Source of the DNA: a virus
Taxonomy: Duplodnaviria; Caudoviricetes
Length of the DNA: 57,164 bases
Reading direction: 5' to 3' (one strand)
IMG/VR virus record: IMGVR_UViG_3300004369_000017
Coordinates: 1-57,164 of that record
The notes under the pieces were generated by a model. It saw only the letters and a program-made list of their open reading frames with translations, was not told where the DNA came from and searched no databases. A program made the position numbers and the translations under genes. Each line of letters begins with the position of its first letter. Within the stretch, counting starts at the first letter, position 1. Shown here piece after piece: positions 1 to 57,164 of this stretch.

Positions 1-204
1 GACTGTGTTAAATCCAATTAAAGCTAAACCAGAAGCTCCGTTGAACTGTTGATATGTAGCAATTAATACATCGTTAGGTATGGGCGATGGAAAAAAGGCT
101 GTAATTGGAGTCGTTTGATTTTTGTCATAAAAATGCTGGTCGCCAGATGGAATTAATATTTCACCAAACATTGACTTTTGAACATCAGATAAATCTAATC
201 TCAT
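1..204 (-). CDS. Hypothetical virion-cluster protein, N-terminal part (runs off the window edge)
   Basis: ATG at 204, just after the stop of the upstream gene. The frame is open to base 1 (MRLDLSDVQKSMFGEILIPSGDQ...). Not in the ORF track. Confidence 0.6.
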   Translation of the reverse strand, partial: MRLDLSDVQKSMFGEILIPSGDQHFYDKNQTTPITAFFPSPIPNDVLIATYQQFNGASGLALIGFNTV

Positions 205-208
205 GACA

Positions 209-1891
209 CTAATTCCCTAACTCATAAGTCCAAGACATGCTAATTGAATATTCACCAGTTTTAGGAGACCAGCTTTCAGATGGTGGAGATAAAAAGAATT
301 TTCTAATATCGGGTTCTCCTTGGGGACTCAATTCTGTCAAAATTAACTTAATTTCTGAAGCAGAAGGCTCTACTAAACTTGGTTTAGTGAGTAACATCCC
401 CTGTCTATCTCCTTCGTATCCCAAACCCCTGTAATCCATAACAAGATTTAAAGAAACATCCCTTCTATATTCTGTTCTGCCTCCAATATTTTGTAAAACT
501 GGCCCATTTACCCTTCCTAACACAGAAATACTGGCAAACACATCTCCCGGATAAGTATCATTAACAGAAATGTTTTCCGAGGTAGCCCCTGTAATAAAAT
601 TACTTGGCCTATTGTTAAACTGTAAATTATAACTCAATTCTCCAGTATATTCGTTGGAGCTTATAGCTAAAGAAAGCGGTTGAGAGTTTAACTGTACTGC
701 AACGGTCTGATTTGCTCTTTTGAATATATCTGAAGTTAGTCCAAATTGCCCATTGTTAGATATTTGTTTGTACTTGTTTAACGCATTTTGGTAGGCATCA
801 CTATTAGCTGGAGCAGCACCGCCAAAACTTTCAGGAGAATTTGAAGATAGCCCCTTAATACTTCCATCTATTGTTACGGATATGAATGGACTGTCTGAAG
901 AACTGGATGTTGAAATATTATAATTTTCATGCACGTTTCCCTTCGCTAATATCCAATTCTCAGTAACAGAATAAGTACCATTAGACTCACTAAGCTGTTC
1001 AGTTCTTACGTGATTAAAACCTCCGTAAGTATTTACTAAACTAATAGTACCTTTACCTATTTGTCCAGCTACGTTAGGGTAATCATTAATATTGTTAGCT
1101 AGTTTGCTTTGAACAAACTTCTTAGCCTGTTCCCAAGCCACTTCTTTTCCATTCGGCCCATAGTGAGTTTTTCCAGTAGCTGATACTGAGTGGGAAATCC
1201 TATAGGTTCTTGGTATATCAATAGATTCACCAACGGAATCGTCTACTTCAATAGACCATTCGTCGGAGTAGTCTTGAATAAAGGCTGCGTTAGGATCGCT
1301 AAGCAAACCTGCTTCAGTTTGCCCCTCAAGTGGCGATCCAGCAAACAATGAGCCATCTGTGTAAACTTCTAGGTTTTTATCAAGTAGTGTGTCGGCTTCA
1401 AGGGTGATAGTAAAATCACATTTATCTACATAGATACCCTCGGTAAAACTGATGTCTATCACTCTTGGAAAACAGATTATACTCGGTTCGTTATCATCAA
1501 TATCTGTGATTTCAAACCTTTGACCATCTTGAGCAAACAAGGAACGTAAAACGTTTTGTTTAAAAAGTATAGCTTGAGTAGAATTATTAAAGGGAACTTC
1601 TTGAGCAGGAGGTCTATTGGAACCGAAGTGTGAGACGTTGTTGTCAAAGGCTCCATAAGGGCCAACATTATTGGGGGTTCCGGCAAACACGTTAAATCTT
1701 ACACCATTGGCGTCGTTAGCGTATGGAGTCCCCTGACTAGCTAGAAGTGTGCCAGTCAAGGTTATTGAGTAATTAACTCCAAATGCTTCACCAGCTCCAT
1801 TTTTTATCACATTTTGAGCAATAGATACTAGAGGAGTGGGACGAATCGTACATTCCTCTGAAGCGATATTATTATACCTTATCCTAATCAT
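209..1891 (-). CDS. Tail/baseplate-region structural protein, function unknown
   Basis: 560-aa beta-rich ORF, coupled by a TAATG overlap to the giant tail gene and downstream of the tape measure gene. Confidence 0.6.
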   Translation of the reverse strand: MIRIRYNNIASEECTIRPTPLVSIAQNVIKNGAGEAFGVNYSITLTGTLLASQGTPYANDANGVRFNVFAGTPNNVGPYGAFDNNVSHFGSNRPPAQEVPFNNSTQAILFKQNVLRSLFAQDGQRFEITDIDDNEPSIICFPRVIDISFTEGIYVDKCDFTITLEADTLLDKNLEVYTDGSLFAGSPLEGQTEAGLLSDPNAAFIQDYSDEWSIEVDDSVGESIDIPRTYRISHSVSATGKTHYGPNGKEVAWEQAKKFVQSKLANNINDYPNVAGQIGKGTISLVNTYGGFNHVRTEQLSESNGTYSVTENWILAKGNVHENYNISTSSSSDSPFISVTIDGSIKGLSSNSPESFGGAAPANSDAYQNALNKYKQISNNGQFGLTSDIFKRANQTVAVQLNSQPLSLAISSNEYTGELSYNLQFNNRPSNFITGATSENISVNDTYPGDVFASISVLGRVNGPVLQNIGGRTEYRRDVSLNLVMDYRGLGYEGDRQGMLLTKPSLVEPSASEIKLILTELSPQGEPDIRKFFLSPPSESWSPKTGEYSISMSWTYELGN

Positions 1892-4800
1892 TACTTACCT
1901 CTTAATCGTAGGTTCAACGTTTCTGGCGTTGGTGTTCCGATACCGCTAACGCCTAGATTCAAAATGGCAGAATCTGTGGTAGTTGCAGTACCCTCAGTTG
2001 TTAGATTCAATCCGGGATTACCGCTTCCAGCCTGAGCTTCATTCCAAGAAGATGTGGTCAAATCTAGTGTATTATACACGCTAGCGTTAGTAGGACCAAC
2101 GATTGTTAAATTCATCGACTCAGTTTCTTGTTTGCTCGACCCGATAGTGCCAATATTCATATAATCAGTTACTTTTGTGCCGTCTAATATTTCACCAGTA
2201 ACAATCTTCACAAATGGACGATGTTTAATAAACCCTCTTAGGGATGGATCATATCCAGACGCTTCTAAGAAGATATCACCATTCTGATTAGCAGACACAA
2301 TTCCGCTGACTGAGTACGTTTGAGAGCCGCCAGAAACGTTTTGGTTAACTACAATGTTCAGGTTGTTTTCACTCTTATGGCCAAATACGGCAGCGTGAAT
2401 GTAAGAACCTGAATTGGCGATAGCGGGAACCTGACTCCTTAACATAGCGTCATATGTAAACATTACACCAGAAGAGTCAAGTGCTTCAGGAGCACCAACA
2501 ATCATCGTATAATCGCCGTCACCTCTTAGCGGTCTATCAATAGATACGCTCAACCCAAAGTAGTCGTCTTCGCGGTCTACGCCTTCTTGAGCAACCATCT
2601 TCTCGGCGTATGTCCATTCTTTATAGCGTGTTTGCCAATTGACCATAAAGTGAGAGTAAGTATATACAGCCCCAGCGTTGTCCACATAAGCCCCAGAGTC
2701 ATATACATTGTGCTCTGGAATAGAGAATTCAGCATTAAACTCTTTTCGAATAAATGCGTCAGAATCATACACATCTTCATATGTAACACCTGAGCCATGA
2801 CCCGGAGCGCCAATAGCTACAAAATCATGATCAATAGACACTGAAGCTCCAAACCGATCTTCAGGACTAACTGTATCAGCTTTAAGTTTTTGTTTGAATT
2901 CCCAAGGCAGGAACTCAGAGACCACGTTCACGCCACTATTAGTGTTTTCATAATAGAATACGGCTCCACCACCACGACTTCCATACTCCACATTGCCAGA
3001 ACCTCCAGATGTCCAAGGAGTCACTCCACTGCCACCATAGCTATTAAATGGCGAACCAACCATAAGCTTATTCTCATGTAGAGACACGCTATAACCAAAC
3101 AGATCACCCGGATTCTCAGAGAGGTTGATATGATCAACACCTGAGTCTCGCATGAGCGATGGCATACCACCCATAATACCAGCGTCAATATACTGAGCAC
3201 CGCTAAACCGTGGATACATACCAAAAGCAGTTGTCACATTCTGACCAAAACTACGTATTTCAGCCTTAATTTGTTCAGGGCTGACCGGGTCTGCTGGACG
3301 TACCACATCCCCCGGATGAGTGTTATTCTCATCGTCTACATAGGAATTCAAGTTTCCAGAAACACCAGCCATACCAAAAGCACTGATGTTATTGGCGATG
3401 TTGTTTACAGCAAATGATTTAGCGGGACTTCCACGTTCAGGTGACAACAGTTTTTGAGTGAATTCAAACGATCTTCCGCCACTAGTATTGTTAGTACTAG
3501 GAGAGGGTGGGTAGAGGCTACGAATAAACCGTTGGTTTCCAGTGAGGGCGTCGTCTCTATAGCCTTCGCAGGCACCTTGCACAATAGATGAATCAGAGAT
3601 TAAAATAATACGTGACCTGTTTTGACCGTTTGAGAAGGCAGAGAAGTGTTCTAATTCTTCAGCAGCTACCACTGGACCGTCTTCAATAAGTAAGCCACCC
3701 TTGTCTTTACATAGTGTAGAAGTATTTGGGAAGTCTTGACAGTACTTAGTGTTATCTGTCATTATAGGTCTAAACTGTTCTGGAATGGTTACTATATATG
3801 ATGGGATAGGTCTCCACTCTCCAGAGCAAACTGGATTCGGACTAATATCAGGGTCAATTATTTGTTCTGAGTTAATTAAGACTCTTGGGTTGGTTGGTAA
3901 CATAGCTCCAGAAACAGACAGCACGCGAGGCGTATAAGGTTTCTCATTCGAAGAGGGGATATTTCTCCATCTATCTGATGTGAACTCAAACGACACTGTA
4001 TTTACCCCAGAAGGAACTTTTACATCTACATAAGCAGATTGGGGGAATCCAACACTTGTCCCACTGAGATTTTTGTTAACATGAGAGCTTCCAGCTTTAG
4101 GATCGGCGGATAAAGACACGTTGTTGATACGCATATCAAGAGCATATCTTTCTTCAGGAAATTCCGAAACCCAACTGTAATAAATTCTATATCCTGATCC
4201 GGGAGTAACATTAAAGATTAAATCAGACTCACCCTTGATCTGCCATGCAGTAGGAGTTTCTTGGTATGTCTCATGAACATTTTCGTTGAAGTAGATTAGT
4301 TTGGTGGCGTTATTAGCTTTGATTGGTATATACGAATCTTCTTCACCACTAATAACTAATTTCTCCAGCCTGCTAGACTTACCGTATGTATTTACACAAC
4401 CGGCGATTATTTCACTGTCTGAATCAAGAAGCTGTAGAGGTTCTTCATGCTCGTCATACGGACAGCATGTCTGTTTATTAGAATTACCAATAGTGTCTGT
4501 TGAATGGACAACATGCCTACCGCCACGGTCTATATGTGGAGTAGATGTCATTCCTAGACTTTTCATGATAAAGGCTGCTCTTTGGGCGGATTCTGGACGT
4601 TGATCATAAGTTAAGACCAGTCTCTTTCCGCCAATCGCCAGCCAGTTAGTTAATTTAGTGATATCTGATTCACTAGGAAGCTCCGCTGGATTAGCAATCC
4701 ACACTATATCCACAACATTGTTTAAATTGCCTGTGTAATTTTCTTCAATTGAAGGTGCGTTTGTACCAATTTTAGTGCTAGATAATCTGGCTATTAGTTG

Positions 4801-7800
4801 TGATTCAGAGTAAGCGTCTGCAAACGACACTCTTCTAGTCCACCCACCTAGCTGCTTAACTACAGCCGCATCGTTACAAGACTCTCTCATTAAATTTGCA
4901 TAGAAGAATATGTTCTGGTCGCTATTAAGATTTGTTCTGTCTCCATATCTACCTTCCATACTGTTTTTATTTTCAGGAAACACAGAAGCGATCATCACAA
5001 CCGACGATGTGGTATCTTTATAAGACTCTTCGGTTGCTAATACTGCGTTGTTATCAAGAACCGCTGTTTTATTAACAGGGGGGAGGGTATAAGAACTGCC
5101 AGACCCCTGAATGATACCATCTCTATCTCCCATAAACAGTGGGTTGTAATGATTCTCACTATGACCGATGTGAGCTAAGCCCACACCGCTAACACTGTTC
5201 TCAGCCTCAATTACTCCAGAAACTCCAAACTCTAAGTTATCTATAGGCGTACTTCCGAATTCCCACACGGTTTGACGTGTAGTGACAGTCTTGTACGTAG
5301 TAGTGCATCCTAAATCAACCCACCCACTGGTTGCTGGAACTGTGTAACTTGAAGGGGCTACATACTCAGCCGCAGTTAACAATGGACGAGGTTCTTGATT
5401 TGGTCGATCAATTAATTGAGAAGGAGGTGAATCGCAATCTTGTGATCGCTTTTCGTTACCAAAGTGGAACGGCCAGTTCTCTTTGTAGTGAATTTCTATT
5501 ACAGTATTACCGGCGCGTTTGGTACACATAGCATTCCACTCAGCACGCAAATCTCCACCATGCTGAATTGGCATGTTACATCTATCATTCAAGATATTGC
5601 ATGGAGCGTCAATGAGTAAGTCTGGCTTGTTGACATCCAGACCGTTCAGGTCTATTCTAATGTCGCCAACGCCGCTGGCGTAAATAGGTCCGTTATTGAC
5701 AGCGGTAGAGTGAGCATTAGCTGGAACGTAAGCATTCGTAACATTATATCTATTATTGCTTACATCTGCACAATAATTAATAGCTTCGTATTCATTTCTA
5801 GCTGGATGAATTCTCATTCTAGAATCCAGCTTTTTCAGAATCTTATGTAGAATTGCGTTTGACTTTGCGTATTTCCCACCTTCCTCGTAAGAAGGATCAT
5901 TTCCTACTAGAACGAGAGTTCTGTCACCAAGAGCCATCCAGTTTTTGATATTATCAATTACCTCATCACTAGCTGAATCCAACTCAGGAGTGATAATGAA
6001 TGCTAACCCGGCGTCCTGTGGAATTTCAATGTCGTCGAATGGAAGCCTTTCAAAAGAGCGACCACTGTTATTGAAGATAGTTTTTAAGTCTTCGTATGAT
6101 CCTGAAGCCTCTGGATGGCTATTCTTATCGAGATTTCCAAATCGGTAAAACTCGACCACTCCACTGTGAGGGAAGTAGTTACGGGACTCAAAGACTCTAA
6201 CTGCACCTGCGTTAACGTAAGAAGCCCATGTATTTTCTGATTTAAACCACACATTTGTATCATCAAATTCATTAAAAGAGTCTGTTGGAGCACCAAAGAC
6301 AACTGTATTACCATCTTCACTGACAGAGGTACTGTATCCTAATCTTGAAGTTCCAGCAAAGTGTCCCGGAATAAAGCTCCAAGTACCAGTGTAAGGAATG
6401 TCGGTATATCTATAGTCGTAAGCTGATTTGTAAGGCTGTGGAATTCCACCTCTGCTGTTCCAGAAAGTCTCATCAGAACGAAATTTGAATTTCTCAGACT
6501 GAGTAAGTCCGTAATATGTCTCTAAGCGTCCTGATTCACTTGCTAAGACGTTATCATCTATGATAATACCCTGAGAGTTAAGCCAAGCTGGAAGGCCGTT
6601 AAACAGCCTCTGACGCTCACTAGAAGAGTCTTCGTAAATCTTACATGGATGATTTGAATATGGAGAACCTACACTAATTACTTCGGCATTATCACTGATA
6701 CTAACGCTATGTCCAAATCTGTCGTTTTCCACCTGACCATAATTACCAAGCGAATAAGAGTTTCTTCCTAACTCATCTGGAGATTTTATCTCCTGAATCA
6801 GATTGAACACACCGTTCTCATTCTCGTACACATAGACACGTCCACCAGAAGGAGGTGAAATCTGGAAATCAAGTGCGTTTTCATTAGCCCACTCCTGACC
6901 AACGCCGCTGGTAATAAAACCAAGAGCACTATTCTCAATCAGGTTGCCAGTAGCAAGAGTGTCATCCATTAAATCAATAGACTCTAACATCCAGTCTTCA
7001 GCATTTCCTAACGTTCTATTGACATAACCAGAAGCTCCTACACCACTAGCAAATGTCAGTTCTTTAAAGTAAGTCTCAAATTCATCTACAACTTCTTCGG
7101 TTGCTTCAGTAAACGAAGCAAACGCACCGTTTAACGAGTTACTGGAGTCTTGGAATATCCCCAAAATAGGAGGAAGATTATTATAGAGCCTGCCAGAATC
7201 ACGTTGGAATGTAGCGTTAAATATTTCCTTAACACCGCTTACCATATCATTTTTGATAACAGCCCACTCTTCAGATCCCTTCTCTCCAACTGTACTATCA
7301 TTTAGTTTACCTACATAGGTGTGGGAAATAAAAGCAGGGAGTTTTGGAATCAGTGGCTTTTCTTCAGAAGAGTCAACGCACTGACAGACCATAACCTTAA
7401 TGTCAAGCTCTGGCTGGAATTCACCAGATGTGTTTGGATACCAAGGGGCAGAAAAGTATTTATACAATACATCCCACTTACGTACTACGTTAGAGATTCT
7501 GTAGACCTCATCTTCATCGTATTCAAAGTTGTCTACAAACAACATAATACCGACTGGGATTTTTTCAGTAATGATCTCGTCAAAAGTTCGATTCCACTGA
7601 GCACCCGGAGCACCTACTACGATAACTTCACGGTTTCCACTATTGGCAATATCTACGGCATGGCCCAACTCTCTTCCCTCTTGACCAATACTCCACTTGT
7701 TACCTGAAATCGAACCAACACCCGGATAGGTAATAATCTCTCCAGCATCAATACTGTAATCGCCACGAAAACCTGACGGTAGAATTAAATCGTCTAACGC

Positions 7801-10800
7801 AACCCAATCAGCCTTTGTACCAGCTATTTCTGGATTACGTCTATATAGATAGACTGTTCCAGCAGAAGTTAAAATTTGTCCAGATTCACCCACTATGTCT
7901 TTAAAAGGAGAACCCACAGCCATTAAGTCACCCTTAACAGCGACACTAGTGCCCATCTTCTCGTCTTGCTCTGCATTTGAGTGCTGAACTCCAGAGAACG
8001 CGAGTGTGGAATTTGTGCCATATTCCCACTCTTCAAACTCCGGTGGAGCAGGCACAGATTCCGTGTCTCCGGTATCAACAGTTAGAGTGATGTTATATGG
8101 AGCATTTGGGGTTAAGTCAGAGTACTTACGTATGTCATAGTATTCACCATTTAAAGTGTCGTAAGCACGGAATATTCCAGCGTCGTAACACTGCTCTGCA
8201 TACCAAGTTACACCGTGACTAATAACAGCTCTTTCAACAGCTTTCTGTGGAGAATTACCAGTGCAAGAACCATAGCCTACTAAATCAACACCTCGAATAT
8301 CAGCATCAGATGGAATGGTAGCGTAAACGTTATCTTCAAGATCAATATCAACTCCATAGTTATTATCGAACCATCTGACATGAGCAGCTCCACCAGTTGT
8401 TGGTCCATATGTCGCATTAAACAGGTTTATCTGACCAACCGTCTGATTGGTAGAATATGAATCTCCATAAGATGTCAGATTCATAGATTCTGTTGGATTG
8501 TTGCTAAACGTATACAAGTTCATCTTAGCATCTGGATATCTATTAACCAGAGCCGCTGAAGCTACCGTGGTCAGGTTCACAACGCCAGATAGAGTAGAGG
8601 CACGACCTTCAGTTGAGTACATATCATCTGTATTAGAGAAGATAGGTAGGTGTGCGGTTACTCCAAGATTAGTTTCAGTCGCATTAACGAATAAAGACAG
8701 AGGTGATCCACTAGGAATTTGGACCTCTTCGTTGTTTAGAAGTGAGAGAGACATGCCGAGCACGCCGTCTCCACTTGAACTAATAACGCCCTTACCAATA
8801 GTGTTTATATTTACCAAAGTAGCTAAGTTACGAATATTAGCTTCAGTGTCACCAGTAACATTCACGTTTAATGTAGAAGAAGTCGTTTCCTGTCCATGAA
8901 CATTCATACCAAGTGAAGCGGTAGACATTAAGAGACCACTGGTATAAATTGGGAAACCAGATTCTTGAATCTGAATTGGACCAACGGTGTAGAGATTGAA
9001 CACATCTCCCGACGCCAAGTGGAAATTGCTGGCAAATAAATTCATCTCCCCATTAACTGGGGATGGGTTACCACTTGAGTACATATTCAACATAGAGTAG
9101 CGTTCAGTAGACTGGACAAAAGCGTCTTTTAACCGAACATTCGAGCTGTGTATATTGATCTCTGCTTTGAACTGATCTCCAGAAGGAAATACCAGATCAT
9201 ACTGAATAAACATATCGTCTACGTCAGTAGAGAAATACGTTTCTTCAAACTCTCGAAGTCTCGGCTCCTCTGGGAATAAAGCCCACTGCTCTGTTTCATC
9301 AAGCAGACTGTCGTAGTCAAACACACTCGTAAGTTTATGAATAGCAGTATTACTGTCCAACTGATGTGCGTACCTGTTAACAAGCCCCCAATTGTTTTCA
9401 TCTGGAGTCCAATAAGGCTCTTTACGCTTGGTGTAAAGGCTAACGATAAGCTTTCCGCTGCCTTCACCGTTATGACTAATAACTGTATCTACAGCCATAG
9501 CCTCTTCTGCAAAGTTATAACCACGAGGTAAAGCCTTGGTCACACGTTGAGGAACAGCATAGAAGTTATTAGCAGTGTCGCTCAGATATAAACGCAGGAA
9601 GTCGTTTTCAATCTGTGAATGATAAGAAACTGCTGAATTTAATGTTGTTGGTAAACCTCTTTCAATGTATCCTGAATATGGAGTGCCGGAAGCTGCGAGA
9701 GTAAATCTAAGCATTTCTTTGTTAGGGCGGGATTTAAGCTGCGAGAAAGCTGGCCCGAAAGATGTGTAGCCGTAACTGCCAAGTGTCCAATCACTGTCTG
9801 TGTTTTCATCAATATAGCTCCATAGTTTAACATTGTCGTGGATATAACTAGAATTACCAATCCACCATTGAGAGCGATGATTCTCTAGGAATTTTTGAGC
9901 GGTAACTTCTCTTAAATCGATGTTCGCTCCAGACTCTACAATGTTGTTAGTTGAGACGCCTAATTCTGTAATGAAAGCATTGTAACCAACACCAGAGCCT
10001 GAACATTTGCCGATACGTAACTGGCTGACATCGCTGTTGAGAGTAAAAGCTTCAGAAGTAGCCCTGAGTGTAGCCCAAGAAGGACCATCTCCAGTTAAAG
10101 AAGCTTGAGTCTGAGTTGAAAGAGGAGACCCACCCGCAGACAGGTAATCATCTTCTTCGTTTGGGGTATCTACAAGAGGGTTTTCTGAAAAGTTTTCATT
10201 ATCCGTGTAGAGCTTCAGTTGGTGCGATCCGTGATCATTATACGTGAGTAATACAGACAGTGGGAATGTATACTGATGGTATTCTGCCGTATCGACAATC
10301 TTAACGATAGAACCAGACACATCCATAGCGGTAGCACATAATACGCCGCTCTCATAACCAAGAGTGAATTCTAAACTATTACCGCTATCCCACTTAGATA
10401 CAATTACCCCACTGTCCCACGTAGCATCAATATCTGGTGAGAATCTAGTAAACACACTAAATCCCTGCGACATATCAGTTACGGGTAAGTTGATTGGCTT
10501 ACTGTAGTTAACTCTCACAGCACTATCAAACGCGTCAGCGATCTGACCATATATAGGACTGCTTGTGTAATCGGTTACTCCACTGGTTGTTGTAGTCCAG
10601 TCAATAGACTTGTAGTTACCACTATGTCCAGCGAATATATCTGAATCTAGGAATCTCCAACCCAAGTTCTGATATCTATCGTTAGCAGTACCGTCAAAAG
10701 TGCCAGATAGACTACCTACGGCTGGATTAACTTCCCCAAAAGCATCGCAATCGAATCGGAAGTACCCAGAAAGGAATGGGTATTCCATAACAGGGTTTTC

Positions 10801-13026
10801 AAAGCCGAATGCAAAGTTGGAAGGTTGGAATGGGCCGTTTACCGTTCCTTCTACACCTCTCCATCTACGGGAATAATTTGTTTTGAGAGTTGGTGGAGTA
10901 GAAAAGCCGTGGGGAATACCTTCTATCAGCGAGATAGGCTGGAACGCAGGCCCAAGATTGAATGCGTCATCCGTAGCCTGTCTTTTAACAGGAATAAGCC
11001 TAGCCTCAGAACGAGTGTTTGCAATATGTCGAATAGCCTCTGAGCCATCAACTGAGAACATAATAGCGTTCTGTGGAGCGTGTCTGATTAACAATTCGAT
11101 ATCAGCTATCTCCGCACCACTAGGCACTGGATAGATATCCAAATTTAATCTTTCGAACATCGAACTATTATTATAGTCTCTTGACTTGCCTAACGCAACA
11201 GTGTCTTCGTATACCTTTAGGGGAATCTCATACCAAGTAAACTCTTCGCTTGTGATTACTGTAGGAGACAATAAGTAGTGATCCCCGCCTGCATTATTAG
11301 TGCCAGAAGACTCGTAATATTGATCAGCAGAAGATAGAGGCTCTCCATCAATACCAAGATCATCGCTTGGAAGAAAACCAGAAGCGACAGGAATATCTCC
11401 AGACCCCTCAATGTTTTGCAGGAACCCACCAACTTGCGAGGTAACATTTAATAGACCATCATCGCTGTAACCAACTACATCTATTGAGAAATCTCTTGAT
11501 CCAACTTCTTTCTTAGCAAGGATTCTAAGACTAACAGAGTCAATGGTAAAGAAGTTGTCTTCGACATCCATGTGGTTCTTATTTTGGGTGTCAAAGGCTC
11601 CGAATGGCTGTACCCACATGCCGTAAGTACTTGCGTCGAAAGATTTTGTACCGAAAGATCCATCAGTAATTTCCTTCATTCTATCTGTAGCAGAATGTCC
11701 AAACCTTAATACCAGTTTGCCAGAATCAGCAATGGTAGAAGATTCCATTCTAATATGATTATCATGACGACTACTTAGCAACTTAGAGAGATTGCCAGTC
11801 CAAGTAGTTGACACATTAGGCCACACTTCATTAACTGTGTCAGCGTATAGATAAGTTGGTTTAATAGTACGCTCAACGCGGTGTCCTTTGTCTCTAACGG
11901 GAGCGTAGATTGGTAGATAGTCAGAAATGCCCGGACCTACAGCCCCACTGTTGCAAATCTCAATACCAGCAATACGGATACCGCGAACACCATTAAGCAG
12001 ACCGTTGGTTTGAGAAGATAAGGAATTACCATCCAAGGCCAAATAATCGTTACCAGACCCAATTGAGTCAGGGATAATTCTATTGTCTTCAAACCCTAAA
12101 CTAAAACCGCTATCAAAAGCGTCGTCATTAGACTCCACGGTCATATTAAAGGATAGGGTATACCCGTCACCTTGATGCATTAGAGGGTAATTGGCATCCC
12201 AATCATACTCCAAAGTATTGTTAAGTACAGGAGTGGTGGAGTGAGTGCTGTAATTGACATCTCCAAAAGTTACATGTTGACTATCCCCCTTTACTGTAAT
12301 ATCCTCGTAAGCAATAACGAGGTTACCAGAGGGGTCTTCGAAGCGAATGTCGTGAATTGTGTAAGTTGGGGGAATTCTAGACTCTACATCCATAAGTGGG
12401 GTAGAGGCACGAAATCTTAAATTACTGCTCTCTGGTTTAATAGAAACGGTGCTTAACTCACACTTGTATTTAAACAGTCCTTCAGTATGATCTGTATCAG
12501 GCTGTATATAAGTGTTTTCGTCTGCAACTATTTGTCCGTTCTCACCCTGAGTAATGTAGTCTCCAGTGTGAACTCCATCATCAATGCTAGCATACAGATC
12601 ACTAGAACTATTAAGCTCGTTAACAAACCCCACTCCAGAAGTCTGAATATCAGCAACAGGATAGAGCTTTTGCAGGCACCCAACAAGAGAGAAATCCCCT
12701 GTGTACTTATCCATGTTTGCAACGATTAAATCAGCAGACACATCAATGTTTTTAGTCAAAGCATATGTAGCTGTAATGCCGTCTGTAATATCAACAGAAA
12801 CATCAATATCTACAGCGTTGTTTGCATCCACGTTAAGTGTAACATTTGTGCCTACTTCAGTAGTTATAGACGTACCAATATCACGAGTGGCAGTGATAGA
12901 TACTGTTGAGTTAGCAACAACTTCTACAGAGCCGCTGACTATAGCCGGGTCACAAGATAAAGAAACTGACATCTCAGCAGATACTTCGATGTCAGCAGCA
13001 AGGTCAACGATACAAAGATGATCCAT
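1891..13026 (-). CDS. Giant tail-associated/adhesion protein (3711 aa) with FG-GAP propeller repeats, a LamG-like segment and GldG/IFT52-like alpha/beta domains
   Basis: Directly follows the tape measure gene. Seven FG-x-SV...VG[AS]P motifs. LamG-like 'FSVFTRFSP...IVSKWD...EFTLGY'. Two 'xxPxxxxSxxxIxxxxNWxAxGxxxLVL' segments. Confidence 0.7.
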   Translation of the reverse strand: MDHLCIVDLAADIEVSAEMSVSLSCDPAIVSGSVEVVANSTVSITATRDIGTSITTEVGTNVTLNVDANNAVDIDVSVDITDGITATYALTKNIDVSADLIVANMDKYTGDFSLVGCLQKLYPVADIQTSGVGFVNELNSSSDLYASIDDGVHTGDYITQGENGQIVADENTYIQPDTDHTEGLFKYKCELSTVSIKPESSNLRFRASTPLMDVESRIPPTYTIHDIRFEDPSGNLVIAYEDITVKGDSQHVTFGDVNYSTHSTTPVLNNTLEYDWDANYPLMHQGDGYTLSFNMTVESNDDAFDSGFSLGFEDNRIIPDSIGSGNDYLALDGNSLSSQTNGLLNGVRGIRIAGIEICNSGAVGPGISDYLPIYAPVRDKGHRVERTIKPTYLYADTVNEVWPNVSTTWTGNLSKLLSSRHDNHIRMESSTIADSGKLVLRFGHSATDRMKEITDGSFGTKSFDASTYGMWVQPFGAFDTQNKNHMDVEDNFFTIDSVSLRILAKKEVGSRDFSIDVVGYSDDGLLNVTSQVGGFLQNIEGSGDIPVASGFLPSDDLGIDGEPLSSADQYYESSGTNNAGGDHYLLSPTVITSEEFTWYEIPLKVYEDTVALGKSRDYNNSSMFERLNLDIYPVPSGAEIADIELLIRHAPQNAIMFSVDGSEAIRHIANTRSEARLIPVKRQATDDAFNLGPAFQPISLIEGIPHGFSTPPTLKTNYSRRWRGVEGTVNGPFQPSNFAFGFENPVMEYPFLSGYFRFDCDAFGEVNPAVGSLSGTFDGTANDRYQNLGWRFLDSDIFAGHSGNYKSIDWTTTTSGVTDYTSSPIYGQIADAFDSAVRVNYSKPINLPVTDMSQGFSVFTRFSPDIDATWDSGVIVSKWDSGNSLEFTLGYESGVLCATAMDVSGSIVKIVDTAEYHQYTFPLSVLLTYNDHGSHQLKLYTDNENFSENPLVDTPNEEDDYLSAGGSPLSTQTQASLTGDGPSWATLRATSEAFTLNSDVSQLRIGKCSGSGVGYNAFITELGVSTNNIVESGANIDLREVTAQKFLENHRSQWWIGNSSYIHDNVKLWSYIDENTDSDWTLGSYGYTSFGPAFSQLKSRPNKEMLRFTLAASGTPYSGYIERGLPTTLNSAVSYHSQIENDFLRLYLSDTANNFYAVPQRVTKALPRGYNFAEEAMAVDTVISHNGEGSGKLIVSLYTKRKEPYWTPDENNWGLVNRYAHQLDSNTAIHKLTSVFDYDSLLDETEQWALFPEEPRLREFEETYFSTDVDDMFIQYDLVFPSGDQFKAEINIHSSNVRLKDAFVQSTERYSMLNMYSSGNPSPVNGEMNLFASNFHLASGDVFNLYTVGPIQIQESGFPIYTSGLLMSTASLGMNVHGQETTSSTLNVNVTGDTEANIRNLATLVNINTIGKGVISSSGDGVLGMSLSLLNNEEVQIPSGSPLSLFVNATETNLGVTAHLPIFSNTDDMYSTEGRASTLSGVVNLTTVASAALVNRYPDAKMNLYTFSNNPTESMNLTSYGDSYSTNQTVGQINLFNATYGPTTGGAAHVRWFDNNYGVDIDLEDNVYATIPSDADIRGVDLVGYGSCTGNSPQKAVERAVISHGVTWYAEQCYDAGIFRAYDTLNGEYYDIRKYSDLTPNAPYNITLTVDTGDTESVPAPPEFEEWEYGTNSTLAFSGVQHSNAEQDEKMGTSVAVKGDLMAVGSPFKDIVGESGQILTSAGTVYLYRRNPEIAGTKADWVALDDLILPSGFRGDYSIDAGEIITYPGVGSISGNKWSIGQEGRELGHAVDIANSGNREVIVVGAPGAQWNRTFDEIITEKIPVGIMLFVDNFEYDEDEVYRISNVVRKWDVLYKYFSAPWYPNTSGEFQPELDIKVMVCQCVDSSEEKPLIPKLPAFISHTYVGKLNDSTVGEKGSEEWAVIKNDMVSGVKEIFNATFQRDSGRLYNNLPPILGIFQDSSNSLNGAFASFTEATEEVVDEFETYFKELTFASGVGASGYVNRTLGNAEDWMLESIDLMDDTLATGNLIENSALGFITSGVGQEWANENALDFQISPPSGGRVYVYENENGVFNLIQEIKSPDELGRNSYSLGNYGQVENDRFGHSVSISDNAEVISVGSPYSNHPCKIYEDSSSERQRLFNGLPAWLNSQGIIIDDNVLASESGRLETYYGLTQSEKFKFRSDETFWNSRGGIPQPYKSAYDYRYTDIPYTGTWSFIPGHFAGTSRLGYSTSVSEDGNTVVFGAPTDSFNEFDDTNVWFKSENTWASYVNAGAVRVFESRNYFPHSGVVEFYRFGNLDKNSHPEASGSYEDLKTIFNNSGRSFERLPFDDIEIPQDAGLAFIITPELDSASDEVIDNIKNWMALGDRTLVLVGNDPSYEEGGKYAKSNAILHKILKKLDSRMRIHPARNEYEAINYCADVSNNRYNVTNAYVPANAHSTAVNNGPIYASGVGDIRIDLNGLDVNKPDLLIDAPCNILNDRCNMPIQHGGDLRAEWNAMCTKRAGNTVIEIHYKENWPFHFGNEKRSQDCDSPPSQLIDRPNQEPRPLLTAAEYVAPSSYTVPATSGWVDLGCTTTYKTVTTRQTVWEFGSTPIDNLEFGVSGVIEAENSVSGVGLAHIGHSENHYNPLFMGDRDGIIQGSGSSYTLPPVNKTAVLDNNAVLATEESYKDTTSSVVMIASVFPENKNSMEGRYGDRTNLNSDQNIFFYANLMRESCNDAAVVKQLGGWTRRVSFADAYSESQLIARLSSTKIGTNAPSIEENYTGNLNNVVDIVWIANPAELPSESDITKLTNWLAIGGKRLVLTYDQRPESAQRAAFIMKSLGMTSTPHIDRGGRHVVHSTDTIGNSNKQTCCPYDEHEEPLQLLDSDSEIIAGCVNTYGKSSRLEKLVISGEEDSYIPIKANNATKLIYFNENVHETYQETPTAWQIKGESDLIFNVTPGSGYRIYYSWVSEFPEERYALDMRINNVSLSADPKAGSSHVNKNLSGTSVGFPQSAYVDVKVPSGVNTVSFEFTSDRWRNIPSSNEKPYTPRVLSVSGAMLPTNPRVLINSEQIIDPDISPNPVCSGEWRPIPSYIVTIPEQFRPIMTDNTKYCQDFPNTSTLCKDKGGLLIEDGPVVAAEELEHFSAFSNGQNRSRIILISDSSIVQGACEGYRDDALTGNQRFIRSLYPPSPSTNNTSGGRSFEFTQKLLSPERGSPAKSFAVNNIANNISAFGMAGVSGNLNSYVDDENNTHPGDVVRPADPVSPEQIKAEIRSFGQNVTTAFGMYPRFSGAQYIDAGIMGGMPSLMRDSGVDHINLSENPGDLFGYSVSLHENKLMVGSPFNSYGGSGVTPWTSGGSGNVEYGSRGGGAVFYYENTNSGVNVVSEFLPWEFKQKLKADTVSPEDRFGASVSIDHDFVAIGAPGHGSGVTYEDVYDSDAFIRKEFNAEFSIPEHNVYDSGAYVDNAGAVYTYSHFMVNWQTRYKEWTYAEKMVAQEGVDREDDYFGLSVSIDRPLRGDGDYTMIVGAPEALDSSGVMFTYDAMLRSQVPAIANSGSYIHAAVFGHKSENNLNIVVNQNVSGGSQTYSVSGIVSANQNGDIFLEASGYDPSLRGFIKHRPFVKIVTGEILDGTKVTDYMNIGTIGSSKQETESMNLTIVGPTNASVYNTLDLTTSSWNEAQAGSGNPGLNLTTEGTATTTDSAILNLGVSGIGTPTPETLNLRLRGK

Positions 13027-13028
13027 AC

Positions 13029-16000
13029 TTAGTCCACTATATGTGTGCCATTAGTTGCGTGTTTGATACTTCTAATTTTTGAGATCACTAAATCCATTAT
13101 TTCATCTTTGACTTTAGCAGTCATCTCACTGAGGAAGCTTGTACCGTTAAAGTTCACATTGACATTAGTTGTGTCAAGTGATAACTGAAGTTTAGTACCA
13201 GCAAGTTTATCAACACTTTCCGCAAATCTAGAAAAACTACTATCAAGACTTGAGATCATATTGCTATAATCAATCGAAATAGAACTGCTATTTGATTGAA
13301 CAGAGCCGCCAGTTTGACGATATTGCACTCCCCTATTATATGATACACCATCCCCACCATTCATAGCTCTTAATAGCTGTAGGTTGTTTCCACGCTGTAC
13401 AGCACCACGATTTACGACGAATTCTCCCGGAGTTAACATGGCGGGAACAGTGTCTGTGCCTCTTGGCACGAACATTCCGTTGTTTGCATATACAGTTCCT
13501 CCGCTAGCGTATCCAGTCCTGTATTGCCCACTACCAACATATGCCGTCTCTGCGCGTTTTCTTTCTTCTTCTCTTCCAAGGGCGTCGTATTGTTTCATCG
13601 ACTCTTCAGTAATGGGTGTGCTATAATCAGGTTGAGTATTATTATCAACACTAAAAGCAATTCCTCTGGTTTGTCTAGATGATCTCAATTGGGCGTCCCG
13701 TATTCTTTGATCTTTTTCTTCTGGTGTTTCTTTTTTTTCCTTAGCTTTATCAGCCTCTTCTTTTTTCTTAGCCTCTTCTTTTTCTTTTGCTCTTTCTTCT
13801 TTTTCTACCTTATCTTTTTCATTTTGCTCATCACGCTTAACCATAGCGTTGTCACGAGCCTGTTTTGCTATGTTGATAACAGCGGATTTGATTTCGATAT
13901 TCCCTTTATCGATCTTTGCTAAATTTTCACCAGCCTGTGGCATAATACCCGCTAACTCAACTGCCTCGTCTATAAGCGGTTTTTCTTCTTCTGTTCGACC
14001 AGTCATTAAGTCTATATTTCTTTGATTAGCAAATGGTCCTAATACGATTTGGGCGGCTCTCGCTAACTTACCCTGTTCTACCCCTTGAGCTTTTAATTGG
14101 TCAAAAGCAGTTTTTAAGGCTTCTTGAGAGAATTGTCCAGCCATCACGTTGTTACCAGACATTAAGGCATCTTGAGCAGCAGCAGCTTCCTGTCCCTTCA
14201 AGTATCCCTCAAAATCGCCGCTAGCTAATTTGTCAATAGAAGACCTTTCTAATTCAGTCTTCTTTCTAGCTAGAGCCAACTCTTCACGCACTATACCTAT
14301 TCTTTCCTGAGTGTATTTTAATAAGTCTTCATTAGCTCTTATATTGCTTTCCAGAGTAGAGTTGCTCAACTCATCATTGCCATTAAAATTACCGCCTGCT
14401 CCAATCTCTCCATTTACTGCATTTACTGCATTTAACCTATTCTGCTGTTCTGCTGAAGCTTTTTTTTCTAAATCTTTAAAAGTATCAGATATATCTTTAG
14501 TACTGGCTTTTGGATCAAGCTCTTTTATTCCAGCGGCCTTAAGGCTGGGGTTTACTGATTCAGTAATAAGCTGTCTTTTTTCATCTGGCGATGTCTTAAC
14601 GCCAGTAAATTCTTCCTTAATACTAGCAGCTTCCATTTTGATAGATGCTAAACGCTGAAGAGAATCGATATGTTTATTCGTAAGAGCATTTTTTTCTCTC
14701 GTTAGACCTAAAAGTATATCTTCCTGCTTAGATATTTCTTCTAATATAGGAAGCACATCTTCAGAAAGTCCTTGTCCCAACGCCTGTGTAAGAGCGTCTG
14801 CAAACTTGCTATAGTCACCACGCTCAATAGCCTCTGTTATTGCTGGATCGTTCATGTCAATATTAGCAGACGCCGACCTTATCCTTTTAGCTTCATCTTC
14901 TCCAATTTTTTTTTCAATGATAATTTGCTCAATAAAATTATCTTTTATCTCGCTTGGTGTTACTTTATTTTTTCTATCCTCCTTGACTTTTTCAAAAGCC
15001 TTTTCACCTCCTTTTGTAAAATCAGTTATAGCCTTGAAAGACTTTTGTACAGTTTCTACTTGGTTGTCGCTAGCTCCACCCAACTTAAGAGCGTTACCGA
15101 CATTTTTCTGTATATTGCCAATCTCCTTATCAGTCATATCGCTAGACACATTACTCATGGCAGCTTTGAATTCAGCAATTTGTTGTTTGTAAGGATTGTT
15201 GCCAATTTCAGAACTAGAAACAGCACCTTCCATCCTTAAGGTTGTCCCACTGGAAATAGCTGAGACACTTCTTAATCCAAAATTTAGGGCTTTTAAATGC
15301 TCTATATTTTCACGAATAGCCTTACTCTGATTTTTATAATCTTCAGTGAGTTCATCGATTTGATCTTGGGTTAAACCCATCTTAGATATAGCTTCGTTAA
15401 ACCCCTCCATTCCAGCCCCAGAATGCACCATTTGTTCAGTCAGTTGTCTGAAAACAGGTCCAAGTGCTTCAAACTCTTTTTCATTCTTCTCTTTACCCTC
15501 TTTTTCTAAAGCTTTAGCTTGTTTTTCTGCTGCCCTGTCTTGTTGTCCAGAGTTGTTAAACAGTAGTCCACCAAGACTAAGCACATCGCGAGTTACTCTA
15601 CTGCCAAAACCAACATTCTTTCTATCACTCCTCAGATTACTAGCAGCTTCTTTATTTGCATTAGATAAATTAACGGACTCAGTGAAATTTTTAGTAACTC
15701 CACCCTCTTTAATAGCTTGTGATGCAGAGATTCTACCAGCTTCAATATCTGCCAGCACTCTTGAGGCGGCTTTTGCGTTCTTAGCGTAATTAAGTTGAAA
15801 TTTACTAGCAAGAGCTGAGGATTTAGCAAGAGCCTTTAATGAAGAAGATGTTGGTCCACCAAACCACTCTTTCATAGCTCTCTCAGCTTTTCCTATTTGT
15901 GGTATCCAACCGCTTAAAGCGTTGCTAATCCCACTTGTTTCCTTAAGAACAGCTAATTCCTGAGCCTTAGCAACATTACCTTCTTCCACGGCGTCGTTAT

Positions 16001-19000
16001 ATTTACCTAGATTATCTTGGTATGCATTAAGTATGGTATTCACTACAGAAAGACCTGTCGTGAGCGTGGCTAGAGGACCAGTAGCAAGCTTCATCACGAA
16101 GCCGCCAGCTTTTCCCAAGGCTCCACCAAAACTCTTTAAGAGGCTACCTATTTTCCCCGAGCCGGGAATTTTGTTGCCTAAATTAGAAGCCCCAACAGTA
16201 AATCTATCATTCAATAGCGAGAAGGGGGAACCTTGTTTACTGTCTATCCGACCTTGAGCCCCATTTATTTTGTTTGCTCTACTAGTTTTAAAACTACTCA
16301 ATTTATCTAAAATTTTGTTTCCAAGACCGTCTTTGCCTGTTCCCATCCCCTTAAAAATTGACGTGACATCTGGTAATTTTAACTGAACCCCAAAACTCTG
16401 TAATGCGAACATAACAGTACCAAGAGACGTTGCCATTCCTAATACAGAATCTACCACACGTCTTGTTGCAGAGGAATTCTCATCAGCCGCACCAGCAATT
16501 TGGTTTATAATAGAGGGTAGTGATTGAAGGGCTAATATACCAGCAAGAGCTTTTCCACCACCACCATCAAACCCACTGTTAGATGGCTTAGCTAACACTT
16601 CGTCACCTTCATTGAACCTCTGAACACCAACAACGCCCCCCTTATTAAAGCCTTGAACACCTAACTTATTCATACGCCTAAGGTTGTTGTAACCAACACG
16701 CTTAGCCGTATCTCTATTGATGACAAACTCACCCGGCGTAAGGAGAGCGGGAACGGTATCAGAACTGGCAATACCGCCTCCTTTTGCGAAATTTGGGAAA
16801 CCAGAAAAAACTTCATCGAAAAAGAATCTTGACCTCTCCTTCCTAATACCGGGAACCCCCTCCGCAATCATCTTGTTTAGATCGCTAGCTTTGATGTTTT
16901 TAACACCTATTTCTTCAGGAAATTGCGAAGAGAAACTTTTAATGTTATCTAAGGTAAGTCCTGAAAATGAAGTCTTAGACTTATCTATAAGTGATTTTGC
17001 AAAAGGGCTTCCTGTTCTTTGTAAATTACTAGTTTCCACCCCTTTTTCTGGACCAGATTTTAGAAATTGCCTACTCAACTCAGGTTGTTGCAGGATTTCG
17101 GCAGCCATCTGCCCAATAGTCTTACTCCTTAAAGAACCACTTTTTGATCCTGTGACACTAGCTGTGGCAAAAGACGCTTTAGCATCTACAAAAGTATTTG
17201 GAAGCTGTGTATAGTTATCTTTTAAAATGCCACTTACACCATTTGGAAAGTCAAAACGCTTTCCAGTATCTGAAGAGAAGGGGTCTCCTTTAATGACTCT
17301 TAGAGTGTCTTCAAAAAGATTTCCACGTGTAGCTGGATTAATAGATTTTAAGAACTTTTCACCGTCGGACTCACCAACCTCACCAAGGTTAGAATTAATC
17401 CCTAAGTCATTCTTCAAGAAACTAGTCGTTGTGTTTACTGATTGAACAATAGCTGTATCTAAAGCTTGGTTGAATTTTTTAGACGTTTCTTTACCAAGAC
17501 CTTCTCTGACGGCGGTAAATTTGCCAGTAATAGATTTATAGTTACTATTAAGGTCTAAACCCATGCTTTTCTCAAGGTCACTCTTTGTAATGTTGAAGTC
17601 TGTAGACCTAGCATTTTCTCCATGCTCTAGAATAGCTGCTCCAACAGTTCTCTGACCAGACTCAGCTTGTTTAACAAGACCTCCAGTGTTTAAGCGTTGT
17701 AGATTATCTAAACCAATAGACTCAACACTTTTCTTCTTAATCACAAATTCACCGGGGGTCAGCATTGCTGGAACAGTATCGCGGTTTCCTTGTCCCGGTA
17801 CTAATCCGCCTGTGTTAAAACCAATAGGCCCACCTTCACTATGTCTAGTGAGGCCAGCACCAATACCGGCAGCAAAGCTCCCTATGCCGCGTGCAATCTT
17901 AATAGCAGCAAGAGCGCCAAGAATAGGCAGGATGGGTTTAAACGACTCAGACAGGCTGATTAGAGAGCTACTTAGATTCAACAGAGTCTGAATCATTACA
18001 CGAAAACTAGATGTCTCCGTCATAGACCTAGCTAAAGCGAGAAATTCTTCTCTCACTTTAGTGAATTGTACAGCAAGTGATTGTTGTGCAGTAATGGTAT
18101 CTTCAGTAAGAGAATTGCCGCCATCTAACGCTGCTTGACGTGCCTTCTCAGCAAGTTCAAATTTCTGAATAAGAGGAAGTACCTTGCCGATTTGACGGAA
18201 GCCACCAAGTTCTTCAGCAATCTTAACAAAACGAATATCACCCGTTTCAAATGAAGACAAGGCTTCACTCAGTCTTTTAATCGCCTCAAATGGACCAACA
18301 AATCTACCCTCTAAGTCAGTCAGCTCAACACCAAACTGCTTCATATATTCAATAGTTTGTGGACGTTGAATACGTGTAAAGATAGTACGCATACCAGTAG
18401 CGATAGATTCAGCAGATTCACGAGTGGTAGCACGTACAGAAGTAAACAGGGCGAGCAATTCGTTGAGATCACCACCGGCAGATTTGAACACACCACCAGT
18501 CCTACGTACAGCAGAAATCAGGTCTCCAGATTCTACCGCAAACTGACCAGCAACAGCATTGATAGAACCAAGCTGCGTTTCGAGAGCACCTACACCCTGA
18601 CCAAATTGCGCTAATACAGCAACCGCACCTTCGGCTGTCTTTTCGATATCCTCAAAAGTTGGAGCAAGCGTAGTTTTGGCTAATGCAGAAAGAGAAACTT
18701 CCAAATCGTTAGCTTGGATACCAGCCTGTGAAAGTATACGAGCTACTCCCAATAGACCTTTTGATGACGTACCCAGCTCGGTAGAAAGACGGGTAACTTC
18801 CTGTGTCAGACCACCCAACTCTTTAACTGTTTTACCAGTAACCTGAGAAATCTTAACAAGCTCACGTTCAAACTCAATAGCCTCTTCAATAGCTTGGGCG
18901 GTTTTAGTAGTAAATAACCCAACAGCTCGGTTGGCAATAGAAAAAGCCGCAAAGCGACGAAGAGATACCCCAAAGGATTTACCCATCCGCTCTGCGGCTG

Positions 19001-19181
19001 TACTTACACTATTAATACGTTGTTCAACTGATCCTAACGCCTTATTGGTCGCTGGAACCCCTTGAATAATAACAGGTATATTAACACCATTCAACTGCTG
19101 TTGAATCGTCTGCATCACCTGAGCAGTGTTGGTTGGGGCACGGAGTTGTAATTCTGCGGTTAGTACAAATCTATCAGACAT
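13029..19181 (-). CDS. Tail tape measure protein
   Basis: 2050 aa and helical. The N-terminal TP901-type core reads 'AIEFERELVKISQVTG...INAVAGQFAVESGDL...ESAESIATGMRTIFTRI'. Three 'DTVPA(M/L)LTPGEFV' motifs. Lies downstream of the tail tube and chaperone genes. Confidence 0.92.
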   Translation of the reverse strand: MSDRFVLTAELQLRAPTNTAQVMQTIQQQLNGVNIPVIIQGVPATNKALGSVEQRINSVSTAAERMGKSFGVSLRRFAAFSIANRAVGLFTTKTAQAIEEAIEFERELVKISQVTGKTVKELGGLTQEVTRLSTELGTSSKGLLGVARILSQAGIQANDLEVSLSALAKTTLAPTFEDIEKTAEGAVAVLAQFGQGVGALETQLGSINAVAGQFAVESGDLISAVRRTGGVFKSAGGDLNELLALFTSVRATTRESAESIATGMRTIFTRIQRPQTIEYMKQFGVELTDLEGRFVGPFEAIKRLSEALSSFETGDIRFVKIAEELGGFRQIGKVLPLIQKFELAEKARQAALDGGNSLTEDTITAQQSLAVQFTKVREEFLALARSMTETSSFRVMIQTLLNLSSSLISLSESFKPILPILGALAAIKIARGIGSFAAGIGAGLTRHSEGGPIGFNTGGLVPGQGNRDTVPAMLTPGEFVIKKKSVESIGLDNLQRLNTGGLVKQAESGQRTVGAAILEHGENARSTDFNITKSDLEKSMGLDLNSNYKSITGKFTAVREGLGKETSKKFNQALDTAIVQSVNTTTSFLKNDLGINSNLGEVGESDGEKFLKSINPATRGNLFEDTLRVIKGDPFSSDTGKRFDFPNGVSGILKDNYTQLPNTFVDAKASFATASVTGSKSGSLRSKTIGQMAAEILQQPELSRQFLKSGPEKGVETSNLQRTGSPFAKSLIDKSKTSFSGLTLDNIKSFSSQFPEEIGVKNIKASDLNKMIAEGVPGIRKERSRFFFDEVFSGFPNFAKGGGIASSDTVPALLTPGEFVINRDTAKRVGYNNLRRMNKLGVQGFNKGGVVGVQRFNEGDEVLAKPSNSGFDGGGGKALAGILALQSLPSIINQIAGAADENSSATRRVVDSVLGMATSLGTVMFALQSFGVQLKLPDVTSIFKGMGTGKDGLGNKILDKLSSFKTSRANKINGAQGRIDSKQGSPFSLLNDRFTVGASNLGNKIPGSGKIGSLLKSFGGALGKAGGFVMKLATGPLATLTTGLSVVNTILNAYQDNLGKYNDAVEEGNVAKAQELAVLKETSGISNALSGWIPQIGKAERAMKEWFGGPTSSSLKALAKSSALASKFQLNYAKNAKAASRVLADIEAGRISASQAIKEGGVTKNFTESVNLSNANKEAASNLRSDRKNVGFGSRVTRDVLSLGGLLFNNSGQQDRAAEKQAKALEKEGKEKNEKEFEALGPVFRQLTEQMVHSGAGMEGFNEAISKMGLTQDQIDELTEDYKNQSKAIRENIEHLKALNFGLRSVSAISSGTTLRMEGAVSSSEIGNNPYKQQIAEFKAAMSNVSSDMTDKEIGNIQKNVGNALKLGGASDNQVETVQKSFKAITDFTKGGEKAFEKVKEDRKNKVTPSEIKDNFIEQIIIEKKIGEDEAKRIRSASANIDMNDPAITEAIERGDYSKFADALTQALGQGLSEDVLPILEEISKQEDILLGLTREKNALTNKHIDSLQRLASIKMEAASIKEEFTGVKTSPDEKRQLITESVNPSLKAAGIKELDPKASTKDISDTFKDLEKKASAEQQNRLNAVNAVNGEIGAGGNFNGNDELSNSTLESNIRANEDLLKYTQERIGIVREELALARKKTELERSSIDKLASGDFEGYLKGQEAAAAQDALMSGNNVMAGQFSQEALKTAFDQLKAQGVEQGKLARAAQIVLGPFANQRNIDLMTGRTEEEKPLIDEAVELAGIMPQAGENLAKIDKGNIEIKSAVINIAKQARDNAMVKRDEQNEKDKVEKEERAKEKEEAKKKEEADKAKEKKETPEEKDQRIRDAQLRSSRQTRGIAFSVDNNTQPDYSTPITEESMKQYDALGREEERKRAETAYVGSGQYRTGYASGGTVYANNGMFVPRGTDTVPAMLTPGEFVVNRGAVQRGNNLQLLRAMNGGDGVSYNRGVQYRQTGGSVQSNSSSISIDYSNMISSLDSSFSRFAESVDKLAGTKLQLSLDTTNVNVNFNGTSFLSEMTAKVKDEIMDLVISKIRSIKHATNGTHIVD

Positions 19182-19232
19182 TATCTGCTTTCAAATTACT
19201 TACGACCTTTACACTAACCTGTAACTATCCGT

Positions 19233-20099
19233 TCAGTCTGATTCTTTCTTAGTTTTAGCTTTAGTTTTAGCCTTCGCCGGAACTGCTGATGTTACTACTT
19301 CCTCATCATCTTCGTAGACTACTTCTGGTATATAATTCCCGTCTTTATCGCGAGTATTGCCATTAATATCTACCTTCTCCCCCTTATCGTTAATTTTCCA
19401 CCCATCTTCAGATATAGGCTTTCCGTGAATATCAACAAGATGCCCCTCTTTATCTACTAGAGATAATTCTTTATTAACAAGATTGTGTTGTGTCAACCAC
19501 CTGTTTTCTGGGAGATTTGCCTCGAACTCAGAATCGATTCCGTGCAGCATTTCCGCAAGGGCTGAAGCACAGGCATAGCTCACTTCGTCGTCAGCACGAG
19601 AATCATAATCTGCTAAGTCTTTATACACTTTATCCCCGTTTTCCGTAAAACAACACTCAGCAACAAAGAAGTCAAATCTAGCGTTATTAGCTAATGATTC
19701 GGCTGAGTTTAATTCAAAGGAAGAGATATCGGTAAGATGTTTAGTTAGTTCGTATCTTTTTTGTCTGATTTTGATAGCCAAATCTCTACCTTCAGAAATT
19801 TTCATCGTTTTTCTTTTACCATCTCCCTTGTAAAGCTTGGTCTCCAACTCGAACAGCTCTTTCCTGATCTCATGTTCTTTCTTGTTTTGTTCGGTAGACC
19901 AGAAACCCCTCTCAATCAGCTTTTTACGTAACGCATCCTTAGTTGGAATATCGTCCATCACGCACTCATTCCACACCTTAGCTCTGTGTCTTTCTGCACG
20001 TCTAACAAGTTCGTTATTAGGCTTTTTAACAATATACTTCTCTATTACCTCTTTATCATCTACCTTCTTTTTTACTTCCACGGTTTTTTCAATAGCCAT
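19233..20099 (-). CDS. Probable tail assembly chaperone
   Basis: Charged helical protein immediately upstream of the tape measure gene. Resembles 20455..21495. Confidence 0.55.
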   Translation of the reverse strand: MAIEKTVEVKKKVDDKEVIEKYIVKKPNNELVRRAERHRAKVWNECVMDDIPTKDALRKKLIERGFWSTEQNKKEHEIRKELFELETKLYKGDGKRKTMKISEGRDLAIKIRQKRYELTKHLTDISSFELNSAESLANNARFDFFVAECCFTENGDKVYKDLADYDSRADDEVSYACASALAEMLHGIDSEFEANLPENRWLTQHNLVNKELSLVDKEGHLVDIHGKPISEDGWKINDKGEKVDINGNTRDKDGNYIPEVVYEDDEEVVTSAVPAKAKTKAKTKKESD

Positions 20100-20455
20100 T
20101 AGACTTTCTCCTTTTCCTCAATTTTCTGAAACGGGATTACAACCTGATACTTCATCCACTTTACTTTATACTGACCTAGTTCAACTTGAACATTTCTAAT
20201 CTGAGCGTTTCCTTTATCTAAGATTTCAGACCTTAGCTTATCAAAAACCCCCTTCATCATTTGTGACTGTTCATCGTCTCCATCCCATAAAAAACCAAGA
20301 TGTTCTTCTATGGAACTAAGAGAACCAACCATAGTAGTTCTCACTTTTTGAGCCATAATTTTCGACAAACGAGAGGCGGAATCCTCTTCATATTTCTCTT
20401 CTCTCTTTTTCTTATACTCAGACTTTTCTTGTCTCATAACGTTAAATTCATCCAT
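20099..20455 (-). CDS. Hypothetical protein (tail assembly region)
   Basis: 118-aa ORF with a TAATG overlap at each end and an AGGAGG RBS. Confidence 0.7.
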   Translation of the reverse strand: MDEFNVMRQEKSEYKKKREEKYEEDSASRLSKIMAQKVRTTMVGSLSSIEEHLGFLWDGDDEQSQMMKGVFDKLRSEILDKGNAQIRNVQVELGQYKVKWMKYQVVIPFQKIEEKEKV

Positions 20456-21495
20456 TATTTCCTCCTGTAGTGCTCTTTTGTAGCAGCCAGCGATTGTTCG
20501 CTGAGCTTAAGTTTCTGGTCAGGAAAATCATGTTGATATGCCTTCCCCTTCTCTCTTACCACTTTACCCCGTTCCGACTTTACTTTCTTGGCATGATCGC
20601 TATTCATGTCATGAATCTGTTTAGCGTGCTCTCTGCTATTAGCCATAATGTAAATTTCATCCGCACCCTTTATTTTTTCATTCTTAGTCATTGAATCAAA
20701 ATCTCTATCAGCTAAATCCTTCTCTCTTTTCTTTCTCTGGAAGATAAACCAACCATCTAGTAAAAGGTCATCGTCAATCACATCATGAGGTGGACAATCA
20801 ATCGACTCTTGTACATTATCGTAAATTCTCGACCATATAACTAAATTCTTCTGATCAACAGACATGTCCCTATCCCCGTTAATAAACAAAGGAGAAATCT
20901 CTTTCATTGTCCAGATAGATTTCCAAGGGTCAGACCTTGCTAATTCACGTACCTGTTTTTCAGTACAGAGTTGGTCATTATAAGCTTGATGCACTTGGGC
21001 GATTGAATGCTTCCGAAAGTCATAGGGGCTATTATCACTGGAAAAAGTACAAAGCTCAATAAAGCGTTCCGCTTTAGCAATTAGGGATAACCCCTCACAG
21101 GTGTTCTCAATATGTTGTGTTTTTTTACGATGAAGTATTTCAGACATGGCTTTTGCTCGCATTACGTTATTACGCATAGTCTTTACGAGTGTTTTATCAT
21201 GCCTGTTAGAGTAGGCATCAAGCCTATACTTCTCCAAATCAGTAACAAGTTCTTTTTCCTTCAAGTCGTCTTCGATAGTCCATATCTCCTTCTCCCTCAT
21301 CCACTCTTCCATCTCCCTCTCTGTAATTAACCCCTCTTCAAGAGATTCATTATAAGAGTTGTTATAAGCAAGATTAATCTGATAGTTGTCGTCAATAGTA
21401 GGTGGCAATACAAATAGGCTGTCTCCACTAATACTAATACGCACCTTACCAGTTCTAATCTTAGATACAAAAAACTCTCGAATATGAAAATCCAT
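20455..21495 (-). CDS. Probable tail assembly chaperone
   Basis: 346-aa charged helical protein between the tail tube and tape measure genes. Its N-terminal half resembles 19233..20099. Confidence 0.5.
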   Translation of the reverse strand: MDFHIREFFVSKIRTGKVRISISGDSLFVLPPTIDDNYQINLAYNNSYNESLEEGLITEREMEEWMREKEIWTIEDDLKEKELVTDLEKYRLDAYSNRHDKTLVKTMRNNVMRAKAMSEILHRKKTQHIENTCEGLSLIAKAERFIELCTFSSDNSPYDFRKHSIAQVHQAYNDQLCTEKQVRELARSDPWKSIWTMKEISPLFINGDRDMSVDQKNLVIWSRIYDNVQESIDCPPHDVIDDDLLLDGWFIFQRKKREKDLADRDFDSMTKNEKIKGADEIYIMANSREHAKQIHDMNSDHAKKVKSERGKVVREKGKAYQHDFPDQKLKLSEQSLAATKEHYRRK

Positions 21496-21533
21496 TACGA
21501 ACCTGCATATCGAGAGTATTTGTTGTATTGCAT
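21495..21533 (-). CDS. 12-aa minigene (MQYNKYSRYAGS)
   Basis: AGGAAAGGA RBS upstream. Its TAA overlaps the next gene's ATG (TAATG). Confidence 0.4.
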   Translation of the reverse strand: MQYNKYSRYAGS

Positions 21534-21549
21534 TTTTATTCCTTTCCTG

Positions 21550-21630
21550 ACGTAGCGGAACACTCGCCCTATCCTATTTTTGCTATCGCGGTCCGCTACG
21601 TAGATCCTCTAGTGACCACCACTCACTAGA
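21550..21630 (-). promoter_or_regulatory. Two intergenic stem-loops after the tail tube gene
   Basis: Perfect inverted repeats TCTAGTGA/TCACTAGA (21608-21630) and ACGTAGCGGA/TCCGCTACGT (21550-21601). No U-tract follows. Confidence 0.55.
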
Positions 21631-22731
21631 TTAGCTATTTGCTCCAAAGCCAACAAGGTTATGGGTCGCATGTTGAACGTCCAATGAATTGAAGTTAGAA
21701 TAACTATATCTGGTTGTCACATTTCCACCACCAGCATCACCACCACCGTAGGTAACTGATGTTAGACGGTTCTTACTACCAAGGTCGAAGGCAATATCAG
21801 CTCGCAACTTAATGAAGATGCTCTCTTCTTGAGTGTTGTTACCTTCTTGGGGGGTTCCAACAAGTGCTGGATCACCATTTTCATAAGCACTCACAAAGTG
21901 ACCAGAAGTTGAAATAGCTTCGATGTCGCAAGTAACTTCCACCGGAAAACCAGCTGGGCGATAGTAAGGATTCTTGCTACCAAGTTCCATCACATCCTCA
22001 CGTGAGAAGTCAGTACTAATAGCAATAGATTGAATGTGAACAAGGTTTGTTCCGCCAACTTTACCATTACCAACGCCGTTACCAGCAACCCCCTTAATAG
22101 ATACTGGAAGAATGCAGTCTTCAATCATAACATCTTCACGTCTTTGGATACCGCCACTGCCCAATTCTTGTAGAGCCAGAGGTGAGTCTAAACCGTCAAA
22201 GTCAGCAACAGCAGCGGCGATTGTTTTACGCGTCACAGCAGTATCGCCAGTTAGCCAGTTTTTATGGTTTCCAACCAAAGTAATAGACTCGGTTGAGTTT
22301 CCATCAACTGGAATATTGTAAGACACAGAGCCTACATACATGCCAGAGCAGTAAATCTCAACTTCGGCGTCACCACCAGCAGCAACGTTGTTTTGCGTTT
22401 CGTCGAAGATACCAATGCGAACATCGCATCGCTGCTTAGAACGAGCTACGATACCATTTGGACCGGCTCCAACGCCAGTAGTAGCCATATGATATAGTAG
22501 TGGGTATCCATCGATCAGCTTTTCGATTGTCACTTCAACATCTGGCGTACCATCGATATTTTCATAAATCTCAATCTGAGACAGCTCAAAAGCTTGTTCT
22601 GGATTGAAAGAAACGGTGCTAGATACACTTTGAGCGCCGTGTACCATATCTCCGGTACTTATTGATTCATCGCCGTGATTTGTAATAGCCACAGACTGAC
22701 CGGCGTAAAAGATTCTATTATTATTAGACAT
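21631..22731 (-). CDS. Probable major tail tube protein
   Basis: 366 aa with a strong AGGAG RBS and its own late-motif promoter. Two related halves ('QSVSSTVSFNPEQAFELSQ' and 'QSIAISTDFSREDVMELGS'). Lies between neck genes and chaperones/tape measure. Confidence 0.7.
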   Translation of the reverse strand: MSNNNRIFYAGQSVAITNHGDESISTGDMVHGAQSVSSTVSFNPEQAFELSQIEIYENIDGTPDVEVTIEKLIDGYPLLYHMATTGVGAGPNGIVARSKQRCDVRIGIFDETQNNVAAGGDAEVEIYCSGMYVGSVSYNIPVDGNSTESITLVGNHKNWLTGDTAVTRKTIAAAVADFDGLDSPLALQELGSGGIQRREDVMIEDCILPVSIKGVAGNGVGNGKVGGTNLVHIQSIAISTDFSREDVMELGSKNPYYRPAGFPVEVTCDIEAISTSGHFVSAYENGDPALVGTPQEGNNTQEESIFIKLRADIAFDLGSKNRLTSVTYGGGDAGGGNVTTRYSYSNFNSLDVQHATHNLVGFGANS

Positions 22732-22761
22732 TTGAACTCTCCTTTGTAAAAGATTACTAAC

Positions 22762-22777
22762 TTTTTATACACAAAAA
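22762..22777 (-). promoter_or_regulatory. Putative late promoter motif TTTTTGTGTATAA
   Basis: Intergenic, about 35 bp upstream of the tail tube start. The same motif recurs before other late genes. Confidence 0.6.
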
Positions 22778-22779
22778 GC

Positions 22780-23751
22780 TTAGATATTTGTTTTAACGCC
22801 CTCTGTAGTTATTCTCACTGAACCTGCATAAATGTTAGAATTGATCTCTACCATTTCCTGAGTTCTCGTGTCGGTGAGTTTTATTCTCCCGCCAAAGTGA
22901 TTATTAACTAGATCAGGGTATCTCATAGCTCCAGAAACAACAGCACCGTAGTTATCTATAGGTGAATCTCCAGAGTTGACTATTTTATTATTATCAAACA
23001 AACTAATACTGCTGTCGCTTTGCAGTGACACAATATCAATAAGTTTTTCCCTTGTGCTATTATCTTCCCCGATACAGTGGAACAGCATATCTGTATAGAC
23101 CCACTGACCACCTCCTAATCCATAAGGTTTAAATTTTCTTACTGGAACTATTTCAATAGCTATAGTAGGCAACTCTACAGTAGAGTCTCTAGTCTTACCC
23201 CATCTAACGGAATCCTGATCTAGGAAATCGTCATCTGGCTGCATGTTATTTTGCATCAACTCTTTAAGCCAAGGGATGGTATGAGCGTAACACACATTAA
23301 TCCACTTATAGCTATGTTCAGCCTGTACTTTTGATCCAGTCGGAATAGCTGTATCAAAGATGATCAATCCACTATCGTGGTCGACATAATGGGAGAAATC
23401 TCCCACTGTGTCGTTTGGGTAAAACACGTCATCAACATATACTCCAGAGACACCCGGCACTGTATTGTTAGTACCTACAAGAGGGGGTGGTCCATCGGAG
23501 TAAGTGACACCGCTTTGCCACACCCAATTCTTCCTGAATCCAGCCCATACTTTACCATTGTCCACACCTTTAATCTTCTGCATTCTCAGGCGACTAAGGT
23601 CGTCTCCGTCTGGAGAAAGATCGTTCAGGTATACGTTGAAATAGTTACCCTTGTTTAATAGGCTCCAATTGAAGTACTCCACTACAGAGTCTTCTATGTC
23701 AGTGCTTAACGTCGCGTTATGTACGCTTGTGAAACCTTTTAGTTCTGACAT
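22780..23751 (-). CDS. Probable tail terminator/neck protein
   Basis: Immediately upstream of the tail tube gene. C-terminal 'LPTIAIEIV...PYGLGGG' segment is terminator-like. Confidence 0.5.
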   Translation of the reverse strand: MSELKGFTSVHNATLSTDIEDSVVEYFNWSLLNKGNYFNVYLNDLSPDGDDLSRLRMQKIKGVDNGKVWAGFRKNWVWQSGVTYSDGPPPLVGTNNTVPGVSGVYVDDVFYPNDTVGDFSHYVDHDSGLIIFDTAIPTGSKVQAEHSYKWINVCYAHTIPWLKELMQNNMQPDDDFLDQDSVRWGKTRDSTVELPTIAIEIVPVRKFKPYGLGGGQWVYTDMLFHCIGEDNSTREKLIDIVSLQSDSSISLFDNNKIVNSGDSPIDNYGAVVSGAMRYPDLVNNHFGGRIKLTDTRTQEMVEINSNIYAGSVRITTEGVKTNI

Positions 23752-23752
23752 T

Positions 23753-24385
23753 TTAAGCCTTTAGTAACAGGGGAAGTAGAGCGGTGATTACCTTTTCCCT
23801 ACCTGAGAAAAGTCTAGTAACGAAGTTGTCTTTTGATGTTCCTGAAAATTCAGGTGGAACTCTCCAAGCTAGTCCTTGTTGCATTGTGCCACCACCAGAC
23901 CGCCCATTTCCCACATTGGGAAAGTAGTGATATCCCACAACAATAATGGAATCACCTCTTTTTAAGAGCCATTCTAGCCAATTGACCTGAATGTTATTTT
24001 TCAGGTTTAGATAAGTGCTATTCATTTTTAGTAAATTCGCAAAATCCACTGGCTGAAAATTAAAAGCAACACTACCTGTAAAATTTGTACCAAAAGGGGT
24101 AACAATTACTTCGGTGGCGTCTATGATAGCTTTAGTTAGTTCGTCTACGAATTTTACCGCTTGCCCCGGCAATAAACCGAATTGAGCATTTAGCGAGCCG
24201 GGAACGCCCTCTTTTAACATACTCTCTATTTCAGGCTGTGACACTACCCAATTAGGTATGGATCGAAACAACTTATCTGTGACAGATTTTTTGTTCTTCT
24301 TAACTCTAGCATTCAAAACTTTAGCGGTAGCTTTAGCTATCTTATCTTCTACGGACTTAACCGTGTCAGTAAGTATGATTGCCAT
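23753..24385 (-). CDS. Neck/tail-completion region protein
   Basis: Start moved to ATG 24385 (MAIIL), which overlaps the upstream stop. Assigned by gene order. Confidence 0.5.
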   Translation of the reverse strand: MAIILTDTVKSVEDKIAKATAKVLNARVKKNKKSVTDKLFRSIPNWVVSQPEIESMLKEGVPGSLNAQFGLLPGQAVKFVDELTKAIIDATEVIVTPFGTNFTGSVAFNFQPVDFANLLKMNSTYLNLKNNIQVNWLEWLLKRGDSIIVVGYHYFPNVGNGRSGGGTMQQGLAWRVPPEFSGTSKDNFVTRLFSGREKVITALLPLLLKA

Positions 24386-24864
24386 TATGCACGCTCCCAA
24401 AAACAACCAAAGTATCTCTCTTGACGCAATCCCATTGGAAAAGGCTCACCGGCTCTCACAAAACGCATTTCAGTTACATCCTTAATTCCCTTATGTACAA
24501 TCAAAGCCTTGGCTTTAGATATGTCAATCAGGTCAGTAGCAAAGAATATAGTTTGAATTGAATTAGATGGAACAACCATGTTATTGGAAACTTTGGTAAA
24601 ATCCTTCTGATCCCAATAGACCTTAAGCTTAATGTCTTGTAAGACTTCCTGTTGAGTAACAGTTTTGCCGCCCTTATTGAACTGCTTCTGCTTCTTTTTA
24701 TGAGCGTTAATGGAATTGTTCACAGGTACATTACTCGCAGCACTAGAGTCAACTTCGACGCTCTCCACCATTACCAACTGACACGTGACACCAAATATGT
24801 CAAATGTCGAATCGACAACATCGAAGTACTTATCGAATACTGATTCTGGAATGCTAACGGGCAT
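24385..24864 (-). CDS. Probable head-closure (stopper) protein
   Basis: 159-aa beta-rich protein in the neck gene position. Confidence 0.45.
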   Translation of the reverse strand: MPVSIPESVFDKYFDVVDSTFDIFGVTCQLVMVESVEVDSSAASNVPVNNSINAHKKKQKQFNKGGKTVTQQEVLQDIKLKVYWDQKDFTKVSNNMVVPSNSIQTIFFATDLIDISKAKALIVHKGIKDVTEMRFVRAGEPFPMGLRQERYFGCFWERA

Positions 24865-25061
24865 TATACTTCTACTCCATTAGGACCGCCCCCATAATGA
24901 TAGAGAAATCTATCGTCCCACATGCTGTTCATTTCGCCAGATGTCATCACAACGTTTTCAGGAGGTGAAATCGTTTTAGTATCAGCTCCACCCGCTACAC
25001 TAACAACAATCCTACCATTCTGTATATCATTAGAATCAATAGCCTTAACATATATAGCCAT
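24864..25061 (-). CDS. Small hypothetical virion-cluster protein
   Basis: 65 aa, GGAG RBS, TAATG-coupled to the next gene. Confidence 0.65.
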   Translation of the reverse strand: MAIYVKAIDSNDIQNGRIVVSVAGGADTKTISPPENVVMTSGEMNSMWDDRFLYHYGGGPNGVEV

Positions 25062-25084
25062 TTATTTTCTCCAAACTTAATTTT

Positions 25085-28000
25085 TTAAGGAATTTCTATC
25101 ATAGCACCAGAGAACCAAACTGAGCCATCTGAGACTAAAATACTATCTCCAGCGAACAGGAGAACGCCTTCGTTAGTAGTGGCAGATACAGCAGCAGTAG
25201 CTGCTGATACATTGGCAAAAGAAGGAATTCTTAGGAAGCCATTTTTATTGATAACTGCATTCCTACCAGTGCTGAACGGAGAAGCTCCCGTCTGTGCTAC
25301 CATCATATCGACAGTAGGAGCTGATTGACCATGCAACAGATTCAGTACGTTTTGATCTGTTTGAGCTGGCTTAATAGAAAGAGTGGCAGTGTCACTAAGG
25401 TCTTTGCTATCACCAATTCTTGTGTATCTGTGATCAGTTGAGTAAGCAACAATAGTGTCGTTCAGGTTAATAATATTGTTAACCAACCCGGTTTGTTTTC
25501 CAGAACCTAAGATTATATTGTTACTACCACCAATTCCACTGCCAACATTTTTACCCAAGAAGATATTATAAGCACCGCTACTAACAGCTCCAGCATCGCT
25601 ACCAATAATTATTGAGTCAGAAATATTTCCGAGTATGTCGTATGCAGCCTGATGCCCAGTAATAAAAGAGTTAGTAATTACTCTATGAACACTATTCCAA
25701 TTATTGTCATCTTTGAACGCTGCATAGTAGCCAATTACAACAGATTTGTTGATAGTATATTCTTTATCGTTTGTAAATGAGTTGTTCCAATCGTAAGAAC
25801 CAGCTCGCTTACCAAATATGATTGACCCGTCTACGTTATTTGTGTTATAACCAGCCTCTTCTCCGATGAAGATGGCGTTAACTAGATTGGAATTTACGGC
25901 TCTATTGTCGTTATTCAGAGACCTACCTTTTGCGGCAGCTCTACTACCCAAAGCCACTACGCCGGACAGAGCGTGTGGGTAAGTGGTAGAATAATAGCCC
26001 ATGTTAGAACCGGCTTCGTGGCCAATTAAGTTTGAAAGATCGGTCTTAGAGGTGTATCCTGATTTATAGCCAATAAAGTTACTATAGCCATCTCCAGACG
26101 CTCTGTATCCAGCGTTGAAGCCAATGAATAAGTTATAATCAAGATTGTTTACTTGGTATCCAGCCTGACTACCTATGCCGATAGTGTCAACAACGCCGCT
26201 GACTTGATACATAGATTGGTAACCCATAGCAATATTTCGGATTGAATTAACCGACCCTCTTAAAACGTCATACCCTAAACCGATATCGTAATCAACTCCG
26301 CTAGAACTATACATTGATCCATAACCGATAGATATGCTAGAAGAGACATCACTGCTCTGATATAAAGAGTATTGACCTAAACCTAAACTAGAAGAGACAT
26401 CACTGCTCTGATATAAAGAGTATTGACCTAAACCTAAAGATGAATTAACTTTATAACACCCTTGGCCAGCTTGCATACCAACGAACACAGTGCCAGTAGA
26501 ATAAACAGATTCCTTACCAGCAAAGTGACCAATACCAACTGTGCGATAACACTCATCAGCAAAACCCAACGCTTGATCACCAATGCCAACGCATCCGTCA
26601 TTTCCACTAGCCTGCAATCCAGCAGCCGGGCCAACAAACACTCCACCATTTGTTTCAGAAGCAGCTTGCGCAGCATTGTATCCGATAGCAACGGTTTCTG
26701 ACATATCGCCAGTAGTGCCGTTTCCAGACAACCTACCAATAAACACCCCATTAACACCATCTGTATTTGCACTCGATCCCAAACTGACAGGATCGGAAAT
26801 GCCGTAGCTACGAATGTTAGAGAAGTAACCAATGCCACTGGTATGATAAGAGCTACCGTTTACCATTAGTCCAGTACCGGCTGACAGGCTCGTACCACCC
26901 GCTGCCGCCCAACCAGAGACATCAGTGATCTGAGACTGCAAATCAGTAGTGACTGTTCCGGCCCACCCAGAGATGGCTACCCCACTAGCTGAGTTAGCTA
27001 GAATATTTGTATTGATCAAAGTGATATCAGACTGAATACTTTCAGCACTGATGATCATGTTATCATCTGCGGCGTCGTAGAAGGTATTGATACCGCTCAC
27101 ACCACTGATCGTTACAGTGTTGTTTGTGATAGTCTCGGTATTATCCAGCATGTCAGAAAGAATCCAACCATTACCAGCGTCAAAAGACACACCATCTGTG
27201 TAAGCCTTAGCGTAACCAGACACAGCGTCAATCAGCGTGTCTAGAACTTCACCAGAAGCATCAATTGTGTAAGCAGCCCATCCTGAGATAGCCACTCCAC
27301 TAGCTGAGTTAGCAAGAATGGCGTTATCATGATAAATGATGTCCAGAGTGTTGATATCAGTTTCATTTTCCAGAGCATTAAATTCACCTTGCAGGTATCC
27401 AGAGATAGCTACGCCGCTGGCTGAGTTTGCAAGAATAGCTGCTGAATTGTCATTACCAGAAACCTCTAGATTACCAATCAATACAGATGGATTAATCAAC
27501 ATTGTCTTGACAGCACCATTAGTGCTCACAGACACGCTAACGCCGCTGATACCGCTGATAGCAAGAGTATCAGCTTGAAGGATATTTGTCGTTATGGCGT
27601 CGTTTCCAGCCACCTTAAACACATCTGCGATATTAATCTCAATCCCATTGTGAATTTCAAGACCACTACCGGCATGATAAGCTCCACTGATAACTGAAGA
27701 ATCGTCAAAGATCACAGAAGGAACATCAATAGCTTGAGTACTTGTCCAAGCATCTGTAGCATCTCTCCAAGTGAACTTCTTATCAGAATCTGTAGACTTG
27801 ATCACGATACCGGCATCGTCAATTTGACTATCATCTAGAGTAGCATTACCACTCACGGAAGCTAGCTCAATCTGATGATCAGCGATTGTAACAGTTGTAC
27901 TGTCTACATATGTAAAATTGCCCTTAACATTTAATGTACCACCAACGATTACATCTCCACCAGTGATAATTTGACCACTGATTGTAGCATCACCATTAAC

Positions 28001-28945
28001 ATCAAGTTCTACTGTGGGAGTTTTCTTATTTACACCAAGATAGTTATTAGCTTTATCCCACACAAAGTATGGATCATGATCCATAACGCCACTGTCCGCC
28101 CAGAATCCTACGCCACTTTCCATACCAGAAGCTGTGTAAGCATCTGGCTCTTGGGTTAAGTACATATGAGAGAGGGAAGGGAGATCATCATCTGTGATAG
28201 CTCGAAACGACGGATAGTCGGGGGCACACGCACCAGAAGGATTGCATCCAGAAGGTGGACCAGAGAAGAATAGTCCAGCGTTTTGCTCTTGGAATTTAAT
28301 AATCTGATTAGACACACCACTTAACTCAAGCACAGCATCTGTACCAGTGGTTGCATCTAGGGCGTTTTCAGTGTACGCTGTAAGTTGGACGGCATTCGAA
28401 AAGGTTACACCAGAAGAACCAACGATCAGACCAGATACGCGAATGCTAGACTCGGTTGCTTCTCCACCAATATCAATTGTGTAAGTAGGAGCCGCATTGT
28501 TAATACCGAGGCGAGTGTTGTCTTTGTCCCAAACAACATTTGAGTCGTAATTCAGAAGTTGATTACTGCCCCAAAATGCTAAACCGCTAGCGTCTGGCTC
28601 ATCAAAACCATCAAGCCCACCCGCTGTCATCACTGCGTATTTACCGGGATATGTTACATATACTTCCTTAACTCCATTTGGGAAGTTTACGATATTATCA
28701 CTGTTAGAACTCTTGTGTGGGAATCTAGTCAGTGCATCGGTAGACCCATCCAGAATATACTGACCAGAGCCTACTTCGTAGTTAATTCCGTCAGTCACCG
28801 CATAGAATACAGCGTCGTTATATGTGTACGAATCAGCAAACGAACTAAAACCTGTAGCAGCTCCATCCAACTGAAGGTTTCCACTTCCAGTGGTGCGGCT
28901 AAGCTCTTTTACTCTGTCAGCCAGTACGATAATGTGTTCAGACAT
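25085..28945 (-). CDS. Fibre protein with Gly-rich beta-roll repeats
   Basis: 1286 aa. N-terminal 'LADRVKE..TTG.G...L.GA..GF..F' phage fibre module, three ILANSASGVAISG repeats, and many (I/V)GxxAG repeats like those of trimeric autotransporter heads. Confidence 0.75.
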   Translation of the reverse strand: MSEHIIVLADRVKELSRTTGSGNLQLDGAATGFSSFADSYTYNDAVFYAVTDGINYEVGSGQYILDGSTDALTRFPHKSSNSDNIVNFPNGVKEVYVTYPGKYAVMTAGGLDGFDEPDASGLAFWGSNQLLNYDSNVVWDKDNTRLGINNAAPTYTIDIGGEATESSIRVSGLIVGSSGVTFSNAVQLTAYTENALDATTGTDAVLELSGVSNQIIKFQEQNAGLFFSGPPSGCNPSGACAPDYPSFRAITDDDLPSLSHMYLTQEPDAYTASGMESGVGFWADSGVMDHDPYFVWDKANNYLGVNKKTPTVELDVNGDATISGQIITGGDVIVGGTLNVKGNFTYVDSTTVTIADHQIELASVSGNATLDDSQIDDAGIVIKSTDSDKKFTWRDATDAWTSTQAIDVPSVIFDDSSVISGAYHAGSGLEIHNGIEINIADVFKVAGNDAITTNILQADTLAISGISGVSVSVSTNGAVKTMLINPSVLIGNLEVSGNDNSAAILANSASGVAISGYLQGEFNALENETDINTLDIIYHDNAILANSASGVAISGWAAYTIDASGEVLDTLIDAVSGYAKAYTDGVSFDAGNGWILSDMLDNTETITNNTVTISGVSGINTFYDAADDNMIISAESIQSDITLINTNILANSASGVAISGWAGTVTTDLQSQITDVSGWAAAGGTSLSAGTGLMVNGSSYHTSGIGYFSNIRSYGISDPVSLGSSANTDGVNGVFIGRLSGNGTTGDMSETVAIGYNAAQAASETNGGVFVGPAAGLQASGNDGCVGIGDQALGFADECYRTVGIGHFAGKESVYSTGTVFVGMQAGQGCYKVNSSLGLGQYSLYQSSDVSSSLGLGQYSLYQSSDVSSSISIGYGSMYSSSGVDYDIGLGYDVLRGSVNSIRNIAMGYQSMYQVSGVVDTIGIGSQAGYQVNNLDYNLFIGFNAGYRASGDGYSNFIGYKSGYTSKTDLSNLIGHEAGSNMGYYSTTYPHALSGVVALGSRAAAKGRSLNNDNRAVNSNLVNAIFIGEEAGYNTNNVDGSIIFGKRAGSYDWNNSFTNDKEYTINKSVVIGYYAAFKDDNNWNSVHRVITNSFITGHQAAYDILGNISDSIIIGSDAGAVSSGAYNIFLGKNVGSGIGGSNNIILGSGKQTGLVNNIINLNDTIVAYSTDHRYTRIGDSKDLSDTATLSIKPAQTDQNVLNLLHGQSAPTVDMMVAQTGASPFSTGRNAVINKNGFLRIPSFANVSAATAAVSATTNEGVLLFAGDSILVSDGSVWFSGAMIEIP
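26337..26438. repeat. Perfect 51-bp tandem duplication inside the fibre gene
   Basis: 26337-26387 is identical to 26388-26438, encoding the 17-aa SSLGLGQYSLYQSSDVS unit twice. Confidence 0.95.
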
Positions 28946-28961
28946 GTATATGATCTCTCAA

Positions 28962-29879
28962 TTAGATGATTGTTACAGAGTCTGTAGTTACGCCGGGACC
29001 ATCTGAATAAACTACCAACTCATTGATCTCAGCATCTACATATTCACCAGCGTCGTTTCTAACAACGAAGGTAATGGTTTTATTTGGGTCCACACCGGAT
29101 CTTGATACGAGACCAACGGTGTTAACATCAAAGTCTTCCATGTTTCCAGAAGACGATGTTGCGTTACTGCTTCCTATAGCGATGTAGTGATCCCCAAGAA
29201 CACCAGAAGCAAACTTAATGCGGAATTTTCCAACATCTAAATCTTCGATTTCCGTCACATTATAGGCAGATCGAACACTGGGTGGGACTCCGCTTCCACC
29301 AGCATTGAAATTAATAAAGGCTTTTGCTACCCCTCTAGCGGAATTATTAACGGAACTATCTGCATACTGGAATTCTCCAGAGACAGTAATGTCCTGCCCA
29401 CCTTCTACGTTAGGAGTAAATTTCAGACCATTGTCTGTGCCAGAAGCTCCAACCCAATTACCTCCCAACTGAAGATTGCCAGTCATAGGGCGAGCACCGC
29501 TGATTGGTACGTATTGAGAGTGAGGGTCTCCATCGTCAAGATTTCCGAGTTCTCGGTGGTCGATATTTTCAACACCCAACCAAGGTTCTACCTGTCGTGA
29601 GCCGCTGTTGTTTGGAGCATTAGGGAAAAGTAGTCCAGACTCAGCGATGAATGTACCGCCATAAGGTGATCCACCGGGGTCTTGTACTTCTGCTCTAACG
29701 TCGTATGTGAAAGGTGTGTCAGTATCTGTATTTCCACTTGCTACTACAGTATTAATTGAAGCTACTACATCCTCAATATTGTGACGTACATCTTCCGCTG
29801 AAATATTACCCGCGTTATTGTCCGCAAGGTCTACTCCAATACTTGTAAGCAAATCAGCTTTTGTTTTAATTGTTGCCAT
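28962..29879 (-). CDS. Virion fibre/structural protein
   Basis: 305 aa. C-terminal 'AKAFINFN...VRSAYNVTEIEDLDVGKFRIKF' fibre-like domain. N-terminus resembles that of 33775..37995. Confidence 0.6.
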   Translation of the reverse strand: MATIKTKADLLTSIGVDLADNNAGNISAEDVRHNIEDVVASINTVVASGNTDTDTPFTYDVRAEVQDPGGSPYGGTFIAESGLLFPNAPNNSGSRQVEPWLGVENIDHRELGNLDDGDPHSQYVPISGARPMTGNLQLGGNWVGASGTDNGLKFTPNVEGGQDITVSGEFQYADSSVNNSARGVAKAFINFNAGGSGVPPSVRSAYNVTEIEDLDVGKFRIKFASGVLGDHYIAIGSSNATSSSGNMEDFDVNTVGLVSRSGVDPNKTITFVVRNDAGEYVDAEINELVVYSDGPGVTTDSVTII

Positions 29880-30385
29880 TAGTTAAACATCCCATTTCTG
29901 TGTACTACTGGTCTGTAATACTCATTCTCAGTAGCAATAGGTCCAGTGATAACCTGTCCAGCTATACTGTTTCCAGCACGATAGTCTAGCACAAGTTGTT
30001 CGTATTTGTCACACAAGTCTTTATAGTAAACCGTAAGAGTTTTAGAAACACCTCTCAGGTCGATAGCTGAAGGTCCGTCTTTGATAGAAATAGCATTTCC
30101 AGACTCGCTTCTAATCTCGCTACCTATTATCATACACGCTGTACGTAAACCAACTAGAGTAATAAAAGCGTCATCTCTAGGAGAAGTTTCAGTAGGATCG
30201 GGAGATAGAGTACCCCCCTCGATGCTTATAGTGTATATGTTGTCGAATGGGACGGTTGTTGCTGTCATTTGCGCGGCTGCAAGGATACAAGTCTCTATCC
30301 TGCTAGATGAATAGGTATAGTTATCAGAGTCTAAATCGTTAACGATAACTCTCACCATTGTTGTGATCTCACCCTGCCAAGACAT
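29879..30385 (-). CDS. Probable head-tail adaptor protein
   Basis: 168 aa. 'VRVIVNDLD...YTYS...I' N-terminus and 'ISIKDGPSAID' hairpin, as in SPP1 gp15/HK97 gp6-like adaptors. Confidence 0.6.
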   Translation of the reverse strand: MSWQGEITTMVRVIVNDLDSDNYTYSSSRIETCILAAAQMTATTVPFDNIYTISIEGGTLSPDPTETSPRDDAFITLVGLRTACMIIGSEIRSESGNAISIKDGPSAIDLRGVSKTLTVYYKDLCDKYEQLVLDYRAGNSIAGQVITGPIATENEYYRPVVHRNGMFN

Positions 30386-30386
30386 A

Positions 30387-30704
30387 TTAACCTCCCAAGT
30401 TTCTATCTACAGGAAATGTATAAACATCAGTAGCAAAGGAAGTTGATGCAGATAGCACTTTTGCTTGAAGCTTATGAACACCAACTTGTGTAATATCACC
30501 AGAAACAGTATCGTAGTACATGACTCCAGATAGAGCACTTCCATCATCTAGAGTGCTTGCCAAGTTGTACAGAAGTTCGCCACTAGGATTCTTTATGATA
30601 ATCTGTAAACCAGAAGCGGTAGTGAGATCAATACCCACACCGCTCTCCCTTACAGTTACAAGGAGTCTAGTTCCGACATCCCCTTGATGAATTTTACTGG
30701 CCAT
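30387..30704 (-). CDS. Small Ig-like virion protein (BppU N-terminal-like)
   Basis: Pattern 'IHQGD.G..L.VTV...G..IDLT......IIIKNPSG...G...Y....GD....G'. Confidence 0.55.
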   Translation of the reverse strand: MASKIHQGDVGTRLLVTVRESGVGIDLTTASGLQIIIKNPSGELLYNLASTLDDGSALSGVMYYDTVSGDITQVGVHKLQAKVLSASTSFATDVYTFPVDRNLGG

Positions 30705-30708
30705 TCTA

Positions 30709-30771
30709 TTACCTTGTTAAAGCTATACTCAGCACAGTCACTATTTCAAGATCTATTTCATAAACATTCAT
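30709..30771 (-). CDS. 20-aa microprotein (MNVYEIDLEIVTVLSIALTR)
   Basis: GGAG RBS 5 nt upstream of the ATG. Fills the gap between a late-motif site (30791-30797) and the next gene. Confidence 0.5.
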   Translation of the reverse strand: MNVYEIDLEIVTVLSIALTR

Positions 30772-30796
30772 AGCTTCTCCACTACTAGTTAATACA

Positions 30797-32602
30797 CTAT
30801 TTTCCAACAAACTTCTTGTATAAGACCAAAGCCTCTTCATCGAACACAGGCTTAAAATCATTCACCTTTTCAAAAGGCTTAAACCCTAAATAGTCCCACT
30901 TTTCTTGAAATTCCTGTTCACTTTTTAGGTCTAAAATTACACTGGTATGCCAATCAGCTCTAGCCCATCTGTAGATGTAAGAAGGGTTAGTACCTTCATA
31001 ACGAGTATACTCGCCAGCAGAACGTAGACATTTTTCCCTCATAACCTTGTCTCCGTTAATGTTTAGAACGGACTCGTAACCATTAACATCTTTCCACAGT
31101 TCTATTGAGTAAGCCCAAGTAGCATGAAATCTGCCACTACAATTCTCCTTTACAACATCGCCCATTGTCTGTCCGTAATTACTATAGGCAAAACTAGGAG
31201 CAAAAAACTGTTTCTCACCAGATTTTCTGGACTTAGCGATTGAACTGATATGCCACGGAAGATATATGTCATCATCTTCCCACACACAGATAATATCCGT
31301 TTCTGGATTTCTTAATTCTGCAATAGCGTTAAATTTACCCCACAGGTTACCAACTCTGTCTGTAGTGCTTACAAGTTTCCAGTTTTCACCAGTGCAAGAG
31401 TTCACCTGACCAGCGTCGTCAAGTATGATCAGCTCACACCTATCTTTAGGATAATCTTGTTCCTCAAAGCATTTAACAGCCGCAGCCATGTGCTTGGGTC
31501 TTTTATAAGTAGGGCAAATACAAGTGATGAATGAGGGTTTGCTTTTAACCGAGACTTTGGTTTCCTTGGTTTTATAGATATCTTTAGCTTCAACTACTAG
31601 TTTATCCCACTCTTCCATAGAGAAATGATGTTCATCTACGAAGTGTCTGCGGATTTCGTCTAGTGGTTTTTCCAACTCGGTGAATTCAAGAATGTAGTTA
31701 CGTACTTTATTATGCATGGTCAGTGGGTATTTAACGCCATCCGGCCTGTGGAATCTATGCATCCATTTTAAGAACGGAAGACATATAGCATGTCGACCAT
31801 TTTTTCTATATTTTTCATGTATATACCCCTCTTCACCGCCAAAGCCAACAGCGTGTTTATTAAAACCAAGCCACTGATCTTTTTTAACAAAGAACAGTCC
31901 TAATCCTTGAGAGAAGATTTCAAAAGGTTTTTTAGTATCATGAGATGTAACGTAAGATTGTTTATGTAGAACCGACTCATGTCCATAGTAAGAAATATCT
32001 CTTATTGAAGATTTACATTTTGGGCACTCGTAGTAAATATCTTGAGAAGCAGTATCTCTCATCTCGCATGTGTTATTAGTGTTTTTTTCTACAGAGAATT
32101 TGAAGTCTCCACACTTGCAATCCCAAGAAGTTCTCCATTGTCCCCACATTTGTGAAGACCATTCGTCGTTAAAATGTGTGCTTTCACCAGCGAAGTTATC
32201 ATATACTAGAGGTCCACTATACAGATTTTTAGCGTCAGGGTTTTCTTTTATGAATGTAATTAGTTTGTCTAATGTTTCCACAACGGGACAGAGTAAAACG
32301 TGACAATCCATTACTAACACATATTTACCATTAGCGTTTTCCACCACCGCGTTTCTAGAGGCAGACGTGCCTTGTGTGTCTCTGTGGTGAGTTATTCTCA
32401 CGTCCTTCATATCTCGTGAGAAATTCTGTAGACTGGTTCTATGAAGATTGTCTTTATCAGGACTATTGTCCACGATCAAAAACTCAATCTCGTTCATTAA
32501 ATCTTGTCTATTATTATAAACAAGCTCTTTTCTTATATCTTGAATTGTAAAATAGGCTCCGTCAAAATCATTACAGTGAGCCATTCCTATTGTTAATAAC
32601 AT
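30797..32602 (-). CDS. Two-domain family 2 (GT-A) glycosyltransferase
   Basis: Domain 1: 'EFLIVDN...SASRNAVVENANGKYVLVMDCH...FGGEEG'. Domain 2: 'ITCICPTYKRP...ELIILDD...ICVWEDDDIYLPWHI'. Confidence 0.9.
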   Translation of the reverse strand: MLLTIGMAHCNDFDGAYFTIQDIRKELVYNNRQDLMNEIEFLIVDNSPDKDNLHRTSLQNFSRDMKDVRITHHRDTQGTSASRNAVVENANGKYVLVMDCHVLLCPVVETLDKLITFIKENPDAKNLYSGPLVYDNFAGESTHFNDEWSSQMWGQWRTSWDCKCGDFKFSVEKNTNNTCEMRDTASQDIYYECPKCKSSIRDISYYGHESVLHKQSYVTSHDTKKPFEIFSQGLGLFFVKKDQWLGFNKHAVGFGGEEGYIHEKYRKNGRHAICLPFLKWMHRFHRPDGVKYPLTMHNKVRNYILEFTELEKPLDEIRRHFVDEHHFSMEEWDKLVVEAKDIYKTKETKVSVKSKPSFITCICPTYKRPKHMAAAVKCFEEQDYPKDRCELIILDDAGQVNSCTGENWKLVSTTDRVGNLWGKFNAIAELRNPETDIICVWEDDDIYLPWHISSIAKSRKSGEKQFFAPSFAYSNYGQTMGDVVKENCSGRFHATWAYSIELWKDVNGYESVLNINGDKVMREKCLRSAGEYTRYEGTNPSYIYRWARADWHTSVILDLKSEQEFQEKWDYLGFKPFEKVNDFKPVFDEEALVLYKKFVGK

Positions 32603-32628
32603 ATGTTTCCTTTTCCTAAAACGATAAA

Positions 32629-33765
32629 TTATGGTGGGAAATCACTATTAGAAGACCCGGCTGGTCTACATGGGTTTGAATTATAATTACTATTTCCACT
32701 CCACGTTCCGTCACATATGTATCCATACGTATCGTTTTGATCATAGCAGCCACCATTGTTAGTTCTACCCGGACCTAAACATTTTTCACATTGTAGATTA
32801 GTATATCCTAGAGATAAACAGCGATCATACGGAGACTGTGTGGTGGTTGTAGTGGTTGGGTCTAGTGTTGTCGTTGTTGTAGAAGTAGTAGTTGTGGGTG
32901 GAACTGTACCTGTTGTGGGTGGAACTGTACCTGTTGTTGGTATAGAAGTAGTAGTCGTTGTTGTGGCCGTGGTTGGCCCGGCAGTAGTCGTTGTTGTTGG
33001 CCCGGCAGTAGTTGTAGTCGTGGTTGTTGGCCCGGCAGTAGTCGTGGTTGTGGTGGTTGGCTCGGCAGTAGTCGTTGTAGTAGATGAAGTTCCAGTTGTA
33101 GGTGGTTGCGTCGTAGTCGTAGTCGTTGTTGTTGTGGTAGTTGTAGTCGTTGTTGTGGTAGTTGTGGTTGTAGTAGTAGTATGTCCATGTAAACATTCTA
33201 TCCAATAGTTTTCCTCAAAATTACTATGTTGGCCAGTCGCCTCATTAGAAAATCCATATTCTTGTACAAAGTCAGTACACTCTATGTCAAAATTAGCGTC
33301 ATCGCAGTCGCATCCAGTCATAGAAAATAGAGCACAGCCATATAGATTTTTAAAAGTCTGCCAAGTAGCAAACCCACAATTTGGAGCTTCTCCGAAAGTG
33401 CTTACAAATAAATCTTCGCATACTTCATATGAACATGATTGCCCAACATGAAATTCGCCACCTAGCTCCTCACAGTACTCAAATATCATAAAATCGATAC
33501 AAGCTCTCTCTCCATTCCAAGATAAACAACAAGAGCCTCCCGGTTGTGAAGTAGTGGTAGTAGTTGCACATACACGCCAGTCAATAGTCTGACAAGTTTC
33601 ACCAGAATGCCAAGTCCCGCCAGAGTTTAAACAATCCTGCTGATTTAACTCAAAACAGCTCTGGCTCACACAGCAAGCCGCCGTAGGAGGTGGAGTTGTG
33701 GTAGTTGTTGTCGTTGTGGACGTGGTTGTACATACACAAGAGCAGTTGTCTGGTGGGCGACCCAT
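32629..33765 (-). CDS. Mucin-like Thr/Pro-rich protein with Cys-rich modules
   Basis: GGAG RBS. Long poly-Thr tracts encoded by mixed ACN codons, TTTAGP and TTGTVPP repeats, and two 'CC...C...C...GG.(W/F)H.G..C' modules. Confidence 0.75.
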   Translation of the reverse strand: MGRPPDNCSCVCTTTSTTTTTTTTPPPTAACCVSQSCFELNQQDCLNSGGTWHSGETCQTIDWRVCATTTTTSQPGGSCCLSWNGERACIDFMIFEYCEELGGEFHVGQSCSYEVCEDLFVSTFGEAPNCGFATWQTFKNLYGCALFSMTGCDCDDANFDIECTDFVQEYGFSNEATGQHSNFEENYWIECLHGHTTTTTTTTTTTTTTTTTTTTTTTTQPPTTGTSSTTTTTAEPTTTTTTTAGPTTTTTTTAGPTTTTTAGPTTATTTTTTSIPTTGTVPPTTGTVPPTTTTSTTTTTLDPTTTTTTQSPYDRCLSLGYTNLQCEKCLGPGRTNNGGCYDQNDTYGYICDGTWSGNSNYNSNPCRPAGSSNSDFPP

Positions 33766-33774
33766 CGTAGCTCC

Positions 33775-36700
33775 TTATGAACAGCCAATCCAAGTTGGTC
33801 TATAAGTGCCGTTAATCAACGTGGCGTTGTAATAAGCACCGTTTGGAACAGAAAGAGTGTGATCTCTATTCACTAGATATACAGTTGCTATATCGCCCCA
33901 ATCACTATTCTTAACCGTAGCAATACCAGAAGTCATACCGCCTTCTGAAGGAGCTGCAATAGCCGCTGAATACCCCTCGATAAATATAGGCAATCCTTTA
34001 GCATAGTAGCCCTCGCAGGTAACTTCGGCAACTTTTACATCATCGCAGTACCAAGTTTGAACTGGAACGATTCCAGAATGCCCTTCTATTGTACTGTCTT
34101 TACGAACAGAAAGAGGGGCATCTGGCGTAAGAACTGCATCTCCGATAGATAATCTACGTAATCCAGCATCTCCAGCAAGAACATTGTTTATATTGATCTT
34201 ATTAGCAGCTCCGGGGCTGTTATACAGCAGTCTTTGATTGTCAAGTAATCCAGCGACTATTTCAATATTATTCTCACCAGTCTCTGTGACACCGTCACCT
34301 CGTAATGCGTGCTCACCAATACCAATAGAATTGTTATAGCTAGAGTCTAGACCAGCACTTGATCCAATGAATATAGAGTCGGAAGCTGCCGCTGCGTTTT
34401 TACCAGCATTGCTACCAATAAACGTTGCGTTCTCCAGATTGTCAGCGTTGTAACCAGCTCTATATCCAATGAATGTAGAAGAGGTGTCAGTAGCTAAGCC
34501 TACGTTTGGAGTAGTTGCGTTTTTACCAGCCTCAGATCCAATCATTACTGAATGTTTCCATCCAGTAGCTGAAGCTCCAGTATCACATCCGATAAATACA
34601 GATGAGTCATTTTGACCCACTAACACGTTAGCACTGGTAAATACGTGATTACAATTGTCAGATACGGATGCGTACCCACTGGCCACTAGGCTTGATAACG
34701 TATTGATACTAACTCTACCAACAGGAGAATTCGCACCACTTGCAGTACCCAAAGCGAGGTAGCTATTAGCTGTATCAATACTGCCAACTATTTCAGTGGA
34801 ATCAATAAGATCACTAAAATCGAGATGCATGTAAGACGTACCGTCTACATCTTCTCTTCTAATGCCAGTACCGGCAGCAAAAGTTGCTCCGAGAGTAGAA
34901 CCAAGAGTAGTGCCGTCAGAAAATAAAATGTCTCCAACTAACCGCAGATCGCCTCTTAGTTCGGCATAGGGTCTAGCGACATCAGGTTCTTCCCAAGTGA
35001 CACCAGTATTCATAGGAATAGCGTCATATGAGAAGGACATTAATGTTCCAGCATAGCCACTCGCGTTAGCAAAATCAATACTGAATCCAGCATTGATGTT
35101 GCCACCAAATTCAGTAGTTCCAATGCCAGATTCGTCATCTCTTATTTGTAGAGTAGAAAACCTCTTATTATCTGTCTTGCCAATAAATTTATCGGTAGAC
35201 TGGTAAGTACGAAGGGATGTGGTCTGGTAGGAATGCTTAACGTCAAACTTGTCTGTATTAACCCAAAGTTTTCTGCTGTCAGCGTTAGGGCCAAGAACAC
35301 CTTCCATTAGAGGGATTTGCCCATTGCCAATCAAGAAGCTATAATCAGATACGTTTCCAGACTCTTTAAGGCAGTTGCCGATGATAATAGAGTCAGAGAT
35401 TGATGAAGTGCCGCTTTTTAAAGTCCTAGCACCAATCAATACGTTTCTACTACCATGAGCGACGTTCTTAGCTGTCTCGTTACCAAGGATGGTGTTTTTG
35501 GTTACAGTAGTGCCGGACACTTCCATATTCTCGCCAGCATAACTACCAACGAAAACGTTTTCAGTTGAAGCGGATATATTCTGACCAGCATAGTACCCCA
35601 AAGCGGTATTGTCATCTCCAATCCCCAAGTCTTTAAGAGCTGAGTGGCCTAATGAAGTATTTCGTCCAGCCGATCCTGAAACAGGTCTCGTGGCAGGAGA
35701 GTCAATACCACCATGAGTGTTGCCATTAGCGTCGACATACAATAGAGAATCATCGCTGTTCTGATTAACAGGAATGCGGAATTCGTTACCAGTGCCGTCT
35801 CTAAAATACAGAGCTTCAGTCTGCATATAGCCAGTATGTGGTTTCACATAAATCTTACCATACTCATTGGTTGAAGATGCAGAATCTGTTTGAGACTTAA
35901 GCGATATTGTTCCGCTTAAACTGCCTTGGTAGTTTACAGTAAGTGGAGCGTTAGCGTCGAATCTTCGTACATAGTTATGATGTGTTACACCGATGCCTAT
36001 GAAACCGTTATCGTTTACAGAAATAGCCCCCTGAGCCGCTCCATTTGAACCTGAAGACCTCAGCACAGAAACGTCAAACATCTCAGTAGATGGGCTGTAA
36101 GTCAGCTCCGCTCCAGAAGCTCTCATATTCCCATTACCGAGAATCTGAACTTTTGAAGGTGTTAAGGATCGACTGGAAAATCTAACTTCAGAGTTGCTAG
36201 CAGCTTGAACATTGAAGATAGTGGCTGGAATATGCGTGAAAGATCCACTTGGTATGTTAGTAATACCCACCAACCCACTATCGTATTTACGCATAACAAC
36301 AAGAGCGTCAGTGTTGTTAGAACTATTAGTGTCGTGAGACTTTAAAACGAATCTATCGAGAGACTGAGTACCGCTTGTCTGGTTGGTGTCTACATAATTG
36401 TTAGAAAAACCAATAAGATATCCAGATCCGTTAGTATCAACAAGCATTCTGTTTGCAACTACACTGCCGCGAGTTCGGCTATACGAGCCTACTCCAACGT
36501 CGCCGCTATTGACTACGTTAAAGGAATCATTATACTGAGATAATGCAAAATTCTCTGGGGCAGAGTAAGTATGTTGTTCACCACCCCTAATAAACACACC
36601 ATAGCAACCGCTCTGGCTAACCATAGAAAGATTTTTGGTCGCCAATACTCTATCGGTTTGAATGTGTCGCCCAGAATCAACTTCAATACTAATGTTAGAA

Positions 36701-37995
36701 AACCATCGAGAACGGGAATAGTGACTGTCTTCTTCAAGGCAGGTTAACTCCTGATTAGGGAACTTGTAGATAAATCTGTAATCACGTTGATAATCACTGC
36801 CACTTGAATGCACTTCAAAACCGGCTCCATCTAGTGCTTCATCACTAAGATATCCACATACAGAGCTAGTAATGAGACCGCCAGATGGGTCGCAGAATCC
36901 ACTTGTGGCAAGATGCAACGTCTTGCAATCATACAGGCACTCATTAATAGTGTTGTATTGTAAGTCGTTTATTGTGGCATTTCCACTCACGACAAGGTCA
37001 TTAAAGAAACCGTCCCACATCAATTCTGGAGTACCAATCTTATAGATACTGTCAGAACCGGGAACAATGTTTCCAGCGACTGTCATAAGTCCCTGACCGG
37101 ATGGAACAGCACCCAACCCAAATCTACCATTTCCATCTAGGTATAGTACAGTATTGTGGGTGTATTGGTTGGGATACTGCTCCTGATCGCGTGGTGTGTA
37201 ATATCCGAAAGTCATGCCGCTAGCACTGTGATAAGAGATGCCGCTCATTACGGCAAAAGAATCCCAAGACCTTTGGGCGTTACCTACGGAGCCAACACCG
37301 TTTATTGAAGGTGTGACATCTCCACCAACTTGTACGGTTCCGAAATCGTGTAGAACAGAAGTGGCAACTCCTAGTTGCAACTCTTTCAAATCACCATAGA
37401 GCAGTGGGCTTCTGTAAGTAGAAAAATCGTCACTGCAAATACTGTCAGAATCAACTTCATGAACGCCTACGAACAGTTTATAGCTATTAGCGGACAGGTT
37501 GGTTGGGTAATTGTCAATGTAATAACCAGCTCCATGACCAATAGCAATATTGAAATCACCATCTTTGTTAGACTGAAGAGAATGGTTACCAAGCCCTGTA
37601 TTTCCAGAACCTCTAATGTTACCTGCTAAAGCTCTAAAACCAACTGCTAGATTTTGGCTACCATAGATATTGCAGCTAAGAGCGTTAGAGCCAACGGCGG
37701 TATTCTTGAGACCAGTGAAGTTAGACCCCAAAGAGTTGTAACCAACCGACGTACTATCAGAGCTGCTATACCCCGGATTAGAAATTTTACCTAAAGCTTT
37801 CAGGCCAACAGACGTATTTCTATCTTCAGGAGAAGACAGATTGTCTGTGTCTATCGCCCCATTTAATAGTAGATGCAAAGAGTCTGCTGTGGCAAAGAAA
37901 GCAGAGCGAAGGTCTGCTGGAGAAATCTCTTGAGTAGCGTTATCCGGCAATAAAGATTGGATGTACGTTATGTACTCACTGCTGTCGTAAACCAT
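33775..37995 (-). CDS. Large fibre protein
   Basis: 1406 aa with three blocks of 'NT(A/S)(V/L)GxxAL' and 'FIGxxAG' beta-roll repeats. Confidence 0.75.
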   Translation of the reverse strand: MVYDSSEYITYIQSLLPDNATQEISPADLRSAFFATADSLHLLLNGAIDTDNLSSPEDRNTSVGLKALGKISNPGYSSSDSTSVGYNSLGSNFTGLKNTAVGSNALSCNIYGSQNLAVGFRALAGNIRGSGNTGLGNHSLQSNKDGDFNIAIGHGAGYYIDNYPTNLSANSYKLFVGVHEVDSDSICSDDFSTYRSPLLYGDLKELQLGVATSVLHDFGTVQVGGDVTPSINGVGSVGNAQRSWDSFAVMSGISYHSASGMTFGYYTPRDQEQYPNQYTHNTVLYLDGNGRFGLGAVPSGQGLMTVAGNIVPGSDSIYKIGTPELMWDGFFNDLVVSGNATINDLQYNTINECLYDCKTLHLATSGFCDPSGGLITSSVCGYLSDEALDGAGFEVHSSGSDYQRDYRFIYKFPNQELTCLEEDSHYSRSRWFSNISIEVDSGRHIQTDRVLATKNLSMVSQSGCYGVFIRGGEQHTYSAPENFALSQYNDSFNVVNSGDVGVGSYSRTRGSVVANRMLVDTNGSGYLIGFSNNYVDTNQTSGTQSLDRFVLKSHDTNSSNNTDALVVMRKYDSGLVGITNIPSGSFTHIPATIFNVQAASNSEVRFSSRSLTPSKVQILGNGNMRASGAELTYSPSTEMFDVSVLRSSGSNGAAQGAISVNDNGFIGIGVTHHNYVRRFDANAPLTVNYQGSLSGTISLKSQTDSASSTNEYGKIYVKPHTGYMQTEALYFRDGTGNEFRIPVNQNSDDSLLYVDANGNTHGGIDSPATRPVSGSAGRNTSLGHSALKDLGIGDDNTALGYYAGQNISASTENVFVGSYAGENMEVSGTTVTKNTILGNETAKNVAHGSRNVLIGARTLKSGTSSISDSIIIGNCLKESGNVSDYSFLIGNGQIPLMEGVLGPNADSRKLWVNTDKFDVKHSYQTTSLRTYQSTDKFIGKTDNKRFSTLQIRDDESGIGTTEFGGNINAGFSIDFANASGYAGTLMSFSYDAIPMNTGVTWEEPDVARPYAELRGDLRLVGDILFSDGTTLGSTLGATFAAGTGIRREDVDGTSYMHLDFSDLIDSTEIVGSIDTANSYLALGTASGANSPVGRVSINTLSSLVASGYASVSDNCNHVFTSANVLVGQNDSSVFIGCDTGASATGWKHSVMIGSEAGKNATTPNVGLATDTSSTFIGYRAGYNADNLENATFIGSNAGKNAAAASDSIFIGSSAGLDSSYNNSIGIGEHALRGDGVTETGENNIEIVAGLLDNQRLLYNSPGAANKININNVLAGDAGLRRLSIGDAVLTPDAPLSVRKDSTIEGHSGIVPVQTWYCDDVKVAEVTCEGYYAKGLPIFIEGYSAAIAAPSEGGMTSGIATVKNSDWGDIATVYLVNRDHTLSVPNGAYYNATLINGTYRPTWIGCS

Positions 37996-38006
37996 TCTCT
38001 ATTCCC

Positions 38007-38450
38007 TTATTTAAATGTAATACTAAGGGCGTCGTCGTTGATGCGAGGACCGTCTCCAGTATACATAATTCGTGGGTTAGTAAGTTGAGCGTAGAAAAGT
38101 AAGTTACCAGAACCGTGAGCTGAATTGTCTAAAATAGCAATTCCAGAAACCCATCCCCAATCTAATAGAGCGGTGCCGAAAGTAACGTTACCATCAATAG
38201 AAGCTACTCCAGACAGTTCTACCCATCGAGAATCACCACTGGTAGCGGGGTCATCTAGAGAAACTCTAGCGTAACCAGTTCCTGAACCATTAATAGTCAG
38301 GGGGATTTCAGGGATAGTGCTACCATCATCTGAATCCTGTGGAACCCCACTTGTAAGAGCTATAGCGATCTCGCCTGGCTTACTGAACTCATCCCCCATG
38401 AGAATGTGTTTCGCAAGTGCAGATTCGAGATAGTTGGACATTTTTGACAT
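38007..38450 (-). CDS. Conserved small virion structural protein
   Basis: 'MSNYLE.AL...IAL...P.D...G...YARV...F.TA..DWG.V..IAI.D...GNLL' pattern typical of phage minor structural proteins. CAGGAG RBS. Confidence 0.65.
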   Translation of the reverse strand: MSKMSNYLESALAKHILMGDEFSKPGEIAIALTSGVPQDSDDGSTIPEIPLTINGSGTGYARVSLDDPATSGDSRWVELSGVASIDGNVTFGTALLDWGWVSGIAILDNSAHGSGNLLFYAQLTNPRIMYTGDGPRINDDALSITFK

Positions 38451-38494
38451 ATGTATCTCCTGAAAAAACCGTAGTCCTGCTGGATTGTGCTACC

Positions 38495-38510
38495 CTATTA
38501 TACACAAAAA
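38495..38510 (-). promoter_or_regulatory. Putative late promoter motif TTTTTGTGTATAAT
   Basis: Shares the T-tract of the capsid gene terminator and lies about 50 bp upstream of the next gene. Confidence 0.6.
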
Positions 38511-38544
38511 AAGAGCCGCCTCCAGAACTCTGAAGACGACTCTT
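38506..38544 (-). terminator. Intrinsic terminator after the major capsid gene
   Basis: Minus-strand RNA AAGAGUCGUCUUCAG-AGUU-CUGGAGGCGGCUCUU followed by UUUUU. Three G-U pairs form only on this strand. Confidence 0.85.
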
Positions 38545-38562
38545 TCTTATGATTCAACCGGC

Positions 38563-39573
38563 TTAGAATGAGCCGATGATAATACGACGGTTGTCAAGAA
38601 CGCCGAATCCCATTTCGGCCCAGCCGTAAAAACCAACACGTTGCTGGCGATGCATAGCAGGGTCTTCGAAGATTTCAACTTCTTGCTTCACTGGCATAAC
38701 GAATGCGTCAGTAGACGATTGATCAAGACCAACTACAATTTCAGCATCGTTGGTTTGAACGTCTCCGTCCAGACCTTCTGAAGATTCGTAGAATGTTTGA
38801 TACTCTTGACCTTCGCCAAGCTCATCCAAGTCATGCAGGTTAACACCAAAGATACGTGTAATTGGAGCACCATTCTCAGGAGCATTGTAAATGCTAACAC
38901 GAACAGCATCTGGAACTTGATCCAGACCCCAGTTACGTACATCTTCCAGAGCTTCTGGAGAAACATACAAGTCAGTCAGGCGGCCACGATTAGATGATCC
39001 AGTGTTACCACCAGAGTTACGTCGCATGACTGTCTGCATAAGAGAAACTAGTCTTTTAGTGAACATTCCTTCTGGAGCTACACCGTCGAAAACAACAATG
39101 TTGCGGTCTACAGCAGACGCTAGAAGCGTGTGCCAACCACTATCATTAATCTTCTTGGTGAAACCAGCTTCCATAACCTGCATAGCACGTGCAGCGATAT
39201 CCCAACGGGCTTCTCGTGCATATCGAAGCAGATAGTCAATAGATGAAGCAATCCCGAAGGTTGGAATCATCACGTAACCAGACTCGACGCTACGCTCAGG
39301 AATTCGACCATGCCCCGGATTGGTGTAAGCGACGTGCTCACCCTCAAGTCCCGGAGGAATCAAGTCGAGTGGATATTCTGTAGAGCCACCCGGCTCAACA
39401 GTAAAGGTTTCGAAAATATTACCGAGAATGTCACCAACCAGAACGCCTTTACGTAGCGGCAATTCAAGAGCTTTGGCAAATTCTCTTTGAGCTGCTTGTG
39501 CAACTCCCAAATCTTGACTACCCGACTTACGAAGCATGTCAATAAAACTTTCATCAGGTCTTTTAAGAGCCAT
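38563..39573 (-). CDS. Major capsid protein (HK97-like fold inferred)
   Basis: 336 aa with a strong AAGGAG RBS, after protease/scaffold and decoration genes and followed by a terminator. C-terminal 'GFYGWAEMGFGVLD' is capsid-like. Confidence 0.85.
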   Translation of the reverse strand: MALKRPDESFIDMLRKSGSQDLGVAQAAQREFAKALELPLRKGVLVGDILGNIFETFTVEPGGSTEYPLDLIPPGLEGEHVAYTNPGHGRIPERSVESGYVMIPTFGIASSIDYLLRYAREARWDIAARAMQVMEAGFTKKINDSGWHTLLASAVDRNIVVFDGVAPEGMFTKRLVSLMQTVMRRNSGGNTGSSNRGRLTDLYVSPEALEDVRNWGLDQVPDAVRVSIYNAPENGAPITRIFGVNLHDLDELGEGQEYQTFYESSEGLDGDVQTNDAEIVVGLDQSSTDAFVMPVKQEVEIFEDPAMHRQQRVGFYGWAEMGFGVLDNRRIIIGSF

Positions 39574-39598
39574 TATGTATTCTCCTTATCTTTCTTGA

Positions 39599-40078
39599 TT
39601 ACTGAGGCAGGTTAACAGACACTTTGGCGTAGCCGTCAGCGTCTTTGTTAGTGTCGAAACGACCAACACGAAGGTTACCAGATGCTTCAGCATCATCGGC
39701 GGTGTTCGTTAGGTTTCCAGCAGTTGCTGAGTCGGCGTATGCTGGGTCACCCGGAGCTGGAGTACCAGTAATCTTGTTGGTAACAACATAGCCTTCTGTT
39801 AGAATTGTAACCTTACCATTCAGAGGTACTTCATTCTTGTAGATGTCCAAATGGGTCTGGGTTTGATCTTTGTCAACAACATCGTTAAGAAGGATTCCTC
39901 GAACAACGTCAGAAGGAGTCGCTTGCTTATATTTCACTTTGTTAGCGGCTTGGTCCATTGCTGCACCAGAAGCGTTTACGTTGTCAAGAACAACAACACC
40001 GCCTCTTGTAACTGCTCCAGCACTGTAAAAGTGGCTAATATCAGTTGCCTTTTCGTATCTATCTGCTTTTAGAGCCAT
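39599..40078 (-). CDS. Capsid decoration/cement protein
   Basis: 159 aa between the scaffold and capsid genes, with a strong RBS. Small-residue beta-tulip-like pattern ('GIL...V.....G.V.I...G.V'). Confidence 0.7.
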   Translation of the reverse strand: MALKADRYEKATDISHFYSAGAVTRGGVVVLDNVNASGAAMDQAANKVKYKQATPSDVVRGILLNDVVDKDQTQTHLDIYKNEVPLNGKVTILTEGYVVTNKITGTPAPGDPAYADSATAGNLTNTADDAEASGNLRVGRFDTNKDADGYAKVSVNLPQ

Positions 40079-40116
40079 TTTTTATTTCTCCTTATTGGAA
40101 AATGTTTCGTTAATTA

Positions 40117-41547
40117 TTACTGAGCCACAACAGTTGACTTGAGCACACTTGACTCAATCCAGCTTGCCATGCTTTTGCGTGTAGCCATCAATTCTTCAGC
40201 AACGTCTTGGTTTTCAATAACAAGAGAGGCTTCAGATGACTCTACATCATCAAAGACTTCAGAAGCATCGGCTTCATCTTCTTTTTCGTCAGAAGCTTCT
40301 GACTCATCTTTTTTGTCGTCCTTCTTGCCCTTCTTTTCGAACTTATTGAAGGTGGCAACTACAGCCTTGAAAGCATTGTCATCAAGTGATGCAAAGGCTT
40401 CCACGTTTGCTTCTGCGGTTTCATCATCACAGCCAGCTTGAACAAGCTGAGCAAAACGATCAGCTTTCTTCTCTCGCTCAGCAATTACTTTTAGCTCAGC
40501 TTTAGAAGCTTCAAGGGCTTCTTTAGTCTCACTAAGTGCAACATTCACTGTTTCAAAAGCTGTCTGAGCTTCTGCATCAGCGGCCTTAAGCACGCCAATC
40601 TCTTCAGTGAGGGCTGCTACAGTGTCTTCAAATTTAGAAATCTTAGCTGCATACTCTTTGTCTTTAGCCTCGATAACTGCCTGCTTAGCGGCTTCTGCTT
40701 CAGCTTTTGCTTCAGCAAGACTAGCCTTAAGCTCATCGATCTGCGATTGCAGAACCTTGTCGTCGCTCATTGTTAATTCTCCTATTGAAAAACCTCTATT
40801 GTTTAGTACAAAGGACTTAGATTTTTGGTTAAGGATTACACTTCTTGGGTTTGCTGGATTAGAAACTAAACCCTTGCCCGAAAAGGAAATTGCTTTAAGG
40901 GATCGTCCTAACTTCCACCCCTCGTACTCACCTTTACCACCATAAGAACGCAGGTGTTTAGTAAGGAAGGAGGTCTCTTCATTTCTCGCGAGCAGGCGAG
41001 TTTCTCCAGAAGCGTTGGTTAGAGCGTAGTCAAAACCAGCGAAGAGACATTCCATAGACACAAACCATTTCCCGTCAGCAATTTCTGCGAGAATTGTGTC
41101 CATTCTATTTACATTTTTAGCTTCAGTCCAACTATTGTAGATTACAGCGCGAGTGATAATATCAAATTGCTCTGGAGCTGTCTCTATTGAATCTGAAATG
41201 GTGTTGCCATTATTGTCTACAACATAGCAACTGGTAATATGCCCGATGATATCATTTTCATCATGCATGAAGTTAAACTGTTTATCTTCAGGTGTTTTCC
41301 TTGCGGCCCACGTAGCTTCAGGAACAAACACGTCATCATTCTTATTCCAACCAGTAGATACAAGTACTGACTCTAGGTAGTACAGGTCAAACTGGTCTTT
41401 GTTTTCAGCGAGTACTTTAATTTCTGGTGTTACGGCTGGTTTATCTGCAACCGCGACAGAGGAACAGTAAGCTACTGAAGCTTGCGACTTCACGGCTTCG
41501 GCTACACCATCATTAATTTCGCTTTGAAAGACTTGGATTGTATTCAT
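40117..41547 (-). CDS. Prohead protease with C-terminal scaffold-like coiled coil
   Basis: 'NKNDDVF...FNFMHDENDIIGHI...WFVSMEC...FSGKGLVSNPANPRS' protease motifs, then an Ala/Glu/Lys coiled coil. Start moved to ATG 41547 (GAGGTG RBS). Confidence 0.8.
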   Translation of the reverse strand: MNTIQVFQSEINDGVAEAVKSQASVAYCSSVAVADKPAVTPEIKVLAENKDQFDLYYLESVLVSTGWNKNDDVFVPEATWAARKTPEDKQFNFMHDENDIIGHITSCYVVDNNGNTISDSIETAPEQFDIITRAVIYNSWTEAKNVNRMDTILAEIADGKWFVSMECLFAGFDYALTNASGETRLLARNEETSFLTKHLRSYGGKGEYEGWKLGRSLKAISFSGKGLVSNPANPRSVILNQKSKSFVLNNRGFSIGELTMSDDKVLQSQIDELKASLAEAKAEAEAAKQAVIEAKDKEYAAKISKFEDTVAALTEEIGVLKAADAEAQTAFETVNVALSETKEALEASKAELKVIAEREKKADRFAQLVQAGCDDETAEANVEAFASLDDNAFKAVVATFNKFEKKGKKDDKKDESEASDEKEDEADASEVFDDVESSEASLVIENQDVAEELMATRKSMASWIESSVLKSTVVAQ

Positions 41548-41563
41548 AAATTCACCTCTACTA

Positions 41564-41580
41564 TAAGTATACACAAAAAA
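41564..41580 (-). promoter_or_regulatory. Putative late promoter motif TTTTTTGTGTATA
   Basis: Intergenic, about 20 bp upstream of the protease start. Confidence 0.6.
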
Positions 41581-41596
41581 GTAGTAATTTCAAAAA

Positions 41597-43699
41597 TTAA
41601 CTATTTTCTTCGAAGATGAATTCTAAATAACATCCAAGCATACACTTTTTATAATCGCCAACACTCATCTTTTCAATGGAGATATCACGATCATTTAATA
41701 GGTTATTGAACTCTGATGAATAAGAAACTCCAGATCTCAACAGATTTATTACTAAGCTATCGTCCACCTTAGCCATTAACGGGCAGGCACACAATATGTC
41801 AATTTTGATATTTTCAAGCTCTGAATTTTGAGCCTTGGTTAATTGACGTAAGTTCTTTTTACCACAATTGTGTAGAAATGCATTATTAGTAATCAGAGAG
41901 ATATTATCAAACGCGTCCTGTAACCAAACTACAGTCTCGGCAACACCCGGTTTTTTACGTGGGGTATCAACTCTTTTCTTGCGTTTACTTTGATCTGTAG
42001 CCTGTTTAGGTCTGCCACCACTTGGATTACCCTTCTTCTTAGTTTGCCCCATAGGGCCAGTGGGTTTGTTAGGGTCTGAAGGAAGTAACAGTTTATCAGG
42101 AACTGTAGTATCTATACCAACATCAGTAGGCTTCACCTTTCCAGACTGTAGAGCGATTTTCTGTAGCTCATGCTCAGTCTGCGGGTTGTGATAAGGACTG
42201 GCTTTCTCTGGAGACTTACCTTCTTCACGCATCTTTCTCTCTCTCTGAAGGCGAATCTTTTCAATCCCCGGCATTTCCTTGAATCTCTCTAGCACTGTTT
42301 CATGGCTTATGATATCTCTATCCGCCAACTGTAAGAGAAGGCTTTTCTCAGATGAGTCGTCTGCAAGAGACATTTGATCGAAAGTAATATGAGCTGGCTT
42401 ACGGAAACCCATAGCCCTACGTACTATTTCTATCTCTTGTTCCCAGAAAGTATTAAGAAGAGATCGACCATACTGCAATCTTTCAACTAAAGTCTTTAGG
42501 GATATGAAGTTATTAGTGAAACCACCACTTTGCCCAGCCATACCAGTAAGAGTTGGTGGAACCCCCAATCCTGCGTAAATACTATTTAACACAGAGCTGT
42601 ATTTCTCAGAACCAAGAAATTTGTACACCTGACTATTAGATTCTGTATATGTTAGCTCTGGACCCCACACTAGTTCCATAGTTCCGCCATTGGAAATATT
42701 AGCCAGAGCGTCACGAACTCTGTTGATACCAGCCTTAGTTGGAAGAACTCTATATTCAAAGTTACCAACGGTCCATAGTCTTACGTTAGAGATAGCTCCA
42801 TCTAAAGCAGATAAGTCTGCTAACCTCATTTTCTCAAGCATGATAATATCATCAAGAATAGCGTATATCATGGGATTGGCCCATTGATCCCAATCGTCTT
42901 TTTTGTAATGAAATATACACATCTTGGATGAATCAAGGGCCACGGTCCTGCCACCCTGCTCAATCGCCTTCTTCACCTCTGGAGGCAGGGTTTCTGAATA
43001 CTGCTGTGGAATCTCAGCATTCTTGAATTTATCTACAAAGGGGGAGATGTTGAGACTATGAGACCTTTTCCCAGCGAACATACTCATAACACCATCACGC
43101 ACTTCAACGGATAGTGGATTAAAGAAGTTATATCTCCAAGGAATTGTAGACTCATCGAACTTGGGAACTTCCACTTTAATGTCAGATGCCATTGATCGAA
43201 TATATTGTTTAACCGCTGGGGTGATGCTAGCGGAGCTTCGATAGATAATTACATTGCCACACTTGTATAGTGTGTTAAGGAAACGCTCTGAACGCTCTTT
43301 ACCGGATATCTTCTTAAACCATTGCTTGTAAAACTTCTCAACGCTCTTGTCTTCATGTACGATGGATATGCCTTGGCTTCCGAAATCCCCCATCAAATCA
43401 ATTACATTCCGAATGATTCCAACTTTGTTGTAGGCATCCATACACATCCTTAAAGACTCACGATAAACAGTGGGAATATTCTCAGAGGGGCGATAACCTG
43501 AGTAGTCGCTTCTATTAAAACTAGAACGAACAGAAACATTAGGTTGGACACCAATAAAGCTTCTATTCGCTTGAGTTTTGTTGATATTACCATAAGATTC
43601 TGAAGACTCAGAGTATGTAGCAAAAGCAGCTTCTCTGGATGAAGAATCGTCGTTTTTCCAAGTTACTAAATTAGCGTTTGATCGTTCTGTAGTTTCCAT
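41597..43699 (-). CDS. Portal protein
   Basis: Between terminase and protease. 'YNKVGIIRNVIDLMGDF', 'IFHYKKDDWDQWANP', 'IYAGLGVPPTL'. Start moved to ATG 43699 (GAGGT RBS). Confidence 0.85.
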   Translation of the reverse strand: METTERSNANLVTWKNDDSSSREAAFATYSESSESYGNINKTQANRSFIGVQPNVSVRSSFNRSDYSGYRPSENIPTVYRESLRMCMDAYNKVGIIRNVIDLMGDFGSQGISIVHEDKSVEKFYKQWFKKISGKERSERFLNTLYKCGNVIIYRSSASITPAVKQYIRSMASDIKVEVPKFDESTIPWRYNFFNPLSVEVRDGVMSMFAGKRSHSLNISPFVDKFKNAEIPQQYSETLPPEVKKAIEQGGRTVALDSSKMCIFHYKKDDWDQWANPMIYAILDDIIMLEKMRLADLSALDGAISNVRLWTVGNFEYRVLPTKAGINRVRDALANISNGGTMELVWGPELTYTESNSQVYKFLGSEKYSSVLNSIYAGLGVPPTLTGMAGQSGGFTNNFISLKTLVERLQYGRSLLNTFWEQEIEIVRRAMGFRKPAHITFDQMSLADDSSEKSLLLQLADRDIISHETVLERFKEMPGIEKIRLQRERKMREEGKSPEKASPYHNPQTEHELQKIALQSGKVKPTDVGIDTTVPDKLLLPSDPNKPTGPMGQTKKKGNPSGGRPKQATDQSKRKKRVDTPRKKPGVAETVVWLQDAFDNISLITNNAFLHNCGKKNLRQLTKAQNSELENIKIDILCACPLMAKVDDSLVINLLRSGVSYSSEFNNLLNDRDISIEKMSVGDYKKCMLGCYLEFIFEENS

Positions 43700-43752
43700 G
43701 TGTACCTCGACATTCGGAATGTAATTAGTAATGTCTGAGGTTTTATACACAA

Positions 43753-45741
43753 TTAATCGTAAATACCTTCCATTGCCTCAGTAAACCAAGATGGCCCTGT
43801 GTAGTTACAAAGGTCTTCTACTCCCGGCATTGTCTCTGATCCAGCAAAACCGCCATAGAATTCATAGTCCGCAACATCTGGCGTTCTTTCCATTACTCTA
43901 GCAGCCATGTTTGCCATGATAAGAGCTGAATAACGGTCCTTTCTCATACGATCCTTCTTGCCGACAGCAACTACCGTTTCAGGCACATCCCACCTATCTC
44001 GTCCAGCGACAGTTTGAGTCATTTGAATGATGGATAGCTCATCCTTTAAATCTTCTATCTCCATAAAGCATTCTTCCAAAGTGTCATACATGCGGCCTTT
44101 GAATGAGTCTTCAACATTAGACAAGCCAAAGGACACGCCGTCAAATGCTGGGAATAATGTGGTTCTATCTTCAAAGTCTTTTCTTAAGCCGTGATTTGCT
44201 TCTGCTAGCCAGTCTGCTTTTGCAAATTGGCATAACTCAAGAATATGAAGACCTTTGTTTCCATCTGTATCCTTTTCTTTATCTAGATCAATAGTAGGCC
44301 AAATTGGAAGTTCTCCCTCTTTTATCTTATCTTGATCATGCAGAGCCTCTGATACAGCAATGCCGCCCCCCTGTGCATCCATAGCTATATGAACACATGG
44401 AAACCTTTGCATTAAATCACGTATCTTACGAGCACAGTACGAATAAAAATCAGTCTCGCTTACATACCCCTTCTTAACACGGTCTTTGTGTTCTGACCTA
44501 TTAGTCGTCCAACAGTGAACTATACGTCTATGATCAGAATTTACTTCAATAATTACGATACTGAAATTGTCAACTTCAGAAGCTGGGTCGATACCAAAAA
44601 CATATTTTTTCTCACTATGGCCAATAAGCTTTGGGTTGAACATGATGATTTCACCATTGCTGTCTAAGATAGGGTCTTCTTCGTTACAGACACAAGACTC
44701 AATCAATGATCTCTTAAAGAACCCTTGAGAATCTCTTGTAAATGTAGCCCCATATTCCATCTGGTAAATTCCTGAGTGAACAGTGGCCTTAGATCGAGCA
44801 ACCTGTGCCGCGTCCATAAATCCTTCTGGAAGGAGTTCGTAAGGGATTCGAATAATAGAGTACTCATTCCACTTGAAGTCTTTTGGAACCTCTTCTCCAC
44901 CGAAAATCTCCTGTAATCTGTCTGGATGCCCACCACTTCTAATAAACGACTTCCATCGTTTCCAGTACGTAGCAAAGTGATTGAAGTCATAGTAAGCGGT
45001 TCCAGAAAGTATAATTTGATTATGTTTAGCTCCTACAGAGTTGTCTGTATCCTGCTCAATGATAATTCCCATTTCTTTAGCTTTTTTCTGAGCCGCAATC
45101 CTTTTCACGTTTCCAATAGGATCAGCACTGACAGCCGCAAAACCAGCAACAACAGTTTCAAAAATATCTCTGGGAATAGAAGCAAACTCGTCACTGATAA
45201 TATCATTGGCACGTTGACCACGAATTTTTTGACCATCACCTAATGGTAAACAGGTAACTCTACTTTCGTTGATTCTTAGAACGCATCTGTCCATTTCCCG
45301 ACGTGGACCACTATTTTCACTGCACATACTTCTGAGCATAGGAGCATTATTCCACACTGTTTCCATATACTCAAACAGCACTTTAGACTGACGGAAAGCA
45401 GCTCCAACAATAACCACCTTACGCTTTGGGAGTATCAAGGCTCTAAGGATAGCATACAAAGCCAGCATGAATGACTTACCAAAACCACGAGAGGCAATCA
45501 ACATAGGAAAACGCCTATTCCACATCTCATGCAAAATCACCGCTTGAGAAGGAAGAATCTGAATATTCAAGACGTGCTTACATAAAAAAGAGAAATACTC
45601 AGGGCGAGTCATTAGGTAAATGAGCTTTAAGTGATATTCAGAGTCGTCAGCTTTGATAATACTTGTAGGGTTGAATAGCTCTTTATCTTGAAAATCTATA
45701 CCAAGCCAAGCATCTTCTATTGATTTTAGTTCTAAGCTCAT
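43753..45741 (-). CDS. terL: Terminase large subunit
   Basis: Walker A 'ASRGFGKS', Walker B 'RGQRANDIISDEF', RNase H-like 'FGIDPA' and C-terminal 'KDRYSA'. Confidence 0.95.
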   Translation of the reverse strand: MSLELKSIEDAWLGIDFQDKELFNPTSIIKADDSEYHLKLIYLMTRPEYFSFLCKHVLNIQILPSQAVILHEMWNRRFPMLIASRGFGKSFMLALYAILRALILPKRKVVIVGAAFRQSKVLFEYMETVWNNAPMLRSMCSENSGPRREMDRCVLRINESRVTCLPLGDGQKIRGQRANDIISDEFASIPRDIFETVVAGFAAVSADPIGNVKRIAAQKKAKEMGIIIEQDTDNSVGAKHNQIILSGTAYYDFNHFATYWKRWKSFIRSGGHPDRLQEIFGGEEVPKDFKWNEYSIIRIPYELLPEGFMDAAQVARSKATVHSGIYQMEYGATFTRDSQGFFKRSLIESCVCNEEDPILDSNGEIIMFNPKLIGHSEKKYVFGIDPASEVDNFSIVIIEVNSDHRRIVHCWTTNRSEHKDRVKKGYVSETDFYSYCARKIRDLMQRFPCVHIAMDAQGGGIAVSEALHDQDKIKEGELPIWPTIDLDKEKDTDGNKGLHILELCQFAKADWLAEANHGLRKDFEDRTTLFPAFDGVSFGLSNVEDSFKGRMYDTLEECFMEIEDLKDELSIIQMTQTVAGRDRWDVPETVVAVGKKDRMRKDRYSALIMANMAARVMERTPDVADYEFYGGFAGSETMPGVEDLCNYTGPSWFTEAMEGIYD

Positions 45742-46343
45742 TTAACAACCTCATCAGCAAAACCGTAATAAACAATCTCGTCCCCAAACATATACCAATC
45801 GCCATCTTTCATTTTTCTCCTTAGGAAGCTTTTCACTTGTCGCTCTGTAGGGATACCGTATTTATCCTTAGCCCATTTGCTTTTCAGCATTTTTTCGACA
45901 TATATGTCAACCATTTGATCTACAATGGTTTTCTGCCACTGTGAAGTAGTTTGCATGGTCTGATAATCACCGTCAAAATAACAGCTACCGTAATGACACA
46001 TGAAGTAAGAATACTTAGACACCACTCTATGATCGGCGGATTGTAGGATTACACTACTCATTGACTCAGCTTGGCCACGAACTCTGATTGTAACAGGAGC
46101 TTTTGATTCTCTGATAGCTTCAAAGATAATCATTCCAGCAGACCATTCACCTCCAATGAGACTCATCTCCACAGTAATAGGAAGCTTTCCTCCAGTATTC
46201 AGAATGTGGATGTTTTTCAAAAAAGTATCCGCTACTCTATGCTCTACGCCAGCATCCACTCCACTATCATCATGAGATTGGAGGTAGATGACTCTGTTAT
46301 CGACATCAATATTGTGATCGTGAATATTGTCAATTGCAGCCAT
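45738..46343 (-). CDS. ClpP-like serine protease
   Basis: 'NRVIYL...PITVEMSLIGGEWSAGMIIFEAI...GQAESMSSVILQ...FMCH...DGDWYM..DE.V.YGFADEV'. The Ser/His/Asp triad positions are present. Confidence 0.88.
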   Translation of the reverse strand: MAAIDNIHDHNIDVDNRVIYLQSHDDSGVDAGVEHRVADTFLKNIHILNTGGKLPITVEMSLIGGEWSAGMIIFEAIRESKAPVTIRVRGQAESMSSVILQSADHRVVSKYSYFMCHYGSCYFDGDYQTMQTTSQWQKTIVDQMVDIYVEKMLKSKWAKDKYGIPTERQVKSFLRRKMKDGDWYMFGDEIVYYGFADEVVK

Positions 46344-46348
46344 TTTCT

Positions 46349-46846
46349 CTATTCCTCGTCTAAAAGGTAAAGTTCAGCCATTCTCTTGAAAATACTGGAT
46401 ATAGTTTTCATAGACGCCATTCTAGAACCACAGAATAATAGGTGTACGCCATACTTGATCTGTATTTCCATTAAAGACTTGAGCATGAACGCTCCCGTCA
46501 TACGTACTTCATTTCTTTTGATATGAGGCACTCTAGAACCGGCGTGATTAGGGAAATCTAACAATTGCTGTAGAGTGAATTCCATTAGAATTATCTTATG
46601 GTCAAATGTCTGCATTCTCTCTATTTCCCTCATAAAGCGAGGCTTCTCTTTTCCAAGATTAATAGCCATTTCTTCTGGAGAAGCTTTTCTCTCAATACAG
46701 AGCTTCTTCTCAAGCCCCCTTAAGGTATAGTCTCCGGTATCTAATTTCTTACACACCATCCCCATACATTTGTACTGATCATTTTTCGAAAATGTGTATC
46801 CATCAGTCTCTCTAGTATCTTTGATAACTATGTAACTCTTAGCCAT
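46349..46846 (-). CDS. ERCC4/XPF-family nuclease
   Basis: 'DTRE...LDTGDYT...IERKAS..E' signature. Confidence 0.85.
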   Translation of the reverse strand: MAKSYIVIKDTRETDGYTFSKNDQYKCMGMVCKKLDTGDYTLRGLEKKLCIERKASPEEMAINLGKEKPRFMREIERMQTFDHKIILMEFTLQQLLDFPNHAGSRVPHIKRNEVRMTGAFMLKSLMEIQIKYGVHLLFCGSRMASMKTISSIFKRMAELYLLDEE

Positions 46847-47108
46847 TTTTATTACCTATTATCTCTAGGAATAGACCCACATAATGTTCTTCGTGGGTAT
46901 TTATTTCTGCGTGACAGTAATAGCACAAGCATATGCCGTTAGATACTTCGTACCTTAAAGAGGGGCATCTAGACCATTTTTGAATGTGGTGAACCTGTAT
47001 TCTTTTACGAGATCCACATCCCGGCATTTGACACCTTTTTCCATCTCGCTTGCGAACAGCTTGTCTCCATTTGGCGTACTCTGGATCATTGTAATTTCTA
47101 CGTGTCAT
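46839..47108 (-). CDS. HNH endonuclease
   Basis: 'WRQAVRKRD...CQMPGC...VHHI...NGICLCYYCH'. Start moved to ATG 47108. Confidence 0.88.
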   Translation of the reverse strand: MTRRNYNDPEYAKWRQAVRKRDGKRCQMPGCGSRKRIQVHHIQKWSRCPSLRYEVSNGICLCYYCHAEINTHEEHYVGLFLEIIGNKNG

Positions 47109-47356
47109 GTTGGAGCAAAAACCTTTATAACTCTGATATCCTGCATCATATCTCTGCACATTAACTTATTCTCTATTGAGTCATCCTGACTTAGGATATG
47201 ATTGATTAGCCTTGAAGTGGCCTGATGACACGCGTCATCTGGGTCTTTAGCTTCGACAAAAATGATAGGTCTCTCAGTTGCATATTCTTTGAGAGAAAAC
47301 TTTTTCAATCTCGACAACGCTAATTGTAAACAAAGCTCGACTTTGTAAATGATCAT
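47105..47356 (-). CDS. Hypothetical protein
   Basis: 83 aa with ATGA overlaps at both ends. Confidence 0.7.
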   Translation of the reverse strand: MIIYKVELCLQLALSRLKKFSLKEYATERPIIFVEAKDPDDACHQATSRLINHILSQDDSIENKLMCRDMMQDIRVIKVFAPT

Positions 47357-48465
47357 TTGATGTCATGCTGAACCATTTTATGGACCAGCTCCTCAAAGGA
47401 ATGCTTAGGGGTCCATCCTAACTGCTCATACGCCTTCCTATTAATCCCTCTCAAGTAATCTACTTCTGCTGGGCGATAGAACTCAGGATCGACAACTACA
47501 TAATTCTGCCATCCTTCCAAGCCCGCTGATTTAAAAGCCGCGTCTAGAAAATCGCGAATTGTATGAGTCTCACCTGTGCAAATGACATAATCATCAGGCT
47601 TTTCCTGTTGAAGCATCATCCACATGGCTTCCACATAGTCTCCTGCGTACCCCCAATCACGAAATGCTTCGAGGTTCCCTAAACGCAGCTTGGGAAATTG
47701 AAAACCCTGCTCTCTATTGAGTCTGCCGGGACAATACAACTCCTCTTTTATATTGCAGCCAATAGATTTTTTTGGATCTATATTGACTTTCTTACACCAT
47801 CTAATATAATCGCCAATCCACTTGGTTATTTTTCTGGTTACGAAATTTTCGCCACGCCTCGGACCTTCATGATTGAACAAAATGCCACTGCTCGCATGAA
47901 CGCCATACGCCTCGCGGAATAATCTAGTCATGTAGTGAGCTGCGCACTTTGCAATAGCATAAGGAGACTGAGGCATAAACTTGGTATCTTCATCTTGGTA
48001 TTTGATTGTTTCTGTAGAAGTTCCGTTAAAAGGAGCTTCCAAGTCAACTGGAACTACCATTTCATCAAAGTTTTTACCAAACATCTCGCTTGAGCTTGCT
48101 TGATAAAACCTGCATTCCAACTTGAGGTCAACAATAGATTGTAGAATGTTTAGATTTCCCTTGCCGGTAATATCCCACGTTAAAGCTGGTTGTTTAAACG
48201 ATATAGCTACATGAGATTGGGCTGCAAGGTTGTAAACTTCAATTGCATCTGAATGCTGCCTCAGAATATTCATGACACTAAACTGATCAGTAATATCACC
48301 ACTAGTCACCATGAAATTTTCAGATTGACATAGATGTGCAATTCTACCCTCGTTATCAGAAGAAGCTCTACGTGCAACTCCTACTACCGTATACCCCTTA
48401 TCTAGTAAAAGTTCTGATAAGTGGCTTCCGTCCTGTCCAGTTACTCCAAAAATAATAGCTTTCAT
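47353..48465 (-). CDS. gmd: GDP-mannose 4,6-dehydratase
   Basis: 'GVTGQDGSHL', 'YNLAAQSHV', 'FYQASSSEMFG', 'PQSPYAIAK', 'GILFNHEGPRRGENFVTRKIT', 'LGNLEAFRDWG'. Confidence 0.96.
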   Translation of the reverse strand: MKAIIFGVTGQDGSHLSELLLDKGYTVVGVARRASSDNEGRIAHLCQSENFMVTSGDITDQFSVMNILRQHSDAIEVYNLAAQSHVAISFKQPALTWDITGKGNLNILQSIVDLKLECRFYQASSSEMFGKNFDEMVVPVDLEAPFNGTSTETIKYQDEDTKFMPQSPYAIAKCAAHYMTRLFREAYGVHASSGILFNHEGPRRGENFVTRKITKWIGDYIRWCKKVNIDPKKSIGCNIKEELYCPGRLNREQGFQFPKLRLGNLEAFRDWGYAGDYVEAMWMMLQQEKPDDYVICTGETHTIRDFLDAAFKSAGLEGWQNYVVVDPEFYRPAEVDYLRGINRKAYEQLGWTPKHSFEELVHKMVQHDIK

Positions 48466-49265
48466 TAATCTACCACCTTATATGATTTAGCTGATTCCGG
48501 TGTCAAAAACGGTTGATCTACAAACCCGTCTGTGAATTCATGAGGCTGAGACAATCTTTCTCTTTCTTTATTCATTGCAAGTCTCATTTTTTCCATATCT
48601 ACCCCATACTCTTTAATGATCTCTGGATTTTTGATCAAGTACAATATCCAGTCTTTGAAATTCTCTTTGCTGTCTTCAAGCTTTTTTACTCGCTGCTCTC
48701 TGGTTGCTCGCATTTCTTTCAACATGCCATTCTTTTTAACCTGCATGTCACGATAGTCTCTATTCATGGACTCCTGAGAGGCTCTGAGAGACGATATCTG
48801 ACGTTCAGAGTTCATGATGAGTTCTCTATCCTGTTGGCTGATGTCTTGATGTCTCTCGATCAACACGAGCCTCTCAAGTAGCTCAATCTGCTCCATACCT
48901 GAGCGATTCATCTTCAAGCAGCGATTCATAAGCAATTCAAGCTTGATCAGGTCGACCACCTGCAACTCTTCTGTTGGTGTTACATCATCCCTAAACTGAG
49001 AAACGATTCTAGACCAATGGTAGACAAACAAGTCTAACTCAGATTGTGCAAACTGCTGTGTAATTTCATACCAGTATGGACGCTCTTTAAGATCAAAAAC
49101 AGCAGATTCTTCTTCTGATACTTGAAGCCTCACCTTTCTCTTTACAAAGTTTTCTACAGAAAGTGGGTCTCTGTCAAGGTGTGTCGCAATTTCGTCTACA
49201 GTTTGGCTTGTTGCATTCTCAAGCATGTAGTCCATTTCTTCACGAGAAAATCTACCCTTCTTCAT
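48465..49265 (-). CDS. HTH plus coiled-coil protein, candidate terminase small subunit
   Basis: N-terminal 'GRFSREE...TVDEIATHLDRDPLSV' HTH-like segment and a long coiled coil, upstream of terL. Start moved to follow the GGGAG RBS. Confidence 0.45.
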   Translation of the reverse strand: MKKGRFSREEMDYMLENATSQTVDEIATHLDRDPLSVENFVKRKVRLQVSEEESAVFDLKERPYWYEITQQFAQSELDLFVYHWSRIVSQFRDDVTPTEELQVVDLIKLELLMNRCLKMNRSGMEQIELLERLVLIERHQDISQQDRELIMNSERQISSLRASQESMNRDYRDMQVKKNGMLKEMRATREQRVKKLEDSKENFKDWILYLIKNPEIIKEYGVDMEKMRLAMNKERERLSQPHEFTDGFVDQPFLTPESAKSYKVVD

Positions 49266-49779
49266 CTTCATTCTCCCTGTCAATGCCAAACTCAACTAAA
49301 ATAGCCTTGACTTCATCCATCACTTGCTCTCTTCGCTTTTTAGGTAGATATGCATCGTTTACTACTTTTAAATAGTCCATACGTAGAGAAGCGGGTAAGT
49401 GACGGTCAACCAGACTTTTCATCGCAGCCATATCCAAAGCGTGAGAATCCACTTTAAATTTTTCACTACCGTCAAGTAGTAGGTCTTCATTATCAAGCTG
49501 TGCTGGCTGTATGATTTTACCTTTATCGGAACTTGGATCGTTATGATGGTTGTCTCTTACGAAGTTCTTTAAGCGGTTAGAGAGATGTACGGCTAAAAAG
49601 TTCTCCAACGGCTTTCCGGGGTGGTAACGAGGCAAGGCTTCCATACATATAATAAACGCTTCCTGCTGCAAGTCAGCTACTACAAAGCCGGGAAATACAT
49701 AATTATGGGCAATCCTATTCACGACCCTAGTGATTGTATCCACTACTTCATCTTTTTCCATTCCTTCTGGTACTAACAT
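49252..49779 (-). CDS. Sigma-70-like factor (region 2 recognisable)
   Basis: 'VNRIAHNY...DLQQEAFIICMEALPRY......LENFLAVHLSNRLKNFVRD' matches sigma region 2. A region 4 HTH is not evident. Confidence 0.7.
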   Translation of the reverse strand: MLVPEGMEKDEVVDTITRVVNRIAHNYVFPGFVVADLQQEAFIICMEALPRYHPGKPLENFLAVHLSNRLKNFVRDNHHNDPSSDKGKIIQPAQLDNEDLLLDGSEKFKVDSHALDMAAMKSLVDRHLPASLRMDYLKVVNDAYLPKKRREQVMDEVKAILVEFGIDRENEDEEG

Positions 49780-49780
49780 A

Positions 49781-50551
49781 CTATTCCTCCGTTTTTATCT
49801 TTAGCCATTTATCACCAGTTCCTAATTCAAGACATTTTGAATCACTGTTATAGATAATAGTTGCCTCGGAAGGTTCCGGCCTATTGCTATTGTTGAATGG
49901 TTTAAGTTTTATTGAAGAAATTGACAGACCAGATTTGTTAACAAGCGATAGTAGCTTAGTTCTTAGCTCAATAGCACCTTCATGTTTCGAAATTGCCCCA
50001 ATGATATCTTTAGCAGTGAGTATCTCTAATAGCTCCCCACTGTCAATGGATTGTATCCTGCCGTCGAGCCTTCCAAGAAGTGTCTTTTCAGGTAACTCAA
50101 CAGGCGTGGGAGTTTGCGGGGAACTGGAACATAAGACTGAATATGCCCCCTGTAGAGCCTCATTGTAGGAAGGAGGTAAATACGTAGAGATGGTTATGTG
50201 GGTGTCAAGCTCAGAAAACGTCACCCTCCTACCCGGAATGAGAGGGGTCATCTGGTATCCATCCCAATAGGACAGGGGTGTATTGCGTACTAGGTATATA
50301 GGGGATGGTTGTTTGTTTTTAGTTCTTTGCTTTAATAGATAGCCCACTCCCCTCTCACATTGTACTAACCTATTAGCTTTATATTGCTGTATCTCGTAGA
50401 AGAAGTTCTGATCAAAGCCTACTTCTTGTTCAATCCCTGTTGTGAAATACTCCCCACGTAGATCATTGAAATTCTTGAGTAACGCAGGAGAGTCTAGCTT
50501 TAAATTAGTGGAGTCTTTTACAAGTACTCCTAAAGATAGCCCCTTAGTCAT
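49781..50551 (-). CDS. Hypothetical protein
   Basis: Start moved to ATG 50551 (MTKGLSLG), overlapping the end of a small upstream ORF. C-terminal 'TIIYNSDSKCLE...WL' resembles fibre modules. Confidence 0.65.
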   Translation of the reverse strand: MTKGLSLGVLVKDSTNLKLDSPALLKNFNDLRGEYFTTGIEQEVGFDQNFFYEIQQYKANRLVQCERGVGYLLKQRTKNKQPSPIYLVRNTPLSYWDGYQMTPLIPGRRVTFSELDTHITISTYLPPSYNEALQGAYSVLCSSSPQTPTPVELPEKTLLGRLDGRIQSIDSGELLEILTAKDIIGAISKHEGAIELRTKLLSLVNKSGLSISSIKLKPFNNSNRPEPSEATIIYNSDSKCLELGTGDKWLKIKTEE

Positions 50552-50690
50552 TCTGTTCATCCTCTTCTGAATCAAGCAAATCAGCGAGAGACTTGTCAGG
50601 GGCGGTTAGCTCTTGTTCGATCTCACACTCAAGGGACGCGGTTGCTTTGCAGCACAACTCAGAACTACAGGTTTGCGGTGTTTTCTTCAT
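50544..50690 (-). CDS. 48-aa acidic, Cys-containing protein; first gene of the late cluster
   Basis: GAGGAG RBS. MKKTPQTCSSELCCKATASLECEIEQELTAPDKSLADLLDSEEDEQND. Below the ORF-track size cut-off. Confidence 0.65.
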   Translation of the reverse strand: MKKTPQTCSSELCCKATASLECEIEQELTAPDKSLADLLDSEEDEQND

Positions 50691-50747
50691 TTTAGCTCCT
50701 CTTTTTAAACTATTTTGAGAATCTTACAACATTTCATACACTTTTTG

Positions 50748-50776
50748 TTGACAGATGACGAAACTTAGACTATAAC
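50748..50776 (+). promoter_or_regulatory. Sigma70-type promoter, divergent from the late cluster
   Basis: TTGACA-17 bp-TATAAC. Confidence 0.65.
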
Positions 50777-50779
50777 TAG

Positions 50780-51040
50780 TGGCGAGTATTCAGAACTTCG
50801 CCGTTTCTGAAAATATGTCTAGTTAAGCAATCTGGTGTCTGAGACGTACCAGCGAGGGGCTTCCCTCTGAGTCAGGAACGAGCAGGGGATGGTTAGGGGT
50901 GGAGAGCTAGTGATCACAAACTAGTAAACCTGTGGCAGTGCAAGTAGGGAGTGAACCTTCTCCCCACACCGTAGAAGGCACTGGTGGGTTGCCCGCTAAT
51001 GAGTATCTTGATTACCAGAGGCTCACGCTTCTATGGTGGT
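50780..51040 (+). ncRNA. Candidate structured non-coding RNA or long leader
   Basis: GC-rich, with no ORF in the track, directly after a promoter. At least six stems and two possible pseudoknots. Confidence 0.5.
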
Positions 51041-51054
51041 AAAAGGGACGTGGT

Positions 51055-51264
51055 ATGCACAATGATAATGAAGAAATAGACGGTCTTATGTCGCAAGTCA
51101 GGTTGTTAACTGACTGGAAGGGTTTCTACGATATTAAAAATCCCATAACTCTAAGGTATGTTTTTAATGTTCACACAGGAAGAGGTCTATCTAATAACGA
51201 CTGGCTGTTCTACACTCTTCCACTCTATGCAAGGAGCGCGCCATGTCGCCGTAAAATACAGTAA
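51055..51264 (+). CDS. Hypothetical protein
   Basis: 69 aa, AGGGA RBS, TAATG-coupled to the next ORF. Confidence 0.5.
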   Translation: MHNDNEEIDGLMSQVRLLTDWKGFYDIKNPITLRYVFNVHTGRGLSNNDWLFYTLPLYARSAPCRRKIQ

Positions 51265-51491
51265 TGAAAATTCTAATGAATCAAATAAAAAAAAGGAACG
51301 GTGTACAAAGAACCATGAAAGAACATTTAGCAGATCTACTTAAAGCCAACCTAAATATCTGCTTCCAAAACATTTCATCTGACCTATTCTATAGAAATAG
51401 ACAGTTACATGCTAAGAATATCGATAAGTTAGGCTACAGGCTTTTTAACGGTCAAAGCGACATGCTAATAGCCGCATATAGGATGAATTAG
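51264..51491 (+). CDS. Hypothetical protein
   Basis: 75 aa, tightly packed with its neighbours. Confidence 0.45.
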   Translation: MKILMNQIKKRNGVQRTMKEHLADLLKANLNICFQNISSDLFYRNRQLHAKNIDKLGYRLFNGQSDMLIAAYRMN

Positions 51492-51701
51492 ATGCCACAT
51501 AAAATGCTCTATGAAGAAGATTACTTAAAACGTAGTTGTTTTAGACAATTTGCTGGGATTAATACTACAAGAGCTAGTATGCTCCAGAATGGAATGATTG
51601 TAAATATACCAGATATACTAAAAGGTAAAACCGCACACCCTCTTGGGATAATATCACTAATTCTTACAGGTAGATTTAGAAAAGTTGTTGTGTCATCTTG
51701 A
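51492..51701 (+). CDS. Hypothetical protein
   Basis: 69 aa. ATG immediately follows the previous TAG. Confidence 0.4.
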   Translation: MPHKMLYEEDYLKRSCFRQFAGINTTRASMLQNGMIVNIPDILKGKTAHPLGIISLILTGRFRKVVVSS

Positions 51702-51750
51702 AGAAGCACGAAGTTTATTACAACACAAAAAACAAGACAATAAGAAATAA

Positions 51751-52536
51751 ATGAAACAATATTGGTTCTTCGCCAACAACGAACTCACAGTTAAGTACAA
51801 AGAGTATTGTGACATGACTCTTGCAATGCTGGCGAGTCAATCCATCAATGCCCCCGACTTAATCCCCCTCATGATATATGATGGTGAGCCTTGCGAGTTT
51901 ACTAGGCTCGTAGAGGAATCAGGGGCAACCATCCTGTATCACAAATATTCCCTCATTGACACTATTGCGGAGAACCCACTGTGGGAAGATGTGCGGTTCC
52001 AAAGAATTACTCGCGGCACCTATCTACGTCTCGATATCCCCACCTTGTTTGAGAAGCATCAACTCAACTCATCCCTCCCCGTCTTGTATACAGACATTGA
52101 CGTTATCTTCCTGCGTCAGCCGCCGCCCTTTGAACTTGGAAACGCCCCCTTTGCATGTGCTCCAGAATTTGACAAAGAAGACTACTGTAACATCAACGCG
52201 GGGGTTATGTACATAAATATAGAGGGGATGTCGCAAACTCGCCACGCCCTCTGTAAGTATATCAAACAGCACCACTTAGACACAACCGCCTATGATCAGG
52301 GGATTTTACGAGGGTTTTATACTGGACAATGGGGGCATCTGCCGATAGAATACAACTGGAAGCCCTATTGGGGGATCAATGAAAACGCCCTACTTGTACA
52401 TTACCACGGTCCCAAAGCTTTCATGAGGGGCAGTCAGCACGTAGAAAATAGCATCAAAGATTTGCAAGTAGGCGGCTACGCCTACTACTGTGGAGTCTAC
52501 GATGCCTACCTGAACATATTCAACAGGGTGTCATAA
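51751..52536 (+). CDS. Family 8 glycosyltransferase
   Basis: 'TYLRLDIP...VLYTDIDVIF...INAGVMYIN...DQGIL...LPIEYNW...HYHGPK'. Confidence 0.9.
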   Translation: MKQYWFFANNELTVKYKEYCDMTLAMLASQSINAPDLIPLMIYDGEPCEFTRLVEESGATILYHKYSLIDTIAENPLWEDVRFQRITRGTYLRLDIPTLFEKHQLNSSLPVLYTDIDVIFLRQPPPFELGNAPFACAPEFDKEDYCNINAGVMYINIEGMSQTRHALCKYIKQHHLDTTAYDQGILRGFYTGQWGHLPIEYNWKPYWGINENALLVHYHGPKAFMRGSQHVENSIKDLQVGGYAYYCGVYDAYLNIFNRVS

Positions 52537-52539
52537 ACA

Positions 52540-52758
52540 ATGTCTGAAAAAGTCTTTTTCAAGCTTAAGGATAGTCTAGGCATATTTAATTCGTGGCTGT
52601 TTTTCACTGTATATGAACAGAAAAGGGGCATTATGATGAATACGTTTCGCACACCTCTGTATGTAGAATCAGAAAATATGATGGAAGATGAAATTAAGCT
52701 ACGCGAGTTGCAGTCGTGGTACATGTCGCCTGCCAGCGATTCAGAGGGTGCCGAATGA
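52540..52758 (+). CDS. Hypothetical protein (true start may be 52633)
   Basis: ORF follows the GT8 gene. An AGGGG RBS precedes the internal ATG. Confidence 0.3.
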   Translation: MSEKVFFKLKDSLGIFNSWLFFTVYEQKRGIMMNTFRTPLYVESENMMEDEIKLRELQSWYMSPASDSEGAE

Positions 52759-52938
52759 GGCAATGGGCGAGGATTAGAAAATACATTTCCGAGGGGCCGA
52801 GTGAAGATGTATGGACCACCCCGCGTTTTTGGACAGATTCAGACACATTCCGATCTGAAGATAAAACCCCACCCTAGTTGTACAGTGTACAAACGCATTT
52901 TATTTGTAAAATTCTGAGAAAATACTTGCTTTTACCTG

Positions 52939-52967
52939 TGGATTCAGCTCTGAAAATACGATATAAT
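52939..52967 (+). promoter_or_regulatory. Early-type promoter
   Basis: TGGATT-17-TATAAT with AT-rich upstream sequence. The -35 is weak. Confidence 0.5.
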
Positions 52968-53009
52968 ACTTAGACGCGAGTGACAAACACATAACATCGG
53001 AGAGAAGCA

Positions 53010-53159
53010 GTGTTCGGAATCACCAAAGAGCAGCAACTCATTTTGAATGAACTCATGCGGGACGGATTCGAATGTCACGTTGATAAGAATGGTTGGACGA
53101 TTGGCGGTCAAACGTTCAGCACCCTTGAAGAAGCTCTAGAATACGCGGGGACGCTCTAA
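53010..53159 (+). CDS. 49-aa microprotein, VDxxGW family member 1
   Basis: GGAGA RBS and GTG start. MFGITKEQQLILNELMRDGFECHVDKNGWTIGGQTFSTLEEALEYAGTL. Confidence 0.75.
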   Translation: MFGITKEQQLILNELMRDGFECHVDKNGWTIGGQTFSTLEEALEYAGTL

Positions 53160-53254
53160 TGTACGAATCGATTCAGGATGCCATGCCGTTTGTGTTTGGT
53201 GCAATGTCTTTTCTGGCAATCATGATGTTTCTGGAAAATAAAGAAATTCTTTAA
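53159..53254 (+). CDS. 31-aa hydrophobic (single transmembrane-like) peptide
   Basis: TAATG-coupled. MYESIQDAMPFVFGAMSFLAIMMFLENKEIL. Confidence 0.55.
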   Translation: MYESIQDAMPFVFGAMSFLAIMMFLENKEIL

Positions 53255-53262
53255 GATTAGAC

Positions 53263-53290
53263 TTGCACCGTTGACGATAGTTGTTATAAT
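53263..53290 (+). promoter_or_regulatory. Early-type promoter
   Basis: TTGCAC-16-TATAAT with an extended TG, followed by ACACTCTCACA. Confidence 0.65.
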
Positions 53291-53322
53291 ACACTCTCAC
53301 AAGCAACGAACCAAAGAAAACA

Positions 53323-53496
53323 ATGATGATTACTGAAACCCACGACAACAAACAGTACACTGGCCGAACTTCACTTGACATTGCTTTGCAGGTTGCGAGT
53401 GATCGCGATGACGCCAGCCGCCAGCAGCGACGTTACAACCGTCGCCCATATGTTGGGCAGAAATGCTCTGAAGATCGTAAACTGAGGAACAAATGA
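53323..53496 (+). CDS. 57-aa hypothetical protein
   Basis: MMITETHDNKQYTGRTSLDIALQ...; ATGA overlap with the next gene. Confidence 0.6.
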   Translation: MMITETHDNKQYTGRTSLDIALQVASDRDDASRQQRRYNRRPYVGQKCSEDRKLRNK

Positions 53497-53675
53497 TTCA
53501 CCCGCAAGATCAGCTTATCGTGGACAGGATGTTCCGCGATGGGTTTGAGTTGAAGATTGTGAAAAACGGTTGGCAATTGATTGATCCAATGGGGGGGAAA
53601 CAAACGTTCTCAACATTTGGATTATTGAAGCAAGCAAACCCCTGTTATTGGAATGATGAACATGCGTCACGATGA
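53493..53675 (+). CDS. 60-aa microprotein, VDxxGW family member 2
   Basis: GAGGA RBS. 'QLIVDRMFRDGFELKIVKNGWQL....GGKQTFSTF' aligns with member 1. Confidence 0.75.
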   Translation: MIHPQDQLIVDRMFRDGFELKIVKNGWQLIDPMGGKQTFSTFGLLKQANPCYWNDEHASR

Positions 53676-54150
53676 ACTGAGAGAATTGATTACTGCTCAC
53701 GAAAACTGTACTATACAGGCGGCTCGCGACCATATCGCGAAGGCTATCCGTGTTCTGGTAAATGCTGAGTTCACGGATGGCCAGTCTATCCGTGACAGGA
53801 TTATCGAAGTATATAATGAAGGAGCAGGAAGGCATTTCATTGCCGCCATTCGTGAATATCGTTCACTGACAGAAGCAAGTCTTAAAGATGCCAAGCACAA
53901 GGTAGAAGAAATCACAGGCCACAAGCCAATTGATCCTAAGATTTCTATCTCTTTGCAAGAGTTTCAAAGTCTTGATCAGGGAGTCGCCTGCAAACCCGAC
54001 AATATCCGCCTCGGACAGGCGTACATGATTGAACTATATAAGCTCAGTCCAGCAATATACAATCTAGTAATAGCTAAGGGGCTGGACTGCTTCCATGAAG
54101 ACGACAAGTATGCCGCCGTGAGACTGTTTGTTCACGACTTTATCAAGTAG
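53653..54150 (+). CDS. Protein with a ribosomal bL12 (L7/L12) C-terminal-like domain
   Basis: 'FIAAIREYRSLTEASLKDAKHKVE' resembles the bL12 motif 'KI.VIK.VR..TGL.LKEAK..VE'. Confidence 0.65.
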   Translation: MMNMRHDELRELITAHENCTIQAARDHIAKAIRVLVNAEFTDGQSIRDRIIEVYNEGAGRHFIAAIREYRSLTEASLKDAKHKVEEITGHKPIDPKISISLQEFQSLDQGVACKPDNIRLGQAYMIELYKLSPAIYNLVIAKGLDCFHEDDKYAAVRLFVHDFIK

Positions 54151-54209
54151 CGTCTCATCTTAACCACCAGCCTAGCCCGCTGGCGAGTCTGTTTATTCAA
54201 TTCCAGAAT

Positions 54210-54259
54210 AAATCGGCCCGCCAAAATTGTTGTAAGTCTATACGCTGTAACGACTTGCG
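54210..54259. repeat. Dispersed ~50-bp repeat, copy 1
   Basis: AAATCGGCCCGCCAAAATTGTT then GTAAGTCTATA-cgctg-TAACGACTTGC. Confidence 0.85.
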
Positions 54260-54310
54260 TTGACAAAATAAAAACTTTTTATTTCTTTCTGTTTTTCTAT
54301 TGCTTTGGGG

Positions 54311-54338
54311 TTGTGAGTGTCGATAGATAGAGTATAAT
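54311..54338 (+). promoter_or_regulatory. Early-type promoter
   Basis: TTGTGA-16-TATAAT. Related in sequence to the promoter at 56485. Confidence 0.6.
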
Positions 54339-54387
54339 ACGCTTATCAGAAACAACAATTTGTTACAAATGACTCAGGAGAAACACG

Positions 54388-54534
54388 ATGACGACTTCAC
54401 TCACACAAGCACAGCGAATCACCCTGATGGAATTGCGACGACAAAACGCTGACATGTACGTTGATAGTTACGGTTGGTGGTTGCAAGGCGTTGTCTATCC
54501 TACGCTGGAAGCTCTGCTGAATGCTGCTGGCTAA
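54388..54534 (+). CDS. 48-aa microprotein, VDxxGW family member 3
   Basis: CAGGAG RBS. MTTSLTQAQRITLMELRRQNADMYVDSYGWWLQGVVYPTLEALLNAAG. Confidence 0.75.
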   Translation: MTTSLTQAQRITLMELRRQNADMYVDSYGWWLQGVVYPTLEALLNAAG

Positions 54535-54559
54535 TTGTGAAAATTATTCGAAACCAAGC

Positions 54560-54588
54560 TTGACATTGCAAACGCTATCGATTAGAAT
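54560..54588 (+). promoter_or_regulatory. Early-type promoter
   Basis: TTGACA-17-TAGAAT. Confidence 0.8.
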
Positions 54589-54612
54589 ACCCCTTCACAG
54601 CAACCAACCCTT

Positions 54613-54756
54613 TGGAGAGTTACCATGGAAGCTACCCACATTGATGACATTCTGACCGCTGAAGAAAAGGCTGCACGAGAGTTCTGGGGGGTTACGATGG
54701 AAGATACCCACATTGATGACATTCTGACCGCTGACGAAAAGGCTGCACGAGAGTTC
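54613..54756 (+). repeat. 72-bp near-perfect tandem duplication that includes the RBS and start codon
   Basis: 54613-54684 and 54685-54756 differ at only a few positions. Confidence 0.9.
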
Positions 54757-54843
54757 GCCGAATACTTTGAAGAATTTGGGCGAATTGAACGTGAGAACAA
54801 TGACTCAAAAGAATTGATTGAAGAAATGGAAAATTTCTTCTAA
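54625..54843 (+). CDS. Very acidic 72-aa protein
   Basis: GGAG RBS and its own promoter. Duplicated 'MExTHIDDILTAxEKAAREF'. Confidence 0.75.
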   Translation: MEATHIDDILTAEEKAAREFWGVTMEDTHIDDILTADEKAAREFAEYFEEFGRIERENNDSKELIEEMENFF

Positions 54844-54850
54844 AACAGGG

Positions 54851-54879
54851 TTGACGGGCTACAGTGGGGCGGTTATAAT
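54851..54879 (+). promoter_or_regulatory. Early-type promoter
   Basis: TTGACG-17-TATAAT, with the -10 box flanked by the GGCGGT/ACCGCC inverted repeat. Confidence 0.8.
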
Positions 54880-54925
54880 ACCGCCTCACCTTTCTCACTT
54901 GTACTACACCATACGGAAAGCTGTC

Positions 54926-55105
54926 ATGAACGATCTTAACGCGCTGCACCTTGACAACACAGATTTCTGGTCTGACATTGAATTCTGGATGGATTCTGTC
55001 CACTTTTGGACAAACCAACTTACTAAGTATGGCGACAAAAACGGTTTCTACGCTAAGTTGATTAAACAGGCGTGGGGACAGGTCGATTATTACCTATTCG
55101 GCTGA
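54926..55105 (+). CDS. 59-aa hypothetical protein
   Basis: Start moved to ATG 54926 (MNDLNALHLD), downstream of the promoter. Confidence 0.65.
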   Translation: MNDLNALHLDNTDFWSDIEFWMDSVHFWTNQLTKYGDKNGFYAKLIKQAWGQVDYYLFG

Positions 55106-55132
55106 TCACTAAACCGATGGCTTGCAATGTGC

Positions 55133-55186
55133 AAAAAATCGGCCCCGCCAAAATTGCCGTAACTCCTGTGATGGTAACGACTTACG
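55133..55186. repeat. Dispersed ~50-bp repeat, copy 2
   Basis: AAAAAATCGGCCCCGCCAAAATTGCC then GTAACTCCTGT-gatgg-TAACGACTTAC. Confidence 0.85.
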
Positions 55187-55232
55187 AGGAGTATTTTCTT
55201 TTTATTTTTTTTCATTTTCTTATGGCTTAGGC

Positions 55233-55261
55233 TTGACTTAGCAGAGCAAATAGACGATAAT
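55233..55261 (+). promoter_or_regulatory. Early-type promoter
   Basis: TTGACT-17-GATAAT after a T-rich tract. Confidence 0.65.
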
Positions 55262-55300
55262 ACGTATATAATAAACAATCACAATCACGAGAGAAACACA

Positions 55301-55516
55301 ATGCTAATCAAGACACGCGGACTGACAGTTGGTAGTATCATGGCTTCTGGCGAAAAGGTGATCGGCACCAACGAAGAAGATCACTACTATACAGGCAAAC
55401 CAGTGCTCAGAGTGGTACTAAGCAAAGAAGTTGACGGCGGCTACAAGAATCGTGTCGCCTACTGGAATCTGAACGGAAATGTTTTTGTCAAACAGCTTGC
55501 AACCCGCTTTGCTTGA
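55301..55516 (+). CDS. Hypothetical protein
   Basis: 71 aa, lying between two promoters. Confidence 0.7.
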   Translation: MLIKTRGLTVGSIMASGEKVIGTNEEDHYYTGKPVLRVVLSKEVDGGYKNRVAYWNLNGNVFVKQLATRFA

Positions 55517-55518
55517 GC

Positions 55519-55547
55519 TTGACAGACAAGCCAGATTCGACTACAAT
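55519..55547 (+). promoter_or_regulatory. Early-type promoter
   Basis: TTGACA-17-TACAAT, followed by ACGCTCTCACAG. Confidence 0.8.
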
Positions 55548-55586
55548 ACGCTCTCACAGTAACTAACTCAAACAGGACGCAAGAAG

Positions 55587-55796
55587 ATGCCACGACCAGA
55601 AAAGAACCTTTGGTATTCAGTACGTATTGACGGCGTTGTCCCCAGCGATTTCTCACAGGAACTCGATTTCCTGATGGTCGCACAATACGAGGGGTGCAAC
55701 TACGAAGTGGCTGATCAGTCACAATTCGACGGTGCATATGACAGGGGCAGGGGTAAGAATATCCTAAAATTCAAATTTGTTGAGATGTTCGGTTGA
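55587..55796 (+). CDS. Hypothetical protein
   Basis: 69 aa, CAGGA RBS, own promoter. Confidence 0.7.
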   Translation: MPRPEKNLWYSVRIDGVVPSDFSQELDFLMVAQYEGCNYEVADQSQFDGAYDRGRGKNILKFKFVEMFG

Positions 55797-55821
55797 AAGC
55801 CAGAAACGGTTCCGCTATAAT
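55793..55821 (+). promoter_or_regulatory. Early-type promoter
   Basis: TTGAAA-17-TATAAT, followed by ACGCCCTCACAG. Confidence 0.8.
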
Positions 55822-55857
55822 ACGCCCTCACAGTTAACACCTCACAGGAACGCTACT

Positions 55858-56271
55858 ATGTCACAGTCACCGCTGAATATCGTCGCCCTTCGCCAAGAAT
55901 GCCTTGAAGCAATGGCACAAGCAATCTGTATCCCCAACAGCTACCTCGCTCCAGAGTTTCGGAATAATCGCAAAGTAAGCGGAAAGATGGGTGAGGATGA
56001 TTCTGTACAGCGTGAACAGTCGCAGAGCATCGCGACAATTCTCCGAAAGGTTGAACAAGCCGAACTGATCGCCGCTCTGAAAGACGCCCCAAGCGAAGCT
56101 GAACTGCTGAAGCAAACTCGATTGTCACGGATTGAAAGTTATGCTGAGCAGTTTGACGCAAGCGAATCCTTTGAATACAACGTAGATGAAGACCTACTAT
56201 ACAGACGACAGCTTGAATTTGCTAATGCGATTGGTATGGAATTTGATGAAGAGGATTCTTGGGGTGAATAA
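55858..56271 (+). CDS. Acidic hypothetical protein (137 aa)
   Basis: Start moved to ATG 55858 (MSQSPL), with a CAGGA RBS downstream of the promoter. Confidence 0.7.
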   Translation: MSQSPLNIVALRQECLEAMAQAICIPNSYLAPEFRNNRKVSGKMGEDDSVQREQSQSIATILRKVEQAELIAALKDAPSEAELLKQTRLSRIESYAEQFDASESFEYNVDEDLLYRRQLEFANAIGMEFDEEDSWGE

Positions 56272-56410
56272 GGTTTGGCAGATTGTATGGCTGGACATGG
56301 GCACCGGCAGGATAAAGCCGGTGCATAAAATGATCAACAACTTTCCAACACTGTACAGAAATACGGTTGCCGATCCGTCAAAAAAATCGGCCCGGACAAA
56401 TTTGTCATAA
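56264..56410 (+). CDS. Small hypothetical protein
   Basis: GAGGA RBS and a GTG start overlapping the end of the previous gene. Runs into repeat copy 3. Confidence 0.35.
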   Translation: MNKVWQIVWLDMGTGRIKPVHKMINNFPTLYRNTVADPSKKSARTNLS

Positions 56411-56434
56411 GTCTATATGACACAACAACTTACA
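56381..56434. repeat. Dispersed ~50-bp repeat, copy 3
   Basis: AAAAAATCGGCCCGGACAAATTTGTC then ATAAGTCTATA-tgaca-CAACAACTTAC. Confidence 0.8.
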
Positions 56435-56484
56435 ACGGCTTTTAGAAAATTTCAAATTCTTTGTGAAATTATTAGTGTCTGGGG

Positions 56485-56513
56485 TTGCACAGTGTCGATA
56501 CTAAGTGTATAAT
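56485..56513 (+). promoter_or_regulatory. Early-type promoter
   Basis: TTGCAC-17-TATAAT. Confidence 0.75.
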
Positions 56514-56551
56514 GCGTCTTCACAAGAACGACAGCCAACAAGGAAACAAAG

Positions 56552-56710
56552 ATGTTCAACCTGAGTAAATCTGAAAAAGCGGTTTTCGGCAAGCTGGTTT
56601 CCAATGGCAACGACCTGCACGTCGATGGTTCTGGCTGGCACTTTAACGAGATGGTTTTCGAATCTTTTCGGGAATTCTGGAAATTCTGTCAAGATCAGCT
56701 TGACAAATGA
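56552..56710 (+). CDS. 52-aa microprotein, VDxxGW family member 4
   Basis: AAGGA RBS. MFNLSKSEKAVFGKLVSNGNDLHVDGSGWHFNEMVFESFREFWKFCQDQLDK. Confidence 0.75.
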   Translation: MFNLSKSEKAVFGKLVSNGNDLHVDGSGWHFNEMVFESFREFWKFCQDQLDK

Positions 56711-56728
56711 CGGTCACTGTAGTACAAT
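56700..56728 (+). promoter_or_regulatory. Early-type promoter
   Basis: TTGACA-17-TACAAT. Confidence 0.8.
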
Positions 56729-56761
56729 ACAAGCACAAGAAACAACATCACTCAGGAGAAA

Positions 56762-56995
56762 ATGATGACACCCATCACAAGTCGAGAGATTCCAGAAGGT
56801 TTCCAACTTGATTGGAATTCAGAAACGTGGAACGTTGGGTTCGTGTTTGTCTGGTCTGAAGTGTTTGAAGGTTACTTACAACAGGGGCAGATCACCGTGA
56901 AACCCGGTGATACGCTGTCAGAAGCGTTTGAGCGGGCAGTTGGTGAACCGTTGTTCTCTGATCGTGAAGTATTCTTTGTAAAGGAACAGGCATGA
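56762..56995 (+). CDS. Hypothetical protein
   Basis: 77 aa, CAGGAG RBS. Confidence 0.7.
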   Translation: MMTPITSREIPEGFQLDWNSETWNVGFVFVWSEVFEGYLQQGQITVKPGDTLSEAFERAVGEPLFSDREVFFVKEQA

Positions 56996-57164
56996 AAAAA
57001 GTCGCCCACTATGCTTTCCCCGGTGGTTATCAAATGTTCTATTATGTGGAATCTGACGATGGTAAGTTCCACAGTTGTCCATCATGTGTAAATCAGAACC
57101 GTATCGGCAAGAATGTCGATTGTTGCAAGGGGCATATCAATTATGAGGATGATACGCTTTTCTG
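56992..57164 (+). CDS. Cys-containing hypothetical protein, partial
   Basis: ATGA overlap with the previous gene. MKKVAHYAFPGGYQMFYYVESDDGKFHSCPSC... is open to the window end. Confidence 0.65.
   Translation, partial: MKKVAHYAFPGGYQMFYYVESDDGKFHSCPSCVNQNRIGKNVDCCKGHINYEDDTLF

Follow-up and report, generated by a model that had tools for sequence, protein, structure and literature searches.

Ser-Gly dipeptides are in serine-specific excess in the outer virion proteins of a large uncultured phage lineage

The Ser-Gly (SG) sites of animal proteoglycans have acidic flanks. In the triple beta-helix of T4 gp5/gp12 and in the adenovirus shaft, glycine-containing repeats of ~8-15 residues build trimeric fibres. 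Virion glycosylation in mycobacteriophages has reportedly been described by Freeman et al. 2023 (reference 80 of PMC12582341). In PMC11256854 the named target of this modification is the capsid, and the phage said to glycosylate its own capsid belongs to cluster F1, as does Che8. According to PMC4358343, TibC heptosylates Ser-313 (which is followed by G-G) and Ser-322 of the autotransporter TibA, not Thr, and TibC/AAH-type enzymes are GT-B heptosyltransferases.

The window analysed here is a whole stretch of 57,164 nucleotides from a large uncultured phage (Caudoviricetes), ~34% of its genome. The outer proteins of this phage (tail, fibre and decoration) contain 2-4 times as many SG as composition predicts, the expectation being taken from 1000 shuffles of each protein (Table 1). 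In the five proteins of 3711, 1286, 305, 147 and 105 aa pooled (5,554 aa), 140 SG were found against 56.8 expected (z 12.5), but GS was close to expectation (63 vs 56.6). This comparison confirms the enrichment proposed in the first-pass annotation, whose counts by eye (5, 6 and 10 in the three small proteins, about 4 in the terminase) proved exact on recount. SG ranks first of the 400 dipeptides in the pool, the runner-up being GV (z 4.9); none of NG, DG and TG exceeds expectation in the same five proteins. The remaining 24 proteins pooled (7,523 aa) contain 43 SG against 36.8 expected. Dozens of SG had been noted in both large fibres; the enrichment is clear in the 1286-aa protein and weak in the 1406-aa protein. 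The giant tail protein, the biggest single contributor to the signal, is as SG-rich as had been said, although its gene lies outside positions 25085..40078, where the observation had been placed.

Table 1. Features of the window, with SG count, GS count and SG count expected from shuffling
Feature	Length (aa)	Coordinates	Strand	SG / GS / expected	Remarks
Giant tail protein	3711	1891..13026	-	77 / 35 / 31.9	z 8.8
Tape measure protein	2050	13029..19181	-	18 / 12 / 17.3	internal control, unenriched
Fibre protein	1286	25085..28945	-	42 / 20 / 18.2	z 6.5
Small fibre	305	28962..29879	-	10 / 4 / 3.3	p<0.001
105-aa protein	105	30387..30704	-	5 / 1 / 1.2	p 0.001
Glycosyltransferase	601	30797..32602	-	3 / 0 / 2.0	two GT2-type domains; between same-strand fibre genes; not SG-rich itself
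Second fibre	1406	33775..37995	-	28 / 21 / 19.3	p 0.017, weak enrichment
Gp80-family chain-like fibre subunit	147	38007..38450	-	6 / 3 / 2.0	p 0.008
Presumed major capsid protein	336	38563..39573	-	4 / 4 / 2.1	internal control, without SG skew
Capsid cement protein	159	39599..40078	-	2 / 0 / 0.6	Pfam PF22758
Large terminase	662	43753..45741	-	4 / 1 / 2.7	not significant; control of the first-pass annotation
GDP-mannose 4,6-dehydratase	370	47353..48465	-		PF16363, E 9.5e-106
GT8-like glycosyltransferase	261	51751..52536	+		PF01501, 32.4 bits vs cut-off 24.3

The giant tail protein has an FG-GAP repeat near its C-terminus. The 1286-aa fibre is a phrog_6002 virion structural protein whose N-terminal ~100-180 residues resemble tail-fibre N-termini in 8 phage records; it found no match in Pfam or PDB. 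An AF2 model of the 305-aa small fibre (pLDDT 79.1) has a helical anchor at the N-terminus and a jelly-roll head at the C-terminus, with weak Foldseek matches to the phiAB6 tailspike (E 1.5e-3, TM 0.28/0.17) and the BclA C-terminal domain (E 4e-2, TMt 0.34). The 147-aa protein passes PF23140 (Gp80 chain-like fibre; 73.6 bits vs cut-off 27, E 2.4e-20), and its AF2 model (pLDDT 95.7) matches 8jou_a in Foldseek (E 8e-7, TM 0.78/0.84). The 336-aa protein, which has no family match, is presumed from gene order to be the major capsid protein.

Serine codons within SG are 44% AGY and 56% TCN (AGY among the remaining serines: 31%), and hexamers encoding SG were found 140 times in frame against 15 and 35 times in the other two frames. 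Since SG draws on both families of serine codons and hexamers give no signal off frame, selection acts at the protein level. BLASTP at E 1e-3 detected no pair of similar proteins in the window, nor long repeats inside any of them.

The excess recurs in relatives. The observed-to-expected ratio (O/E) of SG is 2.15 in the outer proteins of G001, a complete relative, and 2.20 in those of G002, against 1.18 and 1.01 in their non-structural proteins. Homologues of the giant tail protein (~38% identity) contain 90 SG, 26 GS and 33.1 expected in G001, and 90, 30 and 31.6 in G002. SG, GS and expected SG were likewise counted in 82 aligned homologues of the 305-aa protein (754, 291 and 276), 82 ORFs of the 1406-aa fibre family from 80 related loci (1537, 758 and 784.5), 150 representatives of the Gp80 family (560, 297 and 267.8) and 80 homologues of the capsid cement protein (163, 83 and 81.8). 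The 80 homologues of the presumed capsid protein are unskewed (167, 219 and 168.2). The excess is serine-specific: while SG is enriched, TG is depleted, with an O/E of 0.63-0.74 in the outer proteins of G001 and G002 vs 1.14-1.47 in the non-structural ones. Gp80-like and fibre SG O/E correlate across 97 unique loci (rho 0.48, no phylogenetic correction). The excess is restricted to outer proteins, and the dipeptide is conserved: its serine is retained in 58% of comparisons vs 35% for other serines, and in 75% where the adjoining glycine is kept. In the 305-aa family SG48, SG81 and SG225 are retained in 80-81 of 82 homologues. The excess is genuine and particular to this phage lineage, whose exposed, beta-rich proteins of tail, fibres and decoration carry SG as a motif that is under selection and specific for serine.

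Our preferred reading, held with a little less than even confidence, is that SG serves the structure, as a turn or corner motif. The pair of a small hydroxyl residue and the glycine after it would end a helix or strand and open a tight turn, and in the fibre shafts of relatives SG would be the corner of a 10-11-residue repeat. Serine would owe its retention to local hydrogen bonds or packing rather than to a role as a modification site, and the lineage-wide spread may reflect building principles common to these proteins. Models of two folded proteins place SG at helix caps and strand ends and in hairpins and loops, and the proteins so mapped are fibres or decoration proteins. In the 305-aa model SG48 comes just after helix 28-47, strands 162-167 and 253-261 end at SG167 and SG261, and the other SG are in loops. 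The Gp80-like model has a hairpin whose two-residue loop is SG80-81, with SG34 just after a strand and SG114 just before one. Conservation also points to structure, the glycine column often being better conserved than the serine column. Glycine is present in 82/82 sequences at sites 127 and 146 of the 305-aa family, and at three sites among 59 Gp80-like sequences it is found in 55-57, vs 23-31 for serine. Between the 105-aa protein and two relatives glycine is invariant at three of five SG sites, with serine replaced by C, D, T or A; serine at SG sites interchanges with N, T, A and D. The residues around SG weakly favour a strand-like pattern, [IV]-x-[APV]-S-G-[VI]-[FM], and Gp80 representatives that are 29-65% identical to the query retain an SG O/E of 2.09. 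In the fibres of relatives SG spacing peaks at 5, 7, 10-11, 14-15 and 18 residues, and one fibre of 1418 aa has 75 SG with long runs at 10-11 spacing; this repeat found no match in Pfam or PDB. SG spacing in the 3711-aa giant tail protein shows no periodicity.

Other results speak against the turn motif. The serine of SG is retained more often (58%) than other serines (35%), and the asparagine of NG in 20% of comparisons only. The 147-aa model has SG in at least six different local structures, including mid-strand and within a helix; no one structural motif accounts for SG. Fibres of T4 (13 proteins; SG 57, GS 59, expected 54.4), HTVC023P (50, 45, 43.6), Venkman (36, 44, 30.0) and Azospirillum phage Cd (26, 24, 19.4) are unskewed, which indicates that beta-rich fibres can do without the skew. 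The sister lineage G004, with homologous proteins, has an SG O/E of about 1.0 throughout its fibre module, and the 305-aa homologue in L020 retains 1/10 of the window's SG sites. The excess is common to proteins without BLASTP similarity, yet missing from homologues in sister lineages.

The first-pass annotation had instead taken the SG serines as O-glycosylation acceptors of phage glycosyltransferases (GTs), giving a glycan-coated tail, fibres and decoration proteins, which is possible, though somewhat less likely than the turn motif. The enzymes it assumed are encoded, namely the GT2 of the fibre module and the GT8-like protein. PF00535 matches residues 35-133 of the 601-aa GT (54.8 bits vs cut-off 23.3); its second domain (residues ~360-480) scores 18.8 bits, under the cut-off, and resembles PglI in PDB (E 1.9e-5). 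The metal-site triplet D-C-H, invariant in 6/6 aligned homologues, falls on the DxD in alignment with GT2 enzymes of solved structure. A GDP-mannose 4,6-dehydratase homologue is present in 21/21 related loci with sufficient upstream DNA, and G001 has a glycan gene set spanning ~30 kb, with many sugar-nucleotide enzymes and at least six further GT-domain proteins (families including GT8, three GT1 and GT2_4). The restriction of the excess to outer virion proteins across dissimilar families, its serine specificity, the conservation of serine and the joint variation of Gp80-like proteins and fibres are all consistent with glycosylation, as is the serine precedent of TibC and TibA (PMC4358343). 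The glycosylation proposed would resemble autotransporter hyperglycosylation, in which turn serines, not threonines, of a folded beta-helix are modified.

Co-occurrence with the GT supports this reading in part. Fibres adjoining homologues of the 601-aa GT (55 loci) have an SG O/E of 2.06 upstream and 2.12 downstream, the fibre median is 2.27 in loci with the GT (n=43) vs 1.43 where there is none within 10 kb (n=12), and the gene family most skewed to SG-high loci is the GT, though at only 4/10 vs 0/6. However, the SG-rich G001 has no GT in its fibre module, and on an NJ tree GT presence changes ~2 times, which leaves the association resting on about that number of evolutionary events. The GT-lacking pair L068/L028 (1.58, 1.41) differs little from its GT-bearing sister clade (1.46-2.23), and L055, L059 and L081, also without the GT, reach 2.0-2.2. 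A GT homologue also occurs in four loci of another phage group, where the large neighbours are unskewed. The GTs could instead target DNA or the host surface, and G001 encodes a thymidylate-synthase-like protein, a dNMP kinase and a dCMP deaminase. Also against glycosylation are the unenriched presumed capsid protein, the C-termini of the Che8 capsid and tail-tube proteins (G-S, not S-G), the frequently superior conservation of glycine and the periodic repeat to which fibre SG belongs. The analogy drawn with proteoglycans breaks down at the flanks of SG, which are poorer in acidic residues than the proteins overall (D/E 9.4% within +-4 vs 12.1% background). D is at 0.4x at position -3, and position -1 favours A, P and V. 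In Pfam scans covering 36 proteins of the window and 117 ORFs of G001 the GT families were GT2, GT8 and GT1 only, with no GT14-type xylosyltransferase. A bolder version is slightly less probable still: an abundant, uncultured clade of ~170-kb aquatic phages would hyper-O-glycosylate serines through its own GTs at a minimal Ser-Gly sequon on turns of the giant tail protein, fibres and decoration proteins, with hundreds of glycans per virion and a site each 10-11 residues of the fibre shaft, and SG-poor sisters would have abandoned this state.

Asn-Gly and Asp-Gly are the most labile peptide bonds, and serine needs less nitrogen than asparagine. Selection for chemical durability or elemental cost in long-lived extracellular proteins could on either ground have replaced Asn, Asp and Thr by Ser before Gly. 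NG is indeed low in outer proteins (O/E 0.83 in G001 and 0.68 in G002, vs 1.24 and 1.02 in non-structural ones), in the 305-aa family (133 vs 254 expected) and in the G001 tape measure (1 vs 12.1). Such selection is nevertheless an improbable cause: the SG surplus of G001 outer proteins (+168) far exceeds the combined NG, TG and GG deficits (about -75), DG is undepleted (1.04, 1.08), the aquatic phages HTVC023P and Venkman have no skew, and the same clade includes SG-poor sister lineages. Slightly less credible again is that SG serines are the target of, or a shield against, another trans-acting factor (some other modification of serine, or recognition of this surface motif by the host); the compartment-wide, lineage-specific pattern would fit it as it fits glycosylation, but the Pfam candidates seen in the window and G001 are glycosyltransferases, methyltransferases and one sulfotransferase, with no further candidate enzyme. 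That composition, DNA motifs, repeats or chance produced the skew has a negligible probability and is refuted by the within-protein shuffles, codon use, the relatives and BLASTP, even though 'SASGVAISG[YW]' occurs three times in the 1286-aa fibre and some SG thus lies in short repeats.

If the serines are glycosylated, the SG sequon would make virion glycosylation of phages recognisable from sequence, in a clade widespread in the environment (the capsid protein alone retrieves 358 related viral contigs), and it would hint at what the large sets of glycan genes in big aquatic phages are for. If SG is structural, the fibres would contain an undescribed SG-cornered 10-11-residue repeat alongside a lineage-specific turn-capping rule, and the case would warn against taking a dipeptide excess for a modification site. 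Either way the SG-rich and SG-poor sister lineages provide a natural comparison.

With animal proteoglycan xylosylation the phage proteins share the bare Ser-Gly dipeptide. Where TibC/AAH act on TibA/AIDA-I, many turn serines, not threonines, of a repetitive beta-rich surface protein are modified, a likeness to the SG turns. In the autotransporters the modification is mapped, whereas the SG enrichment, TG depletion and turns of the phage come from sequence and models; Pfam scans of the window, which covers ~34% of its genome, and of the 117 G001 ORFs contained no heptosyltransferase family. As in mycobacteriophages, where GTs encoded by the phage have been proposed, or shown, to modify virion proteins, the window phage encodes GTs, but the mycobacteriophage target named in PMC11256854 is the capsid and here the presumed capsid protein lacks the skew. 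The Gp80 of Ralstonia phage GP4 (PF23140, PDB 8jou) has the same family and fold as the 147-aa protein and shares 1/6 of the window's SG sites in a pairwise alignment. The T4 fibre proteins differ from the SG repeat of the relatives in having no skew; the shaft repeats of T4 and adenovirus resemble it in their short period, comparable to one SG every 10-11 residues.

The Ser-Gly dipeptide (SG) is in excess in the outer virion proteins encoded in the window. This excess is a protein-level one that makes SG the top-ranked dipeptide, is limited to outer virion proteins, is conserved, and occurs only in a portion of a single phage clade. The first-pass annotation had noticed the enrichment by eye; its counts were exact, and the observation was confirmed and proved stronger than could be known from the sequence by itself. 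In within-protein shuffles SG exceeded what composition predicts in the 105-, 147-, 305-, 1286- and 3711-aa proteins (p ≤ 0.008). Both long fibres had been called SG-rich, which holds for the 1286-aa fibre, but the 1406-aa fibre is only marginal (28 vs 19.3 expected, p 0.017). The terminase, used there as a control, was indeed not enriched, and neither were the tape measure, the portal, and the enzymes.

When the five clear proteins were pooled, SG occurred 140 times against 56.8 expected (z 12.5, rank 1 of 400 dipeptides; the second-ranked reached z 4.9), while the reversed dipeptide GS was at expectation (63 vs 56.6). In the same pool NG (26 observed, 39.0 expected), DG (32, 38.5), and TG (27, 37.5) were at or below expectation; as these are the usual turn pairs, a generic beta-turn signature is ruled out. 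Nine outer proteins together contain 178 SG and 88 GS (79.8 expected), and the remaining 22 window proteins 51 SG and 37 GS (50.5 expected). Both serine codon families encode the SG serines, and hexamers that code for SG are common solely in the reading frame; selection therefore acts at the protein level, and a DNA-motif or codon-pair origin is ruled out. BLASTP at E 1e-3 detected neither similarity between the enriched proteins nor long internal repeats, although remote homology may remain. SG spacing in the giant protein is aperiodic. The 560-aa protein adjoining the giant gene has no SG (5.2 expected), and its homologues in the related genomes G001 and G002 have 8 and 9.

The window (57,164 bases) is the entire viral record, with an estimated completeness of ~34%, and a single minus-strand late module holds nearly all of its long genes. 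One protein of 175 aa has a sigma-70 region 2 match, and no tRNA genes were found in the window. The four paralogous short ORFs of the plus-strand region are scattered, share a conserved G-W and a core of the 'R-D-G-F-E' type, and are 24-48% identical to the first; in the 72-aa ORF a stretch of ~17 residues, 'THIDDILTA.EKAAREF', is duplicated in tandem.

Features of the window, with the basis of assignment or the gene setting
Feature	Coordinates	Strand	Basis or setting
560-aa protein	209-1891	-	adjoins giant gene
601-aa protein, two GT2-type domains (fibre-module GT)	30797-32602	-	between fibre genes
Gp80-family fibre subunit	38007-38450	-	family match
Presumed major capsid protein	38563-39573	-	gene order only; family searches without match
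Cement protein	39599-40078	-	family match
Presumed portal, 717 aa	41597-43750		gene order only; family searches without match
Terminase	43753-45741	-	family match
ERCC4-type nuclease, HNH endonuclease and 175-aa protein with sigma-70 region 2 match	46349-47159 and 49252-49779	-	family matches; nucleases adjoin protease and terminase
Four paralogous ORFs, 48-60 aa	53010-56710	+	short-gene region
72-aa ORF	54625-54843	+	
ClpP-like protease			family match; late module
Fibres of 1406, 1286 and 305 aa; 105-aa protein			family matches; late module
Tape measure, 2050 aa; giant protein, 3711 aa			family matches; late module
GDP-mannose 4,6-dehydratase			family match; near fibre-module GT
GT8-like protein			family match; near fibre-module GT

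The terminase matched 48 records, with 23-27% identity among the 25 matches listed. No cultured relative was matched by the capsid protein or by megablast of the window, and the fibre N-terminus matched no related loci. Capsid relatives are encoded on 358 stretches of viral metagenome contigs, of which 80, 75-91% identical in the capsid protein, were kept. In these loci the observed/expected ratio (O/E) of SG, with that of GS in parentheses, was 1.96 (0.97) for fibre homologues, 2.83 (1.04) for Gp80-like proteins, 1.99 (1.01) for cement, and 1.81 (0.97) for homologues of the 1286-aa fibre. SG O/E was 0.99 for capsid, 0.45 for portal, 0.99 for the 485-aa protein, 0.51 for the dehydratase, and 1.02 for 108 ORFs that have no counterpart in the window. 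In G001 (complete, 172,984 bases) and G002 (122,518 bases) the ORFs for tail, fibre and decoration proteins reached 2.15 and 2.20, with non-structural ORFs at 1.18 and 1.01; two large proteins adjoining the giant gene in this comparison stood at 0.53 and 0.67. NG (0.83, 0.68) and TG (0.74, 0.63) were depleted in the outer sets of both genomes. Other dipeptides are also scarce in places: the tape measure of G001 (genome positions 75773-84355) has one NG against 12.1 expected, and terminase homologues in 55 loci have 17 GS against 127.3.

The most intriguing result is the presence of SG-poor lineages within the same clade. The SG-poor lineage is represented by fragments only. In the relative G004 the Gp80-like protein has no SG, and the fibres have SG/GS/expected counts of 14/15/12.5, 8/13/9.0, 5/9/5.1, and 13/16/13.2. 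Of the ten SG sites in the window's 305-aa fibre, only one is retained by the homologue in locus L020. Gp80-like proteins and fibres correlate in SG O/E over 97 unique loci (rho 0.48, uncorrected for phylogeny). An SG excess as a general property of phage fibres is ruled out for four phages: T4 (13 baseplate and fibre proteins summed: 57 SG, 59 GS, 54.4 expected), Pelagibacter phage HTVC023P (50/45/43.6), Methylophilales phage Venkman (36/44/30.0), and Azospirillum phage Cd (26/24/19.4). In the fibres of the last three, SG is not skewed over GS.

In one relative a 1418-aa fibre carries 75 SG (11 GS, 20.1 expected) in runs at 10-11-residue spacing, and over 101 unique clade fibres the spacing peaks at 5, 7, 10-11, 14-15, and 18. 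Fibre shafts (L148:1522-5778 and 101 related fibre ORFs) consist of 10-11-residue units with SG at the start of each, two kinds alternating: 'SGWA...' and 'SG[VL]DGL...'. This repeat had no match in Pfam or PDB sequence searches. Pfam searches of the fibres and of ORFs adjoining the GT matched only Hint domains; such Hint/intein-like domains lie in ORFs beside the fibre-module GT in some relatives (L152:8461-9972, L124:5816-9919), and the ORF at this position is consistently not SG-rich.

The context of SG is weak (~0.15-0.2 bits per position, 792 sites) yet recurs in three genomes: I/V at -3, A/P/V at -1, V/I straight after the glycine, then F/M. In eight orthologous families aligned across the window, G001, and G002, the serine of SG was kept in 560 of 965 comparisons (58%) vs 35% for other serines, and the glycine in 71% vs 64% otherwise; the asparagine of NG was kept in only 20%. 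The 305-aa fibre family (the window protein and 81 homologues chosen among the 120 matches listed) has 754 SG against 276 expected. SG48, SG81, and SG225 each occur in 80-81 of these 82 sequences. Elsewhere, in this and other families, the glycine is fixed and the serine swaps with N, T, A, D, or E. In the AF2 model of this fibre (pLDDT 79.1) SG48 directly follows a helix, SG167 and SG261 end strands, and the others lie in loops; its best PDB structure matches, a tailspike anchor and a BclA-like jelly roll, are both weak. PDB sequence searches with the 1286-aa and 305-aa proteins gave no match. The Gp80-like model (pLDDT 95.7; TM 0.78/0.84 to GP4 fibre I) shows a different setting for each of its six SGs: one follows a strand, one lies in a bridge, one is within a short helix, one forms a two-residue hairpin loop, one is mid-strand, and one precedes a strand. 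Among 150 representatives of the Gp80 family SG O/E is 2.09, and it drops from 2.95 to 1.75 as sequences become more distant from the query.

Because SG sits at glycine-turn positions with the glycine often the more conserved partner, because the fibres use it as a repeat corner, and because the one testable link to a GT dissolves under phylogeny, a structural role as a turn or corner is tentatively favoured over glycosylation. That the SG serines are instead sugar acceptors giving a glycan-coated virion, as the first-pass annotation proposed, is somewhat unlikely. A trans-acting factor would, however, produce just such varied local structures, conservation specific to serine, a spread over families that share no BLASTP similarity, and sister lineages poor in SG; these features keep the glycan reading alive.

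The annotation had also proposed co-occurrence of SG with glycosyltransferase genes as a check, and dependence on the fibre-module GT was not upheld. A search identified homologues of this GT at 56 viral loci; 55 were analysed, 51 of them in this clade, and the fibres on its two sides have SG O/E of 2.06 and 2.12. Median fibre O/E was 2.27 in loci with the GT (n=43; L060, whose GT lies just past the flank, counts as positive) vs 1.43 in those without (n=12), with a Mann-Whitney p of 4e-4 that is uncorrected for phylogeny and underlain by about two transitions. On a p-distance neighbour-joining tree of capsid and cement proteins from 43 unique loci, GT presence changes about twice. The GT-lacking pair L068/L028 (1.58, 1.41) hardly differs from its GT-bearing sisters (1.46-2.23), GT-lacking L055, L059, and L081 have 2.0-2.2, and the complete genome G001 is without this GT yet SG-rich. 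Nine further records searched whole, all fragments, contained none. In 21 loci with full flanks no other gene family tracking SG level was found; the GT ranked top, but at only 4/10 vs 0/6, and GDP-mannose dehydratase, present in 21/21, is ruled out as a discriminator.

The GT profile has weak generic GT2 matches in PDB (E 0.36-0.88), no polypeptide GalNAc-transferase among them, and the protein falls with viral GT2 clusters in the Atlas. Its metal-site triplet is D-C-H instead of DxD, invariant in 6/6 homologues; DxH is typical of polypeptide GalNAc-transferases, which makes the triplet a lead at most. Among 117 ORFs scanned, G001 has a ~30-kb set of glycan genes at ~17-50 kb, which encodes a GT8 protein, three GT1 proteins, a GT2_4 protein, three epimerase/dehydratases, a UDP-galactopyranose mutase, one nucleotidyltransferase, four methyltransferases, and a Stf0 sulfotransferase. 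G001 also has the GDP-mannose dehydratase, and elsewhere in the genome are genes for a dCMP deaminase, a dNMP kinase, and a protein resembling thymidylate synthase. This content is suggestive of glycosylation; it could also fit sugar-modified DNA, described as a known use of phage glycosyltransferases.

Nothing relevant was found in literature searches on two points, whether Ser-Gly serves as an O-glycosylation acceptor in bacteria and whether phage tail fibres are glycosylated. The analogy with proteoglycan Ser-Gly sites, drawn at first, fails on sequence context and on enzyme. Virion glycosylation is reported for mycobacteriophages (reference 80 of PMC12582341, Freeman et al. 2023; abstract of PMC11256854), and in the cluster-F1 mycobacteriophage Che8 the capsid and tail-tube proteins end in -GS. 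Autotransporter hyper-heptosylation is a closer working analogy than proteoglycans. Its TibC enzyme family was not seen in scans of the window and G001; according to PMC4358343, the residues that TibC modifies in the beta-helix of TibA are serines and not threonines, and Gly-Gly follows one of these serines.

Follow-up and report, generated by a model that had tools for sequence, protein, structure and literature searches.

Few large RNAs combine many covarying helices with pseudoknots, and those of the kind that have been solved have usually proved to be ribozymes, riboswitches, cores of ribonucleoproteins or self-assembling particles. The φ29 pRNA and the T4 stable RNAs rnaC and rnaD are phage non-coding RNAs made from early promoters, GOLLD and ROOL measure ~600–800 nt and lie near tRNA genes, and the HEARO or IscB ω RNA is a structured RNA, some 200–300 nt long, found just upstream of a gene for an IscB-type protein with RuvC and HNH domains. 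The put RNAs are ~70 nt in length, fold into two hairpins and, while nascent, bind the transcribing polymerase and suppress pausing and termination further downstream. As described in PMC9378689, the putRNA of the lambdoid phage HK022 (putL and putR) is a cis-acting antitermination RNA. The promoter-early stem-loop (PeSL) cassettes of T4-type phages consist, in the account of Arbiol et al. (2010; PMC2839356), of a promoter and one terminator stem-loop, and occur in many copies per genome. GOLLD and ROOL are presented in a recent preprint as large ornate RNAs, often phage-carried, whose biochemical role is unknown (bioRxiv 10.1101/2024.12.08.627333). Fremin et al. (2023; PMC10690425) reported intergenic structured-RNA candidates from IMG/VR that were obtained through covariation, some of them lying consistently upstream of genes.

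Compensatory base-pair changes among homologous loci show that nucleotides ~50784–51058 on the + strand of the IMG/VR record IMGVR_UViG_3300004369_000017 (57,164 nt, all of which was analysed and is hereafter called the window) constitute a conserved structured RNA that belongs to a family of large RNAs not catalogued before. The RNA is ~275 nt long and its ends are approximate, conservation running from the −10 box to GUGGUAUGCA and falling off beyond. The + strand was taken as the RNA strand because the G–U pairs of three long-range helices (PA, PB and PC) would become A–C on the other strand. A preliminary description of the DNA had placed the element just after a TTGACA-17-TATAAC promoter and had called it richer in GC than its flanks; both observations hold. 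The σ70-type early promoter occupies 50749–50777 (+), with TTGACA at 50749–54, a 17-nt spacer and TATAAC at 50772–77, and GC content is 0.53 in 50800–50999 versus 0.36–0.42 in the flanks. A simple scanner overlooked this promoter because its −10 pattern demands a T as the sixth base. The −10 box, CTATAA(C/T), is aligned in all 13 of the first homologues, every family member examined for a promoter of its own has one, and transcription would start ~7 nt 3′ of the box. The RNA is always the first rightward element, directly behind the −10 box and back to back with an operon encoding a sigma-like factor (49252–49779 in the window). This operon is divergent from the RNA in 7 of the first 7 loci; among the later loci it is present in 26 of 29, is represented by its first genes only in two, and has no room in the remaining one.

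The family comprises 37 distinct homologues in four clades, all from uncultured aquatic phages, and identity between clades is 38–53% among the first 13 homologues; sequence collections were searched with exact patterns, and the covariance models were applied to the loci retrieved. A covariance model built from clade I only (R1) was too narrow, giving clade II 24–41 bits and missing locus L038, and was excluded from the counts. A second model (R2) covers the 3′ domain; since its alignment retained the MAFFT registers, the helices PK1, P2, P4 and P5 were tabulated across clades by hand. In the cross-clade alignment A7, the 21 pairs of PA, PB and PC were 98.4% paired and 12 of them had changed on both sides. 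None of 500 shuffles reached this result, and slid partners were 31–50% paired. The clade III alignment A12, whose register was not hand-fitted, gave 56 pairs that were 96.8% paired, 17 of them changed on both sides; again 0/500 shuffles were as good, and slid partners were 33–44% paired. In the tables for which the cross-clade registers of short hairpins were fitted by hand, PK1, P2, P4, PF and P5 were canonical throughout in 13 sequences, and so was PH. From the first MAFFT alignment, in which the hairpins were out of register, RNAalifold for that reason recovered no more than PA, PB and part of P4. With only about four deep lineages in the family, few independent events lie behind some of the counts.

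Covariation, one of the checks proposed in the preliminary description, was therefore strong in two independent alignments. Another, folding energy, turned out no better than that of shuffled sequence (z −0.44 on the + strand, where 75 of 200 shuffles did as well; z −0.29 on the − strand), so the case for an RNA rests on covariation and not on stability. Taken by itself, a folding energy at the shuffle level would agree with there being no functional RNA, the region being instead a small coding region, a DNA element such as an origin with its primer RNA, or chance complementarity; the minimum of the cumulative GC skew at ~50.0 kb, at the strand switch, would suit an origin as well. We consider these readings extremely unlikely. 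The compensatory changes are specific to one strand and include G–U pairs, between-clade indels are not multiples of three, and no reading frame stays open across the whole family, the longest stretches without a stop spanning 16–84 codons in differing frames. Moreover, five near-complete relatives (94–100% complete) lack the RNA, which argues against an essential origin and indicates that the RNA is dispensable.

The RNA has ~12 helices backed by base-pair covariation, including an H-type pseudoknot on the 5′ side and a long-range pseudoknot on the 3′ side, and the aligned homologues divide the fold into two parts. The 5′ part consists of a hairpin, the H-type pseudoknot (PK1/P2) and a variable hairpin. 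Its first hairpin, P1 (UUCAGAA/UUCUGAA; 50789–50811, +), shows one compensatory change in clade I; the other clades have a 5′ hairpin that, judged by eye, differs from P1 in sequence and placement. All complementary segments quoted in the preliminary description lie where it had put them, and it had combined P1 with GGCGA/TCGCC into a 5′ H-type pseudoknot. The P1 half was upheld by the clade I variant UCCAGAA/UUCUGGA. The GGCGA/TCGCC half was not: it is invariant in clade I, is shortened by a 1-nt deletion in the L003 and L098 copies and is absent from the other clades, and, with no more than 4 nt between the −10 box and its 5′ strand, it is probably untranscribed in part.

The H-type pseudoknot that the homologues do support occupies 50817–50852 (+). 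PK1 pairs GUCUAG (50817–22) with CU(G)AGAC (50839–45), P2 pairs CUGGU (50832–36) with ACCAG (50848–52), and an A-rich linker lies between the two. Each helix is canonical in 13 of 13 sequences and has four variants; the registers were hand-fitted, and the in-register columns are 91.8% paired. Within clade III, PK1 alternates between GUCACA/UGUGGC and GUCACG/CGUGGC. P2 is the outer part (CTGGT/ACCAG) of a hairpin drawn in the preliminary description at 50832–52; the inner part, GTC/GAC, is unconserved, and the loop that holds it pairs instead with GUCUAG 50817–22. A mini-ORF, AUG GCC UAG, which overlies the 5′ strand of PK1 in clade II was considered and dropped, since its AUG is AUC in L038 and is absent in clade III. 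The variable hairpin P3 (GAGGG/CCCUC; 50854–50867, +), also drawn previously, covaries inside clade I only (GGAGAAC/GUUCUCC, GAGGAC/GUUCUC), and no equivalent was established in the other clades. Clade III members contain a GNRA-capped hairpin. Between P3 and the 3′ part lies a purine-rich linker (50868–50891, +), for which no pairing was established; it ends in a conserved GAUGG, and every member has GAU(G/U)G before PA.

In the 3′ part, the long-range helices PA, PB and PF are stacked and bear the side hairpins P4 and P5; to these the aligned sequences add a pseudoknot, PC, formed by a junction strand of the stack and the loop of a terminal hairpin, PH. PA (50892–900 with 50991–51000, with a bulge at 50995; +) is paired at 9/9 positions in 13/13 sequences; six of eight pairs have changed on both sides, and in clade III it is 100% paired with three pairs changed on both sides. 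PB (50927–31 with 50986–90, +) has 3/5 pairs changed on both sides. Together PA and PB (50892–51000) enclose P4, PF, P5 and the 5′ strand of PC. P4 (CUAGU/ACUAG; 50907–50924, +), already present in the preliminary description, has a conserved AUCAC-type loop and six variants in the first 13 sequences, all canonical, and seven variants within clade III, where 3/5 pairs have changed on both sides. PF (CAGUGC 50936–41 with GCACUG 50978–83, +) encloses P5 and the PC 5′ strand and exists in six variants; five of its pairs are 100% paired, three of them changed on both sides, and two of six have changed on both sides in clade III. P5 (GGGAG/CUCCC; 50947–50964, +), likewise drawn before and backed by homologue variants, alternates with GUGAG/CUCAC and is GUGGG/CCCAC in one clade III member.

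PC (50967–77 with 51028–38, +) crosses PA, PB and PF. It corresponds to the long stem CCGTAGAAG/CTTCTATGG of the preliminary description, which was borne out by four sequence versions; the family-wide core is 50969–77 with 51028–36, PC is 98.8% paired, 3/7 in-register pairs have changed on both sides, and the helix is invariant in clade III. Two sets of crossing pairs that had been proposed inside this stem were not retained: CTGGT/ACCAG (50981–85/51014–18) forms at most 3/5 pairs outside clade I, and PF takes its place, while TGAG/CTCA forms at most 2/4 pairs outside clade I. PH (UUACC 51012–16 with GGUAA 51038–42, +) carries the PC 3′ strand in its hairpin loop. Its variants are UACCC/GGGUA, UGCCC/GGGUA, UAUCCU/AGGAUA, ACCCU/AGGGU and CUUCUU/AAGGAG; it is 93.2% paired in clade III, and its cross-clade register was hand-fitted. 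An earlier candidate for the last helix, UACCA 51013–17 with UGGUA 51051–55, was replaced by PH, which covaries. The conserved 3′ tail, AAAGGGACGUGGUAUG (51043–51058, +), keeps AAAAG(G/C)...G(U/G)GGU in all clades, and in the window it likely holds the ribosome site of a 69-aa ORF (51055–51264, start codon at 51055). The helices PA, PB, PF and PH and the true 5′ pseudoknot were all missing from the structure first drawn, which was only partly right.

Known RNA families did not account for the element. Rfam 15 (4227 models) gave no match at the gathering score in the whole window, nor in 12 loci with clade I, clade II, L038 and L045 members. With permissive filters only chance-level hits appeared (best E 0.97), far below the gathering score and none covering the RNA, and one clade III and one clade II member had no match at E ≤ 1. 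ARAGORN found no tRNA or tmRNA genes in the window, in keeping with the initial remark that tRNA and tmRNA hallmarks are lacking. A literature search retrieved no description of the window RNA, and none of the papers mentioning DUF1289, a domain encoded downstream of some members, concerned an RNA motif by title. Together with the strong covariation, the lack of an Rfam match supports the original suggestion of an undescribed phage non-coding RNA, ribozyme or regulatory leader.

The window has one copy of the RNA, as has each of two further records that were searched from end to end. Among the sequencing runs listed as containing the stretch, three DNA runs of one study carry it and may be its source, and there is no RNA run. 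On a quick tree of the sigma-like factor and a 276-aa protein, four changes of the RNA label are needed, the sister loci L010 and L036 being too short to score. A phage collection contained no match to the DNA of the RNA region, nor to the sigma-like factor or the 276-aa protein at the protein level, and the portal and capsid candidates had no PHROG match. The label "T4-like" for this phage was discarded as unsupported, its terminase being only 26–27% identical to terminases of Bacillus phages. A scan of bacterial and archaeal genomes with the 5′ motif gave a single stretch, in a Fusobacterium contig; lacking a model match, it was set down to chance. Relatives without the RNA also have the sigma-like factor and the 48-aa and 264-aa proteins encoded nearby. 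A pattern search had found no relatives of the 264-aa protein, whereas BLAST later placed it in 61 of 80 loci, with or without the RNA.

The genes that follow the RNA vary by clade and comprise small ORFs, homing-type HNH genes or, in the largest clade, a DUF1289 gene, with five different downstream arrangements among the loci. In most loci an ORF with its own ribosome site begins 0–70 nt after the RNA with no terminator between. This proximity favours a reading in cis, and retention of the RNA while the following gene changes speaks against gene-specific control and fits an operon-level leader. Our best guess, which we hold tentatively, is that the RNA is the cis-acting leader of the first early transcript. 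Host RNA polymerase would transcribe it early, at the head of the first early transcript to run rightward, and the RNA would most likely act on its own transcript as a folded leader module, whichever gene follows. Its likeliest effect would be either to confer resistance to termination or decay on the transcribing polymerase or on the transcript, or to govern how the first gene is translated. Two observations sit poorly with such a leader: a fold of ~12 helices far exceeds the needs of known leader stabilisers or put RNAs, and, as no + strand terminator was predicted in the early region of the window (50600–57164), no target of antitermination is visible there.

Nearly as likely as a cis-acting leader would be a stand-alone, discrete and stable early RNA that acts in trans by binding a host or phage protein. 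The fixed place of the RNA beside the sigma-like operon makes RNA polymerase or the expression machinery a candidate partner; the RNA may alternatively be a decoy for a component of host defence, or may self-assemble. In L038 and L091, terminator-like hairpins with U runs, uncalled by the simple scanner, lie 60–85 nt after the RNA, and in L038 an early-type promoter follows the hairpin, so that a stand-alone RNA gene fits these loci at least as well as a read-through target does. In L091, a clade I locus, ~230 nt separate the RNA from an ORF that directly follows it in L003. The promoter present in all members examined, the variety of downstream arrangements and the accessory distribution of the RNA, typical of host-takeover functions, point the same way, as do its size, its pseudoknots and the GNRA-capped hairpin of clade III, which resemble ribonucleoprotein or ornate RNAs more than leaders. 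Against an action in trans, the RNA of most members lacks a terminator and continues directly into a gene that has a ribosome site of its own, and no partner protein co-occurs with the RNA, the 48-aa, 264-aa and sigma-like proteins being shared with RNA-less relatives.

Clade III is the only clade with a coherent downstream gene. In 18 of its loci the DUF1289 gene (PF06945; one representative gave E 3e-13) is the first ORF downstream of the RNA, and in eight it comes after one inserted gene of 150–300 codons; four loci are too short to tell. Together with the position of the PH and PC elements, which adjoin the ribosome site, this arrangement would suit a ligand-sensing riboswitch for the gene behind the RNA, in clade III the one for the cysteine-rich DUF1289 protein. 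We regard such a switch as quite improbable, since the window and 19 loci of clades I, II and L038 conserve the core of the RNA yet have no DUF1289-type motif, the inserted genes part the RNA from the DUF1289 gene in the eight loci, and neither switching helices nor an alternative terminator/anti-terminator pairing was found.

Homologous HNH proteins start 12–20 nt after the RNA in L060, L032, L092, L037 and L045, with a related one in L120, and neither the window nor five complete genomes without the RNA have one. Such a pattern could be produced by an RNA that serves as guide or cofactor of the downstream HNH endonucleases in the manner of IscB and its ω RNA. Most members, including those of the window's clade, have no such gene, however, and the proteins belong to a large family (2202 matches at E ≤ 1e-5) with HNH and zinc-finger features and no RuvC domain. 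Moreover, in L045 and L120 the gene is an insertion that separates the RNA from the DUF1289 gene, and L056 has an unrelated GIY-YIG/HNH gene at the same spot. A guide function is therefore very unlikely; together these features suit free-standing homing endonucleases for which the conserved RNA gene serves as a landing site.

Endonuclease genes behind the RNA in several loci would also accord with a ribozyme, for example one that cleaves itself or modifies ends, and that either processes the early message at its 5′ end or releases itself from that message. Catalysis is common among large RNAs in which pseudoknots go together with highly conserved junction nucleotides, and the strand order here, PA ... 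PC5′ PF3′ PB3′ PA3′ ... PC3′, is of the same crossing kind as the P3 and P7 helices of group I introns. Nevertheless, catalysis seems improbable to us. No ribozyme model of Rfam 15 matched even at E ≤ 1–10, group I intron models included; there is no 5′ exon, as the RNA begins within ~10 nt of the −10 box, and there are no exons at all; no conserved cleavage-site motif could be named; and clade I, L106 and most of clade III lack the endonuclease genes.

Whichever of these readings holds, the RNA would be a product of the very start of infection, with a fixed place beside transcription-factor genes and no match to a catalogued family, in an abundant group of uncultured aquatic phages with genomes of ~150–175 kb. 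There is some chance, well short of even, that the family is a new class of large phage RNA, either catalytic or directed at the transcription machinery, and kept through deep divergence as the first early product beside the sigma-like operon. It could bind host RNA polymerase, whether in cis, as put does, or in trans, as 6S RNA does, or it could be a ribozyme that modifies early messages at their 5′ end. A polymerase-binding role, if true, would help to hand transcription over to the phage, and we know of no large DNA phage for which either mechanism has been described. The RNA can be studied without culturing the phage, as it can be synthesised, probed, tested for cleavage and for binding of polymerase or ligands, and imaged.

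Compared with the described systems, the window RNA matches no pRNA model and differs from φ29 pRNA and the T4 RNAs in genome type and context; the window has no tRNA cluster, and five near-complete relatives do without the RNA. Some loci resemble HEARO in having an RNA of such a size before an HNH gene, but no model of that family matches, the downstream proteins show HNH or GIY-YIG domains without RuvC and are absent from the window, and most members of the present family have no such gene. Like GOLLD and ROOL the RNA is intricately folded, but it is much smaller and no Rfam model matches it. As a class it appears to be new; short pieces of it may sit unnamed in the catalogue of Fremin et al. 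(PMC10690425) and could be among its 8495 IMG/VR candidates, the lengths given there being 29–151 nt against ~275 nt here. With PeSLs, as portrayed in PMC2839356, the RNA shares a strong σ70-like early promoter in a variable region of non-essential early genes, and in L038 a hairpin with a U run and then a new early-type promoter lie downstream of the RNA. Behind the promoter of the window, however, stands a ~275-nt multi-helix RNA with covarying long-range helices, present in one copy per record searched. The put RNAs differ from it in size and complexity, the window RNA having ~12 helices plus pseudoknots, no sequence likeness to put and no predicted terminators downstream in the window. It would nevertheless resemble HK022 put, as outlined in PMC9378689, in being a phage RNA that folds during its synthesis, close behind an early promoter, and acts by way of its structure on its own transcription unit, irrespective of the genes behind it.

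Relatives of the sigma-like protein encoded next to the candidate RNA (~275 nt; window ~50784–51058, + strand) numbered 137 in IMG/VR, and the best 80 of these 137 loci were kept. Searching with nhmmer located the RNA region in 8/80 of them, every time on the strand opposite the sigma gene. Searched with a DNA pattern taken from the RNA's 5′ region, IMG/VR yielded only the same 7 contigs, metagenomes 20 stretches (12 of them true by nhmmer), and bacterial and archaeal genomes a single stretch without a model match. This first round comprised 13 distinct sequences, namely clade I (the window and 4 others), clade II (6), L038 and L045, with 38–53% identity between clades. A pattern from the 3′ part returned 48 IMG/VR stretches; leaving out 6 loci already known, 42 were searched with R2, a covariance model of the 3′ domain. 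The full model was matched by 30/42 loci (54–103 bits), and 12/42 gave no match. One of the 30 was L045's own contig, and the remaining 29 loci supplied 24 new distinct sequences, every one belonging to clade III, the type of L045, and bringing the family to at least 37 distinct sequences. R2 gave no further match in the remaining sigma loci (next best E 0.048) and none in five relatives that were 94–100% complete; two positive-control records matched once each. The RNA is accessory, with a single copy per record searched.

These sequences define a new structured RNA family with a doubly pseudoknotted conserved fold. In alignment A7, made with MAFFT across clades, three + strand helices were in register: PA (50892–900 with 50991–51000), PB (50927–31 with 50986–90) and the core of PC (50969–75 with 51030–36), the long stem of the preliminary description, which proved to be conserved and covarying across clades. 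Together they comprise 21 pairs, 98.4% paired, with 12 changing on both sides. None of 500 shuffles equaled the observed values on 4/5 measures; the remaining one, how many further pair types occur, was unremarkable, being equaled by 402/500 shuffles. When partners were slid, 31–50% of cells paired and at most 3 pairs changed on both sides. Because PC crosses PA and PB, it forms a true pseudoknot. Two further pairings had been proposed within the long stem, CTGGT with ACCAG 51014–18 and TGAG with CTCA, neither of which is kept outside clade I; the CUG of the former is taken by PF (CAGUGC 50936–41 with GCACUG 50978–83, +), a helix previously missed. PF exists in six sequence versions and, on a segment alignment, was 100% paired with 3/5 pairs changing on both sides.

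Another helix, PH, was first seen on A12, an alignment of clade III, where a pyrimidine motif situated between PA and PC is the partner of a purine motif 1–3 nt past the PC 3′ strand. Its counterpart in the window is UUACC 51012–16 with GGUAA 51038–42 (+), with covarying versions in other members (UACCC/GGGUA, UAUCCU/AGGAUA, ACCCU/AGGGU and CUUCUU/AAGGAG). Since these motifs bracket the PC 3′ strand, PC is the PH hairpin loop paired with a junction strand enclosed by PF. An additional hairpin with a GUAA or GCAA cap is present in clade III. G-U pairs assign the RNA to the + strand. No reading frame is open across the members, and a non-RNA explanation of the region is the least probable of the readings we graded.

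In the 5′ domain, the loop of the P2 hairpin (50832–52), previously thought to pair with itself, pairs instead with GUCUAG 50817–22, and the resulting helix PK1 creates an H-type pseudoknot. PK1 takes the form GUCUAG/CU(G)AGAC in clade I, GCCUAG/CUAGGC in clade II and L038, and GUCACA/UGUGGC or GUCACG/CGUGGC in clade III, and the versions of every clade are fully canonical. By comparison of the members, the proposed GGCGA/TCGCC stem, whose 5′ strand begins 4 nt after the −10 box, was unsupported, being invariant in clade I, short of one base in L003 and L098 and absent elsewhere. Three clade III members (L138, L141 and L142) have, by eye, a replaced 5′ pseudoknot (GGACA/UG(U)UCC with GCCC/GGGC) before a typical 3′ domain, and for this reason the 5′ module may be exchangeable.

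MAFFT misplaces short hairpins of different clades by one or two columns, and because of these register faults PK1, P2, P4, PF and P5 were tabulated manually in the 13 sequences. Every pair was canonical, compared to 61–80% paired for non-cognate strand combinations. Having been fitted to the structure, the table must be weighed with this in mind. In a partial tool count, restricted to in-register columns, 91.8% were paired; L045 was out of register there. Clade III provided an independent check: on A12, for which 25 sequences were aligned by plain MAFFT, 10 helices comprise 56 pairs, 96.8% of cells were paired and 17 pairs changed on both sides. Here 0/500 shuffles equaled the observed values on 4/5 measures, 500/500 did so on the fifth, the number of further pair types, and slid partners paired in 33–44% of cells.

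The preliminary description had proposed an undescribed RNA, and this holds, given the conserved covarying fold and the lack of an Rfam 15 model match in any clade. In the window, no Rfam family matched at gathering score, permissive filters gave chance-level matches only and, as noted before, there was no tRNA or tmRNA. Function aside, we rate it a new RNA class; that it is a ribozyme seems unlikely. Fremin et al. (PMC10690425) list 8495 candidate RNAs of 29–151 nt from IMG/VR, which may include fragments of this RNA.

Other features of the preliminary description were also borne out: the promoter (TTGACA 50749–54, 17-nt spacer, TATAAC 50772–77), the GC enrichment (0.53 in 50800–50999 vs 0.36–0.42 around) and all of the complementary segments quoted, each at the position given. 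A −10 box aligned immediately 5′ of the RNA in 13/13 first sequences. Folding energy gave no thermodynamic support: the minimum was −87.8 kcal/mol vs −85.5 ± 5.1 for shuffles (z −0.44), 75/200 of which folded equally well, and the minus strand had a z of −0.29. RNA-less relatives have the same early-promoter consensus, with small genes directly behind it. The long form, TTGACAAATGACGATA..TAGTATA(A/T)(A/T)(T/C), is common to relatives (L016, L048, L054, L055, L057, L047, L028, L019, L017 and L012) and repeated ahead of small genes. The repeated early promoters of the relatives and the window are reminiscent of PeSL-type cassettes.

The RNA has a fixed position: it follows an early-type promoter at the point where the genes diverge, beside the sigma-like operon. 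The viral contig (57,164 nt; estimated completeness, 34%) represents an uncultured phage lineage, in which genes run leftward as far as ~50.7 kb and are followed by small rightward genes preceded by several strong sigma-70-type promoters, at least five of them, scoring 11-of-12, in 54.5–56.7 kb (54311–56728, +). The leftward genes include the large terminase, two giant ORFs of a structural module (1891–13026 and 13029–19181, both −; 3711 and 2050 aa), a ClpP-like protease (45738–46343, −), an ERCC4-type nuclease (46349–46846, −) and a GDP-mannose 4,6-dehydratase (47353–48465, −), the latter trio separating the terminase from the regulatory genes, an unusual set to see in a phage packaging module. 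They also encode a 276-aa protein, the 175-aa protein with sigma-70 region 2, a 264-aa protein and, opening the operon, a conserved acidic, cysteine-containing 48-aa ORF (50544–50690, −), a genuine small gene in view of tblastn matches in 50/80 related loci. The sigma-like and 276-aa proteins had 0 matches in 50,697 phage records, and the terminase shares 26–27% identity with Bacillus phage terminases. A "T4-like" label for the phage was unsupported. The sigma-like operon is divergent from the RNA in the 7 first loci and in 26/29 later loci, where sigma-protein identity falls to ~32%; two others have the operon's first genes and one has no room. In part of clade III the 48-aa and 264-aa genes are missing, making the sigma gene itself the RNA's neighbor; it starts ~370 nt from the RNA in L120, L113/L147, L127, L122/L134, L149/L124 and L137.

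Downstream content varies by clade, and the RNA is independent of the identity of the gene that follows. Small ORFs follow it in the window and clade I, and in the window its conserved tail contains a likely ribosome site and a start codon (51055). In clade II, as in L045, an HNH gene (five homologous copies) starts 12–20 nt past the RNA; L056 has an unrelated GIY-YIG/HNH gene at the same spot, and L106 lacks such a gene. Overall, homing-type endonuclease genes, one type with an HNH domain and zinc fingers, lie 12–28 nt past the RNA in several lineages and adjoin it in L056 (1139–2563), L037 (1903–2586), L032 (1385–2230), L060 (1355–2137) and L045 (1075–1962), all on the − strand, and in L120. 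We read the HNH genes as free-standing homing endonucleases landing beside a conserved RNA gene, which looks like a homing site. The HNH family is very large (2202 matches at E ≤ 1e-5), its protein was found neither in five complete RNA-less genomes nor in the window, and it is very improbable that the RNA is a partner of HNH proteins.

In clade III, the RNA is followed by a gene for a 65-aa protein that has a motif of four cysteines; one representative matches DUF1289 (PF06945; E 3e-13, 49.8 bits vs a cut-off of 27). In 18 loci this gene is the first ORF, and in 8 others, L045 among them, it sits behind a single inserted gene, which in L045, as in L120, is the endonuclease gene; four loci were too short for placement. 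A conserved pair consists of the DUF1289 protein gene (e.g. L127:8159–8356, +) and then a 50-aa lysine-rich zinc-ribbon-like ORF (MKKKKKKPPF...C.CGT). The DUF1289-type motif was found neither in the window nor in 19 loci of other clades, and a riboswitch for DUF1289 appears quite doubtful, somewhat more so than a ribozyme.

Host polymerase would transcribe the RNA early, and the RNA would act through its fold. The sequencing runs listed for this sequence included none recorded as RNA. Most members run into a gene without a terminator and any downstream gene is tolerated, which fits operon-level control of polymerase processivity, message stability or translation; we tentatively favor a leader that acts in cis on the first early transcript. 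A stable trans-acting RNA is a serious possibility, and the two readings remain close. In L038, a hairpin and U run are followed by a new promoter with no gene between, and in L091 ~230 nt with a terminator-like hairpin are inserted ahead of the ORF whose L003 counterpart lies directly against the RNA. These hairpins, although not called by a simple terminator scanner, argue for the trans-acting RNA. So do the insertions separating it from the conserved gene that comes next, and so does its complexity, of a kind typical for RNPs or ornate RNAs. By logic, its nearest analogues are HK022 putRNA (PMC9378689), PeSL cassettes (PMC2839356) and ornate phage RNAs such as GOLLD and ROOL; among those whose definitions could be compared, it belongs to none.
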